The notes under the pieces are model-generated. The model was not told the origin of the DNA and did not search any database. It saw only the letters and a list, made by a program, of their open reading frames with translations. 64,000 nt of DNA, taken from the IMG/VR virus record IMGVR_UViG_3300015262_000001, positions 62,001 to 126,000 of that record. One strand, 5' to 3'. Positions within the stretch are counted from its first letter, which is position 1; each line of letters starts with the position of its first letter. Positions 1-64,000 of this stretch are shown here, piece after piece. The position numbers and the translations under genes were made by a program.

Positions 1-127
1 GATGGATGTCCGGGTCGTAGACGTTTTCGATGTAGTGGAAGTTCTTGCGCTCACCGGTGTTGAGGGGACTGATGTTCGTCCCCGCAACCGCAGCAATCGC
101 GTTAGACAACGGCGACTGGTCAAACAT
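1..127 (-). CDS. Partial (5-prime end) virion structural protein, phiKZ gp26-like; runs off window start
   Basis: ATG at 127 overlaps the TGA of the upstream gene. Reads MFDQSPLSNAIAAVAGTNISPLNTGERKNFHYIENVYDPDIH with no stop to the edge. Position fits gp26-27-28-29-30 synteny. Confidence 0.65.
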   Translation of the reverse strand, partial: MFDQSPLSNAIAAVAGTNISPLNTGERKNFHYIENVYDPDIH

Positions 128-2789
128 TGTTGTTCACCTCAAAATAGCCTTCAATCACGCAGACCGACTCCAGGTAGAGATCGTTGACCTGTTTGAAGAA
201 GATGAGTTCCTTATCCGACACGGTAAGTTTACCGTAGTTAGCAAACGGGGTAATGGCAAAGTAACGACGGTCATACTTGAGGTTAACGGGGTCGTACTTC
301 AACCACCAGGTGTAGGCTTTAACCGCATCCTTGACATCCTGGTCGCTGTAGTAGGTATCTCCGCTAGACTGGTTGGGCAACTGGATCAGACCGTTAAGCA
401 CACCGTTTACCACCACGTTCAAGAACGGGCTGTACAAACGGTACTTGTCTTGCAGGTTCGAGATCACCTCAATACCACTGCCGTCTGGACGATGAGGATC
501 CCCATTCTCCCAGTCAATCTCTTCAGCATTGGTTTGCGGCTTAGGTAGCCACAAGGTGAGATAATCACTTACACGTTGGTCCGTCTCACGACTGCGCTCG
601 CGATAAGGCAGCTCATCGTGGTCTTCAACAAACCGGATCGGACACCAGTGGTGCTTAACCATGTACGGCTTACCGTTCAACGGGTTACCGATGTCATCCG
701 GAACTTCTCGCTCTGCCCGTGGAACTTCATCGGTCAGGTAAAGGGCTCCATTAATAACCGTACGAGTAACTCGATCGCCCCGCAGATTATAACGATCAAC
801 GCGGCCGATAACGCCACCATCCACAAATCCGAGTTCGGTGTCAGAGTTCGGCAAAACCACAGTTTTATCCAGACCCATCGCCCGGACCGTGATGGTTTGA
901 GGACCGTCAACGAGGAACTCTTTGTTGTTGATGTAGCAGTATTGGTCTTCATAAATCCAATCTACCTTGTCAACCAACGGATGCCCGTTAAGCCAGATGT
1001 CGATCTGTGCCCAGGTCAACCCAGTGAGGTGTCCGCCATCTTCGTAAATATCCGTGATGGCAAACGCCAAGCTGTGGTCCAAATGCTCCAACTGGAACTG
1101 GTAGCCCAGGATCTTCTTGTTGCTGATCAGAATGCCACGTTTGTTTACCCGGTCCAGTCCTTTCCACACCAGCACACCGTCTTCAACACGGTACATGGCA
1201 GGATCACCTGTCACGTTGGTCCACGCACCGATGATCTGACCGATGTTGACGTTCCACGAAGCGGTGTAGACCTGGTAATCCCAGTCCTTGGAAATCTCAA
1301 CGTCCTGGTTGGTCACAAGCATGTCAATGTCACGACCGGTAGAACCCATGGTGAACTCTACCATGGCACAGGCTGGATTGTTCGGCGAGTAATACATGAT
1401 CCCACTCATGTTCCGCCATTCCAGGAGCTGACCGTTCTCATCATGTTCCCAGGCTGTACAAGCCTCCTGGTAGGTCACAGGGATGTCGACACCCCGACTA
1501 CCCAGCAGATAGGTCGCTCGTACCGGCGTCTCGCTCAGAACGCGTGTGGCAGCGTTGTAGCCTACCGACAGGATCGCATCCTCGCGCTTAACGTTCTTCC
1601 ACTGCTTACGCAGCAACTGCAAGACCGGACCTTGTTCCAATTGCTTGGCCGTCCATTCCGGCATGTTGGCTCGAGCGTCGACCATGGCTCGCATGATATC
1701 GATGTCAGGCATCCGGTACAGGTAACGAATGCGCTGATGCTCATGAGGCCACTGGAAGGTCCAGGCAGTCTTGCGAATCAACACCAGGATCCGGCAGTCC
1801 AATGGATCGGACAAATCAGGATGGTATTCGGTCATCGCTTGAATCACGTCATCCGCAATCGCCACATCCACATGAGTCAGCTGACGAATAGTCTTCTCAT
1901 CATTGCGATGGAGATAAAGACCACGACGTTGACCACCCATGAGGAAGTAATCGTTGTCGTCGAAGTAACGGATGGTGAAGTCACCCTTGATCTTTGGTGG
2001 ATGCAGGATGACCTTGTTCTTCTGATCCAACTCGGAGTAAAAAGCTTGGAGCAGGTTGTACATGTACAGCTCGGTACGCAACACTGTCGGGTCGTGCCAG
2101 AACTCGATCACGTCACCAGGAGCAATCGGGTTGATGTTCACAGGTAGCCCGTTGATCACGGTACCGTTATGGAACAACCCTGTATAACCAGGACGTGCCT
2201 TAACAGCGTTATAACGACCCAGGAAGGTACTGTACTCAGCCGGGTTCTCGTACACACAGGTTTCGAAGATGTACGGGTTACCCGTTTCGTTGAACACCAA
2301 ACGACTCTTGTCCACCAACACCGAAGGCGTGTAGCAACGGAAGTGCATGTCGTCGCCATCAAGGATTGGCGTCTTACCCAACTTCTGAACAGCGATCAAC
2401 ACCAACCCGTCATAAGTCACCATCAACCAACAGTGACTGCGGCTCTGCATGTAGCCCTTGGTCGAATACATATCAACACACAGACCGCGAGCCTTGCACA
2501 GCATACCAATGTTAACCCAGCGATCCAGTGGATTACGTCGCAGAGTGTTGTTCTTGAAGTTCCAGAACCCAGGATGCAAACCGCCTGCCGAGAACACGTG
2601 AAAGAAAGTATTCTTCTTGGGCAGGGTCCGCCATTTGTTCATGTAGCTGAAGTTTGAACTGTAGCCGTATTCTTCGGTAATGCGATTAAGCTTTACCTGG
2701 TACTGCTGGTTCTCTTCCGGATTAGACCAGAGATGATCGTCCGTGTATCGAACCAGCGGCGTATTGTCTTCCGGTCCACGAATACCCAT
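120..2789 (-). CDS. Large virion structural protein (tail/baseplate region), phiKZ gp27-like, 889 aa
   Basis: Long ORF with genome-typical codon use; size and position next to the divergent tail sheath gene match phiKZ-family synteny. Confidence 0.7.
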   Translation of the reverse strand: MGIRGPEDNTPLVRYTDDHLWSNPEENQQYQVKLNRITEEYGYSSNFSYMNKWRTLPKKNTFFHVFSAGGLHPGFWNFKNNTLRRNPLDRWVNIGMLCKARGLCVDMYSTKGYMQSRSHCWLMVTYDGLVLIAVQKLGKTPILDGDDMHFRCYTPSVLVDKSRLVFNETGNPYIFETCVYENPAEYSTFLGRYNAVKARPGYTGLFHNGTVINGLPVNINPIAPGDVIEFWHDPTVLRTELYMYNLLQAFYSELDQKNKVILHPPKIKGDFTIRYFDDNDYFLMGGQRRGLYLHRNDEKTIRQLTHVDVAIADDVIQAMTEYHPDLSDPLDCRILVLIRKTAWTFQWPHEHQRIRYLYRMPDIDIMRAMVDARANMPEWTAKQLEQGPVLQLLRKQWKNVKREDAILSVGYNAATRVLSETPVRATYLLGSRGVDIPVTYQEACTAWEHDENGQLLEWRNMSGIMYYSPNNPACAMVEFTMGSTGRDIDMLVTNQDVEISKDWDYQVYTASWNVNIGQIIGAWTNVTGDPAMYRVEDGVLVWKGLDRVNKRGILISNKKILGYQFQLEHLDHSLAFAITDIYEDGGHLTGLTWAQIDIWLNGHPLVDKVDWIYEDQYCYINNKEFLVDGPQTITVRAMGLDKTVVLPNSDTELGFVDGGVIGRVDRYNLRGDRVTRTVINGALYLTDEVPRAEREVPDDIGNPLNGKPYMVKHHWCPIRFVEDHDELPYRERSRETDQRVSDYLTLWLPKPQTNAEEIDWENGDPHRPDGSGIEVISNLQDKYRLYSPFLNVVVNGVLNGLIQLPNQSSGDTYYSDQDVKDAVKAYTWWLKYDPVNLKYDRRYFAITPFANYGKLTVSDKELIFFKQVNDLYLESVCVIEGYFEVNNNV

Positions 2790-2794
2790 GATGT

Positions 2795-3673
2795 TTACCC
2801 GTTGAGGTCGTAGGTGTAGTCGATGTGTTTAGTGAACGACTCCAGTACACCCTTGTTGTATTTAGGATCCAACGCCATACCCAACGGGGTCTTAGCGTAC
2901 AGTTTGTAACGCGCTGCACCGTAGACCAATGCAGTGAACAGACAGGGGGCTTCAGCCGAGGCAATGATCACCTTGCTACCCAATGCCACGAAACTGATGC
3001 CACCCAACAGCGCCATGAAGTCCTTGAACTCCACACCCTTCAGTTGATACAGCACAGGGTTGTTACGGATGGCTTCGAACAACTGCTCCAAAGTGGAGAG
3101 CTTAGGTACACCTTCGACCACGCCGAGGATGTAACCTTTCTCACTGCCGTAGATCGAACGGATAACGTTCAATGCCAACAGCTCGAGATCAGTCGTTACG
3201 TCTTCTTGAATACAGATCATGTAGTACGACAACAGCACCTTGAGGGTAAGGCCGGCGTTAACATCCAGACCAGCCCGACGAATCAAACGGCTACCGAAAG
3301 CTTCAGAGAACGCCTTGGTTGCCATCAGTCGGCAGTTCTTCAGCGGAACCACATCACCTTCAGCGACGTCATGTTGCATGAATGCTGCCAGGCGCATGAT
3401 CGCAATCTCGTTGGCATTCACTACCGCGTTGCTTTTGTTACGGAATGGACGCTCGTCATAGACGGTGATCAGTTGACGATTGAACCCTTCCATGGTAATT
3501 GGAAAGGCGAAAATAGGAATGGGGAGGTCGGTTTCATGGGTCACCACGTACACCCCAGGCTTCTTGGTGGGGGTCAGGTTACGGGTGACATGAAGGGTCT
3601 TAATAGTGCTCTCAACCTTGTCAGCGACCTTGAAGGGTTTCCCGACCGTAGTGTCGTAGGCATTGATCAGCAT
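2795..3673 (-). CDS. Virion structural protein, phiKZ gp28-like, 292 aa
   Basis: ORF with RBS (gaggt), divergent from the sheath gene; synteny. Confidence 0.65.
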   Translation of the reverse strand: MLINAYDTTVGKPFKVADKVESTIKTLHVTRNLTPTKKPGVYVVTHETDLPIPIFAFPITMEGFNRQLITVYDERPFRNKSNAVVNANEIAIMRLAAFMQHDVAEGDVVPLKNCRLMATKAFSEAFGSRLIRRAGLDVNAGLTLKVLLSYYMICIQEDVTTDLELLALNVIRSIYGSEKGYILGVVEGVPKLSTLEQLFEAIRNNPVLYQLKGVEFKDFMALLGGISFVALGSKVIIASAEAPCLFTALVYGAARYKLYAKTPLGMALDPKYNKGVLESFTKHIDYTYDLNG

Positions 3674-3791
3674 GGGGTTACCTCTAAAAATAACATGTTA
3701 TGTGCCAGTGGTATAACACACTGTACGGCCCAGAAATGGCTAGCATACGATTGTTTTAGGACCCACAAACAGGACATCAACGAGGTTCTCC

Positions 3792-5966
3792 ATGACTGTT
3801 CTTAACAGCATCATTCCGGGGAAAGTGAATAATCGTGGTATCAACGACAAGTCGATCCCCGATTACACTATCTCCACCCCGACGTATCCACTGCACCTTC
3901 CGGTCATTACCATGGTCACTCCTGTGGGTGATTTGGCGGAAGATAAGGGTACCCAGTGGATCTCCACTGCTGACTTCACCAAGAAGTTCGGCAACGTGTT
4001 GGACCACACCACCCCCTTCTACAACCCGAACTCTGCGCTGGTTAGTCAGCTCATCAAGGGCGGTCAAGCAGCCATCGGTGTTCGCCGTGTATCGGCTAAC
4101 AAAGAAGTTGCCCGTGTGGCAATCTCTGCGTTCGTTCAACTGGTAGAGTTGGCAGACTACGAGCGTGACCTGGCTGGTAAGTTCAAGCGTGATGCTCAAG
4201 GCGCAAAGATTCCAACCGGCGATACCTTCACCACTGCACTGAGCATCGAGATCAAACCTGATCCTGAAGCGAAGAAAGGTGTAGCGGTCGGTGGCCTGCA
4301 ACGTCGTACCATTGCCGGCACTCCAGCCAACGGTGAAATCCCGGCTGTGCCTGACACCATCGTTTACCCGCTTTACGAAGCGGTGTGTGGTGTGGGCGAT
4401 CAGTACAACCGCGGTGGCCTGGTTACCGGTGTTACCGATAACAACGTTAACTGGCGTGCAGTTTCGGAATTCGTGACCGCCACTGGCGTGTTCCCGTTCG
4501 ATCTGAAGATGTTCACCGAAACCGAGATCGGCGCACGCAGCTTCTCCAAGACGCCAAAACGTCTGGAAACTGTTTCGTACACCCTGTTCAAAACCGAAGT
4601 CAATGGTGTGAAGTTCAGCATCAAAGACGGTTTCGGCCAGTTCACAGGCACGAACGTCAACCGTAAGGTTGTTCCTGTTCACCAGCCGTTCAACGACGTC
4701 TACGTCTACGAAGACCACATCACCTCGCTGTGCCAGGCGATGTACGCCGTTGAAGAGCCGAACAACCCGAACATGCTCGATGTGAGCCAGTTCCCGTTCC
4801 AGCAGATGAACCCGTTCACCTGCGTAAACCACAACGGTGCCCCGTACTACGCACTCGTCAACACCGGCGCAGTGACCTGGGACATGACCGGTTCGGTTAA
4901 AGCCAGCGGTGGCGTTTCGCCATTCCTGGATGCCGATGGCAAACTGCCGGCGTACGTGACCGTGCCTGCACTGGACGATCCGTTCAACGTCTTGGCCAAC
5001 GCCAAGTACCCGATCACCAACGTTCAAGCTTGGGAAGTTAACAACAAGCTGATGGCGCTGGACATGACCGAGTACCTCGCCGGTACCGAAACCAAGAACT
5101 ACACCAAGAACCGTCAATCTTTCTACTGGGACGTTGGTTTCTCCCAGGAAGTTAAAGACCTCTCGGTACAGTTGCTGGCCAGCCGTAAAGACATCATCGT
5201 GATTCCAGATGCGACTGTATTTACGCCAGGCAAGACCAACACCCTGGCCGACGTGTACTCGCGCTTCACTGCGCTGTCTGCACAAGCCAAGCTGTTCCCG
5301 GAATCCCAGTACTGGGGCACTCCAACCTGCCGTTCGGCGGTCAACCTCATCGAAGCTTACGTTATCGACGAGAAGAGCGCTGATGCAATGTCGGGTAACC
5401 TCGACCTGGCTTACGCGTTTGCGCTCTTCGCTGGTAACAGCGCTGGTGTGATCCGTGCAGCGTTCTCGCCTGACAGCAAGGACAACCGTAACCTGCGGAC
5501 CATGCATTCGCCTAACATCGAGTTCGAGGAAGACTTCGTCGCCGGTGACAACTTCACCAACGGTGGTATCACTTTGCGTACGCGCAATACTGACACCATG
5601 TTCCGTCCATGCCTGGTTACCCTGTACCCGAACGCGGATTCCGTGCTGAAGGACTTGGTCACCAACTTCCTCTGCGTGTGCATCGAAAAGATCGCACAAG
5701 ACGAGTGGAACAACGTCTGCGGTGACACCTCGCTGTCGGCTTCCGACTACGTGGCTAACTTCAAAGACGGCGCGGAACGCAAATGCCGCGATCGCCTCGG
5801 TGGCCTGTGCAAGTCCATCACGTTCGTACCAAGCTACGACGAGACCCAACCGGGTGGTCGTGCTGTGATGAACACTATCGCCCATGCTTACTTCAACAAG
5901 GGTAAGTACATGATGAACCTGGACCTCTTCGCCTACAACGAAGAAGATCTGGCCACCAACTCGTAA
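3792..5966 (+). CDS. Tail sheath protein (phiKZ gp29-like), 724 aa
   Basis: N-terminal GINDKSIP..HLP motif and C-terminal sheath-like region (FYWDVGF, WGTPTCRS) as in jumbo-phage sheaths; followed by a tube-sized gene. Confidence 0.88.
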   Translation: MTVLNSIIPGKVNNRGINDKSIPDYTISTPTYPLHLPVITMVTPVGDLAEDKGTQWISTADFTKKFGNVLDHTTPFYNPNSALVSQLIKGGQAAIGVRRVSANKEVARVAISAFVQLVELADYERDLAGKFKRDAQGAKIPTGDTFTTALSIEIKPDPEAKKGVAVGGLQRRTIAGTPANGEIPAVPDTIVYPLYEAVCGVGDQYNRGGLVTGVTDNNVNWRAVSEFVTATGVFPFDLKMFTETEIGARSFSKTPKRLETVSYTLFKTEVNGVKFSIKDGFGQFTGTNVNRKVVPVHQPFNDVYVYEDHITSLCQAMYAVEEPNNPNMLDVSQFPFQQMNPFTCVNHNGAPYYALVNTGAVTWDMTGSVKASGGVSPFLDADGKLPAYVTVPALDDPFNVLANAKYPITNVQAWEVNNKLMALDMTEYLAGTETKNYTKNRQSFYWDVGFSQEVKDLSVQLLASRKDIIVIPDATVFTPGKTNTLADVYSRFTALSAQAKLFPESQYWGTPTCRSAVNLIEAYVIDEKSADAMSGNLDLAYAFALFAGNSAGVIRAAFSPDSKDNRNLRTMHSPNIEFEEDFVAGDNFTNGGITLRTRNTDTMFRPCLVTLYPNADSVLKDLVTNFLCVCIEKIAQDEWNNVCGDTSLSASDYVANFKDGAERKCRDRLGGLCKSITFVPSYDETQPGGRAVMNTIAHAYFNKGKYMMNLDLFAYNEEDLATNS

Positions 5967-5979
5967 GGAGTAAGTAGTT

Positions 5980-6888
5980 ATGGCTGCTGATACTAACTAC
6001 CCGCACCGTACAGACACCACGTTGATGCCAACGAGTGACCCGTTTGTCGAGGCCTTGGACCTCGGTAACCGTCCCGTCATCGATGGCGACGCCGGTGGCA
6101 TGTACGGTTGGGCAGGCAACATCTTCGAGTACATGTCGGCTCAGCCTCATGTGTCTCAACAGGGCTGGTGTATTGTCCTGAGTACCCCTCAGTTCTTCTC
6201 CCGTCTGCCGGGTGGTACCAAACTTCATTCCCTGTGCAAAGCGTTCTTCGAGAACCGTTCGCAGGAATGGAGCGGCATCCGTGACTCCACAGAGATCAAC
6301 TTCGGTTCGATGGAGTGGACAGGTCACAAAATGTCCGTGGCAACCGGTGCTACCCGTTCCCTGGGTAGCGTGACCCACAAGGCCTACGACGTGGAAGGTG
6401 AAGTATTCACTCACATGTTGAAGACCTGGTCGCGTTGGGGTGTAATGGACCCTGAAATCCTGAACGCCAAAATGGTCATCCTGGACGATCCAGGAGACAT
6501 GCTGCTCGACGACACCTCGTACTCGGCGATCTACTTCGAGCCAACCCGCAACATGAAGGACGTAGCTCACGCCGCGATCCTGGTAGCGGGCCAGCCGACC
6601 ACGACCGTTCCGATCGAGATCAAACGCAACAAAGCCGATGAAAACCAGATCCGCTCTATCGAGATGGAATTCACCGGTGTGATCGAAATGGACACCCTCG
6701 CGGTGAAACAGATCGCTCGCAAAATGTTGGCACTGTTGCCACTGTTCAACCCTGACGCAGTGACTGCTCCGTCTGGCTTCCAGGAACGCACTGCGATTCT
6801 GGAAAACCTGGCTAACGCAGGTACCATCGAACGCATGACGCAAGCGCAAGCGACCGTAGCGGCCGAGGCAGCTGATTACCTGGGTTAA
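5980..6888 (+). CDS. Tail tube protein (phiKZ gp30-like), 302 aa
   Basis: Immediately downstream of sheath with strong RBS (aaggag); highly biased codons; size typical of the family. Confidence 0.85.
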   Translation: MAADTNYPHRTDTTLMPTSDPFVEALDLGNRPVIDGDAGGMYGWAGNIFEYMSAQPHVSQQGWCIVLSTPQFFSRLPGGTKLHSLCKAFFENRSQEWSGIRDSTEINFGSMEWTGHKMSVATGATRSLGSVTHKAYDVEGEVFTHMLKTWSRWGVMDPEILNAKMVILDDPGDMLLDDTSYSAIYFEPTRNMKDVAHAAILVAGQPTTTVPIEIKRNKADENQIRSIEMEFTGVIEMDTLAVKQIARKMLALLPLFNPDAVTAPSGFQERTAILENLANAGTIERMTQAQATVAAEAADYLG

Positions 6889-6902
6889 ACACCAAGCGTA
6901 AA

Positions 6903-6942
6903 TATAAGCCCCTCCACCCTTTTCGGGGTGGAGGGGCTTATA
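6903..6942. terminator. Bidirectional intrinsic terminator between convergent genes
   Basis: 17-bp perfect inverted repeat tataagcccctccaccc / gggtggaggggcttata. Confidence 0.85.
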
Positions 6943-6951
6943 GCTGCTTTT

Positions 6952-7380
6952 TCAATAAAAGCCTTTACCATCGCGATTGTCAAACACAAATACCTGACCA
7001 TAAACACTGATCAAAGCGTTGTTGTTTCGATTGACCACCTCGTTAAATATCCACAGGTCTTGTGAATGAGGAGTCTTATCAGAACAGAAGGGAGCGTACA
7101 TCCTGATGTAGTTACACATCTCCTTGTTCGTATAACGAACAGGGAAGCGACACAGCCAGCCTACAACATTTCCGGAAAGCTGGGGCTCCTTTACCATCAC
7201 ATCACGAACCATAGTTACAGTCCCAGCATAGATTCCTAATCTATACCAGAACGTCATACCGTCATCGGTTAAGGTCAAGCCGTAGAGTAATCCACGCCGT
7301 TCCTTTCGCCTGATCACCAGTAAGACAATAACGGTTAGCCAGATCATGACCGTTATCAAATCCATGATGAACTCTGACAT
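6952..7380 (-). CDS. Hypothetical membrane-anchored protein, 142 aa
   Basis: N-terminal hydrophobic helix (LITVMIWLTVIVLLVI) followed by RRKERR. Confidence 0.7.
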   Translation of the reverse strand: MSEFIMDLITVMIWLTVIVLLVIRRKERRGLLYGLTLTDDGMTFWYRLGIYAGTVTMVRDVMVKEPQLSGNVVGWLCRFPVRYTNKEMCNYIRMYAPFCSDKTPHSQDLWIFNEVVNRNNNALISVYGQVFVFDNRDGKGFY

Positions 7381-7385
7381 ACCTA

Positions 7386-8117
7386 TTACCTTCGAGCAAA
7401 AATGCGGTTATAGTTATTCTTCACAAGACCACTGACATAATCCGCGTCGTCAGCAAGTACCTGGAAGTTTCTTAACTGCTCCTGCTTGTTGTTAAGGACC
7501 ATAACTGGCAGCGTTTTCCACGCCGTTCCACGACGGCCAAAGCGTTCAGCAAAACTACTAGCCAACGCCTTGCACCATTCATCAGGGTCCATGGGGCTAA
7601 GATTAGGCGTAGAATTGTTTCTGACAAATTCAACTACCACTTTTGCATGATCTGGGTAGAAGACATCGGTTAATAAACGAACTTCATTGGCAATGACAGC
7701 AACGATAGTATCCACTGAAGGACGCAGGTTCAATAAACTGACACGACGACAGCTCTTGTAAATACTTTGAATATCTTCGTCGGTAAAGAAACCATCAGCA
7801 CGTTCATTTAAGAATACGACGGCAAAGGCTGCTGATGCATCGGGGGTAACACCGTCATACCGTTTACCCGTCTCCATGAGCATCGTGACAGCGTACATGA
7901 TGTGAAGTGTACCATCGGGTAGGGAATGAAGTGCAGCGAGCTCCTTGGTGGCACACAGGGCGTTGTACAGCCATGCATGATCGTAACCCTCTGGGTTCTT
8001 CTTCATATGGTTGAAAATGGTGAAGATAAAGTCCAAAGGTAGGTAGTTACCAACAACAGTAAGGACGCCCTGAAAGAGCTGGAAGTTTTTGCGGTCCGCC
8101 GCACGAAAGCGGTTCAT
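7386..8117 (-). CDS. Hypothetical protein, possible degenerate HD-domain fold, 243 aa
   Basis: AVTMLMETGK aligns by eye with the HD-family AALLHDIGK helix but lacks His-Asp. ORF secure, fold assignment tentative. Confidence 0.6.
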   Translation of the reverse strand: MNRFRAADRKNFQLFQGVLTVVGNYLPLDFIFTIFNHMKKNPEGYDHAWLYNALCATKELAALHSLPDGTLHIMYAVTMLMETGKRYDGVTPDASAAFAVVFLNERADGFFTDEDIQSIYKSCRRVSLLNLRPSVDTIVAVIANEVRLLTDVFYPDHAKVVVEFVRNNSTPNLSPMDPDEWCKALASSFAERFGRRGTAWKTLPVMVLNNKQEQLRNFQVLADDADYVSGLVKNNYNRIFARR

Positions 8118-8185
8118 AAGGTACTCCTGAGAATTAGAGCAAAAAAATAAAAGAAAGAGTAGGGGGAGGAAACCCTCCCGCCACT

Positions 8186-8650
8186 TTAATCAACTGTGGT
8201 CATATTGGCAAAGTTCTCAGAGAAATCAAATGCAGTACTGATGCTAGCAGCCGTACATTTATCCGAGATTAACACTGTCACACCTGTTTGTAGTTTGTAA
8301 TACGCTGAGATGACACCACCCTTATCCATGTAACCCACTGTAGTGAATTCTTTTCCATCCGCCGAGTAGATCTCTCGAGTGTCGGTTGCTTCCGCCGCTG
8401 AATGGTGGTAGGAGGTACCCATGTCGTTGCCCAGTTTAACGACGGTCTGTTCCGGCTGAATCAAATCCTTGCCGTAGAGAATCGTGAAGGTGTCTGTCTT
8501 GGGGTCACGCAGAACTAGCAGGCTTTTGGCGTCTTCTGTGTCACAGCTCAATAGAACATCTTCTTGCTTATCCTTGGGTATGCCATCCATAACTCCAGCA
8601 TGGACAACTACCGAAACAAAGATAAGAAACAGCGCGGTAAGCAATCGCAT
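8186..8650 (-). CDS. Exported/periplasmic protein with signal peptide, 154 aa
   Basis: MRLLTALFLIFVSVVVHA-G Sec signal (VHA cleavage motif); two Cys; RBS aaggag. Confidence 0.75.
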   Translation of the reverse strand: MRLLTALFLIFVSVVVHAGVMDGIPKDKQEDVLLSCDTEDAKSLLVLRDPKTDTFTILYGKDLIQPEQTVVKLGNDMGTSYHHSAAEATDTREIYSADGKEFTTVGYMDKGGVISAYYKLQTGVTVLISDKCTAASISTAFDFSENFANMTTVD

Positions 8651-8737
8651 AACTAACTCCTTGATGAAGAGGAATATTCCTAATCCCCCAAAAAATAAAA
8701 GACAGAGGATTTCTCCCCTGCCTTTTACGACGTTTAC

Positions 8738-9100
8738 TTACAGATACACAGCACGCTCAAGTACACCCATGCTCCACTTGTTGTGGACTTGGTCAGCATT
8801 GAACGCCTCTACTGCGGCTTGCAGGCTGGCGTGTAATCTTGTTTCGATAAGACCGCCTACCGAGTTACGGGAAACACGAACTTCGCCATTCTCCAGGTAC
8901 ATATGGTTCAGGCAGAAACCGGCTGTGTTGCTGCACAGAGGAACAACGATCCCTTTCTGTACACCTGGTTGACGGAAGATTGCAAGACCTGCGATCTTCA
9001 TGGTGTCTTTACCACTGTTGTGGTCGTCACCGATTACGCCATCGTTAGCTTGAACGATTGCTACGATTTCGTCGAACTGAGCTGCGTTGAAATGAGACAT
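8738..9100 (-). CDS. Early hypothetical protein, 120 aa (start refined to MSHFNAAQ)
   Basis: ATG at 9100 with GGAG RBS, directly downstream of the CCTATATTAC promoter. Confidence 0.75.
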   Translation of the reverse strand: MSHFNAAQFDEIVAIVQANDGVIGDDHNSGKDTMKIAGLAIFRQPGVQKGIVVPLCSNTAGFCLNHMYLENGEVRVSRNSVGGLIETRLHASLQAAVEAFNADQVHNKWSMGVLERAVYL

Positions 9101-9117
9101 GATAATACTCCGGAGTA

Positions 9118-9180
9118 TGAAAGACTTAATTGTCTTAATCACAGGAGTAATATAGGTCTGAAAACTGATGTATCTTAAAT
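9118..9180 (-). promoter_or_regulatory. Early promoter cassette copy 1 (TTTT-N-CCTATATTAC plus leader hairpin)
   Basis: TATATTAC at 9147-9154 (minus) resembles the phiKZ early TATTAC consensus; 54/63 identical to 54206-54268. Confidence 0.8.
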
Positions 9181-9215
9181 ATACCTACCTAGCCCTTAAC
9201 AGGCTAGGTAGGTAT
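9181..9215. terminator. Intrinsic terminator hairpin upstream of the early promoter
   Basis: 14-bp inverted repeat atacctacctagcc / ggctaggtaggtat. Confidence 0.75.
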
Positions 9216-9224
9216 AATAACGAG

Positions 9225-9413
9225 TTAACGTTTTGGTAAATCCAGATCCATGCCGTAACCAAACTGCTTAGGTGGCTCCAGTGGTTTAACAAAACCAGGA
9301 TTCTCCTTCAGTCCGTTTGGGTTCCACGATGGTCGATCAGCAGGCATCGTCGAGTAGACTTTACCCAAAGCATCCAGGTGAAGCCGTTGGCGCATTTCGT
9401 CATCAGGTGTCAT
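9225..9413 (-). CDS. Small hypothetical protein, 62 aa
   Basis: Fills the gap between tmk and the terminator on the operon strand. Confidence 0.6.
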   Translation of the reverse strand: MTPDDEMRQRLHLDALGKVYSTMPADRPSWNPNGLKENPGFVKPLEPPKQFGYGMDLDLPKR

Positions 9414-9454
9414 AACCCTAACCTTTTGTTTGTGGACTATAACATCTGAACCCG

Positions 9455-10114
9455 TTACACCCCAGTTTTAGGGCGTTTCTTCATGAAGTCGATTACCGAC
9501 ATCAAACCAGGAAGAACCTGTGCATACACCTGATCTTGATTGACCTCGGCATTAACCAGAACATAGCTACCGTCGTGAATCCGGTACTTGGTCAGATTGA
9601 CGAAGTTCAGACGGGCTGTGTTTAACTTATCCATTGCCATGGAGTCAAACTGATCACGAGCCATTTCTTCTGGAGTGATACGCTTCTGGAAGATTGCAGG
9701 GTCACCATCCAACAAGAACGTAAGGTCCGGGAAGAAGTCACCGTGCGCAGCCAGGTGAATATTCAGAAGCTGCTTTAGACCGGCCTCTTGCTGGAAAGCA
9801 AACGTGGAATCACAGAAGCGATCACACAACACAACCTTACCAGCTTGCAATGCAGGCTTGATGACGTCCTTGATATTCTCGGCACGCGCAGCATTGAACA
9901 ACAACGCTACTGTCATCGGATCCAGTTTGCCAGGGTTGTCCGGAATCCCCTCACGACACAGCTTGCGCAGATACTCAGCGGCAAAGGTACCACCAGGCTC
10001 ACGAGTGCGGATGTAAGGTACGTTGGCCTGTTGCAGCTGAGCTTCCATCCGATCCAGCACACTGGTCTTCCCGGAACCTCCCAGCCCCTCTACAGCGATG
10101 AATTGCCCTTTCAT
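9455..10114 (-). CDS. tmk: Thymidylate kinase (dTMP kinase)
   Basis: P-loop VEGLGGSGKTS, TREPGGT, CDRFCDSTFAFQ motif, PDLTFLLD. Confidence 0.93.
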   Translation of the reverse strand: MKGQFIAVEGLGGSGKTSVLDRMEAQLQQANVPYIRTREPGGTFAAEYLRKLCREGIPDNPGKLDPMTVALLFNAARAENIKDVIKPALQAGKVVLCDRFCDSTFAFQQEAGLKQLLNIHLAAHGDFFPDLTFLLDGDPAIFQKRITPEEMARDQFDSMAMDKLNTARLNFVNLTKYRIHDGSYVLVNAEVNQDQVYAQVLPGLMSVIDFMKKRPKTGV

Positions 10115-10233
10115 ACAACCACTTCCCCATTCTTAAATACGATAAGTTTACTAACTCGTTCAATACGATTGCTTACAAAATATACAGGACAAAAAAATAA
10201 ACCCTACCCTCCGAAGAGGGCAAGGTATTACAG

Positions 10234-11043
10234 TTACGCAGCCGGAGCGAAGTGCGTCAGGATGTAGTCTTCAACAGCATCGATCTGATCGACGATCATC
10301 TTCGACCATGGTTCGAAAGGCACTTCTGGATCTTTGAACAGCGTATCGTTCTTGAGATCGTCAGCAGTTGCCCAGGCAACAGCGTCGTTCTGAGGCTCAG
10401 CCATGTCGAAGCGAACGGCTTCAGAAGCATCGATGGCATACACCACACCGTAGTGGATGTTGCCGACGTAGCCGGGTTCAGGTTTGCTGTCCATAACGAA
10501 GCCTACCTTCTTGAAGCCAGCTTCTTTGGCCTCGCCCATTACGTAATGGGTAACGTCTTGGTTGTCCTTGTCGAACAACTTGACTTCTTCGCCACCTTCA
10601 CGATCAACGGAGTCGTCAGTGGTTTCGTTCATGTCGATCAGCGGGGTGTGAGTCAACAGACCTGCGTCGCTGAGCATGTGATACGACACGTCGTAACCTT
10701 CGATATGGCCACCGGCGCCCAGGCTCAACTTGGACGTCAACTGACCTTCGTTGTTGGTCTTGTTACGACGGTAGACCATGAAGACAACCCGGGGGCGATC
10801 TTGCTGGAGGTTCTGGATGATGCGGTAGAACAAGATGTAACCGATGCCTTGACGCAGCAGTTCGAACTTGGCGTTCAGACCACGTACCGAACCCATGGTG
10901 ATATCATCAAGTGCACACAATCTGTGATGCAGCTCTTCTTGTGGCAGCAGCGTGAACGCATTGTCAGCGACGATAGCAGCCAGAGATGGGCCGTGTACGC
11001 CGTAAGTGAATTCGGCGCCTTTAGGAATAGTCTTCAACAACAT
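10234..11043 (-). CDS. NUDIX-family hydrolase (COG4112-like), 269 aa
   Basis: Y.R...E.L..KLSLGAGGHI...REGGEEV Nudix box with insertion; HYGVV and EPWS motifs typical of this subfamily. Confidence 0.8.
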   Translation of the reverse strand: MLLKTIPKGAEFTYGVHGPSLAAIVADNAFTLLPQEELHHRLCALDDITMGSVRGLNAKFELLRQGIGYILFYRIIQNLQQDRPRVVFMVYRRNKTNNEGQLTSKLSLGAGGHIEGYDVSYHMLSDAGLLTHTPLIDMNETTDDSVDREGGEEVKLFDKDNQDVTHYVMGEAKEAGFKKVGFVMDSKPEPGYVGNIHYGVVYAIDASEAVRFDMAEPQNDAVAWATADDLKNDTLFKDPEVPFEPWSKMIVDQIDAVEDYILTHFAPAA

Positions 11044-11070
11044 GGGTATTGCTCCTGGTTGGTATAACGA

Positions 11071-11850
11071 TTAGCAGATGGTTTTCAAACCTTGTTCGTG
11101 TGATGGTGTCCAGTTCCGTTGTTCGGCGCGCAGCGCTTCAACAAACTGAACAGACCACGGACAGAGTTTTTCAAAGGTATTGGGATCAGTCAACAACCGA
11201 TTGGCAGAGACCCAGGCATTGGAGACATAACGATGCTGATCACCTGGGTGTCTGATGTCGTACTCACCTTCACCAGCTACTGCCATGTGTAAAGAGCGGC
11301 AGTCTTCACCAGTGGTTGGTGTGGTCATAAATCCGAGAAAGGTAGTGCAGCGAAAACCAGCACTAACTTGACGACCTACCGGGTACAGAACAGCTCCTTT
11401 GAGTGCCGCCTCACTGGCCTTATTCAAAGTACTGATAACATCGATTATTCCTGGAGCGGTGATCGTTTGATCTTGTATGCATTCATGCATGACAATATCT
11501 TGATGATCAACGCCACGTTCCATCCCCAGTGAGATGCAGTCTGACCGCTCATCCCGGAAGCTTGCGAACATCAGTTCGTATGCAGTAGTACCGTCCGGCA
11601 TAACTACAGTGACCGGCTTAGAGATAACACTGAAAGTCAGTACCGGCTGGTTGGAGGAATCAATACCCAAGTGGCGCGTACCCGCCATAACAGCAAAACC
11701 ATCAGGCAAAAAGAAATAGCGGGTATCGATACCACCCGCAAGTTGTTGCTGATCGGTAAACGTGCGGCCGTCTACCAACTCCTTGAGTTCGCTACGCACC
11801 AAGCCCAGGGTCAGACCCATGTCTTCGGTATAATCATCCGGATGCAACAT
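11071..11850 (-). CDS. Divergent paralogue of the adjacent NUDIX gene, lacking the Nudix box, 259 aa
   Basis: Collinear motifs with the neighbour (SLGMERGV/SLGAGGHI, GFMTT/GFVMD, LHMAV/IHYGV, AWVSANRL/AWATADDL, CPWS/EPWS). Confidence 0.6.
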   Translation of the reverse strand: MLHPDDYTEDMGLTLGLVRSELKELVDGRTFTDQQQLAGGIDTRYFFLPDGFAVMAGTRHLGIDSSNQPVLTFSVISKPVTVVMPDGTTAYELMFASFRDERSDCISLGMERGVDHQDIVMHECIQDQTITAPGIIDVISTLNKASEAALKGAVLYPVGRQVSAGFRCTTFLGFMTTPTTGEDCRSLHMAVAGEGEYDIRHPGDQHRYVSNAWVSANRLLTDPNTFEKLCPWSVQFVEALRAEQRNWTPSHEQGLKTIC

Positions 11851-11867
11851 GTCGTTATTACCCCTTA

Positions 11868-12311
11868 TTAGTCTTTACCGTGTTCACGATAATAGTTAAT
11901 GCGGTTAACTCCGACCTGGTGAATCTCTTCCCAGGACTTACCGCCGAAGTTGTAGTACATACAGATTACCCAACCCAGTGTCAAATGACCGTGACGTTCG
12001 CGCTCACAGTTCACCAGACTGATGCTGTTGATAGGACGCAGTGGCTCACTCTCCAGTACGTCAATAAGAGCTCGCCGATGTTCGTCACCCTTGGCACCTA
12101 CTGGGGTGGAGTAGTGACCGCGACGCCAAGCTACCCAGGGATGATCGTCAACACCTATGGCTTTGTCGCCGAAGGGACTTGGTTCAGCCTTCTGGGGTTT
12201 GTAATGGTTACCTTCGAAGCGGAGCTTTTCTTCAGACGCTAGATTGGCCACTGCGTCTCGATAGTCTATACGTGGCATTTTGGTATCTGCTTTATTGAGT
12301 TTAGTGTTCAT
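11868..12311 (-). CDS. Hypothetical protein, 147 aa
   Basis: ORF on operon strand with RBS (ggggg); tight packing. Confidence 0.7.
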   Translation of the reverse strand: MNTKLNKADTKMPRIDYRDAVANLASEEKLRFEGNHYKPQKAEPSPFGDKAIGVDDHPWVAWRRGHYSTPVGAKGDEHRRALIDVLESEPLRPINSISLVNCERERHGHLTLGWVICMYYNFGGKSWEEIHQVGVNRINYYREHGKD

Positions 12312-12347
12312 TTATTCCCCCCTTGAACTCTCTAATGATCGCGGATA

Positions 12348-12659
12348 TTACTCTATCGCTTTACGTTGTTCGATAAGCAACTCAACCGCTTGAATAGCGT
12401 CATCCAACTTACCTGGCTGAGCAACCCATGCACTGCCGTCAGAATAGAACTCTACAACACGTACCTTGGGAACAGCAATCTTTCCCTTACTGCGATTATG
12501 TCCTGGTATCGCACAGGTAATATTAACACCGTTAGGCTTCATGGTGAAGGTAAGAGTATAAGTTATCCTGAAACCGTTTATAGACGATTCGGTTTTACGG
12601 TCGGTAAAGAACCCCGTTTTATCTAGCTCGCGATATAACTTCCTGTAGTCGGGATTCAT
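12348..12659 (-). CDS. Hypothetical protein, 103 aa
   Basis: ORF on operon strand, RBS ggggt. Confidence 0.7.
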   Translation of the reverse strand: MNPDYRKLYRELDKTGFFTDRKTESSINGFRITYTLTFTMKPNGVNITCAIPGHNRSKGKIAVPKVRVVEFYSDGSAWVAQPGKLDDAIQAVELLIEQRKAIE

Positions 12660-12738
12660 TCTTTACCCCAAAAATGAAAAAAGCGTAATAGTGGATGACT
12701 AAGGATCGCTCCCTAGTCATCCTTACTACTGTGTGGTG

Positions 12739-13179
12739 TTAGCTGAACAACGCAGTGGCCAGCGCTACGTGTTGGTCACGATGTTCCTGCAACCAGTCCG
12801 TTTGTTCTTCGTTGTGGTAGTAGTCGATCGCGGTGGTCGAGATACCGTACATGTGATCGTCGCCCACTTGCTGTTGCAGGTGGTGCTGGGAGTTGATGGT
12901 GAAACCGCCGAAGTCCAGGGTACCGTCGATAGTGGTCAGCTTTTTGTTGTCAGCAAACTGATCACGGGCCACTTGTGCAGTAGCCACTTCAACCTGGCCG
13001 GAGAGTTGATTGATGTAGGTAACGTGCGCCTGCATCGATTCCGGAGTGATGTCTTCCGGCAGTTCCAGTTTCGCAGCGTCGAACGTAGCGTGGTTGGTGG
13101 CCTTGTTGTAGGTGACGTTTTCCACCAGTTCTTTAACAGCTGCGTCTTGTGCTGCGGAGTATTCTTTATTCAAGCTCAT
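12739..13179 (-). CDS. Conserved jumbo-phage early hypothetical protein, 146 aa (start refined to MSLNKEY)
   Basis: ATG at 13179 with gaggt RBS; strong codon bias; downstream of the CCTATATTAC promoter. Confidence 0.75.
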   Translation of the reverse strand: MSLNKEYSAAQDAAVKELVENVTYNKATNHATFDAAKLELPEDITPESMQAHVTYINQLSGQVEVATAQVARDQFADNKKLTTIDGTLDFGGFTINSQHHLQQQVGDDHMYGISTTAIDYYHNEEQTDWLQEHRDQHVALATALFS

Positions 13180-13273
13180 TGTAAACCTCGTAAGTACAGG
13201 TGTGTGAGAAATTAGGAAGCAAGAAGAGGTGGTGTCCACGTCCCCCCAGACGGTAAGTCTGTTGCTCGGGATA

Positions 13274-13290
13274 GTAATATAGGCTTGAAA
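13274..13290 (-). promoter_or_regulatory. Early promoter (TTTTCAAG-CCTATATTAC)
   Basis: Exact CCTATATTAC 10-mer preceded by a T-tract, intergenic, oriented toward the 13179 gene. Confidence 0.75.
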
Positions 13291-13328
13291 ATTTCTAACC
13301 CAAACAACAGACCTGGACAGTTACTTAC

Positions 13329-14267
13329 TTAACCTACCAGAGTGCTACGAATAGCATTTGGTTCTGGCTCAGCAACGGACTTCATGGAGTTGCACTGGAT
13401 AGTGACCTCACCCTCCTCACCAAGCTCCACTACGCCGTTAGGAGAGATGAACTTTACATCACCGAAGATCTTGCGGAGATGAGCAACGGTACCCTGTGGA
13501 TCCTGATCGTCTTTGTCGAGGATCACGGTGTGGATGGTGACGCCCAGGAGTGCAGAGGCTTCGCTCAGCAGATCAAAGTCAGCATCAGTGGCCAACATGT
13601 CGAGCACGTCGAACGGATCGCTCAGGTGGCTACCGCCGTCGCTGGTAGGAACACCGAAGTAAGCGATAACCTGGCCGATGGTCTTGAGGAAGTACTCGTT
13701 GGTAAAGCCCTGCTTCTCGAACATGACTTCAGCAAAGTCAGTAGCATTCGGATAGTCGAACAACGCCTTGGTACGATCTTCCGACAGGTCGAAGCGAGTG
13801 GCCATGTAGGCAACCAGAGCTTCAGCCTTTTCACGTGGAGTAACCGCCAGAGCAAAGTCAATCAGACCGTCATCGAAACCGATCAGGCGACCAGCAACCA
13901 TTTTGAACAGATCAACATGAGTGTGGAAGTCACCCGCGCTGATACGGTTGGAGATAGCCACGTTGGTGTGGTTCTCGGAGGCAATAGTGCCTTTGGTCCA
14001 TGCAGTCAGACGGTTGCCCACCGAACGCATGTGCTGTGCCACGATCTTGGCGATGTAGACGTGCACCGCGTCAGACTTCTTCGTACTGACAGCCACACCT
14101 TGGATCAGGTGAATGTCAGTATTGGCGTCTTTGGAGTTCAGCCACTCTTTGGCGGAAGTTTCCAGCAAAGCCTGAATAATGTTGACACCGCCAGTGACTT
14201 CGCGCAGCGTGTTTACAAAAGACAGCGTTTCCAACAGCTGAGTAGCTGCACGCGATTGAGTATCCAT
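13329..14267 (-). CDS. Hypothetical protein, about 312 aa
   Basis: ORF with strong codon bias; start refined to MDTQSRA (gaggacg RBS). Confidence 0.7.
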   Translation of the reverse strand: MDTQSRAATQLLETLSFVNTLREVTGGVNIIQALLETSAKEWLNSKDANTDIHLIQGVAVSTKKSDAVHVYIAKIVAQHMRSVGNRLTAWTKGTIASENHTNVAISNRISAGDFHTHVDLFKMVAGRLIGFDDGLIDFALAVTPREKAEALVAYMATRFDLSEDRTKALFDYPNATDFAEVMFEKQGFTNEYFLKTIGQVIAYFGVPTSDGGSHLSDPFDVLDMLATDADFDLLSEASALLGVTIHTVILDKDDQDPQGTVAHLRKIFGDVKFISPNGVVELGEEGEVTIQCNSMKSVAEPEPNAIRSTLVG

Positions 14268-14334
14268 TACTTCGTCCTCTTGGTTTTTAACAAAATGCAC
14301 TAATTGCTATAACTATCGTGCTGCCGTGAATAAA

Positions 14335-14373
14335 TATAACTGCTACTGGGGACCGTCCCCAGTAGCAGTTATA
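14335..14373. terminator. Intrinsic terminator after the prohead protease gene
   Basis: 18-bp perfect inverted repeat tataactgctactgggga / tccccagtagcagttata. Confidence 0.8.
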
Positions 14374-14379
14374 AGGGTC

Positions 14380-15240
14380 TTACTTGAAGATCGACAGAGC
14401 GTTGGAGCGAACAATCTGAATCTTCTTGTCGTGTTGACCACGAAGACGTTGTTCTACTTCACGAATCATCGAGGTAACACGCTCGTAACTTTCAGTACCT
14501 GCAAAACGAGCCTTGGCTGCTTCGCCATGCACGGTCTGCTTACACATGAACAGGAACTCATCCACCGTCGCCTCGACTTCTGCCGGGGTTGGGTTGTACA
14601 GAGCCGAAGACAAGAAGTCCTCCAGACCCGCGGTGCGGTATTTACAGGCCTCCAACATGCCCTGCTCCATCACCACGTCGTAACCTGTCCAGTATTCAAC
14701 TTCACGGACACGGTCACCCATCTGCTGTGGCTTGGTCACCGTGCGGATGGAGATCGCGGTATTCATGTCCGGATCTTCGATGCTGTCCTGGAATACTTCT
14801 TTGAGAGGACCGAATGAACGGATCTCTACCTTGTTGTATACAGGATCACGGTCACCACCGGTCATGATGAAATGGATCTTGCGAATCGACGCGCAGACGT
14901 TGGGTTCCAGCACTGTACGCAAACGGTGAATCCACTGATACAGATCCGTGATAGCCGTTTGAATAATTCGCCCGTCTTTGCGCTCCCAGAAGAACTGGGG
15001 AGGGTGACCCATTTCACACCAAAGCTGGTTTTCCGCTGCACGACGGTTCAGGTCGCTCTCTGGGTTCATGCACTCTTTGACATAGTCATTGAAGCGATAA
15101 CCCACACCACCACGGTTTTTAATGTTGAAACCACCCGCGTTCATCAGGTAGTAGAGACCGTTGGGTTCCATTGGCTTCAGGATACCCTTCTTACCACTAC
15201 CTTCCAACACCGTGCTACCAAATGTAAGTATCTGGCTCAT
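14380..15240 (-). CDS. Prohead (head maturation) protease, phiKZ gp175-like, 286 aa
   Basis: Catalytic His (EMGHP, H79), Ser (AISIRT, S164) and Asp (GYDVV, D188) in T4 gp21-type arrangement; synteny with virion RNAP genes. Confidence 0.85.
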   Translation of the reverse strand: MSQILTFGSTVLEGSGKKGILKPMEPNGLYYLMNAGGFNIKNRGGVGYRFNDYVKECMNPESDLNRRAAENQLWCEMGHPPQFFWERKDGRIIQTAITDLYQWIHRLRTVLEPNVCASIRKIHFIMTGGDRDPVYNKVEIRSFGPLKEVFQDSIEDPDMNTAISIRTVTKPQQMGDRVREVEYWTGYDVVMEQGMLEACKYRTAGLEDFLSSALYNPTPAEVEATVDEFLFMCKQTVHGEAAKARFAGTESYERVTSMIREVEQRLRGQHDKKIQIVRSNALSIFK

Positions 15241-15962
15241 ACTGGGACCCCTTTAATAATCTTCTCCAGGTCAGTAACACGGTCATCAGGGTTCACAATA
15301 GCTGCTACCGTGTTGTCGCGTTGGTAACCACCCATGATTTTCGGGAACGTACCGTCGATCAGGAGCCCACTGTTATTAAGACCCACAATTACTGGAGGTC
15401 GTCCTTCCAACATCGCCTTACTGTACCGGTACGGCTTTTCCAGGTTATCTGGATCACGGAACATTAATGACATGTAGACACGCATTACCTGAGGGCTACT
15501 ACCTACGGGATCACCGCTCTCAGAAGCTGCGAAGTCAAACATCGACGACAACGCATTTTCCACCACATACCAAGGACGCTTGGCGTAGTAGAGGAACTCC
15601 ATGTAATACGCATACGGTTGGTTGGGTTCTTGCAGCACGTTGATGTTCTCGATTACCGTGTCGCCTTTGGTAAACTCTAACACCAGATACTGGGAACCCT
15701 TGATTGCAACTTCACGAATGCTCAACGGTACGAGGGTAATGTCCATCAATGAAACCAGAGGTGCGTAACTGTCCCCTGGTATCACCAATCCAAGCACCGC
15801 AGGCGTTGTGACTGTTTCCCCTACCACTGCCATGCCGCTGTCAACAAAACGTTTAGGCAGATGGATCTCGAAATCGCGTTTAGCAATAACGGACCCATCT
15901 TCCAGTTCAATTAACAGACGGTCTGCAATCTTGGGGTCGTGCTTGAGATTGCCGACGTCCAT
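15237..15962 (-). CDS. Conserved protein, phiKZ gp176-like, 241 aa
   Basis: Synteny between the protease and the gp177-like gene; 4-nt overlap with the protease start. Confidence 0.7.
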   Translation of the reverse strand: MDVGNLKHDPKIADRLLIELEDGSVIAKRDFEIHLPKRFVDSGMAVVGETVTTPAVLGLVIPGDSYAPLVSLMDITLVPLSIREVAIKGSQYLVLEFTKGDTVIENINVLQEPNQPYAYYMEFLYYAKRPWYVVENALSSMFDFAASESGDPVGSSPQVMRVYMSLMFRDPDNLEKPYRYSKAMLEGRPPVIVGLNNSGLLIDGTFPKIMGGYQRDNTVAAIVNPDDRVTDLEKIIKGVPV

Positions 15963-15965
15963 CGG

Positions 15966-17498
15966 TTAAGCTCCGAGCAGGCGTTTCACGAGTTCGTTGA
16001 CTACCGCTACGGTCAGGCGCTCACGCTTGTCCATGACGTTGTCTTCTTTGCTCGTGTCCACGAAGGTGGCTTCAATGACGTCAGCCGTCAGAGTGGCACC
16101 ACAGGCACGCAGGAAGGCAGGGATCAGGGTGGTTTCCAGCAAGGTATCCAGACGAGGATCACCACCGTCATCAGGACCCACGCCGACTTCGATCACGTCG
16201 CCGCCGTTGAAACGTTCGGCCAGGATGTAATGCGCTTTCTCCAGCTCATTAGCGAACTTCGCCTGAACCCAGCTAATCAGCATCTGATTAGCACCGCGGG
16301 CAATGTTCGTGCGTTCCAACAGCTGAGGGCTCTCGCTGATGAAATCGAAGATCGCCTTGATGCCGCCCTTGATGAACAGATCACGCGACTGTACCGACAA
16401 CTTCTCGTGGATGTGATCGTAGTAAGCTTTGGCGTGAGCCTTGCCACGACCTACATCGTTGATGAAGTCAGTCACGGTCATCGTGTTACCGGTCAGGTTC
16501 GCCCAGTGGTAACCCATGATCGCTTCGGTGAAACCCGCTTGGGCCGATTGGATCTTGTCCAGCATGCTGTTAGTGTAGAACACCTTCAGCTTGGCTTGCA
16601 TGAAACGGGTATCACCGTACTGCGACTGGCTGTGTGGAGTCAGCGAAGCAGACTTCTCAGCTACGATCACCAGTTGACGCTGGCGGTAAACCGCTACCAC
16701 CGACTTCAGCTTGATGAGGTACAGGGTCATGCCGTTCCACAGCAGGCTGACGAAGCTGCGGTAGGTCGACAACTCACCCGTTACCAGCCAAGGCGCAGGA
16801 TCTTCGCTGAAGTACATCTTGGTCAACAGGACATACATCTTCAGCAGCAGAACGAAACGCACCGACTTGATCTGCGAGAAGTCGAAGATGCCGTCTTTGC
16901 TGACGAACAGGTTTTCCAGTTCACCGAAATCACCGATACGGCTGCAAGCGTCACCAATACTTTCGTCATCGTCTTCGAGGATGGCGATCAGGTCACCGTG
17001 AGTAGCCCCGATGAAATCGAGAACTTCCTTCTGATCAGGCCAGCGCCATTTCAGTTGGTTGAGGAGCTTCAGGTCAACACCGGTGTAGGTGATTGACTTG
17101 TCACGTACTTCGGTCGGATACAACGCCGATTCGAAGAAGCCGTTGTCCACGTTGATGTATTGCACGTCGATCAACTGTTCGGTCAGGCTTTGCAGTTGTT
17201 TACGCGAATACAGCAACTGAGTGTCTTTCAACACACGACGAGCCATCGGCACACCGTAGGTACGAATGTTACCCAGGGAGTCACGGATGATCTCGGCCAG
17301 ACGATCAGAGGCACCTTCGACGGCCTCGGTGTGCATGTTGCCTTGGCTGGCTTCCATGATCTCCTGACGGAAGTTGTCAGTAAAGGCCAGAGCGCCACCG
17401 GATTCACCATTGAGGCCGGCGATCACAGGACCAGGACGGAAGGTACCGCCGCCTACGGCGATCAGTTCGCCAAGTGCAATACTGGATTCGCGAATCAT
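15966..17498 (-). CDS. Conserved protein, phiKZ gp177-like, 510 aa
   Basis: Long biased ORF; synteny. Confidence 0.7.
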   Translation of the reverse strand: MIRESSIALGELIAVGGGTFRPGPVIAGLNGESGGALAFTDNFRQEIMEASQGNMHTEAVEGASDRLAEIIRDSLGNIRTYGVPMARRVLKDTQLLYSRKQLQSLTEQLIDVQYINVDNGFFESALYPTEVRDKSITYTGVDLKLLNQLKWRWPDQKEVLDFIGATHGDLIAILEDDDESIGDACSRIGDFGELENLFVSKDGIFDFSQIKSVRFVLLLKMYVLLTKMYFSEDPAPWLVTGELSTYRSFVSLLWNGMTLYLIKLKSVVAVYRQRQLVIVAEKSASLTPHSQSQYGDTRFMQAKLKVFYTNSMLDKIQSAQAGFTEAIMGYHWANLTGNTMTVTDFINDVGRGKAHAKAYYDHIHEKLSVQSRDLFIKGGIKAIFDFISESPQLLERTNIARGANQMLISWVQAKFANELEKAHYILAERFNGGDVIEVGVGPDDGGDPRLDTLLETTLIPAFLRACGATLTADVIEATFVDTSKEDNVMDKRERLTVAVVNELVKRLLGA

Positions 17499-17671
17499 TT
17501 CGACGCTCCTTGTACACAGGCAACGATGGCCTTGCTGATCTTTTCATCCATTACGGATTCACCCAGCGGGGCAAGGAATTGCAACCCTACTTTGGCGAGG
17601 GTCCGCTTAACGACCTCCACGGTATTGGCGACCGTGACGATGTTGGTGATGAGTTGCTCTTTATCAGTCAT
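17495..17671 (-). CDS. Small protein, 58 aa (MTDKEQLITNIVTVANTVEVVKRTLAKVGLQFLAPLGESVMDEKISKAIVACVQGASK), below the ORF-track cutoff
   Basis: AGGAG RBS, ATG at 17671, stop overlaps the next start (ATGA); fills the 195-nt gap. Confidence 0.8.
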   Translation of the reverse strand: MTDKEQLITNIVTVANTVEVVKRTLAKVGLQFLAPLGESVMDEKISKAIVACVQGASK

Positions 17672-17692
17672 CGGACCGATCTCCTGGTAGGG

Positions 17693-18619
17693 TTAGAGTG
17701 GTGAAGGGCTGGAGACGCGGTTCTTGACCGACATCCCTTGGTAATACATGTCGTAGAGACGAGCACAGATCTCGCCCACGGTGATGTCACCATCCTTGTC
17801 AATGTCGAACCCGCTGTTTTGCAGATAAGACTTGGCTTCGATAGGGACAGGAGAATCTTTGCGGAACAGGACTTCGTCCGGACCTTTACCCACCGCAGCA
17901 GGATAGAAGATCGTCAGATAGAAATCCTCGAGACGTTTGTAGACCTTGCCTCGCTTCTGCCACATCTCGAAATACTTGAACACCAGATCAAGTTGATCCA
18001 GTTGGCTCATGGCCTTGACGTCGTCCAGGGTGATATTCAACCCGTACGTCTTGGACAAGTCGGTCACTGCCGCAGTACCGAACTGAATCAGACCGAAGTA
18101 GTTGCTACCGCCGTTGTTCTGTTTATCAGGACGGAAGGTACCGCCTGATTCAAAGCACATGCAGGCCATCAATGCAGAGGCTGCACCCGAGAACATGTTT
18201 TGTTTGCTGCACCAGTCGCGAACCTTCATGCTGAAAGCCGCTGGAACTCGCGTACTCCAACCGAGGTCGTAGAACGGAAGATTGTTGCGCTTGGAATAGC
18301 TGAACAACACCTGGCGCAAACCACCCAGGCTACCGTTACCTGGAATGCCATCCACTGCGCGGGCATAAAGACCAACCAGTTTCAAGTTGCTCTGGATATC
18401 TTTAACCGCTTGTACTGCAACATCGTAGCCAGCTCCTGAGGCAACAGGCAGGGGCACAGAGCGCCCCCCGTTGAGGAACAGGTGGTAGTCCTGAAACATC
18501 TTCAGGACCCCATCCCGACTTCCATTACCCCAGACACCGTCAATAGCGCCGGAGTAGACCTGACCCTCACCGAGGACCACCTGAATGTCTTTAACTCCGT
18601 TGACTGTCTGGAAGATCAT
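17693..18619 (-). CDS. Modular endolysin: two N-terminal peptidoglycan-binding-like repeats plus lysozyme/transglycosylase-like catalytic domain, 308 aa
   Basis: Repeats VKDIQ..Y.GAIDGVWGNGS / VKDIQ..LYARAVDGIPGNGS; catalytic CMCFESGG and GLIQF motifs; EF-hand-like loop near the C-terminus. Confidence 0.82.
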   Translation of the reverse strand: MIFQTVNGVKDIQVVLGEGQVYSGAIDGVWGNGSRDGVLKMFQDYHLFLNGGRSVPLPVASGAGYDVAVQAVKDIQSNLKLVGLYARAVDGIPGNGSLGGLRQVLFSYSKRNNLPFYDLGWSTRVPAAFSMKVRDWCSKQNMFSGAASALMACMCFESGGTFRPDKQNNGGSNYFGLIQFGTAAVTDLSKTYGLNITLDDVKAMSQLDQLDLVFKYFEMWQKRGKVYKRLEDFYLTIFYPAAVGKGPDEVLFRKDSPVPIEAKSYLQNSGFDIDKDGDITVGEICARLYDMYYQGMSVKNRVSSPSPL

Positions 18620-18621
18620 CT

Positions 18622-21600
18622 TTACTTACCCCTGTAAATGGCAATAGCCTGTTTGGTAACCCCAACCGACAATTCACTTGTGCCCAGTCGATCCCTAAAG
18701 CTCAGTACCATGCGGTTAAAACCGCCTTTAAAACTACACTTGACGTCTACCACACGACCGTCTTGAGTCATCAACGGCTTCTTCATCACACCGTTGACGG
18801 TACCTTTCATCTGGTTGGCAATTACGTATTTGTCCGAGGTGGTAGAACCATCCATGGATTCGACGTAGACGGTAAACAATATCTTCCCTGGTGACAATAC
18901 AGGCTTACTCACGTTGAGGTTGTTACTCACGCTACCTGTTGCAACACTGCCATCAATCGAAGACATACGCTTGCGTTCTTTGTCCGAGGTAGCGACCAGT
19001 TTACGCACACTGTCCGACATCTTTTCCACAGGTGAGTTGTACATCACGTCGATCTTAACGACCTGGCCGTGGTACTTGGAGCGAATCTGTTTGATCCCCA
19101 GACGGTTGATATCCCCGACTTGAGTATTCGTATCTCCAGCCCCTGCCAGGTGGCTCTCTTCAATTTCGCATAAAATCGCGTCGTAGTCGATTTGGTCACC
19201 TTGTTTAACCTTAAAGGTCACAACCTTATCCACGTCTACAGCGAAGGTGTTCTTCGTCAGAAACGGGGTAATCGATTCCTCCATGATCTCTTTCGAAACC
19301 GCGATGGAGTCCTCGTAGGTATCCTGGTCTTCTACCAACGCAATGCGAACTTGCTTGCCGTTAAGCCAAACCACTTGTCCTGGGCAGAACGGGTCACGAG
19401 CAAACCACTGCTTGTCCCAGCCCAGTACTTCACCCTTGGTAAACTTGTCGCCGACTTTCATATCGGTAACACGGGTGTGACGATGGTATTCACCACTGGC
19501 TTCACCAATAACCAAACCCAACGGATACTTTTCAGCAGTACCGTCGTTATAGGTGATTTCCAGATAGTCCTCTTCGACTGCCGTTACCTTGCCATCCTCT
19601 TTAGCCACCTTGCTGTAGAGTTCGGAAGTCCGTTGAGCAATGACGTTGTCATAACCTGTACGGGTGATCGGCATGGTGTAGTTTTCAGCACTGACCGCTT
19701 GAGACGCCTGAGTCGAGGTAAACATCCCACGCTTGGTATCATCCTTGTTCATACCAAATGCCAGATTACCTGTTACCGAATACAGCGAGGTAGCAGATGG
19801 CTTACTCTTGGTGTCAATGTTGCCGCGGTAGTCGAGGATCTGAGGGTCAGAGGTGGTGTAGGTTACGAAACCCACTTTACCACTGTCCTTGTTAGCCTCG
19901 GAGATCTTGCCACGATAGCTCTTAAGCTGAACGCGAGCCCGTTTAACCACTGTGATCTCGCTACGTCCACCAGTACCACCAAAGGTCAACTCTTCCTGAT
20001 CCTTCAACTGGTGGATAGGGTTCACTTCCTCCACTCGGTTAACCGAGGTATCCTTGAGGATGCTCATGATCACAGCTTCAGGGTTGATCTCAAGCTTCTG
20101 CTTACGACCCTTGCCTTTGTTGAAGTACTGACGTGCAGCCCCTACCATGATCTTGTAGTAATGACCAGCGAAACGCTCGTAGCCTACGAAACGCTGCTCT
20201 TCCAATTCCACCTCGTGAGGGGTGTAGTCAGTTTCCAGCAGCTTGGCTGCGTCAATCAGCAGGTAATGAAAGGACTCACTGTAACCCATGCGTTTCAACT
20301 GATCTTTGGTGATCGCGTCAATAAACATTTTGTACAGCAGGTTCATCTCCAGGAACTGCGAAGGACGAACCTTTGGATCCCCCATCAGTGGACCCCAGAT
20401 ACCTTTGTTGTTCAGGTCACTCCGACTGAAGTTACTGATGTTGTTCAACTTAGGCATACCACCAAAGATCAGGGTGGTCAGTTTCTCACGACGGTTGAAG
20501 ATCAGATACTCGTCGTTGAACTGGATGGCGTACTCGTCGTCAGCCAACTTAGGACGCGTCCCCATCGGCACACTGCGGGTCGTTGCCTTAATGATCTTCA
20601 GCAGGTCATCAATCCCGAAGTAGTAACACAGGACTACACCCAACGGGAACTGAAAGCCGCTGATGTTGATCACGGCATGTTCATTGGGCGCTTTGCTGAA
20701 GTTGATCCCCATCAACCCTTCAAAGGTGTTAAACTCAACACCATCCAGGTAGAGGTTGCCGTAGCTGTCGATCGTGATTGGTTTCTTGTTCTTGACGCCT
20801 ACCAGGAACATGTCCGGTTTGGTAAACTTCTTGAACTCAGGATGTTCTTCCAACAACTTCTCGATGCGGAAGTCCAGCAGGTATCCACCCACGTTGATCC
20901 ACTGGAAGCGACTGGCCAGGATGGTGTAGATCCGCGGACCGGTATAGTCACGGTTACGACCATTACCACGACTCAACGTGATATCCTTGTCAGCCATAGC
21001 GCGCAGCAGGATCTGTTTCTTCAGCCACACCCCCAGGTCATCCACCACCTTCTTGCTACGGGTCACCATCAACTGGCGGTCATAGTGAGAGGTCAGCAGC
21101 ACAGTGCTTGCATCGATCTTGCGGATCGGCAGTTCCATGCGTTGCAGTTGCAGGTGAGACTTAACCCCGTCAACAGTAAAGGAGCCGTCTTTATTCACCT
21201 TAGGGAAACGAACCTGGTGAGTCGACTGCTCCCCATCAACGTGATGGACTTGCATTGTCATGACGTCGTAGGAACCCTCTACACCATGAATCTCTTCATG
21301 CTTGTAGTCGTTCAACGCAAAACCTGCGTTCTGGATACCCACCGCCATGCGAGCGATGTCCTTATACAGGAACTTGTCCACATAACCCTGCTTCAAGACT
21401 TTGGCACGGCTCTGGAGCATCGATTGATCGAGAATCGTGGGGAAGTTACCTTCGATCTTTGCGTCGCTGAGAAGTGACTTCAGCTCCTCTGGTTTGATCT
21501 CCATGTATTCAGCCAGACTCTGACCGTTTTCCATTTCAATGTGATAAACCTGAGTAGCCTTGCGCATGAAGAACTGCTGTTCTGCAACAGACAGACTGCC

Positions 21601-22992
21601 TTCACGAGCCTTCTCTTCCAGTGCTGCGGATACCCCACTTTCAAACGAGGTGAACGGGTCCTTCTTGATGGAGACTTCGCCAACCACTTTATCCTGTTCG
21701 AGCAGACGATCATCTACATGTGAGGTCCAGTCTTCAGTGCTTTCAGGATTTGTTCCGTCTCCCTCTTGTCCGGTCCCTTCATCACTTCCGTCGTCAGCTC
21801 CTTGACTACCACCGAAAGCATCACGGAGAGGATCAGGATGACCAGTAGTTCGCCCACCGTCATTTTTGCGAGGAAGCGTTCCTTCTCCGGATCCACCGGA
21901 TGTTTTACCTTTCCCTTTCTCAGCTCGCGACGCCTCTGCATCCAGGCGCCCAGCCGTCTCTGCTTCTTCTCCTCTTCCATCTTCCTTTTCCTCTTTTACC
22001 ACTTCCTCTTCCGAGACACCACCCCGGGTAAGGTTAAGCAAGGCCAGGTAAACACGTTTAGACGCATTCAAACGTTTACTGTGTTTCTCACGCTCGCTCT
22101 TTGGCGAGTCTCCATCCTTGGGCTTTGCTTTCGGATCCATTTCTGCATCCAACCACCCTTTCAGTGTACCGAGGTGAATTACCAGCGCACGACTGTTAAA
22201 CACAAAGATCAGGTGGAAATCTTCGATCGCTTTATCAGAAAGCTTATTTAGCAGACTGTATTCGTAGTCACCGAACAGGAAAGCCATCCAGTCCATCAAC
22301 CAGTAGGAACTTTCCTGCTTGGTGGTCCGTACAGTTTTGTTGCTGGCCAGTGGCTTACCGTCACGGAAGCTTTCAACGTAATGATCGTAGTCGACCATCA
22401 GTTCGGTAAACGACGGCATGTGCAGCGGCAGGTCAATGCGGTGGAACTGCTTGCGGCGTTTACCACGTTCAGCTTCTTCGTTAACACCGTCCATCAACAG
22501 ATTGAAGTGGTTGTAGAACCGCTCGAAGTTGATGAACAGAGAAGCCCGTGGATGCCAGAGCATATCGGCAAGACCGTAGCTCTTAACAATCAGAACCTTG
22601 TCCTTGTTGTAGACCGTGTTGATATCCTTGGTCCAGTTGTACTTGTAGTGCGAACCGCGATAACCCAGGATAACTTTACGAGGTTCGATCTGTACAGCAC
22701 GACCGCTACCAATCACCGGGGTGTACTTGGCCGGAAACTCGATAAACACTTCATCAGGGTAGTTGCTGATAAAGGCTTCGGAAATCGACGGGCCGATCTC
22801 TTGTGGGTTGTTTGGGAAGAAGTGAACCAACGAAGAACGTGGCAAGATGATCTCGCCAATCCCGATAAAGACAGGGGCGATCAACTCTTGACGCTTACGC
22901 TGTACAAAGGCGCGGTAGAACTGAGGATAGAGTGCTTCATCCCCCGTCACAGCGTCTAGGGGACTCAGCGTGTTCGCCGATGGGATATTCAT
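18622..22992 (-). CDS. Virion RNA polymerase beta subunit, large part (phiKZ gp178-like), 1456 aa; start refined to MNIPSAN
   Basis: RpoB motifs (DQEELTFGGTGGRS, SEANKDSGKVG, TYEDSI, DKYVIANQMKG); ATG 4 nt after the beta-prime stop. Confidence 0.9.
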   Translation of the reverse strand: MNIPSANTLSPLDAVTGDEALYPQFYRAFVQRKRQELIAPVFIGIGEIILPRSSLVHFFPNNPQEIGPSISEAFISNYPDEVFIEFPAKYTPVIGSGRAVQIEPRKVILGYRGSHYKYNWTKDINTVYNKDKVLIVKSYGLADMLWHPRASLFINFERFYNHFNLLMDGVNEEAERGKRRKQFHRIDLPLHMPSFTELMVDYDHYVESFRDGKPLASNKTVRTTKQESSYWLMDWMAFLFGDYEYSLLNKLSDKAIEDFHLIFVFNSRALVIHLGTLKGWLDAEMDPKAKPKDGDSPKSEREKHSKRLNASKRVYLALLNLTRGGVSEEEVVKEEKEDGRGEEAETAGRLDAEASRAEKGKGKTSGGSGEGTLPRKNDGGRTTGHPDPLRDAFGGSQGADDGSDEGTGQEGDGTNPESTEDWTSHVDDRLLEQDKVVGEVSIKKDPFTSFESGVSAALEEKAREGSLSVAEQQFFMRKATQVYHIEMENGQSLAEYMEIKPEELKSLLSDAKIEGNFPTILDQSMLQSRAKVLKQGYVDKFLYKDIARMAVGIQNAGFALNDYKHEEIHGVEGSYDVMTMQVHHVDGEQSTHQVRFPKVNKDGSFTVDGVKSHLQLQRMELPIRKIDASTVLLTSHYDRQLMVTRSKKVVDDLGVWLKKQILLRAMADKDITLSRGNGRNRDYTGPRIYTILASRFQWINVGGYLLDFRIEKLLEEHPEFKKFTKPDMFLVGVKNKKPITIDSYGNLYLDGVEFNTFEGLMGINFSKAPNEHAVINISGFQFPLGVVLCYYFGIDDLLKIIKATTRSVPMGTRPKLADDEYAIQFNDEYLIFNRREKLTTLIFGGMPKLNNISNFSRSDLNNKGIWGPLMGDPKVRPSQFLEMNLLYKMFIDAITKDQLKRMGYSESFHYLLIDAAKLLETDYTPHEVELEEQRFVGYERFAGHYYKIMVGAARQYFNKGKGRKQKLEINPEAVIMSILKDTSVNRVEEVNPIHQLKDQEELTFGGTGGRSEITVVKRARVQLKSYRGKISEANKDSGKVGFVTYTTSDPQILDYRGNIDTKSKPSATSLYSVTGNLAFGMNKDDTKRGMFTSTQASQAVSAENYTMPITRTGYDNVIAQRTSELYSKVAKEDGKVTAVEEDYLEITYNDGTAEKYPLGLVIGEASGEYHRHTRVTDMKVGDKFTKGEVLGWDKQWFARDPFCPGQVVWLNGKQVRIALVEDQDTYEDSIAVSKEIMEESITPFLTKNTFAVDVDKVVTFKVKQGDQIDYDAILCEIEESHLAGAGDTNTQVGDINRLGIKQIRSKYHGQVVKIDVMYNSPVEKMSDSVRKLVATSDKERKRMSSIDGSVATGSVSNNLNVSKPVLSPGKILFTVYVESMDGSTTSDKYVIANQMKGTVNGVMKKPLMTQDGRVVDVKCSFKGGFNRMVLSFRDRLGTSELSVGVTKQAIAIYRGK
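21714..21980 (-). CDS. Candidate overprinted membrane protein (88 aa) in the +1 frame inside virion RNAP beta
   Basis: ATG with purine-rich GAGGA/AGGAAG upstream; basic N-terminus; one 18-20 aa hydrophobic helix. Expression unproven. Confidence 0.4.
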   Translation of the reverse strand: MEEEKKQRRLGAWMQRRRELRKGKVKHPVDPEKERFLAKMTVGELLVILILSVMLSVVVKELTTEVMKGPDKRETEQILKALKTGPHM

Positions 22993-22996
22993 ACCT

Positions 22997-24613
22997 TTAT
23001 TTCTCCATACCGCTGGTGGCGGCTTTGAGCATAAACAAAATGGGTTCGTTAACAGGGTCGTAAAGGAACCGATTGCTACCGCTGATGTAATACTCGCGCT
23101 TACCAAACAGATCGTTAACCTGAGCCTTGCTGTCTTCAGCACACACACTGTTACTGTTGAGCATGTCACCATCGTGGTCGGAGTCGAGACCGGCTTCACG
23201 ACTTGGGTCTACTGACATGGCATCAAAGTAGTCTGGCTTTTCAATGTTGTGCGGATAGCGCATGCATTCTTCAAGCACTTCCCACTCAGTATCACGGATG
23301 ACCCGAGGCTTGGCGCCTTCAATGCTCAGGAGGTTAACCTTGGCAGGGAAGATAGAACCAATACCAATTACCGGGTAACGTGTCTGTTGGGAGACCTGGT
23401 CACCAATCGTCTTGTGGCAAGAGAGGTAGTAGAGCTGCATGTAGGTGATTGGAGTCACCAGTTTACGATCCTTACCCGCTGGCAGGTCGTTGATGTCACT
23501 CAGGACACAAACATCATGACCGTCGTCGTACACCAGCGCCAGATAGTGCCCAGAAAGGATGATGGGTTTGGAGCGGAGTCGAGCATTTCCGAAACCGTTG
23601 AAGAGTTTGGAGATGCCTGTGGCAGTTGACCACTTTTCGACAACGGCTGCTGAGACCTCAACATATTCATACTCCAGTGTCTTGGTATTGACTAACTTGA
23701 CGTTTTGGGATCCTGGGCTAAAGATGGTACCCAGGTACTTGGTGAGCAGTGCGTGAATGCAAACGTACTGAAAGTTCAGCAGCGCTTGATAGAGGCCCAT
23801 GTCCACCGAGTTGGGGTTGACCCCATTCCCTTTGTGCAAGTGCTCCCTGGAGACCTTACGAGCGGTAATAACGTTACGGGTACCCGATACCACGCCACGA
23901 GTAGAAACCCGCCGCTGGAACAGACCCGACTTACCGTCCATCAGATCAAAGATGTATTGGTCGATATCGTTGTAGGAACTCTGAAGACCCCAGCGCACTG
24001 TGTCATACAGTGGGTTATCACCATCTTCCTTACTACCCAGCGACACCACACGAGTGCGGAACAAAAGCTTGCGATAAAAGTCGGTGATCTCTGGTTCAAC
24101 AGTAGTGCCGTCCGGCTGGAACTCGATGTCCCGTAGCCCGGCAGGTGGAACCAGGACCTTGGCAGCCAATGCAATCGGCTTGAACCGTTGGACCAGCTCA
24201 ACCTTTTGTTTACGCTTGTAGCTCTCGGACAGAGTCGGCTGCAATTCTTTGAAGTGACTGATAAAGAAACTGAAACCAGTCTCCCCGTCGAGGAGGTTGG
24301 ATTTTATGAAATCTTTGGCCTGTGGGTCCCAGACGGCGTATTCCGTGCCTTTGAGAATTCCGAGGTAAAGCGACTTTGTTTGAATCATCGCTTTAAAGTA
24401 AGTTGGGTTGAATATTTCTAATTTGGTGTCAATGTACGCTTCGGTTTCGTCGCGCTCTTTGCTACCCAACTTGCCGAAGATTTCAGGAGAATAAAGACCT
24501 TCCTCATTGAGGTTTTGGGTCATGCCTTCAAATGCGTCAGTGGACGTCACCGGCATAAATACAGGCGGTGTGATTTTGTTAAAGTCCAGTAACGTAAGGT
24601 TTGTGGGTTTCAT
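22997..24613 (-). CDS. Virion RNA polymerase beta-prime subunit, N-terminal part with catalytic loop (phiKZ gp180-like), 538 aa
   Basis: RpoC motifs (GLYSPEIFG, GKSGLFQRR...GTRNVIT, RYP) and metal-binding DxDGD (DSDHDGD); no intron break visible. Confidence 0.9.
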   Translation of the reverse strand: MKPTNLTLLDFNKITPPVFMPVTSTDAFEGMTQNLNEEGLYSPEIFGKLGSKERDETEAYIDTKLEIFNPTYFKAMIQTKSLYLGILKGTEYAVWDPQAKDFIKSNLLDGETGFSFFISHFKELQPTLSESYKRKQKVELVQRFKPIALAAKVLVPPAGLRDIEFQPDGTTVEPEITDFYRKLLFRTRVVSLGSKEDGDNPLYDTVRWGLQSSYNDIDQYIFDLMDGKSGLFQRRVSTRGVVSGTRNVITARKVSREHLHKGNGVNPNSVDMGLYQALLNFQYVCIHALLTKYLGTIFSPGSQNVKLVNTKTLEYEYVEVSAAVVEKWSTATGISKLFNGFGNARLRSKPIILSGHYLALVYDDGHDVCVLSDINDLPAGKDRKLVTPITYMQLYYLSCHKTIGDQVSQQTRYPVIGIGSIFPAKVNLLSIEGAKPRVIRDTEWEVLEECMRYPHNIEKPDYFDAMSVDPSREAGLDSDHDGDMLNSNSVCAEDSKAQVNDLFGKREYYISGSNRFLYDPVNEPILFMLKAATSGMEK

Positions 24614-24640
24614 TTAAAAATTATCCCTTGGGAGTTAAAG

Positions 24641-27600
24641 ATGGCCGATGATTTCGATTCATGGGACGATGATCCCTTTGGTGGCGATCTAGACTTTGAC
24701 GACGATTTCGATAAACCCAAAGCAGGTTTTATCAGAAGCTTTGCTACTGGCTTCCTTTCGGGTGTCGTCGGCAAGACCGTAGGTGACACCGATGCCAGGG
24801 TTAACACCCTCAAAATGGTTTTGCCCAATACTTGGCTCGGGACGTTCAGTAACGTCGCCCTGCTAAACCAGCGCCGTAAGGAGGTAATGGAGGAGATTAA
24901 AGGGGATAGTTACCAGACGGTACAGGATCTCCAGTATCTCGCACAACGGGCCGGGACCAAACTGGGTAAAGGGGGTCCTAATAAAATCTCCGATCAACTG
25001 ATGAAATTCAGTTCCCATGATTTCTCGGACTGGGAAAAGGTCGATTATAGCGGTGACGGCGACAGTCCTCCCCGTATGGGTGAGACCACTGACGACGAAG
25101 TCAAAATGGTCATGGAGGCAAGTGAAGCCAATTCCTTGCTAGAACGTTCGACCATGGAAACCATTGCAGACCGTACGATGAGTATGATGTCTGAGGTGGG
25201 TGGTCGTACCATTGGTAGCATGAATGGCATGAACCGTGCGCTGGTGCGTAATAACCAGCTCATGGAACAGTTGGTTGACTTCCAGCGCCGAGTGCAGGCA
25301 CGTAACGATGCCATGCAACTCAACGTCATGACGCGGATGTACCTGACGAACGCCAAGTACTACAAGTTCCAGGAAGTAGCGCAGCACCGCGTTATCGCTG
25401 AATTGAAAAGCATCCGCGAATTCTCGAAGATGTCTGACTATGAGAAGACCTCTCACGGCCAGGCCATTCGTAAAGAAATCCGCTCGCAGTTCTTCAGCAC
25501 GGTCAAGAGCAAGTTCGGTGGCATCTCTGAGTTCATCAACGACAAGTTCGGTAAGGATGCACGGACTGGCACGATCGGTGCCGTAGGTGACGTTGTAGGC
25601 TCTGTACGCATGGCTGCTGAGATGACTGAGGGCATGACCCTCAATCTCGGTGACATCGCTGGTAACGCCGCGGCTGGCTTGTTCATCAGTCAACTGCCTC
25701 GCATCATGAAGTCTGGTAAGGCACGTGAGTACCTGGCCAAGTTCAAGAAGAACTATCCGAAACAAGCGAAGTGGGCAGAAGACGCCTATAAGCGAATGGA
25801 GGATCTGGGTAACGTAGCGACTTACACCACTGGTAACGCAGCAGGTTTGGTTAACGCCATGCAGCGCCACTATGTAGGTGGCATGGACGTTAATGCTCAC
25901 GAGAACTACGACGAGTACCTGGCTTCGTTACCGCCTGGTGCCAAGCCTACTCCTAAGCTGGAATGGGAAGTCCTCAACACCCTGAAGAAAACTGCTAACA
26001 AAGGGTTGGGTGCGTTGTATGAGAACACCTGGTCGAGCAGTGGTAGTCGTTACTCCCTGACTAACCGTACGTTGGCTGATAGCTACGAGCAGTCACAGTG
26101 GACCCGTCGCAGTGACCGTACCCTGAACGAAATCATTCCTCAGTGGCTGAGCCAGATCCACCTGTCGTTGGAAAAACAACGTACCGGTGATGATCGCATG
26201 AAGCCAATGTCGTATGACTACGTGAAGGCTCGTTTCATTTCGCATGAACAAAAGGTTAATAACGTTGTTAACAAGGTTATCGACCGTAACAGCTTCAGTT
26301 CGGTGGCTACGTCCTCCAACAACATCACAGACACGATTGACCAACTGGGTTTAGGTGCACTCAGCCCTGAGGCCAAGAAAGCGCTGTCGATGGAACTGAT
26401 CATGGGTAGCGATAAGGAAGAGGCGTTTACGCCTTGGAACTTCCTGAAGCTGGATGAGCACTCCGGGGTATCCCCAAAGGTTGCTAAAGAAATCCGTCGT
26501 GCCATGAAAGCTGCGTTCGACATCACTGACGATCACATCAGCGCCTTTGAAGGAGGTAGCGATGCGGACCGTATCAAGATGGCTGGTTACCTGCCAACTG
26601 AAAAGGCTCGTAAGAATGTTGTCGGTGTGGCCGATGCTGTTAAAAGCCTTGGCAACCTGGTTCCGGATATTGCTGCACAGTTGGACATTCATAAAGGCAC
26701 CGGTAGTTACGATGCCTTGAAAGAATCGGGGTTGGTCACCACGGACGAGTATAACCGTGATGACATCAACATGGACATGATCAAGCAGGCCATTGCCTCC
26801 TACATTGAGGACCCTAGTCGTCGCAATCCGACCATTCCTGATCGTGCCCCTCTCCCGACGCGCCCGGGGAGCTTTGGTGGTTTCCCCTACACTGTACCGA
26901 CCTTCGGCAACAGAACGCCTGTAATCCCCGGAGAGGACTCCCCAGAGGGTCTTAAAGTCCAAGGAATGGACAAGCTGACTGAATCACTGGGAAGTATCGG
27001 TGATTTGAAGACAGCCATCAACAACATGGGCGGTCCTAGCAACCCTCTGGCTCAGATGTTGAACCTGGATCCGTTGAACGCCGGCATGACCACTCTGAAC
27101 GAGCAGGTTAAGCGTCTGGTGGAAATGGGCGGTGAACGTAATGACCTCCTTACACGCATCCTCAACGGTCAACCGGGTGGTGGCAAGCCGCCAACTTCAG
27201 AAGACCAGCATGACGTCACTGCTGGTAAGCGGTCGATCATCGACCGTCTGAAAGCAACCAACCTGAAGGACATGTTCAACAAGGGTGTGGACAAGCTGCT
27301 GGATGCTCAACCTCTGGTATTGGGTGGTCTCCTGGGTGGCCTTGCTGCTTATGCGTTCCATGACCCTAAAGCAGCTGCATTGCTGGGTGGTGGTGCTGCG
27401 GTGGCATTGGCTTACGGCAGGTTTCACAGCATGTCCAAGGCCCGTGAGGCTCTGGATAGTGAAGACCTTTACGAAGAAGGTTCCGACGTTCCGATCCTGG
27501 AAGCTAACAAGCTGGCCAACCGCAACTACTACGATGCGACGAAAGGATTCCTCATTACGTCCTGGAAGCAAATCACCGGTAGTGTCAAGGACATGACCAA

Positions 27601-30600
27601 CGACACCATCATTGGTGCGCGTCGATTGGCGGCTAAACTCTTTACCAAAGAGAACAAGGAAGTATTGCTCAGCGGGTTGAACAAGATACGGGACTTTGCG
27701 GTCAAGGCATTCAAGTGGATGGATCCATTTGGTCGTGCAGTGGCTCTAAAGGACAGAATCGTTAATCGTTTCCACCAGATGGACGTTTACAAGGAGGGTG
27801 AATCCTCCCCGGTGTTGGTCGGCAAGCGTTTTGCCACCGGTGAATACTGGAAACGTGGTGAGGGTGGCGAAGCGGTTCAGCTGACGGGTTGGCATGAGAT
27901 CGATGGAGCGGTCTATGACAAGAACGGTGAGGTCATCATTACCCAAGAGGAATACGACCGCGGTCTGAAAACCTCGATGGGTCTGAGCATCAACAAGTTG
28001 GGTGCTGCCGGTAAGAAGTTCGGCGCGCTGACCATGGATCTGTTCAACAAAGCACGGGAAAAGGCGGGACCTGCGTTCGGTAAGGCCAAGGACGCCACCA
28101 TGAAGGCCCTCAAGGCCGACTACAGCCCGATCGTCAACGCAGTCGATCGTATCTACCACTTGCTGCTGAAGCACTGGGGCTACGCGCTGGAGATGCCTTT
28201 GGCACCCTCTACTGGTCCGACTAGCGATGAAGAGATTAGCGTCCCTGTAACGGATGTTAAACCTCCAAAGCTGAAGGTCAAGCTCAAAGCAACTGCCTAT
28301 GACAAGAAACCGGTAGGACCGGTCGATCGTCTGGAGATTCCAAAAGCTGCACAACAGCCAGAAGTACACCCTGAGGAGTTGGCACGTCGGGAGACGGAAG
28401 ATACCAAACCTAAAGGTGGTCTCTACAGAAATGTTGAGGAAGAGATCAAGCGGCGTACTCGCGAGCAGTTGGGTGAACAGCCTACCGAGGACAACCGTCT
28501 TAACTCCCGTGCTGACAAGATTCAAAAGGCTAAGGAGAAGAAAGACGAAGACGCCAAAGATGCCATGATCAAGTTGAGCCAGGGCTTTGGGTTCTTCGGT
28601 GGAAAGGGAGACAAGGAGAAGAAGGAAAGCACGGGTATCTTTGGTCTGTTGAAAGACGGTCTGGGTGCAATTGCCGGTGGTATCTTCGGTCTTACCAAGT
28701 TCTTCACTGGTTCGTGGTGGAACAGCTTCAAGACGCTGGGTAATTTTGCCAGCATTGGTATCAAGACATTGCCCGCCATCGCCACAGGGATTGGAGCGCT
28801 TGCGAAGGGAATCTTTACGCTTCTGCGCACAGGCAGTATTACAAATGCCGGTGCTGATACCTTTGACCATCTGCGAGGAAAGAAACGCACGAAAGCTCAG
28901 CGAGACGCTGCCCGTGCTCGCCGTCGTACTCCTGGTGGTCGTGTTGGTAAAGGTAGTTGGAAACTGGGCGCTGGCATGGCGATGAACTTTGGCGTAGATG
29001 CACTGGTAAACTCGGGGATGATCGACGAGGGTGGTGCGCTCGAGAAGCTTGGTGATATCGCTTCTACTGCTACTACTGTAGTGGGTGGGTATCAGATGGC
29101 TGCTGGTGTCGCTTCGGCTGTCGGCGTTGACATCGGTGTAGGTGCCATGGCCGGTGCAGCGGGTACTGCGTTGTCGGCAGGTTGGGGTCTCGCGGCTCCG
29201 TTGCTGTTTAACCCGATAACTCTGGGTGCATTGGCGGTCGGCGCAGTCGGCTACGGCATCTACCGTTACGTTAAGCGTGGTTCAGGTAAGCAGTTCGAAC
29301 TCCGCATGACGCAATACGGTGTGTCGGATCCTGACAGTGACCTCGCTAAGAAGATCCTGCAAGTTGAGGAGAAGCTCACCAACTTCGTGGTCATCGGCAA
29401 CGGTCGCGCATCGTTCTCTAAAGAGGCTCCGCTTCAAGAGATCCTCAAGGCGTTCATCACTGACCCTAACAGCAAGCAACAACTGGGAAGTATTTTCAGC
29501 TGGTTCAACGGTCGCTTCAAGCCGGTGTTCCTGACCTACATGGCCTGTCTGGATGTGGTCAAGTTGAAGTCGTTAAAGGAATACGATGATGCTGTAAGTC
29601 AAGACGTCTACAAGGTAGCCAAGCAGGTCAACCAGACCCTCGGTTCGGTGATGCCATTTCCGTATTCGATTGTTGCCAAGATCGATCCGGACACACCGCT
29701 TCTTGGTGAGAAGGCAACTGTCGTTCGCTGCAACAACTTGCTGGATGAGCTGCGGCAGTACATCAATCGCAAAACCGATACCACCGCTGATGCCGAAGCC
29801 ATCAAGACCCCTCAAGGTGTGGAGTCGCTGAAGAAGGAACAAGCGAGTCTGCAAGCAGTTGTAAATGCACCTCGTGGTTTCTTTGAAAGCAATGACAAGT
29901 TGCAGGCTGTGATCAAAGCTCAGACTCGTTTGAGTGAGATCGACAGTCAGCTGGGGCAACTGAACAGCAGCTACAAGGTAAGTGCAGTAGCCGCGCAGGT
30001 CTTTATTAAGGACTTGCTGCCTGACAATCGCCCGGTGGATATGCTCACTGGCATTCGTTTGGCGTGCTACGGTAACGACCTGGACTTGACCTGGCGTGTG
30101 GAAGCCGTTCTGAAACTGGAACGCCACTGTGAATCCCTGATGGTTATTTCTGAAGGGGGTGCTCAGTTCAAGGGTCAAGTAGGTGACATGTTCGGTCTCT
30201 TCAAGGATTCCTTCCGCGTTGACAGTGGTGATGCAGATAACTGGTGCCGGTGGTTTAAAGACCGTTTCATGCCAGTCCTCATCAACTACTTCAACCTCAT
30301 CCAAAATTACCGTCGTGGTAATCCGGGTGTGGTGTGGAGAACCCTGTCGGTAACCGCACGCTATGAGATTGCCAAGGGGCTGGTAGAGACCAAGGCGGAA
30401 CCAGGCGCTGGGTTGATTGTACCGATTTGGAATGTCAGGGCTGCACCGTTTAAAGACGCGGTATCTCCAGGTAAACCAGACCGGGTAGACCGGATGCTGA
30501 ACGTGCTTGGTGAAGCCAGTACAACGGCTAAGCTGAAGGATCCTGAGAAGGAAGCAGGTAAAACCAACACCCAGTCCTGGGCTACAGCCATCTCCCCTCA

Positions 30601-32644
30601 CAAGACGGGTGGTGCCTTTACAACGAAGCAGGCAAACATCGATGATGTGAGCAAGGCTAGAAATAGTCGCGACGTTGGCTTGGGTGGGCAGTACGGTACG
30701 AGCACCGGTCGTGGTTCGGGGACCGGTAACACCTTTAACCTGGGCGGTGCTTATCAGACCCCGGGTAATTCTTACGGCTACCAGCCACTGACCGGCTCCA
30801 GCGACACAAGTCACCTGGACCTCAGCGGAGTGAAGGAAGCCGATGGTAAGGATAACGGTGTTAAGGTACCTAAGCAGTTGGCAGAGCAGCTCATCATTCG
30901 CGAGATGTTGAAACAGGGCTTTACTGACCCTCGTGCTATTGCTGAGATGTTGGCACTTACCAACTACGAGACCGAAGGCTACGGTCGTACTGTAGAAAAC
31001 ATGCGTTACACCACCCCTGATAATTTGGTGAAGACCTTCCGTGAGGTTACCAGTCTGGAACAGGCGCGTGCGCTTATTGCAGCAGGTCCTGTGGCTATTG
31101 CTAACGCCGTTTACGGTGGTGGTAAGGGTCAGTCACTGGGTAACGTTGCACCAGGGGATGGGTGGAAGTATCGTGGTCGTGGCTTGGTACAACTGACGGG
31201 TCGTGCGCAATACGCTCGCATTGGACAACAACTGGGTATCGACCTGGTCAACAATCCAGAGCTGGCGTCTAACGATCCAAACGTCATGGCGGCTATCGCG
31301 GTTAACTTCTACAAGAACAGTAAGCTGTTGCAAAGCATCACCCAGGACGGTAACTTCGGTCGTGCAGCCACTGGCTTGAATGGTGGTAACGAACTGCCAG
31401 GTATGCCTAAGCGGTTCCAACTCTACACCTCTTACCTGCAACAACTGCAAAGCGGCCAGTTGAAAGCTGACGATGCTGCTGCGCAGGGTACGAACACGGC
31501 GCCTACTCAAGGTGCGGGTTCGATGTACGGTGGTGGTAGCAGCCCGGCTCCAACGATCGGTGGTGGTAACACTCCTCAGATTGGTGCGGCTCCAGGCGGT
31601 GGTTCTCGCAACGCAGCTGCTTACAGCACGCCTCCAAGTTTGATGGCTCCAGGAGGTGGTGGTGGGAATTACGGTGGTGACTACGGGAACGCGGCTCCTA
31701 GTGAGCCAGGGTCTCTGGTCGGCGGTGGTACGGGTATTAACTCGAGCGGCTTGCGTCTTAAGTCAGGAGAGGCCATTGCGGGGGGTAACTCCCATCCTGG
31801 TATTACCCGTCTGGCCCAACTGATCCAGACTCAGGTCCCTAACTTCCGCTACTTCTCTGCGCTGAACGACGCTTTCCATAAACGGACTAAGCCTAATTCC
31901 AAGCATGCTGTAGGCTTGGCGTTGGACTTTACCTTGACCAACGGTGCAAGTGGTGCGGGTCAAGCCATTGGCATTGTAACGGGTATCTTGCGGACTGCTA
32001 ACTTGGGTCCTGCTGACTTCCTGTTGCTTAACGAGTACGCTAAGGCTTCGGCTGGTGCTACTGGTGGTCACGTCCATGTGGGCTTCAAGTCCCAGGAAGC
32101 AGCTGACAAGTTTGCACAAGCGTCTGGGGCTAATCAGCCAGCAGGTCAGGACACAACAGCGGGTGGTACGGTAACTGAAAAGGGTCAGCAGTACGATCCT
32201 GGTCAGATGCCTTCTGCTCCGCCTGATACTTCGACCACTCCAACACCAGCAATGCAAAGCAACGCCCCTGTTGCTGGGGGTCCTCAAGTTGCGCCGGGAG
32301 CAGGTGGGGGAGCAATCCCTGGTCCGTACACCTCCCTGCCATTGCCGGGTAACCAAGGTTCTACTGCTAACCCTAGTGGGCCTGTTGCTGGCCCTGGTGC
32401 TGTTCCGCAGCCCAATAGCCAGCTTCCGCCTGAGGGCTACAATAAACCCGCGCCTAAACAACAAGCTAACAATCAGCAAGCTGCACCAGCTGATCCAGGT
32501 GGCTTGATGGAGAAACTCACTACTGTTGTTGGTGAGGGCACCGGTAAGCAGGATACAACCAACCAGTTGCTGCAACAAATTGCTGGACTGTTGAAATCGA
32601 TGGAGAGCAATTCGAAGCCTACTTCGCCTGCTGTCACTATCTGA
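24641..32644 (+). CDS. Giant tail-associated lysin / tape-measure-like protein (phiKZ gp181-like), 2667 aa, with GH19 and M15-like domains
   Basis: Acidic N-terminus; Gly/Ala-rich hydrophobic helices; GH19 motif GDGWKYRGRGLVQLTGR; SKH-x6-D...HVH zinc-peptidase motif; synteny. Confidence 0.88.
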   Translation: MADDFDSWDDDPFGGDLDFDDDFDKPKAGFIRSFATGFLSGVVGKTVGDTDARVNTLKMVLPNTWLGTFSNVALLNQRRKEVMEEIKGDSYQTVQDLQYLAQRAGTKLGKGGPNKISDQLMKFSSHDFSDWEKVDYSGDGDSPPRMGETTDDEVKMVMEASEANSLLERSTMETIADRTMSMMSEVGGRTIGSMNGMNRALVRNNQLMEQLVDFQRRVQARNDAMQLNVMTRMYLTNAKYYKFQEVAQHRVIAELKSIREFSKMSDYEKTSHGQAIRKEIRSQFFSTVKSKFGGISEFINDKFGKDARTGTIGAVGDVVGSVRMAAEMTEGMTLNLGDIAGNAAAGLFISQLPRIMKSGKAREYLAKFKKNYPKQAKWAEDAYKRMEDLGNVATYTTGNAAGLVNAMQRHYVGGMDVNAHENYDEYLASLPPGAKPTPKLEWEVLNTLKKTANKGLGALYENTWSSSGSRYSLTNRTLADSYEQSQWTRRSDRTLNEIIPQWLSQIHLSLEKQRTGDDRMKPMSYDYVKARFISHEQKVNNVVNKVIDRNSFSSVATSSNNITDTIDQLGLGALSPEAKKALSMELIMGSDKEEAFTPWNFLKLDEHSGVSPKVAKEIRRAMKAAFDITDDHISAFEGGSDADRIKMAGYLPTEKARKNVVGVADAVKSLGNLVPDIAAQLDIHKGTGSYDALKESGLVTTDEYNRDDINMDMIKQAIASYIEDPSRRNPTIPDRAPLPTRPGSFGGFPYTVPTFGNRTPVIPGEDSPEGLKVQGMDKLTESLGSIGDLKTAINNMGGPSNPLAQMLNLDPLNAGMTTLNEQVKRLVEMGGERNDLLTRILNGQPGGGKPPTSEDQHDVTAGKRSIIDRLKATNLKDMFNKGVDKLLDAQPLVLGGLLGGLAAYAFHDPKAAALLGGGAAVALAYGRFHSMSKAREALDSEDLYEEGSDVPILEANKLANRNYYDATKGFLITSWKQITGSVKDMTNDTIIGARRLAAKLFTKENKEVLLSGLNKIRDFAVKAFKWMDPFGRAVALKDRIVNRFHQMDVYKEGESSPVLVGKRFATGEYWKRGEGGEAVQLTGWHEIDGAVYDKNGEVIITQEEYDRGLKTSMGLSINKLGAAGKKFGALTMDLFNKAREKAGPAFGKAKDATMKALKADYSPIVNAVDRIYHLLLKHWGYALEMPLAPSTGPTSDEEISVPVTDVKPPKLKVKLKATAYDKKPVGPVDRLEIPKAAQQPEVHPEELARRETEDTKPKGGLYRNVEEEIKRRTREQLGEQPTEDNRLNSRADKIQKAKEKKDEDAKDAMIKLSQGFGFFGGKGDKEKKESTGIFGLLKDGLGAIAGGIFGLTKFFTGSWWNSFKTLGNFASIGIKTLPAIATGIGALAKGIFTLLRTGSITNAGADTFDHLRGKKRTKAQRDAARARRRTPGGRVGKGSWKLGAGMAMNFGVDALVNSGMIDEGGALEKLGDIASTATTVVGGYQMAAGVASAVGVDIGVGAMAGAAGTALSAGWGLAAPLLFNPITLGALAVGAVGYGIYRYVKRGSGKQFELRMTQYGVSDPDSDLAKKILQVEEKLTNFVVIGNGRASFSKEAPLQEILKAFITDPNSKQQLGSIFSWFNGRFKPVFLTYMACLDVVKLKSLKEYDDAVSQDVYKVAKQVNQTLGSVMPFPYSIVAKIDPDTPLLGEKATVVRCNNLLDELRQYINRKTDTTADAEAIKTPQGVESLKKEQASLQAVVNAPRGFFESNDKLQAVIKAQTRLSEIDSQLGQLNSSYKVSAVAAQVFIKDLLPDNRPVDMLTGIRLACYGNDLDLTWRVEAVLKLERHCESLMVISEGGAQFKGQVGDMFGLFKDSFRVDSGDADNWCRWFKDRFMPVLINYFNLIQNYRRGNPGVVWRTLSVTARYEIAKGLVETKAEPGAGLIVPIWNVRAAPFKDAVSPGKPDRVDRMLNVLGEASTTAKLKDPEKEAGKTNTQSWATAISPHKTGGAFTTKQANIDDVSKARNSRDVGLGGQYGTSTGRGSGTGNTFNLGGAYQTPGNSYGYQPLTGSSDTSHLDLSGVKEADGKDNGVKVPKQLAEQLIIREMLKQGFTDPRAIAEMLALTNYETEGYGRTVENMRYTTPDNLVKTFREVTSLEQARALIAAGPVAIANAVYGGGKGQSLGNVAPGDGWKYRGRGLVQLTGRAQYARIGQQLGIDLVNNPELASNDPNVMAAIAVNFYKNSKLLQSITQDGNFGRAATGLNGGNELPGMPKRFQLYTSYLQQLQSGQLKADDAAAQGTNTAPTQGAGSMYGGGSSPAPTIGGGNTPQIGAAPGGGSRNAAAYSTPPSLMAPGGGGGNYGGDYGNAAPSEPGSLVGGGTGINSSGLRLKSGEAIAGGNSHPGITRLAQLIQTQVPNFRYFSALNDAFHKRTKPNSKHAVGLALDFTLTNGASGAGQAIGIVTGILRTANLGPADFLLLNEYAKASAGATGGHVHVGFKSQEAADKFAQASGANQPAGQDTTAGGTVTEKGQQYDPGQMPSAPPDTSTTPTPAMQSNAPVAGGPQVAPGAGGGAIPGPYTSLPLPGNQGSTANPSGPVAGPGAVPQPNSQLPPEGYNKPAPKQQANNQQAAPADPGGLMEKLTTVVGEGTGKQDTTNQLLQQIAGLLKSMESNSKPTSPAVTI

Positions 32645-32649
32645 TTGTA

Positions 32650-32685
32650 CGGAGGTGGGGTCACACCCACTTCCGCTTTTTTCTT
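32650..32685 (+). terminator. Intrinsic terminator between the gp181-like and gp182-like genes
   Basis: cggaggtggg-gtcaca-cccacttccg followed by a T-tract. Confidence 0.75.
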
Positions 32686-32707
32686 TTCACAAACCAGGTA
32701 TTTATCA

Positions 32708-34882
32708 ATGGCCGTAACAATTCGAGACCGCGACATTATCACCAAGTCGTTTCGATTGCTTACACGTGGTGTACAACCCAGCGACCTGTTACAGCAAATG
32801 GACTGGGACCGCTACTTCAACGTGTTTAGCAGCGCAACAGGTGACAACCGCTACGTTAACCCTGTTCCACAATGCAGCCCTGCTACCGATCCTCGTTACA
32901 GCCGCTTCCTGAATTCGTCTGAAGGCGGCATGGGTAGCATGTACAAAGAGGTTTACGAGAACAACGTAACCCTGCTGACCCTTACACCGAGCGTACCTCA
33001 GTTTGCTGGTCTGCTGAGTTTTATCACCAACATGTTCAGCCCTACTGCTGCGATCATTGCTAACAAAGGTCGTGCTCCAGGATTGGCGTACTACATGGGT
33101 CAGGCGGCTACTGCTATTGCTTTCTGGCCTATGCAGTTGATCAGTATCGGTATTCAGTTCCTGTCGTTCCTGACGGATTCACCCAAGAATAACTTCTGGA
33201 CCTGTAAGCCAGCGATGGGTGCCTACACCATGGCATCTACTGGGGTACTCAATGACTTCATGGTTAAGCTGGGTTACATTGACCCGGTGCTGCCTAAACG
33301 TGGCCAGGAACAAACTGACGGGCTGTACGGCCGTAAGCCTGACTATGACAACAGCAAAGCAGTGCAAGACCTCAGCCTGCTGATGCCCGACGTTATCAAC
33401 GCCGATGGCACAGTCGACTTGATGCGGTTGATCATGAAGGGTACTCGTAAACATCGGGTCATGTTGAATAAGCTGGCTCAGATGGATAACGAGGCGCTGA
33501 CTACACCGGATGAGAAGTTCCTTCGTGCACAGCAGCTCATGGAAGAAGTCACTTTCGATGACACAGTCTGGGCGGGTGATCCTACCCAACAGTTTATCGA
33601 GAAGGAGTTTGGCTCGGTTGGCAAGTACCGTGGTGAGGATGAAGGCAAGTTCGTTGAACAGGACAGTGCGTATGCCAACGAATCTGCATATTCCAATATC
33701 AACAACGCTGACCAAGGTTTGGCTTCCTTTAACGTAGACCAGGCCGCATCAGCAAGCGGTGGCGGCGGTACCAGTGCTGGGATGGAACCCTCCAGTCAGG
33801 GTGCTCCAGGTGCTACACCGGGCATTAACCCTAACCAGCAATCGAGCCGTCCTCAGCCAGCCTCTTCACAGACCGGTGGTAATGCGGCTATTGCGAGTGG
33901 ACAAACCATTTCGTATGAAGACAACCCGAATGATCGTACTTGGGCAGGTGACGTAGCCGACCTGGTACAGACTGCATTCTCCGGTGGTCTGGATGCAATC
34001 ACTTTCCGAGTAGACGGTGGCGTGGGTCCGGTAACCGATAGTTTCTCCAACAGTCACTCTCCGTCACCGATGGCCTCGAAGTTCAACTCTGTTGTTAAAG
34101 CAGCGAACGACTTCCGCTTTGACGTGGCAGGTGGTGCTACAGGTATCGGTATCATCGACTCCGTTGTTAACACCATCAAGGAAGGTGCCATTGGTGCTCT
34201 GTCGGGTACTGTGATCGGCAACATTCCCCTGGCGTTGGTAAACAACAGCTACGTGAAGATCGCTGACCACTGGGACGGTTCGACAACTAACCTGCACAAG
34301 GAAAGTTACTCGATTACGTCTCACTGCAACTACGCTCATCCTTATGAGCAGATCATGAAGATCTGGGTACTGTTGGCTCTGTTCCTGCCAATGGTTGCAC
34401 CGAACACTGCGGGTGGTTCTACTTACACCTCGCCGTTCATGCTGAAAGCGTTCTGCAAGTCGCGTTCGATCATTCGCACCGGCATGATGGAAAGTCTGAG
34501 CTTTACTCTTGGCTCTGGTGATGGCGGTTGGACTCTGGATCGTCGTCCTCTGAACATCAAGATCGACTTCACCATCGTCGACCTGGAACCGTTGATCACC
34601 GTTCCTATCGACCGTTCGATCAGCTTGCTCGACATGACCAACCCGTCCCAGGTAGCTAACCGTCTGTTTAACGACGATACTGCTTACAACAACTACCTGT
34701 CACGTCTGACCGGTATTGACTACCTCGATACCGTGATGAAATATGCACGTCTCAACCGTAACCTCACAGGCATCAGCCTTGATATGAAACAGAGCATCCG
34801 AGCTGACAACATTGCAGCCAAGGTGAACGACTCTATCATTGGTGACCTGGCCCGCATCTTTGTACGTCCTGTATCCCGATAA
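32708..34882 (+). CDS. Virion tail/baseplate protein, phiKZ gp182-like, 724 aa
   Basis: ATG at 32708 (MAVTIRD); follows the gp181-like gene; beta-rich hub-like C-terminal region. Confidence 0.75.
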   Translation: MAVTIRDRDIITKSFRLLTRGVQPSDLLQQMDWDRYFNVFSSATGDNRYVNPVPQCSPATDPRYSRFLNSSEGGMGSMYKEVYENNVTLLTLTPSVPQFAGLLSFITNMFSPTAAIIANKGRAPGLAYYMGQAATAIAFWPMQLISIGIQFLSFLTDSPKNNFWTCKPAMGAYTMASTGVLNDFMVKLGYIDPVLPKRGQEQTDGLYGRKPDYDNSKAVQDLSLLMPDVINADGTVDLMRLIMKGTRKHRVMLNKLAQMDNEALTTPDEKFLRAQQLMEEVTFDDTVWAGDPTQQFIEKEFGSVGKYRGEDEGKFVEQDSAYANESAYSNINNADQGLASFNVDQAASASGGGGTSAGMEPSSQGAPGATPGINPNQQSSRPQPASSQTGGNAAIASGQTISYEDNPNDRTWAGDVADLVQTAFSGGLDAITFRVDGGVGPVTDSFSNSHSPSPMASKFNSVVKAANDFRFDVAGGATGIGIIDSVVNTIKEGAIGALSGTVIGNIPLALVNNSYVKIADHWDGSTTNLHKESYSITSHCNYAHPYEQIMKIWVLLALFLPMVAPNTAGGSTYTSPFMLKAFCKSRSIIRTGMMESLSFTLGSGDGGWTLDRRPLNIKIDFTIVDLEPLITVPIDRSISLLDMTNPSQVANRLFNDDTAYNNYLSRLTGIDYLDTVMKYARLNRNLTGISLDMKQSIRADNIAAKVNDSIIGDLARIFVRPVSR

Positions 34883-34897
34883 AAAACATAGTGGTAA

Positions 34898-34939
34898 CTA
34901 TAACCCCTCCTACCCTTTGCGGGGTAGGAGGGGTTATAG
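34898..34939. terminator. Bidirectional intrinsic terminator
   Basis: ctataacccctcctaccc / gggtaggaggggttatag inverted repeat between convergent genes. Confidence 0.85.
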
Positions 34940-34944
34940 CGTGT

Positions 34945-36051
34945 TTAGAAAGCGTACTTTGCCGCACCAGGGAATTGACCCCTCAGTGTACCCAAGGCCG
35001 AAGCATCATGGAACATGCCTGCGGTACACAGCAGAGGAACCAAGACGTCCTCAGGCTGTAACAACTTCTTGAGGTCTACGCTGGCAGCATTCATCAAACC
35101 CAGATCCAGCACCTTACCGAAATAGGTTTGTTTCATGTACCACTCAGGTCCAATCAGGTCAACCAGAATAGCCAACAGCTTGGCACGTATCACAGGATAC
35201 TCTTCTGGAATGGTCGTCTTGTCAAACCGGAAGTTACTGAACAACACAGAAACGAATCGAGGATACTTGCTCAACAATACGTTTTTGGTTTGTGTATCGA
35301 ACAGTTTAAGCATGGCATCCATGGATTCAATGTCACCATTAGTGATCACATTCTCCATGGCTTCAAGCGCCGCATCTCGCTTGATCAATTCAAATCCTTT
35401 CGGATAAGAATCCCAGATCTTGCGATAACTATCAGACATACCAAAGATAGACGCGTTCTTCAGCACGCTGTTATAGAACGCACCCTTGACACTAACGTCC
35501 AACAAGTCATCGGCACCAGCTGCTTTACCGAGCATGTTCAGGGTTTGTTTACCCAACTGTCCACGCCAGTTATCATTGACCCGGAAGTTGGTGCCGCTGG
35601 TGGTCAGGATATTACCGATATTCAACCCGGTGATCTTCTTGAACTCAGCAGCCAAAGACGCTGACAATGCACGAGCTGCACCGTTCTGACCACCATTGAT
35701 CTTGTAGCCGGCCGCGCTTGACACCGCAGAGATGATGGCGTTATCGCTAAAGGCGATACCGTCAGGACCCATTCTGATACTCTTGGTGAGATCCTTAAGG
35801 TTCAGGATACCGCCAGACAGGGAACCGATAATACCGTTCAGTTGTTCCACAGCGGTAGAACGGTATTCACTGATGGTACCCATTACGCCGGTATCACGGC
35901 TGGTCTTTAACGCCACACCTTGTTTCTGGTTAGCCGTGGTAATGTCAGCTGGAGTAAGAGACGATTCCTTGACCGACTTCATGGCAGTGTTGGTATTGCT
36001 TTGGAAACTGGTAACAGATGGATTGAGGTCCAATCCGCTGAATAAGTCCAT
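34945..36051 (-). CDS. Conserved jumbo-phage protein, probably virion-associated, 368 aa (start refined to MDLFSGL)
   Basis: ATG at 36051 downstream of a terminator; the upstream extension in the ORF track runs through the hairpin. Confidence 0.65.
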   Translation of the reverse strand: MDLFSGLDLNPSVTSFQSNTNTAMKSVKESSLTPADITTANQKQGVALKTSRDTGVMGTISEYRSTAVEQLNGIIGSLSGGILNLKDLTKSIRMGPDGIAFSDNAIISAVSSAAGYKINGGQNGAARALSASLAAEFKKITGLNIGNILTTSGTNFRVNDNWRGQLGKQTLNMLGKAAGADDLLDVSVKGAFYNSVLKNASIFGMSDSYRKIWDSYPKGFELIKRDAALEAMENVITNGDIESMDAMLKLFDTQTKNVLLSKYPRFVSVLFSNFRFDKTTIPEEYPVIRAKLLAILVDLIGPEWYMKQTYFGKVLDLGLMNAASVDLKKLLQPEDVLVPLLCTAGMFHDASALGTLRGQFPGAAKYAF

Positions 36052-36088
36052 GGAGTGTCTCCGATAAACAAAAAAATAAAGGAGGTTA

Positions 36089-36110
36089 AGGCGGGGGAAA
36101 TCCCCCGCCT
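36089..36110 (-). terminator. Intrinsic terminator
   Basis: aggcggggga-aa-tcccccgcct with downstream T-rich tract on the minus strand. Confidence 0.65.
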
Positions 36111-36122
36111 GTACCGTACCGG

Positions 36123-36566
36123 TCAAGAACTTTCAGGTTCGTCATCACGTACCGGAGGTAGTTGCGCACGGTCTTTACCGACAATACGCTGCACCTCCGA
36201 TACTTCATATACCTTGCCTTCGGTATCGGTTATCCTGAAGATAATCTCCACCTTGGCCATCCTTAAAATTGAAAGTCCTTCCAGAAACTTGCTGAATGTA
36301 AGACCAGGTTTCTGAAAGTACGTGTCCTTGATATTACCGGTTCGAGTCGTACGTTCCTCTTTTGCCTTATCGGGATCTTCGGTAGTAACTCGCCAGTCCA
36401 GGTAATCCCTGAGATAGCTGATCCACTTACGCGGATTCATGTCCATCTTCCGTAACAGCTTTCTGAACAACCGTGCAGGTGTGTCCTGGAGCTGATCATC
36501 GTCCACATACTTGTGAGAGATACTGTCGAGTTGATTAGCCCTTAAGTTTTTCTTTGGCTTCTCCAT
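36123..36566 (-). CDS. Conserved jumbo-phage hypothetical protein, 147 aa
   Basis: ARLFRKLL...W..YL...GNIK...LTFSKFLEGL pattern seen in phiKZ-family hypotheticals. Confidence 0.7.
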   Translation of the reverse strand: MEKPKKNLRANQLDSISHKYVDDDQLQDTPARLFRKLLRKMDMNPRKWISYLRDYLDWRVTTEDPDKAKEERTTRTGNIKDTYFQKPGLTFSKFLEGLSILRMAKVEIIFRITDTEGKVYEVSEVQRIVGKDRAQLPPVRDDEPESS

Positions 36567-37161
36567 TGAGCACCCTTAGCTGTGATTGCACAATTAGCCG
36601 AGCAATGGCGATTAAGTCTTCAGTTAACATTTTGAAGTGTTTGCTCGCCAAGAATGCATCGAGTGGTGGATTGAAGGAAGACTTCTTCTTCTTAGCCTGA
36701 TCTGGAGACAGCTGTTCTGCATGTTGCTCGCAGTACTGCTTGACCAGGTTAACCCCATACGTAAAGAAGACTTCCGTTGTATAACCACTACTGTACCAGT
36801 CCATGAATGGTACCTTACTACCCACACCAAAGCTACGGAAAGTATCTTCCACCTTGACGGGGTTACCGCTTACTAGCCCGTATAACAGCCTGTGAGCCTC
36901 ACCAGAGGTGCGAGTGTAAACACTCAGTTCTAGGGTATAGAACCAGTCAAAGTCCTCCACCAGCTCGACACCACTGACTTGTAGCAGCGCATCGTATAGA
37001 AGTGTCACAGAGTCAATAAAACGGACCTTTGCAGACCCGTAACCTCTCTGAACCTCATCGAATTGATTCAGCAACTGGTTATAATGCTCCAGTTGCGCCC
37101 ATCTCCCTACAAAAGGAAGCTTACCGAGTAGCTGCAATGCGGACCGCTTGGTGAGTATCAT
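36535..37161 (-). CDS. Hypothetical protein, 208 aa (start refined to MILTKRS)
   Basis: ATG about 30 nt downstream of a CCTATATTAC promoter; overlaps the next gene. Confidence 0.7.
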   Translation of the reverse strand: MILTKRSALQLLGKLPFVGRWAQLEHYNQLLNQFDEVQRGYGSAKVRFIDSVTLLYDALLQVSGVELVEDFDWFYTLELSVYTRTSGEAHRLLYGLVSGNPVKVEDTFRSFGVGSKVPFMDWYSSGYTTEVFFTYGVNLVKQYCEQHAEQLSPDQAKKKKSSFNPPLDAFLASKHFKMLTEDLIAIARLIVQSQLRVLNGEAKEKLKG

Positions 37162-37191
37162 GAACTCATGCCCCTTACTGTTCTCAGGTAA

Positions 37192-37210
37192 GTAATATAG
37201 GTTTAAAAAA
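37192..37210 (-). promoter_or_regulatory. Early promoter (TTTTTTAAA-CCTATATTAC)
   Basis: Exact 10-mer plus T-tract between divergent genes. Confidence 0.75.
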
Positions 37211-37212
37211 TT

Positions 37213-37761
37213 ATGGACACCGCTCAAGAAGCAGTAAAGCCTAGAGAAATCTCTCCCTTTGCAGACAAGTTATCTGACCTGGATAAGAAACACAGGACTG
37301 AAGACGACGAAGCCGCTGAGGCAATGGACAACCTCCGTAAAGCATTGACCGCAGACCTGGAAGATGAAGACCAGAATAAACTGGTAGAAGCCATCCAGGT
37401 TAACCGTGCATTGCTCCTGAAATACGCCATGCAGCAATACCTGTCCAAGCCCAGCAGCGCTTCGCTGCTGGAAGGTGTCAGCTCTCTCCTGGGTCACATG
37501 GAAAAAGTTGTCCGTGATAACCGTAAGGAAAAAGCCAAAAAGAAAGAAGGCGAAACCAACGTACTGGCATTCAACGAAATGCTGGAAGCCATGAAGACCA
37601 TTAGCAGCGGCGCAGTTGCGTTGCCAGTGTTCGACATGTCGCGGTTCTTGCTGGATCCTAACAAGTCTCTGCTGGATCAGACCAAGAACGTTTCCCCTAT
37701 CAAACCGGGTGAACTCGTTCAAGGCATCCAGGTGGTCGATATAGATGGTAACGCGGTGTAA
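37213..37761 (+). CDS. Hypothetical helical protein, 182 aa
   Basis: ORF with strong codon bias, followed by a terminator. Confidence 0.75.
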   Translation: MDTAQEAVKPREISPFADKLSDLDKKHRTEDDEAAEAMDNLRKALTADLEDEDQNKLVEAIQVNRALLLKYAMQQYLSKPSSASLLEGVSSLLGHMEKVVRDNRKEKAKKKEGETNVLAFNEMLEAMKTISSGAVALPVFDMSRFLLDPNKSLLDQTKNVSPIKPGELVQGIQVVDIDGNAV

Positions 37762-37782
37762 AAACATTTAACAGCATAAAGG

Positions 37783-37811
37783 CTAGAGTGGAGGCAGTGC
37801 CTCCACTCTAG
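37783..37811. terminator. Bidirectional intrinsic terminator
   Basis: ctagagtggaggc-agt-gcctccactctag. Confidence 0.8.
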
Positions 37812-37819
37812 TTGCAGGG

Positions 37820-38557
37820 TCACTTTTCCGAGTAATCGAAGAACTGATGCTTAATCGGCACCAGGGTGATAGCCGTACCCAAGGACATGCTCATGCTGAA
37901 GATCAGGTCGGAAACACTACCCGTAAAGGTATCGAGCTTCTTAGCCAAAATATCAGGCACAATAAACGCTGTGTTTGGAATCGGGAACTTGCTCAAGGAT
38001 TCCATCAACGTCTTGGAATCCTCACCGATCAGCGAGTCGTACTTGAATACGTAACGGAACTGCTTGTAATACTGAGCGGTCATCGTCGCCGGATCACTGC
38101 TGAACGTCTTGACCGACACCAACCCTTTGAACGCACTACGGCAATGAAGAACAAAGTCATCGATCATTGCTTGGTCAAATTCATAGGGGAAGATGTTGAC
38201 GTTAAGGTTAACCGTCTTGATCGCTACCGGCTTCTCTTCCAACTGCTCCAACGACACCACAGTGCGGATGAAGTCGTTATAGAAGTTAGACGGGTAGTAC
38301 ATGAGCCACGAGCTGACAGAACGTTTCTTCCAGGCCGCTTCATACTTCTCCCGATCAATGTCGAAGAACGGGTAGCTGAAGGTATCCATTTCACGCGCTT
38401 TGTAGTTATCAGCTACGTGCAGGTCCCAGAGACGGTTGCCCTCTGCCTTGCGTTTGGCATCATCTTCAATGCCTTCAGTCATCAACAGACTGAGTAACCC
38501 ACGACGGGGATCATAGATACAATCGATCTCCGTATAGATTTCCAGGACCTTATTCAT
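37820..38557 (-). CDS. Conserved protein, phiKZ gp147-like (HAD-like N-terminus, YTEIDC), 245 aa
   Basis: IYTEIDCIYDPRRGLL resembles the family N-terminal motif; synteny with gp149/gp152-like genes. Confidence 0.65.
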   Translation of the reverse strand: MNKVLEIYTEIDCIYDPRRGLLSLLMTEGIEDDAKRKAEGNRLWDLHVADNYKAREMDTFSYPFFDIDREKYEAAWKKRSVSSWLMYYPSNFYNDFIRTVVSLEQLEEKPVAIKTVNLNVNIFPYEFDQAMIDDFVLHCRSAFKGLVSVKTFSSDPATMTAQYYKQFRYVFKYDSLIGEDSKTLMESLSKFPIPNTAFIVPDILAKKLDTFTGSVSDLIFSMSMSLGTAITLVPIKHQFFDYSEK

Positions 38558-38994
38558 TTCTTCTCGTCCTTCGCCGGAGCGTCAGGAGTGACTTCCAGGC
38601 GCATGGAGTCACCATACACACGTGTAGCCAGTAGGACAAGGTAGGACAAGGCCTTGTGGTCGTCATGACGCTTAACCGACTCACCACCAGGCGTACCGGT
38701 GATTACGCTGTTCAGCAGCTTTTCGAAATCATCGATCAGCTTCTCACGAGCCATTCCCAGGTCGGTCAGCACCTGCATCTGGAAATTGATCCAGCCATCG
38801 TAAGCTTCACCATCAGCGCCGATACCGAGGAAGAACGTGTCGTAAGCTTCACCGAAACGAACCAAAGGCGTCAGGAAGATGGTCGACATCGGGATCTTCA
38901 GATTAGGCAACTCCTTAGGCTGAAGATCGATTAGAGCATTGTTGATCACCAACTTAAGGTGCAACAGGTCGTTCATGTCACTCATGTCATCCAT
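38554..38994 (-). CDS. Hypothetical protein, 146 aa
   Basis: Operon-packed ORF with overlapping stop/start. Confidence 0.7.
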   Translation of the reverse strand: MDDMSDMNDLLHLKLVINNALIDLQPKELPNLKIPMSTIFLTPLVRFGEAYDTFFLGIGADGEAYDGWINFQMQVLTDLGMAREKLIDDFEKLLNSVITGTPGGESVKRHDDHKALSYLVLLATRVYGDSMRLEVTPDAPAKDEKK

Positions 38995-39002
38995 GGTGCA
39001 CC

Positions 39003-39683
39003 TTATCTACGAGAGTTCATGTTGTTGTCGATACCACGAGCCCGCAACAAATAATGCGCAGTCTTCAAGACCTTGGCGATGTCACCGCGCTCCAGGCTGG
39101 AGTTGGTGTTGGTCTTGCCCGTGGTGAGGATGTCGTTCTTGTACGCACGCAGGGCCTGCTGGTCACCACCCTTGACGTTATACAGTTCGTTGGCCATGAT
39201 GGTCAGCCCGAGGTTACGTAGTACAGTAATCTCAGGTTGGCTAATGCCCGTTGAACGGCTGTCACCCATGACCTGCCCAGTGAGGTCGTCGATGGCTGTG
39301 TCGTCTTTGGCAGCGGAGAACTTTTTTACCCACATCTGACGTTGTTTACGCAGCACATCGGTACCCACAATCGCGGTGTACGGAGTCATCGACTTGATGC
39401 CCGTTTCCTCGTCGTAGATAACCAGCCGCTGTTCCAAGGATACGTTGTATTCCTTAGCCAGCTTCTTGAGGTTTTCCCAATCGATCATCTCATCCGGGTT
39501 GTCGTTGCTTCCCCAGATGGCCAGTACGCCGATTTCTTCCAGCTTGACCATGAACTCGTCAAACTGTTTATCGTTCAGGGCTTTGAACAACCGTTCGTAG
39601 ATTACACGGTTACCGCCACCCTTGGTGACTTTACCCATAAACGTCAGGATAAAGTCCTCAAATCCCTTACGGTTCTTTGCCAT
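39003..39683 (-). CDS. Virion RNA polymerase beta subunit, C-terminal part (phiKZ gp149-like), 226 aa
   Basis: FSAAKD..DDLTGQV..DSRSTGISQPE...LG...ELYNVKGGD aligns with RpoB C-terminal HARSTG..TQQP...GEME...TVKSDD. Confidence 0.85.
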   Translation of the reverse strand: MAKNRKGFEDFILTFMGKVTKGGGNRVIYERLFKALNDKQFDEFMVKLEEIGVLAIWGSNDNPDEMIDWENLKKLAKEYNVSLEQRLVIYDEETGIKSMTPYTAIVGTDVLRKQRQMWVKKFSAAKDDTAIDDLTGQVMGDSRSTGISQPEITVLRNLGLTIMANELYNVKGGDQQALRAYKNDILTTGKTNTNSSLERGDIAKVLKTAHYLLRARGIDNNMNSRR

Positions 39684-39685
39684 GT

Positions 39686-40057
39686 TTACTTCCTCTGGTA
39701 CCCGTACTTGGTGTAAGGCTTGTTGGCGTTGGTCACCACCTCACACGCCATCGAGAGGAAGGGATCGTTTTGTGCGATCGTGATGGTCACCAGCTTGTCG
39801 AACAGCATGGTTACGTTTTCCAACGTCTGACCAAACACAGTCTTGTTCTTGTCATCGACTGGAATGATGCCAATCGTTTCGTCAATATTACCCAAGCCGT
39901 ACTTACCAGAAACAGTGAACATGGTAAGACCTTGGTCGGATTGCTCGGCCAGCTTTGACTTCAAGCGAGCCATGTAAGCGAATGGGTCAGCACAGAGATT
40001 GATAAAATTACTGTCGGCAACCACGAGTACTACATTCCCACATTGTTCGGTATCCAT
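39686..40057 (-). CDS. Hypothetical protein, 123 aa
   Basis: Operon-packed ORF. Confidence 0.7.
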   Translation of the reverse strand: MDTEQCGNVVLVVADSNFINLCADPFAYMARLKSKLAEQSDQGLTMFTVSGKYGLGNIDETIGIIPVDDKNKTVFGQTLENVTMLFDKLVTITIAQNDPFLSMACEVVTNANKPYTKYGYQRK

Positions 40058-40121
40058 TACCCGTATCCCCTAAATAAGAAATAGGGACTCGATGGATTGA
40101 GTCCCCTATACATATAGCCGC

Positions 40122-41618
40122 TTATTTCTTAGCGGTTTTCTCCAGCCAATATGGCTTGCGTTCGCCAATGGCGATTTTCAACAGCTCCATAGTCGAGACG
40201 GTGTGCTGTTTGATCTCTGGGTTCGTGTGCCAGTAGTACACGGTGTTTTCCAGAATGTCGTCCCAGCTGTACCCCTGCTCCTTGATCTTTGCATACAGTT
40301 CTTGAGGGGTGATGCGATAACGCTTCGGTGTATCGAGCCAGAAGGCTTGCATGTGCAGCATCTGGTAGCAGATGGTCAGTGCGCGTTCCAACTTAGGATC
40401 GGTCAGTGTCTTTTCCCAAATGGTGGTACGACCCAGTTTGAGTTCAGGGTACAAAACGCAGGCGTGGCTGATCGCCGAGCCTTCAAGACCGAACATGCCG
40501 TTAGTTTTCATAGCATGATACATGGTCAAACCTTCCTGGATCCCTAAACTTTGGGAACCAATAAAGAAGAAACTACCACCACTAGAACCACTCTTGTTAC
40601 GATAAGCAGTAAATGGGTAAAACAAAAGGTCTGGGTTTTCTTTAGCATCTGCATCGAGAACAATATCTTTACCGTAAGGGTTAGGGTACAGCCATTCCTG
40701 GCCGTTCTTCAGAGCGGAACCTTTGATGATCTCCCAGCCAACTTGTGGGACACGCATCAGAGACTTAGGTCCCTTGAGCTTCTTACCAGGACGGATGAAG
40801 ACCGATTCCTTTTCCTGGGGACGTCCGGACATGTTGATGGTGTCTACCACCTGAGCAGTCCAGAACTGCACGCAACCAACTTCGCCACCGAGTACGTCAG
40901 CGTCTTCATAGACGATGCGTTTCATGTTGCCGATGGCCATGTCACGAGTACGCTTCTCACCGCCTTCGTCGACATCGCCGTCTTGGAAGTGTGCCGATAC
41001 CTTGTGGAAGTGCATCTCAGAGATCGAGTCCACAAAGGTAATGATCGGGGTAATCAGTTTGATTGGCAAACCGTCATTACCGAGGTACGGTGTAGTGATG
41101 TAAATGTCTTTCTTGGCTTTGATGTCTTCTTTGACCTTAACGTTCAGGTCTTTGAAGAAGTTGTGCACCCAAGTACCGTCTACGCCGGCGATCTCAGCTT
41201 TCGGATCATGGCGGCCGAATGGGTTGGCCTTGTGGTCATTACGGTTGAAGTAGAACAAACGTTTGTTGAGAACGTGCTCCATGAAGTAGCCCGGAATCCC
41301 ACATTCCCGGTCATACATGTCAGCCATACGTTTAATCGACAACGTTGCTTCGATGTCCATGATGAAGGAAATCGACGTTGGAATGCGGAACAGCATGCGC
41401 ACGATTTGCAGTACGGCTTCACCCGTCTTCTGTGTATTGTTCCCCCCACACACCGCGTTGTTACGGCACGCCCCACCGTTAAGGTAAGTAATGCCGTTTG
41501 GACCGACCACGTGTTCGCCGTTGACCATGTCGTTGATCGGCGATACGTTATATGCTGGAATCAGTGCATCAGATGATTTGATCGCGTCAACAAAAGAAAA
41601 CGGACTTATACTCGCCAT
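40122..41618 (-). CDS. uvsX: UvsX/RecA-like recombinase (phiKZ gp152-like), 498 aa
   Basis: Variant P-loop CGGNNTQKTG, Walker B ITFVDSISE, YRNKSG motif; synteny. Confidence 0.82.
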   Translation of the reverse strand: MASISPFSFVDAIKSSDALIPAYNVSPINDMVNGEHVVGPNGITYLNGGACRNNAVCGGNNTQKTGEAVLQIVRMLFRIPTSISFIMDIEATLSIKRMADMYDRECGIPGYFMEHVLNKRLFYFNRNDHKANPFGRHDPKAEIAGVDGTWVHNFFKDLNVKVKEDIKAKKDIYITTPYLGNDGLPIKLITPIITFVDSISEMHFHKVSAHFQDGDVDEGGEKRTRDMAIGNMKRIVYEDADVLGGEVGCVQFWTAQVVDTINMSGRPQEKESVFIRPGKKLKGPKSLMRVPQVGWEIIKGSALKNGQEWLYPNPYGKDIVLDADAKENPDLLFYPFTAYRNKSGSSGGSFFFIGSQSLGIQEGLTMYHAMKTNGMFGLEGSAISHACVLYPELKLGRTTIWEKTLTDPKLERALTICYQMLHMQAFWLDTPKRYRITPQELYAKIKEQGYSWDDILENTVYYWHTNPEIKQHTVSTMELLKIAIGERKPYWLEKTAKK

Positions 41619-41722
41619 TGCAACCTTCCTGATAATTTTATGAATTCAATCCAGGGCCAATCCGCCCAATTATTACTGGGCAAGCTGCCCTCCCCCAAAC
41701 TATAGCAATGCAGAGGTCAGTA

Positions 41723-42544
41723 ATGGAACAATCCACCGACACCCCGAACTACCTGGCACTGGTACAGAAACCAGAACCTTTTACCGTTCAAGGCTTTGAA
41801 GCCCTGAGCCTGGGTGAAAACTTTAAGCTGTTCTTTAAAGAGTTCACTTCCTCGATTGACAACCGCATGGCAACGCTGAGCAAGTCAATCCATAAGGTGG
41901 ACGCCTCCGCCGCTCAACACAGCATCACCAGCCACAAGGTGCTGTACGTCAAGAACACCGGTGTTGAAGTCCTCGCCCCAGAAGGCTATGCCGTGGGCAT
42001 GGGCAACATGATGGCGCACACCAAAGCAGTGACCGATGGCATCTACATCGTGTGCAGTTTGAAAACCGAAGCATCGAGACTATATGATTGGCTGAAACAA
42101 GTCATCCGTAATGGTCGTATCGATCGCAGCTTTAACTGGAGCATTCGCGACTTCGACAACGCTCTGGGCAAGACCGAAAACTTCGTACGCCAACTACCTG
42201 CCAGTGGTCGCCACCTGAAGTACACTCTCGGCCAGATGTACTTTAACTTCGACGAGTTCTTCGCTTGTGTTGATACCTTTAACGACACGGTACAGACCCT
42301 CGGCGCACGTGATATCGAAATGCTGGCTAAGGAACTGAACAACGTTTACGAACTGGGTCAGCTGTTGACTCACAAGATCCAGTCGAACGAACTGGTGATC
42401 AACGAACAAGGTATCGATGACATCGAAACCATCATCAACAAGTTTGTTGGCCTGGTGAACTTGTCGGGTGCCGTCCTGGTGCTCCTGAACGACCTCACAG
42501 CGGTGTTCAACGAACAAACCAAGACCATCGCAGCCTTGCGTTAA
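41723..42544 (+). CDS. Virion head protein, phiKZ gp153-like, 273 aa
   Basis: gaggt RBS; candidate G-F-E protease site at residues 24-26; synteny. Confidence 0.65.
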   Translation: MEQSTDTPNYLALVQKPEPFTVQGFEALSLGENFKLFFKEFTSSIDNRMATLSKSIHKVDASAAQHSITSHKVLYVKNTGVEVLAPEGYAVGMGNMMAHTKAVTDGIYIVCSLKTEASRLYDWLKQVIRNGRIDRSFNWSIRDFDNALGKTENFVRQLPASGRHLKYTLGQMYFNFDEFFACVDTFNDTVQTLGARDIEMLAKELNNVYELGQLLTHKIQSNELVINEQGIDDIETIINKFVGLVNLSGAVLVLLNDLTAVFNEQTKTIAALR

Positions 42545-42559
42545 TAAGCAGCCATAAAC

Positions 42560-42595
42560 CTAACTACAGGAGCCTTTGCGGGCTCCTGTAGTTAG
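42560..42595. terminator. Bidirectional intrinsic terminator
   Basis: ctaactacaggagcc / ggctcctgtagttag 15-bp inverted repeat. Confidence 0.85.
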
Positions 42596-42603
42596 TAAGT
42601 GCT

Positions 42604-44121
42604 TTATGACTTTCTACCCAGCTCTGCTTCCGACAATACTCGAAGGTTTGCCCCTGCACTGGTGTGCACGTAGATAAAGTCGTTAGTCTTTACCAGTGTG
42701 CAGTAACGCATACCTTGCGCGTTACGGGAGTCTACCGCTACCCACACCTCGACATCAGGGTCCTCAACCGAGTTAAACGAGTTGCGCTCTGGAATGTCGT
42801 AACCCACAGACAACATGATCGGTACTGGCTTAACCGCATTGCGATGTTCGACCAGAACTTTAAATGATGTCTTTAGCTGATTAAACTCAGGGTTCAACTT
42901 CACCTTGACAACACCCTTGCTATTGGCTTCCTTGGTGTAGATCATATCCGTGATATTGTAGAACTTGGTATCACCAAAGACATTGTTCTCATCCTTTTTA
43001 AGGAACGATTCCATCACAATGTCCATGGTGTCCAGGAACTCACGGATGCGATACGACATCAAGACCGGAGAGATCAGTTCGATCAATATCGGTTTACCAT
43101 TGCCCTTAGTAACAGGCGAGACCAGGTTGTTGTCTTCCTTAATAGCAGGAATCCCGTCCAGCATGCGCGCCACGTCTTTACTCGTGAGGTTGTTAAGAGT
43201 TCCCGCCGACAGGTACCCGTCTGGGTTTGCAATCTTCTTGGCGGTAAACTCGAACATCTTGTCCAATAACGTGATTGGAGTCAATGTGTACAGCTTCGAG
43301 TAGGTGACGTCAGGCGTAATCTTGCCGTAGTAGTTTTTGTCGGGCTCCACTTTGCCGAAGCTGTAGACCCGATACCCATGAAAAAGATCGTAGAACTTGT
43401 CAAACTGACCAGTCTCGAAGTACCAGCGGGTAGCGCTGACCATCTTGTTAAAATCCGACTCAGGGTTCTCGTATTCCTTACGAGACATTACCGAAACATC
43501 CGGCTTCTGTTCATGACCCCAAACGCTAGATATCTCAGCGATTTCCATTTGCTTGTGAGCGAGACGGTTACCCAACCCACCCTCAGCAGAACCTGGAAGA
43601 TCGAAGAACAACTTACGTTCCTTGTTATTTCTCAGGATCTCCAGCTGTTCGTAAACCTCGAGGCCGATCTTGACTTCTTCTTTGGTCAGAATGTGTTTGC
43701 CCACTTTTACATCTTGACCAGTTATCACGTTCCAAGCGGGTTCTTGCATTTTACTAATGAGTTCCAGTTCCTTGTGGGGTGTTATGATCCACAAGTTCTT
43801 TTGCCCACGTTCATTTGCTACCTTGAGAACCTCCAAGAATCCTTTCATCAAACTGTCAACCAAACTGCTCGCGTTGGGAACAGTCAGACTGATGATATCC
43901 TGTACCACAACCACGGTGTTGGGTTTCTGTTTATTGCCAGTGTAATAACCAGTCGACGTGGCTACGTCTTTGGCGAGTTTCTTCTTACCTTCTTCTTTCA
44001 CATCATAGGTATAACCGTGGCCACCCAGGTAGTAATGATGTTTACGACGACCTTCCTTGGGCTCTAAGGCATTTGCAATGAGATAAACGACCATGTTTAT
44101 CGTTGGAATGATTTCGTCCAT
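42604..44121 (-). CDS. RNase H-like protein (phiKZ gp155-like), catalytic residues apparently lost, 505 aa
   Basis: Position in the gp152-gp158 block; GGHGYTY and GNRLAH segments match the RNase H scaffold by eye. Confidence 0.65.
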   Translation of the reverse strand: MDEIIPTINMVVYLIANALEPKEGRRKHHYYLGGHGYTYDVKEEGKKKLAKDVATSTGYYTGNKQKPNTVVVVQDIISLTVPNASSLVDSLMKGFLEVLKVANERGQKNLWIITPHKELELISKMQEPAWNVITGQDVKVGKHILTKEEVKIGLEVYEQLEILRNNKERKLFFDLPGSAEGGLGNRLAHKQMEIAEISSVWGHEQKPDVSVMSRKEYENPESDFNKMVSATRWYFETGQFDKFYDLFHGYRVYSFGKVEPDKNYYGKITPDVTYSKLYTLTPITLLDKMFEFTAKKIANPDGYLSAGTLNNLTSKDVARMLDGIPAIKEDNNLVSPVTKGNGKPILIELISPVLMSYRIREFLDTMDIVMESFLKKDENNVFGDTKFYNITDMIYTKEANSKGVVKVKLNPEFNQLKTSFKVLVEHRNAVKPVPIMLSVGYDIPERNSFNSVEDPDVEVWVAVDSRNAQGMRYCTLVKTNDFIYVHTSAGANLRVLSEAELGRKS

Positions 44122-44181
44122 TGTGAGGTGCTCTCAAAAGGTGTAGTTACACATTAATGAGCTCTCGGGTGAAGATTCACA

Positions 44182-44634
44182 TCACGGACGGTGAAGTGCC
44201 TTACGCACCAGCGCTTTGTTGTTTTCCCGCAAGATGGTGTTCTCGTCCAGAGTCTGTAATAGCTGTAAACGCAACCAATGGTTTTGTTCAAACAGACGAG
44301 CGTTAGTCTTGAGGAAAAGGATATTTTCTTGCTTTAAGGCCACGTTCTGACCCGCCAGCATGTCGTTGATGCGAATGAACCCTTTGATAGGCCCACCGTT
44401 ATCCCCATCGAACAAAAGGTTTACTTTAGAAATACCCACCTCCATGTCCGAGAGTTCGGTTCGCATGTTGAAGTTCGCAATCAAAAGACTGGTCGCCGTA
44501 AACATGAGTACCGTCACCAAGAAGATAGAAGTCTTCAGTGCCGATGTTAATTGCTCTTCAAGTGTTTCACCCTTTGTCAACGAGAGTACAAATTCTATAG
44601 ATCTGTTGGTTAGCTCTCTAAAGACCGCTAACAT
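44182..44634 (-). CDS. Single-pass membrane protein with coiled-coil C-terminus (phiKZ gp156-like), 150 aa
   Basis: Hydrophobic helix SIFLVTVLMFTATSLLIANF and heptad-rich tail. Confidence 0.65.
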   Translation of the reverse strand: MLAVFRELTNRSIEFVLSLTKGETLEEQLTSALKTSIFLVTVLMFTATSLLIANFNMRTELSDMEVGISKVNLLFDGDNGGPIKGFIRINDMLAGQNVALKQENILFLKTNARLFEQNHWLRLQLLQTLDENTILRENNKALVRKALHRP

Positions 44635-44665
44635 GGGACCATCCTTACTGAAGAGGTGAGAGTTT

Positions 44666-46009
44666 ATGAGCGCTGTAATGTATTTGTCTTTTGGTAGTAT
44701 TTCACCACTTTATAACAACAATCCAGAGAACGCCGCTCCATTGGGCGAACTCTCTAACAAATCCAGGAGCTATCAGAAAGACCCTGGTACCTTTACCCGT
44801 ACTGATGCTGCTACGGTTACTGAACTGGTTAACTTCCTCACCCTGACGGATGAAGTTGAAACCAAGATGCCAGCCAGTATTGCACTGGTACAAATCGGCA
44901 TCAGCGATTGGCTTTATGCACAGGCAAAGTTGGGTAACATTACCAGCAGCCGTCCACTTACGCTAGCTCTTTTGCAAGCAACTTTTTCGAACAACATCGA
45001 TATTACCGATATTGGCGAGATGGTTACCGACAACGCCATCTGGATGCCAAGCTTTATCCACGGTGCTCATCTGGTAAACGGCGAGCGTCAAGACTTCTAC
45101 CTGTGGTTTGCTGACGCTTACTTCCAGGATCAGTTCCCTCGGGTCAAGTTCACCGCAGTGCACCCGCTTCCTCTGGGAGAAATGGACTTCCTGATGGAAG
45201 CCAACTACCAGCAGATCGGAGCCCGTCTACTGCTGGAAACTCCGAAGGTTATCGAAGATCGCCTGAAGACCCTTAATAGCCAAAGTGCGTGGCCCTATAC
45301 CGACCGGGATGTGTTGGAGTTCCAGATCATGGACCTCGTCAATACACCAAGCTTCAACGTCGGTAGCTGGACCTACATCTGGTGGGGTAACGGCAAGGAT
45401 GCAGAAGATCAACTGTTCGATCAACTGCAACAAGAGATCCTCGACAACTCCCAATTCCCCCGTAGTCGCTGGGAAGAGAAGATCCCTGACCTGTTCAACC
45501 CGCTCGAGTTTTACGTCATCCCGAACTTCGACCGTTATGGCTTGTTGAACAAGACCAACGGCGCGAAGCAATACTCGCCAATCACCGATCGTGAAACCAT
45601 GATGGTGCTGGTTGACAGGTATCTGACCCCGAACATGACGAGTGACCACGTCATAAAATCCATGCAGGAAGTTCCTTTCCTTTATAAGTCGCTTAACTGT
45701 GCCTTCGTGGCCAAGTTGAACAACCGTGCTGGCATGGAAAAGATTACCGCACTGTTCCCTGATTACTCGCTCATCCCGACGGAAGATTCTGACCTCGATC
45801 TGATGAACCCTGTCACGATGAACTTCATCTTCCAAATGGAAGGCTTGTTGGCTGCTGCTGAAACGGTTACCCCGATCAGTCTGCCTCCGCAGGGTATCAC
45901 CCGTGTAGTGCGCTTCGGTCAAACCTACGTCGCCCGTCGTATCGGTAAAGTCAAAATCCTGATACTGACGAAGTATCAAATGTTGCAAGACGGTGTAGTG
46001 AGTGAATAA
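44666..46009 (+). CDS. Virion structural protein, phiKZ gp157-like, 447 aa
   Basis: N-terminal NNPENAAPLGELS motif typical of the family; synteny. Confidence 0.7.
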   Translation: MSAVMYLSFGSISPLYNNNPENAAPLGELSNKSRSYQKDPGTFTRTDAATVTELVNFLTLTDEVETKMPASIALVQIGISDWLYAQAKLGNITSSRPLTLALLQATFSNNIDITDIGEMVTDNAIWMPSFIHGAHLVNGERQDFYLWFADAYFQDQFPRVKFTAVHPLPLGEMDFLMEANYQQIGARLLLETPKVIEDRLKTLNSQSAWPYTDRDVLEFQIMDLVNTPSFNVGSWTYIWWGNGKDAEDQLFDQLQQEILDNSQFPRSRWEEKIPDLFNPLEFYVIPNFDRYGLLNKTNGAKQYSPITDRETMMVLVDRYLTPNMTSDHVIKSMQEVPFLYKSLNCAFVAKLNNRAGMEKITALFPDYSLIPTEDSDLDLMNPVTMNFIFQMEGLLAAAETVTPISLPPQGITRVVRFGQTYVARRIGKVKILILTKYQMLQDGVVSE

Positions 46010-46011
46010 CC

Positions 46012-46752
46012 ATGGCTGATCAAAACATGATCCCGGCTATTAATGCCGCGGGTCGCTTCGAAGCAGCAGCTCCGTTTGACCAGATCGTAAACCAGTCTAC
46101 CTATTACACGGTAGAGGCCACCCGCACCATCCACGAGATGGAAGGTGCTAAGCTGGATCTTTACAGTCTGGTGTTCCAACCAGTTGGTGTGAGTCCTGAA
46201 GACTTCCCACTGGTCGTTAAACGTGCCAAAGATGCTGGAGCGATCATCTGCGCACTGCTGGACCGTAATGGGGTTCCTGTTTATGTACCCACCACCTACC
46301 TGACGTCGTTTCCGTTAGTAGATGGTGTGTCGTATGAACGCATGTGCATGATCGCTGACCTGGGTCCTGTACCACCGTCCATGGCCGCGGCTATGCAACA
46401 GGTGCTGGACCACACCAAGCAGTACATCACGGCTACCATGGGCATTGCCTCTGTCGTAAGACTGGGGACCATTCCAACCGTGGGCTACGTGAGCCAGCAA
46501 CAAGCTGATGCGTATGAGAACACCCGTAAAGGACAGATCACCGATACCAGCAACGATGTAGCCAAAGTACGCACCCTGACTCAACAGGTAGCAAACAAGG
46601 ATACCTACATCGTTAAGTTGGAAGGTGATTTGATCGGTACCAAAGATAGTCTGGCTCTGGCTGAGGCTAAACTTACTGCGACTCAAGCGGCACTTGCTAG
46701 TGCTAACGAGGCGTTGGTAGCGGCTGGGCTTCCTCCAATACCAGTACCCTGA
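46012..46752 (+). CDS. Virion structural protein, phiKZ gp158-like, 246 aa
   Basis: Co-oriented with the gp157-like gene; C-terminal coiled coil; followed by a terminator. Confidence 0.65.
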   Translation: MADQNMIPAINAAGRFEAAAPFDQIVNQSTYYTVEATRTIHEMEGAKLDLYSLVFQPVGVSPEDFPLVVKRAKDAGAIICALLDRNGVPVYVPTTYLTSFPLVDGVSYERMCMIADLGPVPPSMAAAMQQVLDHTKQYITATMGIASVVRLGTIPTVGYVSQQQADAYENTRKGQITDTSNDVAKVRTLTQQVANKDTYIVKLEGDLIGTKDSLALAEAKLTATQAALASANEALVAAGLPPIPVP

Positions 46753-46765
46753 TGCAGCCATAACG

Positions 46766-46797
46766 CCTCTAACAGCCCTTGTGGGGGCTGTTAGAGG
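46766..46797. terminator. Bidirectional intrinsic terminator
   Basis: cctctaacagccc / gggctgttagagg. Confidence 0.8.
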
Positions 46798-46809
46798 TAG
46801 TCGTGGTTA

Positions 46810-48576
46810 TTACACCTGACGAATCGTGCCTACTTCAATACCGTCATCACCTTCCACCACTTCACGATACGTGTAAGGTTTGATGTACGGGTTTGGTACG
46901 TCGAGCAGGTAACCGTAGAGCGCATCTACGAAGCTCTGCGTGTAGCTGTTGAGGATCTGCTTCTTGAAGTCCAGCGTTTCATCTTCAATCGGCGTTGGAC
47001 GACCGGTTTCGTGGTATTCGTAGACGACCCACTCATTCAGATCCAGACCGATGCTACCGCCATGAGCATTCAGCTTACCGATGATGTCGTTGGCCACTTC
47101 TTCCATGTACTTCACACCGTAAGCAGCGGAGAAGCCATACACACGGTTAAGGAAGTGACTCGATGCCATCAACTGTTCTTTGAGGTTGGCGTCAAAGAGT
47201 TCCTGGATAGCCGGATGCTGACTGACCAACGCACGGTACTTCGCGAACATGCGATTGATCTGGCGAGTGCCGTGGCTGATGCGCTTGACATTCACCTGAA
47301 CGACCTTGCTGTAACCGGACCATTCGAAGATGTTGATAGGCTCGTCACCCAGAACGATCTCACCCGACTCAGGCAGCTTCGGATAAACACGATCCAGCGC
47401 TACGTTCATTTCTTTCAGACCGTTGACACCTTTAAAGCTCAGGTAAAGGTCGTGATCCTTTTGCCCGATGATGTCCGCCAGTTTCAGGGCGATGCGATTG
47501 ATCTCACCCAGACGAATACGGAGGTCTTCATTCAGACGTTCGCAGACTTCTTTAACCTGAGTGAAATCACCGTCGAACAGGTCGTCCAATGGGTCTTTGT
47601 CGAAGCTGAACGGGAAGAAGCTCAGCGGCAACTCTATAGGCGCCTGTGTCACATTCAGGTTAAAGCCCTTCGCCGAGTGACGACGTTGGTGAGTCCACGC
47701 CATCGGTTCTGGACCTTCCATCGCAACCATGAACTCAGGGATGAGTTTGGTCAGCACAACAAACGACCGCGATTGTTCACCCACTTGGAAACGGAACCAG
47801 GTTACTTCCTGATCACCGTCCATGCCCGCATAACGAAAGATGCGCAGGTCAGCTGGATAGGAACCAGCACGTGGATCAAGGGCCACCGCGGTGAACGGGA
47901 CGTCGCTAACCGCCATCATGAAGAAGCGGATAAGCGCGGCAGTTGTCTTCGGAAGACTATTATCGGGCGTTGGGAAGATCTGAGGCAGGGAGTGCAGCGC
48001 TTTAGCAAGTTGCGCGGAAAGGTTGGCTTCTTTGGTAGAACTGGCGAAGCTTTCTACCTGACCAATTTTAATCGTTGCGGAGTCTTCGCCTTCTTTTGGT
48101 GTGGTCATTTCTTTCAGCAATTCCCCGGAGCTTTCTGGAGTGTGAGTTTCCACAACCATTTGTTCGACGTAACCCTCTTTCGGTGCGTTGGCACGGATTT
48201 CTTCAACCAGCGCACGCCACTCTTCTTCGGTACCGATGAAACCGTTCGCCACGCCGTTCTCGTAGGTCGGAGCGATATAACCGATCTGTCCACCCTTGGT
48301 AGGGTCGATCACCGGCCGCTCGGTGATAGGTGTTTGCATGACGTCAGTCAGTTTGTCCATGTGATTATCCCAATCAGTAAGCTTTACAGGGATCCCGTCT
48401 CGCTCATAATTTTTGACGGTTGTGGTAGTCCCAACTGCCCGGTCGTCATCATCGAGATGTACCGCGATGTTGATCTCATCTGGTTCACTAGGATCGCGAT
48501 CCCAAGACCGTTGTTCGGCTTCGTCCAGAGAGCCCGCGATATAACGCGCGATACCCTCTTTATTTTCTTCGCTCAT
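46810..48576 (-). CDS. Hypothetical protein with acidic N-terminal region, 588 aa
   Basis: Long biased ORF, RBS gaggg; no recognisable motif. Confidence 0.75.
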   Translation of the reverse strand: MSEENKEGIARYIAGSLDEAEQRSWDRDPSEPDEINIAVHLDDDDRAVGTTTTVKNYERDGIPVKLTDWDNHMDKLTDVMQTPITERPVIDPTKGGQIGYIAPTYENGVANGFIGTEEEWRALVEEIRANAPKEGYVEQMVVETHTPESSGELLKEMTTPKEGEDSATIKIGQVESFASSTKEANLSAQLAKALHSLPQIFPTPDNSLPKTTAALIRFFMMAVSDVPFTAVALDPRAGSYPADLRIFRYAGMDGDQEVTWFRFQVGEQSRSFVVLTKLIPEFMVAMEGPEPMAWTHQRRHSAKGFNLNVTQAPIELPLSFFPFSFDKDPLDDLFDGDFTQVKEVCERLNEDLRIRLGEINRIALKLADIIGQKDHDLYLSFKGVNGLKEMNVALDRVYPKLPESGEIVLGDEPINIFEWSGYSKVVQVNVKRISHGTRQINRMFAKYRALVSQHPAIQELFDANLKEQLMASSHFLNRVYGFSAAYGVKYMEEVANDIIGKLNAHGGSIGLDLNEWVVYEYHETGRPTPIEDETLDFKKQILNSYTQSFVDALYGYLLDVPNPYIKPYTYREVVEGDDGIEVGTIRQV

Positions 48577-48617
48577 TACTTTCCCTCTTTTTAAATGGGT
48601 GCCATCGGAGGCAGTTC

Positions 48618-51461
48618 ATGTTTAACTTATTTTCAGTTGCTGTAAAGCAAACTGGGGTGTATGTACATATCACAGGAGTTTCATACGGCGCACTGGCACG
48701 AGACATCGAAAAGTTCTACAGCAGCTCACTGATCACCAAATGGCAGATCCGTAGAGAGACCTGGGATACCATCAAGGTTCATAACTTCTTTTTGGTGGAA
48801 TTTCATCTTGTCCTAGGTGAACTGCTAAAGGTTCGTAATCTTCGTAGCCGGCGTAGAGAGTTGGCAGAATTAAAACACCTGCTTGAAACTGAAACCTGGA
48901 TTAAAGACACCGTCAACCCCATTGGAAGACAGTTCGACTTCAAGAAACTGGATCGCTTTAAGGTTGCTCCTTTTCCTAAACAACGCGAGTTCCTGGAACA
49001 ATACCCCATTATCAAACCCAGCTATCACCTTAAAGGATTGTTGCTGGATGCTGCGGTGGGTAGTGGTAAGGCTATGCCCCTGAACACCCAGGTGAAAGTA
49101 CCGGGTGGCTGGAAGCGTCTAGGTGACCTTAAGATAGGTGACCAGGTGATAGGACCCAAGGGTAACGTTGCCAACATTACGGGTTATTTCCCTCAGGGTG
49201 TTACCGAGAGTTTCCGGTTTACCTTTGAGGATGGACGTACTGCCGATTCGCATCCACTCCATTTGTGGGAAGTAGCTGAGGCAGGCTTTGATGACCAAGG
49301 CCACGCTATTGGACAGACCTACGTTACTACGACCAAGGACATCGTTAATCACTTTGATCAGTTCAGTTACCATATCCCGTTGGTAGGTGACGTAGGTGAA
49401 GGACTTGCACCTTCCGAACTGGATCTACAACAGATAGCAACTGGTCTGCTGACTGCTGGTATACATATGGCTGACCCAGTGACAGAACTTTCCTACGTGG
49501 ATCGTCGTCAGATTGCCAAGCACATGATCGAGCAATCAGCCTGTCATGTGTCTGAAGCTGGTGTGTCTGTAGTGGTGACTAACGCCTATGGTGCTAGCAA
49601 CTTCCAGAAGGTCATGTGGAGCCTGGGTGGTATCGCTACTCAAGAACCTTTCGGTGACGGTTTCAAGGTGAACTTCAAACACCGTGACATGGTGTGGCTG
49701 GTAGACAGTTTGGTAAATCTGTCGCTGGGGGATATCATCGACGTTACCCAATACATGAAGCTCAAGCTGAAGATTGTGGCCATCCAACAACAGCCACAAA
49801 TTGAAACAGCCTGTATCAGTATTGACAGCGAAGATTGCCTGTACATTGTTGATAACTGGATCGTAACCCACAACACTGTTACTTCGTTGATGTGGTCGGT
49901 GCTGGTAAGCGATAACAAGTGTATCGTTCTCTGCCCACTGAACATCGTGGAAGAAGTGTGGCTGGGTAACATGCGGAAGCACTTCAAAGAGATGCCACGA
50001 GTATGGACATCTACGTCCGGTCGCTTGTTAACCGATGACTACGACTACTACATCGTGCACTATGAGTTCCTCCAGGGCAACCACTACGACTACTTACGTA
50101 AATGGTTCAATGAAGCCATGAAGCGTAATAAGAAGCAGTTTAGTCTGATCGTCGATGAGTCCCACAACTTTAATGACATGAAGTCTAAGCAAACCCGTCG
50201 ATTGGTGGAGCTAGCTGATGATGGGTTGTTCGAAGATGCGCTACCGATGTCTGGGACGCCGCTGAAGGCACTTGGGAGTGAGATCTACCCCATCACCTGC
50301 CTTATCGACAAACACTTCGACAAGCACGCTAGAGACTTCTTCATGGCGAGCTATGGGCGTAACCGTCCTGCATTGATCTCGTTGTTGGCTAACCGTATCG
50401 GTCGGGGCAAGTTCTCTATCCCTGAATTGGCTGGTATGGGAGATCCTCCTCCGTTTGAGATCATCAAGGTTAAAATCCCTAATGGGGAACAATACACCTT
50501 GGAAACCATTCGGTTGGCGATGCAGACGTATATTGTGGAGCGGGTTCGTTTCTACAATGCACACATGGCTGAGTTCATCGTGTTCTATAACGATGTGGTT
50601 CAGCGCTATGAATACACGGTCCTTAAGCACCCTAAAGAACTGGCCGAGCTACAACGCTACAAGGCGGTCGTTAATCGGTTCCGCACCCAAGGGTACAACA
50701 ACTTCACTGATTCAGCTGACAGCGCCTTCTGCAAGCACGTAGAGGAGTCTATCGAGCGTGGTATCAGAGGTCCAGAGTTGGCTGAATTCCGTAATGTGAA
50801 ATCAGCCGTTAAGTACCTGGCGTTGAAGATCCGCGGGGAAGCTTTGGGTAACGTATTGGGTCGTGCTCGCATCAATGCGATCAAAGATCTGATCGAGCAT
50901 GCTGAGTTACCTAAGTACATTGACGACGTAGAGAAGAAGACAGTTATCTTTACCTCTTACGTTGAAGCCTTGAAACTCTCGGTTGATTATTTGACCAAGC
51001 AGGGTTACAAGCCTGTATCAGTGTTCGGTGAAAACAGCGGTGATCGTGATCCAACGATCAAGCAGTTTGGTGAGGATGCTCGCACCAATCCGTTGGTGGC
51101 GGTGTACAACAGTTTGAAGGAAGGTTATCCGTTGTTGATGGCTAACCAGATCATCGGACTGGATTCCCCATTCAGGGAACACGAGTTGCGACAAGTAAAA
51201 GGAAGGATCTGGCGTACCGGACAGGATGCAGCGCAATGCTTCTTCCGTATGTTGGATATGGACACCGGCGATAAGCTCAACATCACCACGCGCAGTCTGG
51301 ACATCTTGGCCTGGAGTAAAGAACAGGTAGACGCCCTGATGGGTCGTATGGAAGGTCACGTGGCGTTTGCTAACGTAACCGGTGAAGAGTGTCTGGACAT
51401 CAGTGAAGAACTGACGGGTCGTCCGCTTAAATTGACTAACAGTGTGCTATCTCTTTTCTAA
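48618..51461 (+). CDS. SNF2-like superfamily 2 helicase with intein, 947 aa precursor
   Basis: Walker A DAAVGSGK/T, Walker B LIVDESHN, MSGTP, QVKGRIWRTGQ. Confidence 0.9.
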   Translation: MFNLFSVAVKQTGVYVHITGVSYGALARDIEKFYSSSLITKWQIRRETWDTIKVHNFFLVEFHLVLGELLKVRNLRSRRRELAELKHLLETETWIKDTVNPIGRQFDFKKLDRFKVAPFPKQREFLEQYPIIKPSYHLKGLLLDAAVGSGKAMPLNTQVKVPGGWKRLGDLKIGDQVIGPKGNVANITGYFPQGVTESFRFTFEDGRTADSHPLHLWEVAEAGFDDQGHAIGQTYVTTTKDIVNHFDQFSYHIPLVGDVGEGLAPSELDLQQIATGLLTAGIHMADPVTELSYVDRRQIAKHMIEQSACHVSEAGVSVVVTNAYGASNFQKVMWSLGGIATQEPFGDGFKVNFKHRDMVWLVDSLVNLSLGDIIDVTQYMKLKLKIVAIQQQPQIETACISIDSEDCLYIVDNWIVTHNTVTSLMWSVLVSDNKCIVLCPLNIVEEVWLGNMRKHFKEMPRVWTSTSGRLLTDDYDYYIVHYEFLQGNHYDYLRKWFNEAMKRNKKQFSLIVDESHNFNDMKSKQTRRLVELADDGLFEDALPMSGTPLKALGSEIYPITCLIDKHFDKHARDFFMASYGRNRPALISLLANRIGRGKFSIPELAGMGDPPPFEIIKVKIPNGEQYTLETIRLAMQTYIVERVRFYNAHMAEFIVFYNDVVQRYEYTVLKHPKELAELQRYKAVVNRFRTQGYNNFTDSADSAFCKHVEESIERGIRGPELAEFRNVKSAVKYLALKIRGEALGNVLGRARINAIKDLIEHAELPKYIDDVEKKTVIFTSYVEALKLSVDYLTKQGYKPVSVFGENSGDRDPTIKQFGEDARTNPLVAVYNSLKEGYPLLMANQIIGLDSPFREHELRQVKGRIWRTGQDAAQCFFRMLDMDTGDKLNITTRSLDILAWSKEQVDALMGRMEGHVAFANVTGEECLDISEELTGRPLKLTNSVLSLF
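49071..49874 (+). mobile_element. Class 3 intein (268 aa) in helicase Walker A, with decayed LAGLIDADG region
   Basis: Starts Ala (AMPLNT), ends VTHN, followed by +1 Thr; block B HLW, block F ETACI, block G T (WCT triplet). Removal restores GSGKT. Confidence 0.92.
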
Positions 51462-51480
51462 TCATTCAGGAAACTGGACC

Positions 51481-52479
51481 ATGTTCGATACACTACCGGA
51501 AGTAAGCCACGTTGAAACCATGATGGACGGCATCCTGGATTCCCTCAAGGGCACAGAGAGCCTTGACCTCACGTATGCGCAGCGTTACGTAATTGGCGTA
51601 CTCGACAGTAACGACATCACTCGGTCGTCTGTGACAGGCACTGAGGGCCTTCTCAGCGATATCGGCGACGGTCTTGCGAAAGTCTGGGAATACGTCAAGA
51701 AGATGTTCAAGGCTATCTGGGATTTCTTCTTTGGCAAGAAGAACAAGGAGGACTCGGAAGTAGCCAAGGCATCTGTCAAGAGTACTGAGGAGGCCATCAA
51801 AGAAGTTGAGTCTCCACAGGTAACCGAAGAGAACGTTAAAACCGTCGTCTCCCAGGTTGAAAAGAAGGTTAACAAACTTCCAGAGTCTCCGAAGAAAAAG
51901 GAACTCCAGAAGAAAGTAGAGACCGTCAAGGCCGCAGAACCAGCCAAGGCCAAAGCAGCAGCACCGGGTCTGATCAAGGAAGTGTTCGACGCCGATCTGG
52001 CGGACAAGCCGAAATTGAACGAGATGGCCAAAAAGTTCAATGTTCTGTATGAAGACCTTACTGCACGTAAGGAAGAATACGCAAAGAACGAAGGCGATCG
52101 TAAGGTACTGGGTCATGCCATCCAGACGTTCCTGAACGGCTTCACAGGCTTGAAGGAGCCACGTAAAGGTTTGGCTGAGACCAAGGCCTGGATCACCTGG
52201 GCGCATCGCTGCCTCGAAGCTACGGACAACAGCCTGGAAACTATCCGAGCAATGAAGTCCGAGCACGAGCATGCTATCAGAGATACTCAGGCAAAGATCG
52301 ACGGACTCAGCAAGAGCCAGTACAGTAAGCAGGAGTTGATTGAAGAGATCACCGACCTTAAGCGTGTAATGGCCACTGTTGTGACTGTGATCAAACTCGC
52401 AGAACAAACACGTGAGTGCATTAGCGAGATGGCCAAGGGTATTGAAGCCTGTTGTATCAAAACAAAAGAAAAAAGTTAA
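51481..52479 (+). CDS. Internal head (ejection-type) virion protein with predicted propeptide, 332 aa
   Basis: GTE sites (residues 24-26 and 53-55) followed by GLLSDIGDGLAKVWEYVKKMFKAIWDFF, a pattern typical of phiKZ-family processed head proteins. Confidence 0.7.
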   Translation: MFDTLPEVSHVETMMDGILDSLKGTESLDLTYAQRYVIGVLDSNDITRSSVTGTEGLLSDIGDGLAKVWEYVKKMFKAIWDFFFGKKNKEDSEVAKASVKSTEEAIKEVESPQVTEENVKTVVSQVEKKVNKLPESPKKKELQKKVETVKAAEPAKAKAAAPGLIKEVFDADLADKPKLNEMAKKFNVLYEDLTARKEEYAKNEGDRKVLGHAIQTFLNGFTGLKEPRKGLAETKAWITWAHRCLEATDNSLETIRAMKSEHEHAIRDTQAKIDGLSKSQYSKQELIEEITDLKRVMATVVTVIKLAEQTRECISEMAKGIEACCIKTKEKS

Positions 52480-52484
52480 CAGAG

Positions 52485-52518
52485 TACTCTCCTTAACCCA
52501 CGTGGGTTAAGGAGAGTA
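52485..52518. terminator. Bidirectional intrinsic terminator
   Basis: tactctccttaaccca / tgggttaaggagagta. Confidence 0.85.
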
Positions 52519-52528
52519 TAAGACGTCT

Positions 52529-52831
52529 TTAAGTTGTTTGCTTAAGCAGTTTGCCTAACCATTCAAAGATGGCAGGCTTAGTGTATTTCAGGATGTAACC
52601 ACGGTTGTAGATACGATAGAGAGCCCGTTCCATCGTCTTAGCGTATTGATCTAATCTTGTCGCTTCTGCTTCTAAGGATTTGAATGTTTGGTAGTGCACC
52701 ATGTCCATGATGACTATCGTTCTAGCCCTGGACCTTAAAAGCTTGGCCTCGTCCCGTAACAGGTTCATCTGTGCAACTAGTTCGCTGAATCTATCCTGGA
52801 ACTCCTTACCCGTCATTTTTCGAATACACAT
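52529..52831 (-). CDS. Small helical hypothetical protein, 100 aa
   Basis: Start refined to MCIRK with GGAGG RBS. Confidence 0.7.
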   Translation of the reverse strand: MCIRKMTGKEFQDRFSELVAQMNLLRDEAKLLRSRARTIVIMDMVHYQTFKSLEAEATRLDQYAKTMERALYRIYNRGYILKYTKPAIFEWLGKLLKQTT

Positions 52832-52847
52832 CACAGCACCTCCATTG

Positions 52848-53111
52848 CTACCAGTTATCGATTGAACCGTACAACCCAACAAACTCGGCTACAGCTTTGT
52901 CGATGTCACGTTGTGTTTCAGCTGCCATCTGACGTGCCGTGAAAGAATCCTTGGGATTCTCCAATTGGTGGATCAGGTCGACAAACACTTTCTTGGTGAA
53001 CTCCATCTCTTCAATCCGACGGTAGAGCTTAAGCTTTCTATCCAGCTCAATAGCTTTCTGGCTACGGACGTAAATGGATTTCTGAGGAAACATCTGAACG
53101 ACCTGACTCAT
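52848..53111 (-). CDS. Small helical hypothetical protein, 87 aa
   Basis: aaggag RBS; operon packing. Confidence 0.75.
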   Translation of the reverse strand: MSQVVQMFPQKSIYVRSQKAIELDRKLKLYRRIEEMEFTKKVFVDLIHQLENPKDSFTARQMAAETQRDIDKAVAEFVGLYGSIDNW

Positions 53112-53138
53112 GATTTTACTCCTTGCGTTAAATAGCCG

Positions 53139-53555
53139 TTAAAAACGGCTACGTTCAATTTCGGCTTCGGTCATATCACAATAGAAATGATCGATCGTTT
53201 TCTGTTCACTAAACACAGCGCCTTGTTTCCACATCATCAGGGCGCGGGCGTTGTGTTGGACGTCCACGCGCTCAACGTTACCCAGGGCCTTCAGCTCGGA
53301 CAGCGCTTTACCCAAAGGCTTGATATCAGCCTTGTCGAATGGGTAAACATAAATCTGCGCAACCGCAAACTGCATGACCAGCTTGAGGTCATCGAAGAAC
53401 TCCGGAATTTCTTCCTCATCGACAACGGTAACACTTAACTGCTTGGCGCGCCAATCCTCCATCGCACACCTGATGCCTGCCACTTCGCAGATAACCAAGT
53501 TGCCGAAGTTGACATCAAAGCCGTCAGCATTCTTACGGATTACTGTGGTAACCAT
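53139..53555 (-). CDS. Hypothetical protein, 138 aa; paralogue of the C-terminal domain of 56175-57554
   Basis: Shared motifs N(F/Y)G.L, IP.F..D, PLG.ALS, KTIDHF...EIE.S.F. Confidence 0.78.
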   Translation of the reverse strand: MVTTVIRKNADGFDVNFGNLVICEVAGIRCAMEDWRAKQLSVTVVDEEEIPEFFDDLKLVMQFAVAQIYVYPFDKADIKPLGKALSELKALGNVERVDVQHNARALMMWKQGAVFSEQKTIDHFYCDMTEAEIERSRF

Positions 53556-53613
53556 TTTGAATCTCCAATAGTTTCAGGGGCCAGAGTGACCCCTGTTAAT
53601 TGAGTTGCGATTA

Positions 53614-53985
53614 TCAGTGAATAGAACGCGAGTGACTGCTGCTTTTGGCCTTGTTCATGGCCGCTGTCACCAAGCTGTTCTGGCGGGTGGTATCCTCACT
53701 CATGAGTTTGAGCAGGGATGGGCTAGCTTTAACCAACGAGCTCATTTCCATCTCAAAGCGACCACCCTTGCGAACATGCAGCACACCCAGCTGGTGACCG
53801 AACTCAGTACTGGCGAATTCGATGAAGTCACCTTCATTGCAATAACTGATGGCCAGTTGCAACATCCGAGGCATCGCAGTGTCAAAATAGTTATAGTGCC
53901 GAACCATAATGACTTCTTTGGATTTACCACGAGTCATGGTGGCGATAACACGACGACGGCTAGGGGTGTTAAATTCGTTAGACAT
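53614..53985 (-). CDS. Hypothetical protein, 123 aa
   Basis: aagga RBS; operon packing. Confidence 0.75.
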   Translation of the reverse strand: MSNEFNTPSRRRVIATMTRGKSKEVIMVRHYNYFDTAMPRMLQLAISYCNEGDFIEFASTEFGHQLGVLHVRKGGRFEMEMSSLVKASPSLLKLMSEDTTRQNSLVTAAMNKAKSSSHSRSIH

Positions 53986-53994
53986 GAGGATTCC

Positions 53995-54189
53995 TTAAGC
54001 GTTCAGGGTAGACAGTTCGGCTTCACGTTCTTTCAGCTTAGCCTCTTGGCTTGCCAACAAACCTTCAAGGGTTTTAATCCCCGTAGTGTCTGCAAAACTG
54101 ATTTGGTCAATCTGACCGAGAATGTGTTGAATCTTCTCCTTGATCAGTTGTACGCTGCTCTCCAGGGTTTTGCGGTATTCAGTATTCAT
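53995..54189 (-). CDS. Small coiled-coil early protein, 64 aa
   Basis: First gene behind promoter cassette copy 2; GGAG RBS. Confidence 0.75.
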   Translation of the reverse strand: MNTEYRKTLESSVQLIKEKIQHILGQIDQISFADTTGIKTLEGLLASQEAKLKEREAELSTLNA

Positions 54190-54205
54190 GGTATTACTCC
54201 TAGGG

Positions 54206-54268
54206 TGAAAGACATAATTGTCTTAATCACACTGGTAATATAGGTCCAAAAAAACATGTATCTTAAAT
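54206..54268 (-). promoter_or_regulatory. Early promoter cassette copy 2
   Basis: TATATTAC at 54235-54242 (minus); 54/63 identical to 9118-9180. Confidence 0.8.
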
Positions 54269-54269
54269 A

Positions 54270-54297
54270 AACCCCTACCCCATTACGGGGTAGGGTT
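54270..54297. terminator. Intrinsic terminator hairpin upstream of cassette copy 2
   Basis: aaccctacccc-cattac-ggggtagggtt. Confidence 0.75.
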
Positions 54298-54300
54298 ATG

Positions 54301-54501
54301 TCACGCTAGACCATAGGCGATCATGATCTTCTGCACCACTAGGTACCAGCTGTAAGGGAAGAAGAAAACGGAAACAAACGTGCTCCAAAACCCTTTAGCC
54401 AGTACCCAGCCGGCAACCCACATAACCAAGAACACGATGACGGCGGTTAAACCAGCCCAAGTAACGCGCGCTTTAGGTTCTATCATTTCATCATTTTCCA
54501 C
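54301..54501 (-). CDS. Small membrane protein, 66 aa
   Basis: Hydrophobic helices; WVLAKGFWSTF..VFFFPYSWYLVV pattern seen in small phage membrane proteins. Confidence 0.75.
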   Translation of the reverse strand: MENDEMIEPKARVTWAGLTAVIVFLVMWVAGWVLAKGFWSTFVSVFFFPYSWYLVVQKIMIAYGLA

Positions 54502-54511
54502 GCTTTACTCC

Positions 54512-55180
54512 TTACACATCATCCTGTTGCTGGAGACCCATCAAGGCCGTGAGCATCTCGACATTGCTTACGACAACCTCTACATTAATCCAGGTATCGA
54601 GCAATTTGTCCATGAGCGTTACGAGATCGAGTCTATTCTTCACGTACAAGAAAGCCAGTATGTTCTCGTCCTGATGTTCGGTCAAGTCTACCCGTATACA
54701 GAAGTAACCATCGTGATTCTCTTCATACAGAGGTAACTCTTCCTCCTCGCCCATTAACTCCAACAACCTGAAAGAAGAGCGGTCAGCAATAACCTGGATG
54801 CCAGCATACTCTCGATATACCACACCCTCGGAATACACATACGGCTGAGTAATGCGCTGGTATTGCAAGTGGGTTAGTCCGTCCACCCATTCTTGCATTT
54901 GCTCCAGGGTCTCGCCGTTAAGTAAAGGATTACAGTATTGATCGATATCGCCCTGCACGGCCCTGAACAAAATCTGCGCGACATGGCCCTTGGTAAAGAA
55001 TCGACCTTTGTTAGGATCCACTTTGCCTGCGTCATGAAACACTGCATGCACATCTATTGGCCCATGAGGGGACTTCAGGGTAGACTTGGCCAGGTAGTTG
55101 GCATGCTCAGTCTCCTTAACGCCATTGACCTCGTAGACATGAAAGAAACGATCTTTAGTAACAATCAAATTACCGGTCAT
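54512..55180 (-). CDS. Hypothetical protein, 222 aa
   Basis: ggag RBS; stop/start overlap with the upstream gene. Confidence 0.72.
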   Translation of the reverse strand: MTGNLIVTKDRFFHVYEVNGVKETEHANYLAKSTLKSPHGPIDVHAVFHDAGKVDPNKGRFFTKGHVAQILFRAVQGDIDQYCNPLLNGETLEQMQEWVDGLTHLQYQRITQPYVYSEGVVYREYAGIQVIADRSSFRLLELMGEEEELPLYEENHDGYFCIRVDLTEHQDENILAFLYVKNRLDLVTLMDKLLDTWINVEVVVSNVEMLTALMGLQQQDDV

Positions 55181-55494
55181 TAACTCTGCTCCTTAGGGCG
55201 TACCACATACTGGCGGTTATCTTCATCTTTACAAATGACCCAGCCATTATCTCTAGCCACCTTGTCGGCGTGTTCCCTGAACCTCATCGAATCAAGTACC
55301 GCTTGTTCCCGAGCCTGAACAGATCGGAGCTGCGGTATGTACGACATGACATCGTGTGACTGCTGCAATAACGTGTTAATAGTCATCATCGCTTCTTCTA
55401 CAGTACTCTTCTTGTAGGTGAACTCGATCCCACCGCGGAAAACTGGCTTGGCTTTCTGTTTACGCCAATCGGCCATACTAACTACTTCGCCCAT
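55180..55494 (-). CDS. Hypothetical protein, 104 aa
   Basis: ggag RBS; operon packing. Confidence 0.72.
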   Translation of the reverse strand: MGEVVSMADWRKQKAKPVFRGGIEFTYKKSTVEEAMMTINTLLQQSHDVMSYIPQLRSVQAREQAVLDSMRFREHADKVARDNGWVICKDEDNRQYVVRPKEQS

Positions 55495-55511
55495 TGTCTT
55501 CTCCCTAGCGA

Positions 55512-55889
55512 TTAAACGGCGTGGCCGATAAGAATGTGCGTCTCTTCATTGAGCGCATTCAACTTATCTTCAAGATCTTTGTAATCACTGAGTACACTAG
55601 CAATCACATCAGCTTCAAAGCCTTCTTCCGGGTCGTTAACATACTCCCGAGCTGGCGCCAGCATTTTCAGCAGTTCTTCCTTGGTGATGATCCTGCTCAT
55701 ACCCCAGGTAAACGGCTTGGCCATGAATTCCTCATGGAACCAGAGGCGAGGACCGATCCAGAACGTTTCATAACCTTCATGAACAACATTGCTGAAGTCG
55801 GTCGACTCACCAGCCTCCAGCTTTTCACGTTCGTATTGGTTTGCAAACTGTTCTTTAGTAAGCAGCGCTATGTGTAAGCTAGTAGCCAT
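55512..55889 (-). CDS. Hypothetical acidic protein, 125 aa
   Basis: aggag RBS; operon packing. Confidence 0.72.
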   Translation of the reverse strand: MATSLHIALLTKEQFANQYEREKLEAGESTDFSNVVHEGYETFWIGPRLWFHEEFMAKPFTWGMSRIITKEELLKMLAPAREYVNDPEEGFEADVIASVLSDYKDLEDKLNALNEETHILIGHAV

Positions 55890-55897
55890 GAGATCTC

Positions 55898-56161
55898 CTA
55901 AAGAGGTTTCTTGCGTGCGGTGTATTCCAGCATAACCCGCACGTCCATGTGGTGTTTGTTAAAGTACGCAACCAACAGCTTTTCACAGCCGCGAGTCATC
56001 GCATATACGGTTGACGCATTAAAACGCTTGTACTCGTACTTACTCTTGTAAGGTCGGAAGCAAACCTTTAATTTGATCAGAGTGTCCTGATCTGCGATGA
56101 ACAGCCCGCCGTTAAGTTTGCTAATGCCTAGAAAGACTTTATCCACAACTTGACTGTCCAT
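55898..56161 (-). CDS. Hypothetical basic protein, 87 aa
   Basis: Operon packing. Confidence 0.65.
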   Translation of the reverse strand: MDSQVVDKVFLGISKLNGGLFIADQDTLIKLKVCFRPYKSKYEYKRFNASTVYAMTRGCEKLLVAYFNKHHMDVRVMLEYTARKKPL

Positions 56162-56174
56162 CGCAGCACCCTTT

Positions 56175-57554
56175 TTAGAACTTGGAGTTTTCGATTTCTT
56201 CTTTGGTCAGGCGGTGAACAAAGTGATCGATCGTTTTGTGCGGTGACACCACTTCACCGTTCCCCCAGACTTGCAGGTAGCAACCCATGTGAACCGCCAT
56301 TACAGCACGATGGTTCTTGGACAACGCTACCCCCAATGGTGCGAGGTCTTCTTTCTCCAGTGCGTAGATAACACCTTCGAGAGTTTCCCATTTCACGGAC
56401 AGACTGATATCTTCAACAAACTTTGGGATGCGTTCAACGTAGAGACAAGGAACACCCATCCGGATTAAAGTTTCAACCTGACCCACAAAAGGAAGACCTT
56501 CCAAATGACCCACCGCTAGACGACCGTAGTTAACATTGGCACCATGCTTGTTAGGGCGGACAATATTCACACAACGACGGTTGGCGGTTTCTGCGTCGGC
56601 CTTTAACGTTAAGTCCCGGGTATTGGGAGCCGGAACAATAGTTGGGGTGGGTTTCCATTCGTCGGAAACTTTCTCCAGCAGAACGAGTGTATCCTCGCTA
56701 ACCAGAATCGGTGTAGACGAAGAATGTACAGCACCCTTACTGTCAGTAAAGACAACCGACGCACCTTTGTTAATCCGACTTTCCATATCACGAAGGAAAG
56801 TGGGCGACTCATGGATAATGACGTCCGGCTTGTCCACGGCGTGTACCGATGCTGCAAGCGCTTTATAGCTAGAAAGGTTCCTGTCTACCGTATCCAATAG
56901 CTTTTTAACATCTTCCTCCGAAGCTTTGCTAATCGGAATGCGGGGCGCTTCAAGAGTAGAGTTACCCCAGTTGTTCGGGCGAGTTGGTGCTATTCCTGTT
57001 TCCAGGAGTTCCCCTACCTCGTCTTGCGTGAGATGGTGGACATCACCGGTGTGCAGGTTGGTGCATTCGAAACGTGGTTCGAGCGCTGTTTCGTACATCT
57101 TTTTCATGGTCCCGTCATCAGGCTCGAAAACGGAGGTAGGTTCATAACGAAGATTACCGGTTACGTTAATAACCTGGTCTACCATGCTGATCATCCCCTT
57201 GTCTAACAGACCGCTATCGCCAAATGCTTTAAGCAAACGAGTGATCAGTTGTTTGGCATCAGTGGGTTCGTAAACCGCATACAACTGTTCGTCCCTGAAG
57301 GTGCCATCAAACTGTGCCGTCTGAGGGTTGAGCAGGAAGGACGTTCCATTCTTACTCGCCTTTCCGAGAACAAGACGAACATCCAGCGCAGTATCAGTAG
57401 ATACACACGTGGCCTCGTAGAAGCCGTCTTCCAGCGTTGCGCCTTTGATCATCAAAGCTGGAGTTCCGCCCAGATCAAAGTTGTGCTCAACGTAATTGAA
57501 ATAAACGGTACCAGCAGGCAGAGCGAGGAAATCTTTAAGGGGTACAATTTTCAT
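56175..57554 (-). CDS. Multi-domain hypothetical protein, 459 aa
   Basis: N-terminal MKIV...FLALPAGTVY phage domain; C-terminal domain paralogous to 53139-53555. Confidence 0.78.
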   Translation of the reverse strand: MKIVPLKDFLALPAGTVYFNYVEHNFDLGGTPALMIKGATLEDGFYEATCVSTDTALDVRLVLGKASKNGTSFLLNPQTAQFDGTFRDEQLYAVYEPTDAKQLITRLLKAFGDSGLLDKGMISMVDQVINVTGNLRYEPTSVFEPDDGTMKKMYETALEPRFECTNLHTGDVHHLTQDEVGELLETGIAPTRPNNWGNSTLEAPRIPISKASEEDVKKLLDTVDRNLSSYKALAASVHAVDKPDVIIHESPTFLRDMESRINKGASVVFTDSKGAVHSSSTPILVSEDTLVLLEKVSDEWKPTPTIVPAPNTRDLTLKADAETANRRCVNIVRPNKHGANVNYGRLAVGHLEGLPFVGQVETLIRMGVPCLYVERIPKFVEDISLSVKWETLEGVIYALEKEDLAPLGVALSKNHRAVMAVHMGCYLQVWGNGEVVSPHKTIDHFVHRLTKEEIENSKF

Positions 57555-57571
57555 GATAGAGTCCTTGCGAA

Positions 57572-57685
57572 TTAGGCTTTAATAAAGGTTGAGATCAGGT
57601 AAGCGATCCCGAAGGCCCCGAAGGCCCCAAGCACTTGAATCAAGAAGATAATCACCGCCCGCTTGTTAAAACGTTTGTAGCGCAT
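57572..57685 (-). CDS. Small membrane peptide, 37 aa (MRYKRFNKRAVIIFLIQVLGAFGAFGIAYLISTFIKA), below the ORF-track cutoff
   Basis: Perfect AGGAGG RBS, basic N-terminus, single hydrophobic helix; first gene of the minus-strand operon. Confidence 0.75.
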   Translation of the reverse strand: MRYKRFNKRAVIIFLIQVLGAFGAFGIAYLISTFIKA

Positions 57686-57829
57686 AAATACCTCCTGTAA
57701 ATTTTTGAAAAGAAATGGGGTTGCAAGTAGATAATGTAGGTTTGAGTTTTATTATAAATGAAATGCCACTGACTATCTTATTTTGCAATTTTATGCTCCA
57801 AGCCCCCTGACCCTACTGTGGAACTAAAT

Positions 57830-58417
57830 ATGGCCTTTCCAAACGAACAACTGTTTTTGGACAGGTTCATCGCTTATAACCAAGACCGCTATAAGGATGA
57901 ACAGAACTTTGTAAACGCACTCACCGCCCTGACCATCGGCCAAGTCGCCTTCACCAATTTCCGTAAGTCGGAAAACGCTGGTGTTATCACTTACCTCGTC
58001 GACGTTGACTCACCGCAACTCTTCACAGGAGTCGACCAAAAATATCAACCGGCCGACTACGTGGCCAACGGACCGGCTAACCTGATTGACCCCACACCGT
58101 TGACCCTTACTGAACTTGAATCCAAAACAGTACAGGGCATCTACCTCTTGTCAGGAGAGGGCGACAGTGTGTCCGGGGCAGTGTTGGCGCGACAAGGTTT
58201 CAAGGATGCTGCAACAGTTCTTCAAATCATCAAGGACAGTTGCAAGTACGTGCTGTCGGATGAGGAGATCACAGTCGATCAGTTGGTGAGCTCTGCTGTT
58301 ATCGATTCACATACCGTTATCGGTACGCTCACAGTTGTCGAGAGCAACGGCGGGGTTATCACCGACGCAATTCACGACGGCACCTATCTGCACGACGGGA
58401 CTCTTACCTATCAGTAA
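57830..58417 (+). CDS. Virion protein, candidate tail-fibre adaptor, 195 aa
   Basis: First gene of the fibre operon; ends in HDGTYLHDGTLTYQ. Confidence 0.7.
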   Translation: MAFPNEQLFLDRFIAYNQDRYKDEQNFVNALTALTIGQVAFTNFRKSENAGVITYLVDVDSPQLFTGVDQKYQPADYVANGPANLIDPTPLTLTELESKTVQGIYLLSGEGDSVSGAVLARQGFKDAATVLQIIKDSCKYVLSDEEITVDQLVSSAVIDSHTVIGTLTVVESNGGVITDAIHDGTYLHDGTLTYQ

Positions 58418-58458
58418 GTCCGTGCAAATCTTAAATTAAATTCCTGAAGGAACGAGTC

Positions 58459-61400
58459 ATGGCAAATATTGTCGAAGTAAGTGAATTTCCCGAAGACATC
58501 CCCCTTATCGATACGGGGGAACCAGTACGTGGTGGTCCAGATGGCGCCGATAACCGCGCACCAAAACTGTTGGCAAACCGCACTCGCTACCTGTACGACC
58601 AGTTCCAGGCCCTGGTAGTTGGCGGGCTGAACGTTATCGGTACCCTCAACAACCAGGCTGCACTCGATGCCATTCCAACTGGACCGCTGGTCAAGGGCGA
58701 TGCGTACTTCGTCGAAGGCGCGTTGCATGTCTGGAACATGGTTGAATGGGTTAACTCCGGTTCGCTGTTGGGTCCACGCGGTATTACCCTGCTCGGCGCC
58801 TGGCCGGACGGTGTAGCGTTGCCTGATCCTACTTCCAACTCGGTAGGCGATGCCTATGTCTGGAAGAGCGATATCTGGCTGCTCATTCCTCAACCAGATG
58901 GCTGGGTTACCATCGGCTTGAAAGGCGACAAGGGTGACAGTGCTTACGACGTCGCTGTTGAAGACGGTTTTGCCGGTACCAAACCGCAGTGGCTGACTTC
59001 TCTGGTGGGCAAAAGCACTTACCAGATCTGGATTGACCAAGGTAACGTCGGTACTGAAGCAGACTTCTTGCTCAGTCTGAAAGGCGCCGCTGGTTCCGTC
59101 GGTTCTGTTAAAGTAATTGGTACTCTGGCCAGCGAAGCTGAGCTGGATGCTATCCCTACCGAGGGCATGGCTGAAGGTACTGCTTATTTCGTTCAAGGTG
59201 CCTTGCGCGTCTGGAACGGCATCGAGTGGACGGATTCCGGCTCCCTGTTGGGCGACCGTGGTATCACGCTCCTTGGCACCTGGCCTGACACCACTGAGCT
59301 GCCATCATGGGAAGCCGCCACTATCGGTGATGCTTACATCTGGAGAAGCGATCTGTGGTTGCTGGTTCCTGGTGGTGATGGCACCCCTCCTCCAGAAGGT
59401 CAGCCAGCGCTAGATCCGGCCTGGAGCCCAATCGGGTTGGAAGGTCCTGAAGGCGACAGCGCTTATGACGTCGCCGTGCAAACTGGCTTCGTCGGCACCA
59501 AGCCTCAGTGGTTGGCAACACTGGTCGGTAAGTCCGCTTATCAAACTTGGCTGGATCTGGGTAACGTTGGTGACCAACAGGCGTTCCTCGATACACTGAA
59601 GTCGGTTGTTCCTGGTCCTCCTGGCGATGAAGGCCCTGCTCGTTCTCCATTCGAGGTGATGGGTGCCAAGGCTTCTATCGGCCAACTCCCGGCAACTGGT
59701 GTAGCAACCGAAGCTTGGTACGTCGGTAGTCACCTGTATGTTTGGGTAACTACCCTTGCTCAGTATGTCGATCTCGGTTCGGTTGGCGGTATGTCCGCCT
59801 ATGAACTGGCGGTTGAAGATGGGTTTGGTGGCACGCTGCAACAGTGGTTGGAGTCCCTGAAGTCTACCGTTGAAGGTCCAACCGGTCCTCGTGGCCAGAA
59901 CCTGAACGTTAAGGGCACTGTAGCTAGCCAAGCTTTCCTGAGCAGCATTCAGGGTGTGGTAGAACAAGATGCGTATGTCACCGACAATACCGGCCACCTG
60001 TGGGTTTATGTCGATGCGGCGTGGGTCGATATCGGTCCTTTCCAAGGTAAGAGCGTTTACCAAGTTTGGATTGACCAAGGTCATAGCGGCGACGAAGCTA
60101 CCTTCCTGCAATCGCTGCAAGGTGTTGACGGTAAAGATGGTGTCAACATCGTTGTTAAAGGTTCGGTGGCTACATTCTCCGCACTGACCGCGACTCCGGC
60201 TGAGCAGGATGTTTACTCTGTTCGCGACACCAACACCCTGTACGCTTATGTCGGTGGCGGCTGGATCCCTCTGGGTACCTTTAAAGGTGCCGACGGTGTA
60301 GACGGCAATCCAGGCACTAACGGTTCTTCTATCACGATCATCAAGATCCTGACTCCTGAAGACCAGGTAGTTCCAGATGCAGCGGCTAACGCTGGTAAGG
60401 CTTATGTCGACCTGAACAAGCACCTCCAGTTGGCTCTTGGTGGCCAGTGGTACGACGGTGGTGCTGTTGGCGCTACTGGTGATCGTGGTCCTCAGGGTAC
60501 GGGCATTAACCTGCGTGGTACCGTAACTGGTACACAGTTCCTGCCTCGTGTAGATCAAGGCGCCGTAGACGGTGATGGCTACTTCATCGCCAGCAGTAAA
60601 CTGTTGTACGTGATGGTTGATGCCCAGTGGGAAGGTCCGTTCGACATCATTGGTCCAGAAGGCCCTCCAGGTGCCAATGGCGAGAAAGGTGAGGCCGGTA
60701 CCTCGATCAACATCCTGGGCGCTTACGCTACTCTGGGTGAGTTGTCGACTGCGCACCCTACTGGTAACTTGGGTGATGGTTACTTGGTTGGTAACAACCT
60801 GGCTATCTGGACTACCGCTAACGGTGGCGAATGGATCGATATCGGTCTGGTTCGTGGCCCTCAGGGTATCCAAGGTGTTCCTGGTCCTTCTGTCATCGGT
60901 CCTCGTGGCTTCAAGGGTGATAAAGGTGCATCCTGGATCACCCTTCCGGCTGGCGACGATGAGCCTGGCGCTGGCTTCACTGGTAACATCGGTGACTGGG
61001 CCGTTTCCGATACCTTCAAGGTCTACTACAAGTCGGCTGTGTCGGGTTGGACTTACTGGGGTCAACTGGTAGCGGGTGATGTCAACTCGCCGGTGCTGTC
61101 CTTCGGTAAAGCGGTACGTCTGGGCAATGAGTGGATTGTGTTGCCGGTAGATGAAGTACCGAACATGGTCGATGGCAAACTGTACGTTCGCTCCCTGATC
61201 AGCGGTAACACCGGCAACGAAGGTGAATGGGTCGAGTTGGTATTCCCTGACCCGTTCGACGACGCTCCGGATGATGGCAACAAGTACTTGCGCACTCGTG
61301 CCAACGGTCAACCGGCCGGTACGTGGGCACTGCTGCCGTCCATCATCCCTGAAGTACCGGATGATGGCAAAACTTACGGGCGTAAGAACCCAGTGGGTAG

Positions 61401-62466
61401 TGGCGGTGCTGATGCTCTCTGGATTGAAGTTGTTCCAGAGCCGCCAGTGGACTCTAACCTCTACGGTCGTAAGGGTGACAAAACCTGGCAGGTCATCACT
61501 GGTGGTTTCGCTGACGTTCCTACCGATGGTAACTTCTACCTGCGTAAAGGTGACCACAGCTGGTCCCAGTTCATTCCTCCTACGTTGGGTGACTTGGGTG
61601 GTGTTCCGACTTCGGCACTTGGGGTTAGCGTTGCAACGCTTGTTGGTGGTTTTGTTCCATCGAGCCAACTGCCAAGTTACGTCGATGATGTTCTGGAGTT
61701 CGCTAACCAGGCAGCTTTCCCAGGTACTGGTGAAACGGGCAAAATCTACATCGCCAAAGACACCAACGTTCAGTATCGCTGGTCGGGTACTGTTTACATT
61801 GCGTTGGTAGCTTCGCCTGGAACGACGGATGCTGTTGTAGAGGGGACAACTAACCTCTACTTCACACAAACTCGAGTACGGACGACTCCGTTGACCGGAC
61901 TGAGTTTGGCCACCAACAGTGCGATCGCCGCTACGGATACCGTCATCACGGCGTTCGGTAAACTCCAGGCGCAGATCACTGCGTTCGTACCTGGTTTTGC
62001 TGATGTGCCGACAGACGCCAACCTGTATCTCCGTAAGGGTGATCATACCTGGTCGGTGTACACCGGGGTTAACGCTCCGGCTAACGACGGTCACCAGTGG
62101 ATCTACAAAGGAGGCGTTTGGGTTTCGTTTGATCGTTATGATCTTGCGATTCAGGCAATTTCTGCAACAGCCACTATCGACCCAGCAGTCAACCTGTTTG
62201 CGAAGGTCGATAACTCGGCAGCCACTGCCAAAACCATCACACTGGCTGATGGGCCGAAAGTTGGCGGTGCTATCGGTGCTCGTGCGCTGACAGTAGTCGT
62301 GAAGATCAACGGTGCTGCTGGTACCATTACCTTTGCCGCTACCGGTGCAACTGTTCTGGTTTGGAACGGCGGTTCGCCTCCAGGCCTGACCGGTAGCCGT
62401 ACTGTCCTTACCTTCCTTTGGGACGGTGTGGAATGGACTGGTGCTTCTGGTGCTGTAGTACCTTAA
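58459..62466 (+). CDS. Mosaic collagen-like tail fibre, 1335 aa
   Basis: P2/Mu-prophage-type N-terminus (GGPDGADNRAPKLLANRTRYL), G-X-Y triplets, GKSAY...WL repeats, foldon-like motifs; followed by a fibre-assembly gene. Confidence 0.88.
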   Translation: MANIVEVSEFPEDIPLIDTGEPVRGGPDGADNRAPKLLANRTRYLYDQFQALVVGGLNVIGTLNNQAALDAIPTGPLVKGDAYFVEGALHVWNMVEWVNSGSLLGPRGITLLGAWPDGVALPDPTSNSVGDAYVWKSDIWLLIPQPDGWVTIGLKGDKGDSAYDVAVEDGFAGTKPQWLTSLVGKSTYQIWIDQGNVGTEADFLLSLKGAAGSVGSVKVIGTLASEAELDAIPTEGMAEGTAYFVQGALRVWNGIEWTDSGSLLGDRGITLLGTWPDTTELPSWEAATIGDAYIWRSDLWLLVPGGDGTPPPEGQPALDPAWSPIGLEGPEGDSAYDVAVQTGFVGTKPQWLATLVGKSAYQTWLDLGNVGDQQAFLDTLKSVVPGPPGDEGPARSPFEVMGAKASIGQLPATGVATEAWYVGSHLYVWVTTLAQYVDLGSVGGMSAYELAVEDGFGGTLQQWLESLKSTVEGPTGPRGQNLNVKGTVASQAFLSSIQGVVEQDAYVTDNTGHLWVYVDAAWVDIGPFQGKSVYQVWIDQGHSGDEATFLQSLQGVDGKDGVNIVVKGSVATFSALTATPAEQDVYSVRDTNTLYAYVGGGWIPLGTFKGADGVDGNPGTNGSSITIIKILTPEDQVVPDAAANAGKAYVDLNKHLQLALGGQWYDGGAVGATGDRGPQGTGINLRGTVTGTQFLPRVDQGAVDGDGYFIASSKLLYVMVDAQWEGPFDIIGPEGPPGANGEKGEAGTSINILGAYATLGELSTAHPTGNLGDGYLVGNNLAIWTTANGGEWIDIGLVRGPQGIQGVPGPSVIGPRGFKGDKGASWITLPAGDDEPGAGFTGNIGDWAVSDTFKVYYKSAVSGWTYWGQLVAGDVNSPVLSFGKAVRLGNEWIVLPVDEVPNMVDGKLYVRSLISGNTGNEGEWVELVFPDPFDDAPDDGNKYLRTRANGQPAGTWALLPSIIPEVPDDGKTYGRKNPVGSGGADALWIEVVPEPPVDSNLYGRKGDKTWQVITGGFADVPTDGNFYLRKGDHSWSQFIPPTLGDLGGVPTSALGVSVATLVGGFVPSSQLPSYVDDVLEFANQAAFPGTGETGKIYIAKDTNVQYRWSGTVYIALVASPGTTDAVVEGTTNLYFTQTRVRTTPLTGLSLATNSAIAATDTVITAFGKLQAQITAFVPGFADVPTDANLYLRKGDHTWSVYTGVNAPANDGHQWIYKGGVWVSFDRYDLAIQAISATATIDPAVNLFAKVDNSAATAKTITLADGPKVGGAIGARALTVVVKINGAAGTITFAATGATVLVWNGGSPPGLTGSRTVLTFLWDGVEWTGASGAVVP
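58627..59603 (+). repeat. Tandem intragenic duplication of an approximately 155-165 aa fibre module
   Basis: VIGTL..LDAIPT..AYFV.GAL.VWN..EW..SGSLLG.RGITLLG.WPD...GDAY.W.SD.WLL.P...GDSAYDVAV..GF.GTKPQWL..LVGKS.YQ.W.D.GNVG occurs twice. Confidence 0.9.
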
Positions 62467-62478
62467 CAGCTAACTCAT

Positions 62479-62504
62479 GGAAGCCTCCAAGGATGGAGGC
62501 TTCT
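62479..62504 (+). terminator. Intrinsic terminator-like hairpin after the tail fibre
   Basis: ggaagcctcca-agga-tggaggcttct. Confidence 0.65.
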
Positions 62505-62607
62505 GTGACTACCATGGCTGGTATGACATATGGTGTCAAGAGGTCTGTGCTGGAATTGGTACTTTGATATAGGCATACCTTTTTAATTTAATACGCAAGG
62601 AATCATC

Positions 62608-63264
62608 ATGACTGAAGTTACCCGCTTGACGCGACTGATTCACTCTGAATCGGATACTTACCCTGTATACTTGTCTAACATGGCAATGTATGCACCAAAC
62701 ACCATGTACGGTGCTACTGTAGACTCCGATCTCCTGATCGAGTTTGGTCTGGAAGTAGTTCACGATACTGAAATTCCCACCGGTGACGTGGTTACTGAAG
62801 GGCGCCCTGAACTGATCAGTGGTGAATGGTACCAGACCTGGGTGGTCCGTTCCTACTCTGAAGTTGAAGCCGCTACACGTCTGGCTACTGCTAAGACCAC
62901 TCTACAAGCACAAGCTGAAACCATGCGTGTTACTCAATTCGACCGTGGCTTCCCACACACCTTTGGCGAGAACGTCTACCACGTACAGATCCGGAATGCC
63001 GATCGTTCCAACCTCCTGGGTCTGCGCACCGTGGCCAAAGAAGTAGTAGCCGCGGGTGGTGACATGACATTCGAATTCCGCGTGTATGAAAACGTGGTAG
63101 TCGAGATCAGTGCCGCTGAAATGGTAGCCGTAGCTGACGCAGCGTTTACCGCTGCTACTCTTGGCTACCGCAAAACTTGGGCAGTAAAGGATGGCGCTGA
63201 TCTTGCTACCACCATCGAAGAGTTGCCACCATTGACTACTGAGGAGGACTTCTTCGTGGCATAA
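62608..63264 (+). CDS. Tail fibre assembly-type protein with DUF4376-like C-terminal domain, 218 aa
   Basis: N-terminal YPV...EG.PEL..GEWYQTW.V; C-terminal Q.R.ADR.NL...FR..EN...EISAAEM pattern. Confidence 0.78.
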   Translation: MTEVTRLTRLIHSESDTYPVYLSNMAMYAPNTMYGATVDSDLLIEFGLEVVHDTEIPTGDVVTEGRPELISGEWYQTWVVRSYSEVEAATRLATAKTTLQAQAETMRVTQFDRGFPHTFGENVYHVQIRNADRSNLLGLRTVAKEVVAAGGDMTFEFRVYENVVVEISAAEMVAVADAAFTAATLGYRKTWAVKDGADLATTIEELPPLTTEEDFFVA

Positions 63265-63270
63265 GCAAGT

Positions 63271-63300
63271 AACCTCCCTCTCTGGAGAGGGAGGTTTATT
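63271..63300 (+). terminator. Intrinsic terminator
   Basis: aacctccctctc-tg-gagagggaggtt followed by tatt. Confidence 0.7.
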
Positions 63301-63365
63301 ACTGGCGGAACTTTTGCGCACTACTTAGGTAACCATACTCCCGCCCTTTTTTAAAGGAATCACTC

Positions 63366-63824
63366 ATGAGCACATTTACGCGATTCAGTGCAATCGAACA
63401 GTTGCAGTACGACAAAGCTGCAAGTGTGTTGAATAACAAGGACCTCTGGGCGGTTATCCCTGGATTCCGCTACTACATTGGTAGTGAAGGGTCTGATAAA
63501 TACGTAGATGTGGAAACAGGGTTCAGAACCGATGGGGCGACCATCCCTCGATTACTGTGGTGGATACTCCCTCCAATGGGGGAATACAGCCAAGCGTGCA
63601 CGTTACATGATAAATTGTGTCAAACGTACCGCATCACGCAAATCATTAACGGTGTCCCTACACAGGTTCCTGTCACTCGTAAAGAGATCGACGAGATTCT
63701 TAAAGAAGCCATGGATGTCCTCGAAGTGATTGCGTGGAAAAAGTTTCTCATTAATTGCGGAGTCGATGGGTATCGCATCGCTACCAATCCGACTAAACCA
63801 AAAGCCGGATACCTCGTAGCGTAA
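63366..63824 (+). CDS. DUF1353 family protein, 152 aa
   Basis: V..GF.TDGATIPRLLW...P.GEYSQAC.LHD.LC signature. Confidence 0.85.
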   Translation: MSTFTRFSAIEQLQYDKAASVLNNKDLWAVIPGFRYYIGSEGSDKYVDVETGFRTDGATIPRLLWWILPPMGEYSQACTLHDKLCQTYRITQIINGVPTQVPVTRKEIDEILKEAMDVLEVIAWKKFLINCGVDGYRIATNPTKPKAGYLVA

Positions 63825-63845
63825 CTATTACGATGGAGATTCGTC

Positions 63846-64000
63846 ATGTTTGAAATGCTGCTGAGTGGGATGCAGGTTGCTCAAAACTACTTCCCCCTTT
63901 CAGGGCCTGGCACTAAGACTCTGACAAAAGGTAACCAAACACTAGGTTACTTTGGGGAAGTTTCTGGAGCTGAACTGTTTTACGGTTCAGAGTTGGTGTT
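63846..64000 (+). CDS. Partial virion structural protein (jumbo-phage tail-associated paralogue family); runs off window end
   Basis: MFEMLLSG...SGPGTKTLTKGNQTLGYFGEV matches the GPG..TL..G....GYFGEV N-terminal pattern; ggag RBS. Confidence 0.7.
   Translation, partial: MFEMLLSGMQVAQNYFPLSGPGTKTLTKGNQTLGYFGEVSGAELFYGSELV

What the first reader, a model, noticed from the sequence alone, without database searches (positions are those of the whole stretch)
9118..9215. Duplicated 63-bp terminator-promoter-leader cassette heading two distant early operons
Seen: 9118-9180 and 54206-54268 have equal length and are 54/63 identical, although 45 kb apart and upstream of unrelated genes. Each is immediately preceded, in transcription direction, by a different terminator hairpin. 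Identity extends well beyond the CCTATATTAC core, upstream (ATTTAAGATACAT) and downstream (TGTGATTAAGACAATTA.GTCTTTCA). Established: T4-type phages use promoter-early stem-loop (PeSL) cassettes as recombination points for shuffling accessory genes. Inference: this may be an analogous mobile regulatory cassette in a nucleus-forming jumbo phage.
Basis: partly seen in the sequence, partly recalled or inferred. Interest (0 to 1): 0.6.

Follow-up and report, generated by a model that had tools for sequence, protein, structure and literature searches.

The report
Shared early promoter-leader module of jumbo phage
The repeated 63-bp stretch is real: it is an extended early promoter for the phage's own virion RNA polymerase, fused to a conserved hairpin leader and ribosome site, and it sits at five fixed places in this family of soil jumbo phages; two copies border unusually changeable genes, but the element itself does not move.

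Summary
In detail: window 9118-9180 and 54206-54268 match at 54/63 positions (58/68 when extended), where chance predicts about 1e-13 such pairs. Both lie on the minus strand behind strong, unrelated terminator hairpins.

The window is part of a complete 228.6-kb phage genome from a rhizosphere metagenome. It encodes the jumbo-phage RNA polymerase beta subunit and a PhuZ-like tubulin.

The genome holds four full copies (A and B in the window, C and D outside) and one degenerate copy. The layout is TTTAAGATACA (about -30), TTTCAGR (about -20), YCTATATTAC (about -10, the known chimallivirus early-promoter core), a GTGA start region, a hairpin (GUGA/UCAY outer stem, AAGAC/GUCUU inner stem), then GGAG and ATG.

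About ten related metagenomic phages carry the same module at the same syntenic positions. Copies group by site, not by genome, so they are old orthologues kept by selection rather than mobile or recently copied.

The PeSL idea is only partly borne out. The first gene behind A and B differs among relatives, and B's leader looks chimeric. However, there are only five copies, 24-52 kb apart. The enrichment is not significant, the most recent swap at A has its crossovers outside the cassette, and Aeromonas phages with the same promoter type show no association.

No transcription start was mapped.

The parts
9180..9216 (-). Terminator hairpin ahead of copy A (16-bp stem, 5-nt loop); its 3' end abuts the -30 element
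   Evidence: strand folding gives -27.9 kcal/mol, z -6.8, 0 of 200 shuffles as good. The sequence is unrelated to the hairpin ahead of copy B.
9169..9179 (-). Copy A, upstream element TTTAAGATACA (about -30 relative to the inferred start)
   Evidence: Exact in all four full copies of the genome. Present with TTTAAGATCCA in six promoters of each of three Aeromonas jumbo phages. It occurs without an adjacent hairpin at copies C and D, so it is not a terminator tail.
9147..9163 (-). Copy A, TTTCAGA (about -20) plus CCTATATTAC (about -10) core of the early promoter
   Evidence: Matches published chimallivirus early-promoter consensus sequences (phiKZ TATATTAC, EL WTTTYAAACCTACATTATY, 201phi2-1 ...HYWTTTRARR_BTATATTACDWHDGTG; PMC7058600). 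YCTAYATTAC lies on one strand 8-14 times against 0-1 on the other in relatives.
9116..9143 (-). Copy A, inferred start region (G at 9142) and 5'-terminal leader hairpin: outer stem UGUGA/UCAUA, UU bulge, inner stem AAGAC/GUCUU, loop AAUUAA
   Evidence: Fold -6.8 kcal/mol. On alignment A3, 83.5% of cells are paired against 34-59% when the partner is slid; 0 of 500 shuffles reach that, and 8 cells changed on both sides. The start position is inferred only from the rule that the motif is centred near -10 (PMC7598289).
9098..9111 (-). Copy A, Shine-Dalgarno GGAG (9108-9111) and ATG (9098-9100)
   Evidence: Read directly from the sequence. The same GGAGTAATACCATG context recurs at site A in relatives and at site B in two genomes.
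8738..9100 (-). Gene A, 120 aa, function unknown ('A domain'). Relatives carry variable architectures: alone, tandem, or fused behind an N domain of about 170 aa
   Evidence: No Pfam family, only a weak phrog_35911 hit, no informative ESM Atlas neighbour. A soil metatranscriptome contig covers 8703-9097 with 2 mismatches.
8695..8728 (-). Terminator closing the single-gene unit A; right-hand boundary of the variable segment
   Evidence: Terminator scan. Homology to relatives resumes at 8725-8741.
54273..54295 (-). Terminator hairpin ahead of copy B (CCCUACCCC/GGGGUAGGG), of the phiKZ-type terminator pattern with a TTAT tail
   Evidence: -19.5 kcal/mol, z -3.5. The conserved phiKZ terminator motif is described in PMC10914365.
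54235..54267 (-). Copy B promoter: TTTAAGATACA (54257-54267), TTTTTGGA (about -20), CCTATATTAC (54235-54244)
   Evidence: Orthologous copies in relatives carry a B-specific signature (TTTTGGRCCTATATTACCARTG).
54205..54230 (-). Copy B leader hairpin: GUGA/UCAC outer stem, AAGACA/UGUCUU inner stem, loop AUUA
   Evidence: -8.1 kcal/mol; pair counts on alignment A3.
54187..54200 (-). Copy B Shine-Dalgarno GGAG (54197-54200) and ATG (54187-54189), in the A-type context GGAGTAATACCATG
   Evidence: Relatives with the 123-aa gene directly behind cassette B have a different context (GTAAAAGGATTCC..ATG). That context survives here in front of the 123-aa gene.
53995..54189 (-). 64-aa ORFan, first gene behind copy B, found only in this genome; it sits between the leader hairpin and the resident ribosome site of the 123-aa gene (53614-53985)
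   Evidence: tblastn finds no homologue in three complete relatives or 31 related loci. Junctions shown. No Pfam or PHROG family.
13274..13283 (-). Plain early promoter core (no -30 element), for comparison
   Evidence: The leader is conserved in relatives and has its own CAGAC/GTCTG hairpin.
37192..37201 (-). Plain early promoter core (no -30 element), for comparison

Best explanation
The repeat is a conserved early-expression module of a phiKZ-type (RNA-polymerase-encoding) jumbo phage, not a mobile element. Read on the minus strand, each copy has five parts: (1) a site-specific terminator hairpin that insulates it from upstream transcription; (2) a three-part promoter for the virion-packaged phage RNA polymerase, made of TTTAAGATACA near -30, TTTCAGR near -20 and YCTATATTAC near -10; (3) a GTGA start region; (4) a leader whose first nucleotides are locked into a two-step hairpin (GUGA/UCAY plus AAGAC/GUCUU); (5) a strong ribosome site and the ATG. 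Shown here: the anatomy; four full and one degenerate copy per genome, all on one strand; the same five syntenic positions in every complete relative; and copies that resemble their positional counterparts in other genomes more than their neighbours in the same genome. The similarity between distant copies is therefore old and held by selection. Inferred: recognition by the virion polymerase, by analogy with mapped promoters of phiKZ and 201phi2-1; a start at the G of GTGA; and the hairpin's role. My preferred role for the hairpin is protection of the earliest mRNAs from 5'-end-dependent decay (RNase E and RppH need an unpaired 5' end). Secondary, and only suggested: because about 70-90 bp are shared, the module may act as a homology anchor when a new gene is placed directly behind it. 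That would explain why the first gene behind A and B is so changeable.
For: The core and flanks match published chimallivirus early-promoter consensus sequences, including the downstream GTG (PMC7058600 Table 2). Early promoters of phiKZ and 201phi2-1 are conserved at -10, -20 and -30, with the motif centred near -10 (PMC11512511, PMC8244752, PMC7598289). The genome encodes a 1525-aa jumbo-phage RNA polymerase beta subunit (phrog_3148, E = 0) and a tubulin-like ORF. YCTAYATTAC is strongly strand-biased. Genome copies were found. A pattern scan found 33 stretches, 31 of them in the related metagenomic jumbo-phage contigs, with up to 4 per contig. Positions are orthologous. Identity by site is 0.80, against 0.656 within a genome and 0.642 for neither. 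The same extended layout occurs six times in each of Aeromonas phages PS1, PS2 and pAEv1810, and once in Salmonella phage SA002, all of which encode the same polymerase. Hairpin: 83.5% of cells paired against 34-59% when slid, 0 of 500 shuffles, 8 double-sided changes, and G-U/G-C alternation in the outer stem that suits RNA rather than a DNA palindrome. In this genome 7 of 11 early leaders fold at -6 kcal/mol or better, against 16% of GC-matched controls. The promoter pattern occurs at chance level (5 hits) in 596 Gb of prokaryote genomes.
Against: No transcription start, timing or polymerase specificity was measured. The phage is uncultured, and the only RNA data are low-depth metatranscriptome contigs that cannot show 5' ends. 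Each leader hairpin alone is weak (-6.8 and -8.1 kcal/mol, z about -1.6). RNAalifold supports only the outer stem. Copy C and some divergent relatives have weak or no hairpins. phiKZ early leaders are not enriched for hairpins (mean z -0.23, p = 0.45), so the hairpin is not needed for this class of polymerase and its role is open. TTTAAGATACA and CTATATTAC are invariant in the relatives' set by design of the search pattern. The hairpin sequence is more conserved among A, B and D than structure alone requires, which could point to sequence-specific recognition.
Confidence: 0.65

Rival explanations
1. A PeSL-like recombination cassette: the shared terminator-promoter-leader sequence is mainly a crossover point that shuffles accessory early genes between phages and between sites, and this is what keeps the copies alike.
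For: The first gene behind A has at least four architectures among relatives, and a 203-aa gene is present or absent just upstream. Behind B there is either nothing extra, a unique 64-aa ORFan, or a 141-aa gene, always inserted between the leader hairpin and the resident ribosome site. B's leader ends in the A-type GGAGTAATACCATG in this genome and in L021. In one relative an A-domain gene, with an A-type cassette signature and its own terminator, sits at site D. Against G001-G003, non-homology starts within a few nt of the ATG behind A and B, but at none of 7 plain early promoters. A contig about 99% identical in its flanks carries replacements on both sides of cassette A.
Against: The five positions are fixed in all genomes and there is no concerted evolution. 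No gene is flanked by two full cassettes, and the spacing is 24-52 kb. Only 2 of 35-47 non-homologous segments touch a cassette. Two of four is about p = 0.1 by my rough, unrun gene-boundary estimate, and my hand Fisher calculation of 2/4 against 0/7 gives 0.11. In the L024/X2 comparison the whole A module is a divergent patch (83.6% against 94-98.5% in the flanks) with crossovers outside the cassette. The 'replacements' at A are largely domain gain and loss within one gene family. In the Aeromonas clade none of six such promoters borders a breakpoint, and none of the 5 PS1/PS2 differences lies near one.
Confidence: 0.2
2. A DNA operator: the inverted repeat AAGAC-N6-GTCTT just downstream of the start is a binding site for a dimeric phage repressor that shuts off these early units.
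For: The repeat sits where operators that block initiation or escape usually sit. Its sequence is nearly identical in copies A, B and D and in most relatives, which is more than base pairing alone needs.
Against: Single copies within one genome changed both half-sites together (AAGATC/GATCTT in L021, AAAGGTA/TACCTTT in L016) while the other copies of that genome kept AAGAC. The outer stem alternates between G-U and G-C, which is neutral in RNA but a mismatch in DNA symmetry. Copy C and the Aeromonas copies have unrelated stems.
Confidence: 0.1
3. A host sigma-70 early promoter, as in T4-type PeSLs (TTAAGA-18 nt-TATATT).
For: The consensus scan scores 9 of 12 at copy A.
Against: The number of such matches is no higher than in shuffles (2 found, 2.9 expected). 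The -35 hexamer is poor and the spacer is 18 nt. The conserved positions (CC before TATATT, AC after, TTTCAGR, GTGA) fit the virion-polymerase consensus, not sigma-70. phiKZ-type phages transcribe independently of host polymerase (PMC7598289).
Confidence: 0.05
4. A recent duplication or gene conversion with no function of its own.
For: The copies are alike although 45 kb apart.
Against: Each copy has an orthologue at the same position in genomes only 82-84% identical overall, and orthologues are closer than paralogues.
Confidence: 0.02

Closest known systems
Early (virion RNA polymerase) promoters of phiKZ-like jumbo phages (phiKZ, 201phi2-1, EL, OBP, N1M2)
   Same: An AT-rich core ...TATATTAC centred near -10, a T-rich TTTMARR element just upstream, a further conserved block near -30, and a TG/GTG a few nt downstream. 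They lie on one strand, ahead of small genes of unknown function, often right after a terminator (PMC7058600, PMC8244752, PMC11512511, PMC7598289; phiKZ sites read).
   Different: Here a subset of five promoters per genome carries a distinct TTTAAGATACA block about 16 nt further upstream than the phiKZ TTTAAGATC element. They also share a near-identical transcribed leader hairpin and ribosome-site context. phiKZ early leaders show no excess of hairpins. No transcription start has been mapped for this phage.
T4-type PeSLs (promoter-early stem-loop cassettes; Arbiol et al. 2010, Comeau et al. 2014)
   Same: A composite of stem-loop terminator, early promoter, Shine-Dalgarno site and ATG, conserved over about 70-100 bp. 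They sit ahead of ORFans, and some differential genes between relatives are contiguous with them.
   Different: PeSLs use host sigma-70, number about 50 per genome, cluster in hyperplastic regions, flank single ORFans on both sides and yield mini-circles, and 10 of 14 differential ORFans touch one (PMC2839356). Here the polymerase is the phage's own. There are five dispersed copies at fixed sites. The conserved stem-loop is in the transcript, while the terminators differ. Only 2 of 35-47 differences touch a copy.
Phage morons (promoter-gene-terminator units; Juhala et al. 2000, as cited in PMC10914365)
   Same: Unit A is a single accessory gene with its own promoter and its own terminator, set between conserved genes. 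In one relative the gene and its terminator are found at another site.
   Different: Morons are usually described in temperate phages, expressed from host-type promoters in lysogens. This unit is present at the same site in all relatives and is driven by a phage-polymerase promoter.
5'-terminal stabiliser hairpins of bacterial and phage mRNAs (ompA 5' UTR; T7 gene 10 leader).
   Same: A stem-loop that begins at, or within a nucleotide or two of, the 5' end and is followed by a ribosome site.
   Different: The function here is inferred only. The stem is short (4 + 5 bp with a bulge, about -7 to -8 kcal/mol), and neither the 5' end nor the half-life has been measured.

Membership tests
Chimallivirus (phiKZ-like) early promoter for the virion RNA polymerase | Conserved AT-rich motif of about 10 nt (...TATATTAC or a close variant) | tested here: met
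   CCTATATTAC at 9147-9156 and 54235-54244. There are 11 YCTAYATTAC sites in the genome, all on one strand. Published consensus sequences are in PMC7058600.
Chimallivirus (phiKZ-like) early promoter for the virion RNA polymerase | The genome encodes split multisubunit RNA polymerases of the jumbo-phage type | tested here: met
   1525-aa ORF at window 18622-23199 matches phrog_3148 with E = 0. The same family is found in relatives G001, PS2 and SA002. The virion and non-virion enzyme sets were not told apart.
Chimallivirus (phiKZ-like) early promoter for the virion RNA polymerase | Motif centred near -10 of a mapped early transcription start; transcription independent of host polymerase and of protein synthesis | not testable with these tools
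   The phage is uncultured, and the only RNA data are metatranscriptome contigs.
Chimallivirus (phiKZ-like) early promoter for the virion RNA polymerase | Located upstream of presumed early operons, intergenic, co-oriented with the genes | tested here: met
   All four copies lie 45-71 nt upstream of an ATG preceded by a ribosome site, on the coding strand.
T4-type PeSL mobile regulatory cassette | Composite of stem-loop terminator plus early promoter plus Shine-Dalgarno site and ATG, conserved over about 100 bp | tested here: met
   Terminator, promoter, leader and ribosome site are present. However, the terminators themselves are not conserved between copies.
T4-type PeSL mobile regulatory cassette | Promoter is a strong host sigma-70 consensus | tested here: not met
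   9 of 12 with an 18-nt spacer, no better than shuffles. The conserved positions fit the phage-polymerase consensus instead.
T4-type PeSL mobile regulatory cassette | Many copies (about 50) clustered in hyperplastic regions, often flanking single ORFans on both sides | tested here: not met
   Five copies per genome, 24-52 kb apart, and no gene flanked by two full copies.
T4-type PeSL mobile regulatory cassette | Most differential genes between close relatives are contiguous with a cassette | tested here: not met
   2 of 35-47 non-homologous segments per genome pair touch a cassette. None of the 5 PS1/PS2 differences and none of 6 sites in the Aeromonas clade does. Two of the four cassettes do border variable genes.
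T4-type PeSL mobile regulatory cassette | Recombination between cassettes yields mini-circles or chimeric cassettes | tested here: inconclusive
   The chimeric-looking leader at B (B-type promoter signature with A-type ribosome-site context) and the A-type unit at site D in L027 are suggestive. Circles cannot be tested here.
Conserved structured RNA element (5' leader hairpin) | Base pairing kept through compensatory changes | tested here: inconclusive
   83.5% of cells paired against 34-59% when slid; 0 of 500 shuffles reach that. Five pairs show double-sided changes (8 cells; 18 of 500 shuffles reach this). RNAalifold supports only the outer stem. There is no Rfam match.

The most novel reading that the evidence does not exclude
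The shared leader (GUGAUUAAGAC-loop-GUCUUUCAY plus a fixed ribosome-site context) is a recognition tag, not just a stabiliser. In this reading a virion-delivered or very early phage factor picks out the five or six immediate-early transcripts by it, for protection, preferential translation or hand-over from the early infection compartment. Because any ORF placed directly behind the tag is expressed at once, the module also serves as a landing pad where new accessory genes are captured. This would be a phage-polymerase counterpart of T4 PeSLs, or of an integron's promoter and attachment site.
Probability: 0.15. Interest if true: 0.7.

Novelty: new variant of a known kind. Interest (0 to 1): 0.42.

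Why it matters
Early promoters of phiKZ-like phages are known, but how their earliest messages are made stable and translatable is poorly understood. These messages appear before the phage nucleus and the phage's RNase E inhibitor exist.

This clade, and a cultured Aeromonas clade, show two tiers of early promoter. Most are plain. A fixed set of five or six carries an extra upstream block, a shared 5' leader and a shared ribosome-site context.

If the leader is functional, it is a compact, portable expression signal for the virion polymerase. That would help in annotating immediate-early genes in uncultured jumbo phages and in engineering them.

The changeable first genes behind copies A and B mark likely host-interaction genes. 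The result also limits the reach of the PeSL model: a shared regulatory sequence next to variable genes does not by itself show mobility.

Tried and rejected
- Near-identical DNA search of both regions against 50,697 phage records gave no match. Distant search found only about 65% identity to EL-like Pseudomonas phages and Erwinia RisingSun/Joad.
- Covariation counted on the first MAFFT alignment, inner stem only, was not significant: 2 double-change cells, and the covariation score was below the shuffles. The count was redone on a leader-only alignment with both stems.
- RNAalifold on the leader alignment gave almost no consensus energy (-0.07 kcal/mol).
- My crude gene caller picked antisense shadow ORFs at sites A, B and C, so the planned gene-level hypergeometric test was dropped. 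A coarser boundary argument was used instead.
- I tested whether a 5' hairpin is general to this polymerase class. It is not in phiKZ.
- An upstream reading frame from the leader GTG runs in frame with gene A and ends in a TGA overlapping the ATG in copies B and D. It is not conserved in relatives and would need leaderless GUG initiation, so I judged it chance.
- Function of the cargo genes: no Pfam family, except a sub-threshold PT-TG hit (18.7 bits against a 23.5-bit cut-off) on the site-A protein of relative L002; only a weak PHROG hit; and no informative Atlas neighbour.
- Rfam gave only a chance miRNA hit on the terminator.
- A scan of prokaryote genomes for the promoter pattern, done to find a host, returned chance-level hits only.
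- RNA evidence: one soil metatranscriptome holds contigs over gene A and its neighbours, but contigs cannot show a start and DNA carry-over is not excluded.

Full report
**1. The observation**

Extended without gaps, they match at 58 of 68. About 9e-14 such pairs are expected by chance in 64 kb. A 25-nt leader pattern with up to three mismatches hits only these two places, against 0.00 expected from shuffles.

The genes here run on the minus strand, so the element must be read in reverse complement. Each copy follows a strong hairpin, and the two hairpins have unrelated sequences:
- 9180-9216: 16 bp, -27.9 kcal/mol, z -6.8.
- 54273-54295: 9 bp, -19.5 kcal/mol, z -3.5.

The downstream proteins (120 aa and 64 aa) show no similarity to each other.

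**2. What the genome is**

The window is bases 62001-126000 of a single 228,597-bp record with direct terminal repeats and 50% G+C. It was assembled from a rhizosphere metagenome.
- No near-identical phage record is in the collection.
- The closest DNA matches, at about 65% identity, are EL-like Pseudomonas phages and Erwinia phages RisingSun and Joad.
- The window encodes a 1525-aa jumbo-phage RNA polymerase beta subunit (phrog_3148, E = 0).
- The genome encodes a tubulin-like 345-aa ORF.

It is therefore a phiKZ-type phage. I did not look for the nuclear-shell protein itself.

**3. Anatomy of the module**

The core CCTATATTAC is the known early-promoter motif of this phage group. Published consensus sequences (PMC7058600) are:
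- phiKZ: TATATTAC
- EL: WTTTYAAACCTACATTATY
- 201phi2-1: TTAWTAVAA_HYWTTTRARR_BTATATTACDWHDGTG
- N1M2 and OBP: ...TTTCARRYAKATATTATYWAAGTGWA

Mapped early promoters of phiKZ and 201phi2-1 are conserved at -10, -20 and -30, with the motif centred near -10 (PMC8244752, PMC11512511, PMC7598289). On that basis:
- TTTCAGA is the -20 element.
- TTTAAGATACA is a block near -30.
- The G of GTGA (window 9142 and 54230) is the likely start.

This placement is by analogy only; no start was measured.

From that G the transcript can fold at once into a two-step hairpin:
- outer stem GUGA/UCAY
- a UU bulge
- inner stem AAGAC/GUCUU
- a loop of 4-6 nt
- then GGAG and the ATG.

**4. Copies in the genome and in relatives**

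Genome-wide there are four full copies, all on the minus strand. The core sits at genome positions 71147 (A), 116235 (B), 167776 (C) and 206213 (D). One degenerate copy lies at 142481. About seven plain early promoters have only the -20 and -10 parts.

A pattern scan of IMG/VR found 33 stretches. Of these, 31 lie in about ten related metagenomic jumbo-phage contigs of 214-233 kb, with up to 4 per contig. The exact pattern misses the degenerate fifth copy. The leader sequence occurs nowhere else in that collection. The promoter pattern occurs only at chance level in 596 Gb of prokaryote genomes.

The -30 and -10 blocks are invariant in this set because the search pattern required them. The leader is not affected by that bias.

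**5. Mobile, or old and fixed?**

I mapped flanking ORFs of all related loci onto this genome. The copies sit at the same places everywhere:
- A: after thymidylate kinase and a 62-aa gene.
- B: after a 66-aa membrane protein.
- C: before a protein of about 380 aa.
- D: after a 775-aa protein.

I fetched three complete relatives (G001-G003). They are 86-88% alignable to this genome at 82-84% identity. Each has five -30-bearing promoters in the same order.

Outside the pattern-fixed columns, mean identity between copies is:
- 0.80 for the same site in different genomes
- 0.656 for different sites in the same genome
- 0.642 for different site and different genome.

The last two do not differ significantly (p = 0.16). 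The paralogous copies therefore diverged before these phages did. They have been kept alike by selection, not by recent copying or gene conversion.

**6. The same design in a second clade**

Aeromonas phages PS1, PS2 and pAEv1810 each have exactly six dispersed promoters of the form TTTAAGATCCA-N-TTTCAAACCTATATTAC-nnnnGTG. Most are followed by a hairpin, and they share a ribosome-site context, TAGATAAGGAATA. Salmonella phage SA002 has a similar one. PS2 and SA002 encode the same polymerase family.

**7. Is the hairpin real?**

Taken singly, the two window hairpins are weak: -6.8 and -8.1 kcal/mol, z about -1.6. Across 26 distinct leaders:
- 83.5% of cells pair in register, against 34-59% when the partner is slid by 1-3 columns.
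- No shuffle out of 500 reaches that percentage.
- Five pairs show changes on both sides, for example AAGATC/GATCTT in L021 and AAAGGTA/TACCTTT in L016.
- The outer stem alternates between G-U and G-C.

RNAalifold, however, supports only the outer stem. Copy C and the most divergent relative fold poorly.

In this genome 7 of 11 early leaders fold at -6 kcal/mol or better, against 16% of GC-matched controls. In phiKZ, early leaders show no such excess: mean z -0.23, p = 0.45. The hairpin is therefore a lineage feature, not a requirement of the polymerase.

I favour a 5'-end-protecting role, on the general rule that RNase E and RppH need an unpaired 5' end. That rule is from my own knowledge. 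A recognition role is not excluded, because the stem sequence is more conserved than pairing requires.

**8. The PeSL idea: evidence for**

- Against all three complete relatives, non-homology begins within a few nucleotides of the ATG behind A and behind B. It does so at none of seven plain early promoters.
- At A, the 120-aa protein is homologous to the C-terminal domain of the roughly 290-aa proteins found there in G001-G003. Other relatives have a tandem of that domain, or only the N domain. A 203-aa gene is present or absent just upstream.
- At B, the 64-aa gene is unique to this genome. It lies exactly between the leader hairpin and the ribosome site that serves the 123-aa gene in relatives. 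It carries an A-type GGAGTAATACCATG context.
- In contig 44878 an A-domain gene sits at site D, with an A-type promoter signature and its own terminator.
- A contig from another rhizosphere sample is about 99% identical in its flanks but has replacements on both sides of cassette A.

**9. The PeSL idea: evidence against**

- Only 2 of 35-47 non-homologous segments touch a cassette.
- About 14-19% of gene boundaries are variable, by my rough estimate from 35-47 segments over about 250 genes. On that estimate, 2 of 4 is about p = 0.1. My hand Fisher calculation of 2/4 against 0/7 gives 0.11. Neither test was run in a tool.
- The L024 comparison shows the whole A unit as a divergent patch: 83.6% identity, against 94-98.5% in the flanks. 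The crossovers lie at the end of the 62-aa gene and at the downstream terminator, not in the cassette.
- No gene is flanked by two full copies.
- In the Aeromonas clade, none of the six sites borders a breakpoint directly. None of the five PS1/PS2 differences lies near one.

PeSLs, by contrast, are sigma-70 promoters, number about 50 per genome, cluster in hyperplastic regions, and account for 10 of 14 differential ORFans (PMC2839356).

I therefore file the element as an extended virion-polymerase promoter with a conserved leader. Any recombination role is secondary and unproven.

**10. Other rivals**

- A sigma-70 reading (TTAAGA-18-TATATT, 9 of 12) is no better than shuffles. It does not explain the conserved positions.
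- A DNA operator is argued against by single-copy compensatory changes and by the G-U pairs.
- No Rfam family matches.

**11. Limits**

- No transcription start, timing or polymerase dependence was measured.
- RNA evidence is limited to low-depth contigs from one soil metatranscriptome. One of these spans gene A (8703-9097, 2 mismatches). Contigs cannot show ends, and DNA carry-over is not excluded.
- The related genomes are metagenomic and not independent of one another.
- The cargo genes have no recognisable function.

Noticed in passing
window 8695-9216 (-): Gene A is a self-contained unit of terminator, promoter-leader, one ORF and terminator, like a moron. In relative L027 the homologous gene, with a similar terminator (GGGGAGA..TCTCCCC TGTCTATTATT), sits at a different site (D).
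   Followed up: partly
window 9098-9142 (-) and 54187-54230 (-): The frame opened by the leader GTG runs into gene A (134-aa ORF 8738-9142). In copies B and D the same frame ends in a TGA overlapping the ATG. It is not conserved in relatives such as L003, so it is probably chance.
   Followed up: partly
window 13274-13283 (-) and 37192-37201 (-): Two plain early promoters lack the -30 block. Their leaders are conserved in relatives, and the first has its own CAGAC/GTCTG hairpin.
   Followed up: partly
whole genome and relatives G001-G005: All YCTAYATTAC sites lie on one strand (8-14 against 0-1 per genome), so all early units are co-directional. The five -30-bearing ones are spaced 24-52 kb apart.
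   Followed up: no
G000:C1:206246-206290 (outside the window) and D-site copies L001, L004 and L030: In this genome and three relatives the D-site copy carries a partial core-like CTATTAC about 18-23 nt upstream of TTTAAGATACA, after a small hairpin. It may be the remnant of an older promoter.
   Followed up: no
G000:C1:166571-167704 and 205826-206158 (outside the window): The first genes behind copies C (377 aa) and D (110 aa) share a glycine-zipper-like, probably membrane-embedded segment. The similarity is weak (36% over 53 aa, E = 0.006, between relatives).
   Followed up: partly
L024:9140-9946: The closest partial relative has a tandem duplication of the A domain (268 aa). The same 454-nt insertion is seen in a contig of run X3, between window positions 8728 and 8741.
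   Followed up: partly
window 8445-8648, 8703-9097, 9160-9359 and 10280-10500: A soil metatranscriptome (X12) holds short contigs over these four stretches only. The one over gene A is 99.5% identical; the others are 90-96% identical.
   Followed up: partly
Aeromonas phage PS2, W01:C1:224076-228777: The RNA polymerase beta (phrog_3148) match is split in two, with a TAA inside the first piece. This could be a split gene, an intron or an error.
   Followed up: no
G000:C1:49988-50512 (outside the window): A PhuZ-like tubulin ORF (345 aa, just under the Pfam cut-off) lies directly behind a plain early promoter (core at 50503-50512).
   Followed up: no

Follow-up and report, generated by a model that had tools for sequence, protein, structure and literature searches.

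A conserved +1-frame gene for a predicted single-pass membrane protein lies inside the virion RNA polymerase gene of a large group of jumbo phages

Phage lysis genes have repeatedly arisen by overprinting in the +1 frame of an existing gene, as exemplified by lambda Rz1 embedded in Rz, phiX174 E embedded in D, and MS2 L, which overlaps the coat and replicase genes. Outside phages, the GndA protein of E. coli is encoded by a same-strand, out-of-frame ORF nested in a large enzyme gene, gnd, and was missed by gene callers (PMC11230408; bioRxiv 10.64898/2026.10.22.760973). Among nucleus-forming jumbo phages, phiKZ encodes its endolysin in a cassette together with its own class III (proposed IIIB) holin, gp142, which has a single transmembrane helix, a cytoplasmic N-terminal domain of about 75-80 residues and a short periplasmic tail (PMC12894885). 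Here, a nested ORF is examined within a 64,000-nucleotide stretch of a virus record (positions 62,001 to 126,000 of IMGVR_UViG_3300015262_000001; hereafter the window), where a sequence-only reading had proposed a hidden membrane-protein gene inside a virion RNA polymerase subunit, possibly acting as a holin or lysis regulator, or alternatively as a type IV pilin mimic that excludes superinfection.

The host gene (18622..22992, minus strand) encodes a virion RNA polymerase beta-like subunit of 1456 aa, counted from the Met after the upstream gene, which matches phrog_3148 'RNA polymerase beta subunit' at E=0 over residues 20-1456 and is the orthologue of phiKZ gp178, EL gp186-187 and OBP gp278. 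Its disordered Gly/Glu/Asp/Ser/Lys-rich linker (about residues 330-430) carries the nested ORF at 21714..21980 (minus), with 88 codons, an ATG start and a TAG stop. The observation itself is correct: the translation shows the reported KKQRR and RRRELRKGKVK segments at the N-terminus, the hydrophobic helix MTVGELLVILILSVMLSVVV and a charged tail. The nested ATG begins at host nucleotide offset 1012, i.e. in the +1 frame, and uses the A and T of host Asp338 (GAT) plus the G of Gly339. Directly upstream is a purine-rich leader (21981..21999, minus), encoded by the host-frame Glu/Lys run, with a Shine-Dalgarno-like GAGGA at 21989..21993, 8 nt before the ATG, and AAGGAAG at 21981..21987. The TAG stop (21714..21716, minus) is formed by the host codons GTA-GAT, Val-Asp of the conserved host motif W-x-x-x-V-D-D, and most lineages use GTA, or the rare ATA, at this site.

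An open frame in such a linker is by itself unremarkable. When host synonymous codons were redrawn from the gene's own usage, the +1 frame stayed open in 94% of draws (P 0.94), so that the caution in the sequence-only reading, that linkers lacking hydrophobic residues give open +1 frames and that T-ending codons give hydrophobic +1 residues, is right for the openness of the frame. It does not, however, explain the local excess of T-ending host codons, from which the helix is built and which make up 0.74 of codons in the helix against 0.26 gene-wide; a hydrophobic window as strong as the observed one appeared in only 0.28% of draws (P 0.003), and this probability is small in most lineages.

Comparative evidence was sought in 21 lineages spanning 31-93% host identity. 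The host frame and the +1 frame have no stops in 21 of 21, while the +2 frame and the three antisense frames are interrupted in 17-21 of 21, and five more phages also keep the +1 frame open. Loss of this frame or of its hydrophobic helix in relatives had been named beforehand as grounds for rejecting the gene, but both are retained in every relative of the clade. An ATG is kept at the aligned site in all lineages (15 of 15 independent lineages; null product 10^-6.9), a GAGG or GGAGG lies about 6-14 nt upstream of it in most lineages, and a TAG or TAA stop is found at or near the host W-x-x-x-[VI]-D motif. This argues against the very unlikely alternative that there is no independent gene, and that ribosomes translating the beta N-terminal domain shift +1 in the purine-rich stretch to make a truncated, membrane-anchored fusion protein. 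Although the region upstream is a slippery-looking purine run, and in a few lineages (those numbered L002, L015, L016 and L017) no +1 stop lies just before the ATG, most lineages have a +1 stop within a few codons upstream of it, and no conserved shift site was seen.

Substitutions within the ORF, and nowhere else in the gene, follow the codon periodicity of the +1 frame. Differences between relatives run host position 1 > 2 > 3, for example 30/13/5 of 88 codons for the pair WIN-L003 (L003 being one of the window's close relatives), whereas the rest of the gene gives 117/70/411 of 1289; the only 30-codon windows of the 1490-column alignment in which position 3 differs less than position 1 are those overlapping the ORF. 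Host third-position divergence falls from 0.28 to 0.02-0.15 in the close six, and host synonymous divergence falls 3-5 fold. Nei-Gojobori estimates give a +1 omega (dN/dS) of 0.12-0.48 with dS 0.29-0.77 in close pairs, about the background dS of 0.47-0.80, while the host frame here gives an omega of 0.7-2.9 with dS 0.08-0.2, and the +1 frame has the lowest omega of all six frames in 8 of 8 pairs. The +1 product is also more conserved than the host product, for example 0.86 against 0.58 identity for WIN-L003. One short piece looks constrained in both frames: the host-frame stretch HPDPLRDAFGG (21808..21840, minus; beta residues 385-395), whose core, [SP]-[IL]-[LR]-D-[AV]-[FL], is also conserved in the host frame of distant relatives.

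A profile built only from the +1 products of the window's metagenomic clade was then scored on the +1 products of named phages. It gave 73 bits for EL-like, 68 for RisingSun, 39.5 for Miami, 32 and 28 for Vibrio phages, 25 for OBP, 22 for ZPAH34, 14 for PS1, 37 for FishSpeaker, 26 for N1M2, 24 for pEt-SU, 36 for Kc263 and 33 for AH04, each exceeding 300 of 300 synonymous-codon nulls. In the remaining one of the 14 named phages, LAh10, the +1 frame is open with a hydrophobic stretch, but its profile score is not significant. Six-frame whole-genome searches found exactly one place per genome in EL-like, RisingSun, Miami, OBP and a Vibrio phage. By contrast, phiKZ, 201phi2-1, SPN3US-like, RSF1 and PCH45 lack the ORF.

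Taken together, these data bring the alternative that there is no gene, and that the open frame and hydrophobic stretch are by-products of linker composition, codon usage, or an antisense or RNA-structure constraint, close to refutation. Composition does not predict the T-ending codon excess, the +1 periodicity, the profile scores or the kept start and stop; linkers of phiKZ-type relatives show no such ORF; and an RNA structure would not give 3-base periodicity over 88 codons. An antisense gene was considered because the codon-aligned antisense frame shares the wobble position and shows a lowish omega of 0.23-0.54, but it is broken by stops in 17 of 21 lineages and has a higher omega than +1 in 8 of 8 pairs. 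This phage has long antisense ORFs because TTA, CTA and TCA codons are rare, and a 761-aa antisense ORF at 19192..21477 (plus) was rejected as an artefact of the same kind.

The product, 75-142 aa in the lineages examined, is predicted to cross the inner membrane once, with a cytoplasmic N-terminus. Codons 1-40 (21861..21980, minus) encode a strongly basic N-terminal domain (net charge +7 here, +4 to +10 in all 21 lineages), in which W13 and R17 are invariant, a W-L-Q-x-R-R-E-L-R-K motif and an F-L-A-K/R motif are conserved, and AlphaFold2 predicts a helix at residues 2-21. Codons 41-60 (21801..21860, minus) encode the single predicted transmembrane helix (Kyte-Doolittle 19-residue mean 1.4-3.0 across lineages), which contains a polar residue and the invariant Ser56 within an [LF]-S motif; AlphaFold2 predicts a helix at 42-67 with pLDDT about 90. 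Codons 61-88 (21717..21800, minus) encode a short conserved tail, predicted to be periplasmic and amphipathic, with the motif P-x-x-R-E-x-E-x-I-L-K-x-L-K-x-G, invariant E74 and G85, and a helix predicted by AlphaFold2 at residues 70-83.

The pilin-mimic reading is not supported and can be regarded as highly improbable. In the window and most of its closest relatives the helix begins M-T-V-G-E, with Glu at +5, but this residue is Gln in L003 and in the 62-72% relatives, and is lost further out. The residue at -1 is Lys rather than Gly, and the leader of about 40 residues is far longer than a prepilin leader. Moreover, the gene is kept in phages of Pseudomonas, Erwinia, Klebsiella, Vibrio, Aeromonas, Shewanella, Edwardsiella and Kosakonia, hosts with very different pilus biology. 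A spanin is not indicated either, since the periplasmic tail is only 25-64 residues, there is no lipobox, and the transmembrane helix is central rather than N-terminal.

Searches for relatives outside the polymerase gene were largely unproductive. A word-based search of 5.8 billion proteins with the 88-aa product gave nothing. A profile search of 1.84 billion representative proteins gave six small proteins, of which the three looked up on their contigs are all the same nested ORF, called on truncated contigs where the host frame is still open, so that no stand-alone homologue was seen; the remaining hits are long repetitive proteins that match only the charged N-terminal part. Pfam and PHROG scans of all 12 profile members gave nothing meaningful, and no similarity to any holin family or to any known exclusion or regulator family was found. 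An ESM Atlas look-alike search gave only weak unnamed hits, and a Foldseek search of the AlphaFold2 model against BFVD gave nothing. A sigma-70 promoter scan around the ORF gave no hits, although this means little as these phages use their own polymerases. RNA-labelled public runs with related sequence were wastewater libraries holding only short contigs of relatives in conserved parts outside the ORF, and carry no expression information. Full-text literature searches found no description of this gene, and no database annotates it.

The gene upstream of the beta gene (22997..24613, minus) encodes a second virion RNA polymerase subunit (538 aa, phrog_2986) and forms one co-oriented block with the beta gene. 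The next gene downstream (17693..18619, minus) is a modular soluble endolysin of the EL188/OBPgp279 type, with peptidoglycan-binding repeats plus a lysozyme/transglycosylase-like domain, 47% identical to the EL gp188 region (PMC3352856), and no membrane protein is encoded adjacent to it. The order beta', beta, endolysin holds in every clade member examined; however, the ORF ends 3.1 kb upstream of the endolysin start, and the co-occurrence of nested gene and adjacent endolysin is one clade-level event rather than a repeated independent association. After the endolysin lies a conserved 58-aa soluble protein (17495..17671, minus; phrog_17945) without a transmembrane segment, whose N1M2 orthologue is annotated as a virion structural protein; a complex prediction of this protein with the nested product returned no answer (score 0.01), which is not evidence either way. 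In phiKZ, which lacks the nested gene, the endolysin is kept elsewhere, and no homologue of phiKZ gp141, gp142 or gp143 was found in this genome or in EL-like, RisingSun, Miami or OBP, whereas the positive control for gp142, KTN4, scored 2e-78.

The interpretation offered in the sequence-only reading is thus supported in part: its central claim of a hidden same-strand +1 gene for a single-pass membrane protein is strongly supported by the comparative data, the lysis role remains plausible, and the pilin mimic is not supported. What the analysis demonstrates is that the +1 frame, and not the host frame, carries the purifying selection in this stretch, and that its start, stop and amino-acid pattern are kept across a large clade of nucleus-forming jumbo phages (EL, RisingSun, Miami, OBP, Vibrio Gorgonvirinae, Aeromonas, Shewanella, Edwardsiella, Kosakonia and related metagenomic phages). 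Independent initiation at the conserved ATG, using a GAGG site supplied by host-frame Glu codons, as well as translation, membrane insertion and topology, are inferred from sequence. That this is a real translated gene is very probable, and that the product spans the membrane once with its N-terminus in the cytoplasm is probable.

The function is the least certain step. Tentatively, the protein may work in host lysis as a holin-like protein, or as a holin timing partner, with class III topology, and would let the soluble endolysin of the next gene reach the cell wall; being made late, and at a low level, from inside a late virion gene would suit such a role. This assignment rests on topology and gene order only. 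The genome has other unannotated small membrane proteins that could be the holin, namely a 69-aa two-helix protein at genome 144066-144275 and a 66-aa two-helix protein at window 54301..54501, and the predicted periplasmic tail is better conserved than a simple hole-former would seem to need. Another small membrane protein lies at window 44182..44634. It is possible, only slightly less so than a lysis role, and all the evidence for the reality of the gene applies equally here, that the same membrane protein acts instead in superinfection exclusion, in modulating a host envelope or division factor, or in another late membrane function common to Gram-negative hosts, as the well conserved cytoplasmic W-L-x-x-R-R-E and periplasmic R-E-x-E-x-I-L-K motifs suggest specific partners. 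Conservation across phages of eight host genera argues for a generic target, though, and embedding in a late virion gene suits a late function better than early exclusion. An unlikely and purely speculative alternative is a role in virion morphogenesis, for example marking the inner membrane where procapsids that package the polymerase assemble, with the basic N-terminal helix binding acidic partners such as the polymerase linker itself. It would explain why the gene sits inside the polymerase gene, and fits the strict physical linkage to that gene in every lineage and the lack of a stand-alone copy among the 1.84 billion representative proteins, but this linkage follows automatically from overprinting, and phiKZ-type relatives assemble the same polymerase without this gene.

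The finding adds a conserved, unannotated protein-coding gene to at least 13 named jumbo-phage lineages, including the models EL and OBP, whose endolysins EL188 and OBPgp279 are widely engineered although their lysis control is unknown, and provides a testable candidate for the membrane step of lysis in this clade. It is a clean, deeply conserved example of de novo gene birth by overprinting, and shows that disordered linkers of large phage proteins can hide genes that gene callers miss. In practice, the second gene has to be taken into account by anyone recoding or engineering the polymerase linker, or reading its apparent positive selection (host-frame dN/dS above 1). A bolder reading, which is doubtful but not excluded, is that the nested gene is the long-missing holin, or the essential holin partner, of the EL/OBP-type jumbo phages, born de novo on the polymerase linker in the ancestor of this clade. 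It would then be a holin encoded out of frame inside a non-lysis gene, with the lysis clock tied to translation of a virion component, for which we are not aware of a precedent.

Overprinted genes as such are already known, and the present one differs from each of the closest systems in specific ways. Like Rz1, E and L, it is a small +1-frame gene on the same strand as another gene and encodes a short, predicted envelope-targeted protein, but it has no sequence similarity to any of these, its host gene is an RNA polymerase subunit of a jumbo dsDNA phage that also has a true endolysin, its function is only inferred, and without a lipobox it is not Rz1-like. As in MS2 L, a strongly basic N-terminal part is followed by a hydrophobic helix with a conserved Leu-Ser-type dipeptide (Ser56 is preceded by L or F in most members), a resemblance that is only a lead. 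With phiKZ gp142 it shares the gross predicted architecture, including a periplasmic tail of about 28 residues, as well as an origin in nucleus-forming jumbo phages with a modular soluble endolysin. Nevertheless, there is no detectable homology to gp142 (hhalign probability 0.15%), the N-terminal cytoplasmic domain is about 40 residues long rather than about 75-80, no gp143-like regulator is found in the genome, and the gene is overprinted in a polymerase gene instead of standing in a cassette beside the endolysin. With GndA it shares the same-strand, out-of-frame nesting in a large enzyme gene; GndA is cellular, and the evidence here is deep evolutionary conservation rather than expression data.

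The ORF is present as the sequence-only reading described it, running from 21714 to 21980 on the minus strand, with 88 codons, an ATG start and a TAG stop. It lies in the +1 frame of a 1456-aa gene (18622..22992, minus strand) which matches the PHROG family 'RNA polymerase beta subunit' end to end (E=0), and whose orthologues include the EL, RisingSun, Miami, OBP and phiKZ gp178-type virion polymerase subunits. The genome is a complete 228,597-bp IMG/VR jumbo-phage record with terminal repeats, and its nearest named relatives, EL and RisingSun, are only about 55% identical in this protein. The nested ATG uses the last two bases of host Asp338 and the first base of Gly339, and the purine-rich motifs GAGGA and AAGGAAG are found just upstream.

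The single-sequence observation is in part more than chance. When the host protein was kept and synonymous codons were redrawn from the gene's own usage, the +1 frame stayed open in 94% of draws, since the linker has almost no xTA or xTG codons; ORF length alone therefore means nothing, as the sequence-only reading had itself cautioned. However, a hydrophobic window as strong as the observed one appeared in only 0.28% of draws, and the 19 helix codons end in T at a frequency of 0.74, against 0.26 gene-wide.

The locus was then compared with related phages. A search for related loci returned 27 IMG/VR loci with beta proteins 53-100% identical, to which 14 named phages of the clade and 8 named phages outside it were added. 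In all 21 lineages first examined, only the host frame and the +1 frame are free of stops over this span, whereas the +2 frame and the three antisense frames are interrupted in 17-21 of 21. An ATG sits at the aligned site in every lineage, usually with GAGG or GGAGG about 6-14 nt upstream. The ORF ends with TAG (TAA in OBP), mostly made from host GTA or ATA followed by a GAx or AGx codon in the conserved host motif W-x-x-x-[VI]-D, and three lineages use the rare Ile codon ATA (2-4% of Ile) to make the stop.

The pattern of substitutions points in the same direction. Among the close relatives, differences inside the ORF fall on host positions 1 > 2 > 3 (for the window paired with L003, one of the related loci, 30/13/5 of 88 codons), while the rest of the gene shows the normal 3 >> 1 > 2 pattern (117/70/411 of 1289). 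In +1 coordinates this is wobble > first > second, the signature of a coding frame. When the whole 1490-column alignment was scanned in 30-codon windows, the only windows with position 3 below position 1 start at columns 345-425, which corresponds to the ORF at 359-451, and the eight lowest third-position divergences are all inside it. Nei-Gojobori estimates gave an omega of 0.12-0.48 with a dS (close pairs) of 0.29-0.77 for the +1 frame in the ORF region, an omega of 0.7-2.9 with a dS of 0.08-0.2 for the host frame in the same region, and an omega of 0.07-0.14 with a dS of 0.47-0.80 for the host frame in the rest of the gene. The +1 dS thus matches the background, and the host frame looks 'positively selected' only because its silent sites are frozen. 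The +1 product is also more conserved than the host product (0.86 against 0.58 for the window and L003, and 0.50 against 0.31 for the window and a further locus, L024).

An antisense gene was considered as an alternative, as the codon-aligned antisense frame shares the wobble position. This frame is indeed second best, but of all six frames +1 has the lowest omega in 8 of 8 pairs, and the antisense frame is broken by stops in 17 of 21 lineages. Very long ORFs of 761, 161 and 192 aa (19192..21477, 21766..22251 and 22381..22959, all plus strand) do lie antisense to the polymerase gene in this codon-aligned frame, but they exist because the host gene has only 7 TTA, CTA or TCA codons in 1457; their boundaries differ between relatives, and AT-richer relatives lack them. 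They are a codon-usage artefact and not a gene, although one such ORF was even called as a 229-aa gene on a public contig (L045).

As a further test, a profile (A1) built only from the window and its IMG/VR relatives was scored against the +1 products of the named phages and against 300 synonymous-codon resamplings that keep the host protein. It gave 73 bits for the EL-like HHBS8_1, 68 for RisingSun, 39.5 for Miami, 37 for FishSpeaker, 36 for Kc263, 33 for AH04, 32 for Vibrio 2 TSL-2019, 28 for Vibrio pTD1, 26 for N1M2, 25 for OBP, 24 for pEt-SU, 22 for ZPAH34 and 14 for Aeromonas PS1, each above all 300 resamplings, whereas LAh10 (2.7 bits) was not significant. Six-frame whole-genome searches with the profile hit exactly one place per genome, always this one. 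In contrast, the corresponding linkers of phiKZ/KTN4, 201phi2-1, SEGD1 (SPN3US), RSF1, PCH45, Wellington, Simmy50 and RTH11 have no such ORF, and whole-genome profile searches of five of them found nothing. Together these results exclude composition, an antisense gene or an RNA structure as explanations, and we are highly confident that this is a genuine overlapping gene, although its translation is inferred from sequence comparison, as the only RNA-labelled public runs with related sequence were wastewater libraries carrying fragments of relatives outside the ORF. In EL-like phages (Pseudomonas phage HHBS8_1, locus L028, 4686..5144) and in FishSpeaker (locus L061, 4377..4782) the same polymerase gene is split into two CDS by an insert of about 400-470 bp, with an HNH endonuclease gene nearby, which fits a mobile intron or intein-type interruption; the gene studied here is uninterrupted.

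With regard to its origin, a profile search of 1.84 billion representative proteins returned six small proteins. Three of these were looked up on their contigs, and in all three the host frame is open through the ORF, so that they are the same nested gene, called only because the host gene was truncated. No stand-alone homologue and no Pfam, PHROG, Atlas or fold match was found, and the gene therefore looks like a de novo product of overprinting in the ancestor of one Chimalliviridae subclade. Literature searches returned no description of it, and it is not annotated in the 22 phage records inspected. The host linker is variable and rich in Gly, Glu, Asp, Ser and Lys, which is presumably why it tolerates the second frame. 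One short host-frame motif, [SP]-[IL]-[LR]-D-[AV]-[FL] (HPDPLRDAFGG here, at 21808..21840 on the minus strand; SILDVF, SLADLY and DILDVF in relatives), is nevertheless conserved across the whole clade while the surrounding linker is not. It overlaps the C-terminal half of the nested helix, so this stretch seems constrained in both frames and may be dual-coding in the strict sense; in the polymerase it might conceivably be a docking or processing site.

The family alignment and an AlphaFold2 model (mean pLDDT 72, about 90 over the helix) divide the predicted protein into three parts, namely a basic N-terminal helix (residues 2-21) with W13 and R17 invariant, a spacer ending in F-L-A-K/R followed by one transmembrane helix (42-67) with a polar residue (Glu or Gln in the nearer relatives) and an invariant Ser, and a C-terminal amphipathic helix (70-83) with the R-E-x-E-x-I-L-K-x-L-K-x-G motif. 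The N-terminal part carries a net charge of +4 to +10 in all 21 lineages, against about 0 to +4 for most tails. By the positive-inside rule the N-terminus would be cytoplasmic and the short tail periplasmic, which is an inference, albeit a likely one. In the OBP, N1M2, pEt-SU, Kc263 and AH04 group, the helix and tail are strikingly conserved (I-P-L-W ... L-W-L-x-F-T-P-A-L-R-E ... R-E-x-x-L-I-L-K-H).

The interpretation offered by the sequence-only reading is thus partly supported: a hidden membrane-protein gene holds up, a role as holin or lysis regulator remains plausible but unproven, and a type IV pilin mimic is not supported, failing both on its defining motif and on the host range of the clade. 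While the comparative data show that there is a conserved gene in the +1 frame, its expression, its membrane topology and above all its function are inferred. The next gene (17693..18619) encodes a modular soluble endolysin with peptidoglycan-binding repeats and a lysozyme-like domain, 47% identical to the EL gp188 region; EL188 and OBPgp279 are experimentally proven endolysins (PMC3352856). It has no signal sequence, and its only small neighbour is a 58-aa soluble protein without a transmembrane segment (phrog_17945; 17495..17671, minus strand), which always follows the endolysin in this clade and whose orthologue in Klebsiella phage N1M2 is annotated as a virion structural protein; a complex prediction of this protein with the nested one gave no answer. 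The order beta', beta, endolysin, small ORF holds in every phage that has the nested gene, but this linkage is one clade-level event and the ORF is 3.1 kb from the endolysin start, so that the evidence for a lysis role is circumstantial. Divergently from the polymerase block there is a 2667-aa ORF (24641..32644, plus strand), whose counterpart on contig L045 has a weak glycoside hydrolase 19 hit and which recalls the giant tail-associated lysin phiKZ gp181, found in the same position next to the polymerase genes.

The evidence is circumstantial also in that the genome has other unannotated small membrane proteins and lipoproteins that could be the holin and spanins, at 54301..54501 and 44182..44634 (both minus strand) and, in coordinates of the whole genome (C1), at 144066-144275, 142515-142685 and 167817-167993 (all minus) and 194419-195033 (plus). 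Two are 66-69-aa proteins with two hydrophobic helices, one is a 150-aa protein with one helix followed by a long helical region, one is a 56-aa tail-anchored basic protein and two are lipobox proteins. All are candidate holin, antiholin or spanin genes for a clade whose lysis system is undescribed, and none carries a lysis label in PHROGs.

In phiKZ, which lacks the nested gene, the endolysin gp144 sits elsewhere, in a cassette with spanins, a regulator and the holin gp142, a class III protein with one transmembrane helix, a cytoplasmic N-terminus and a small periplasmic tail (PMC12894885). The nested protein is predicted to have that same gross topology, although it shows no homology to gp142, has a shorter cytoplasmic domain and has no gp143-like partner. 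Phage lysis genes are the classic products of +1 overprinting (Rz1 in Rz, E in D, MS2 L), and a holin-like or lysis-timing role is therefore tentatively put forward as the single most likely function, while falling short of being more likely than not. What is new here is the gene family itself, whereas a small phage membrane protein overprinted in the +1 frame is a kind of gene already known.
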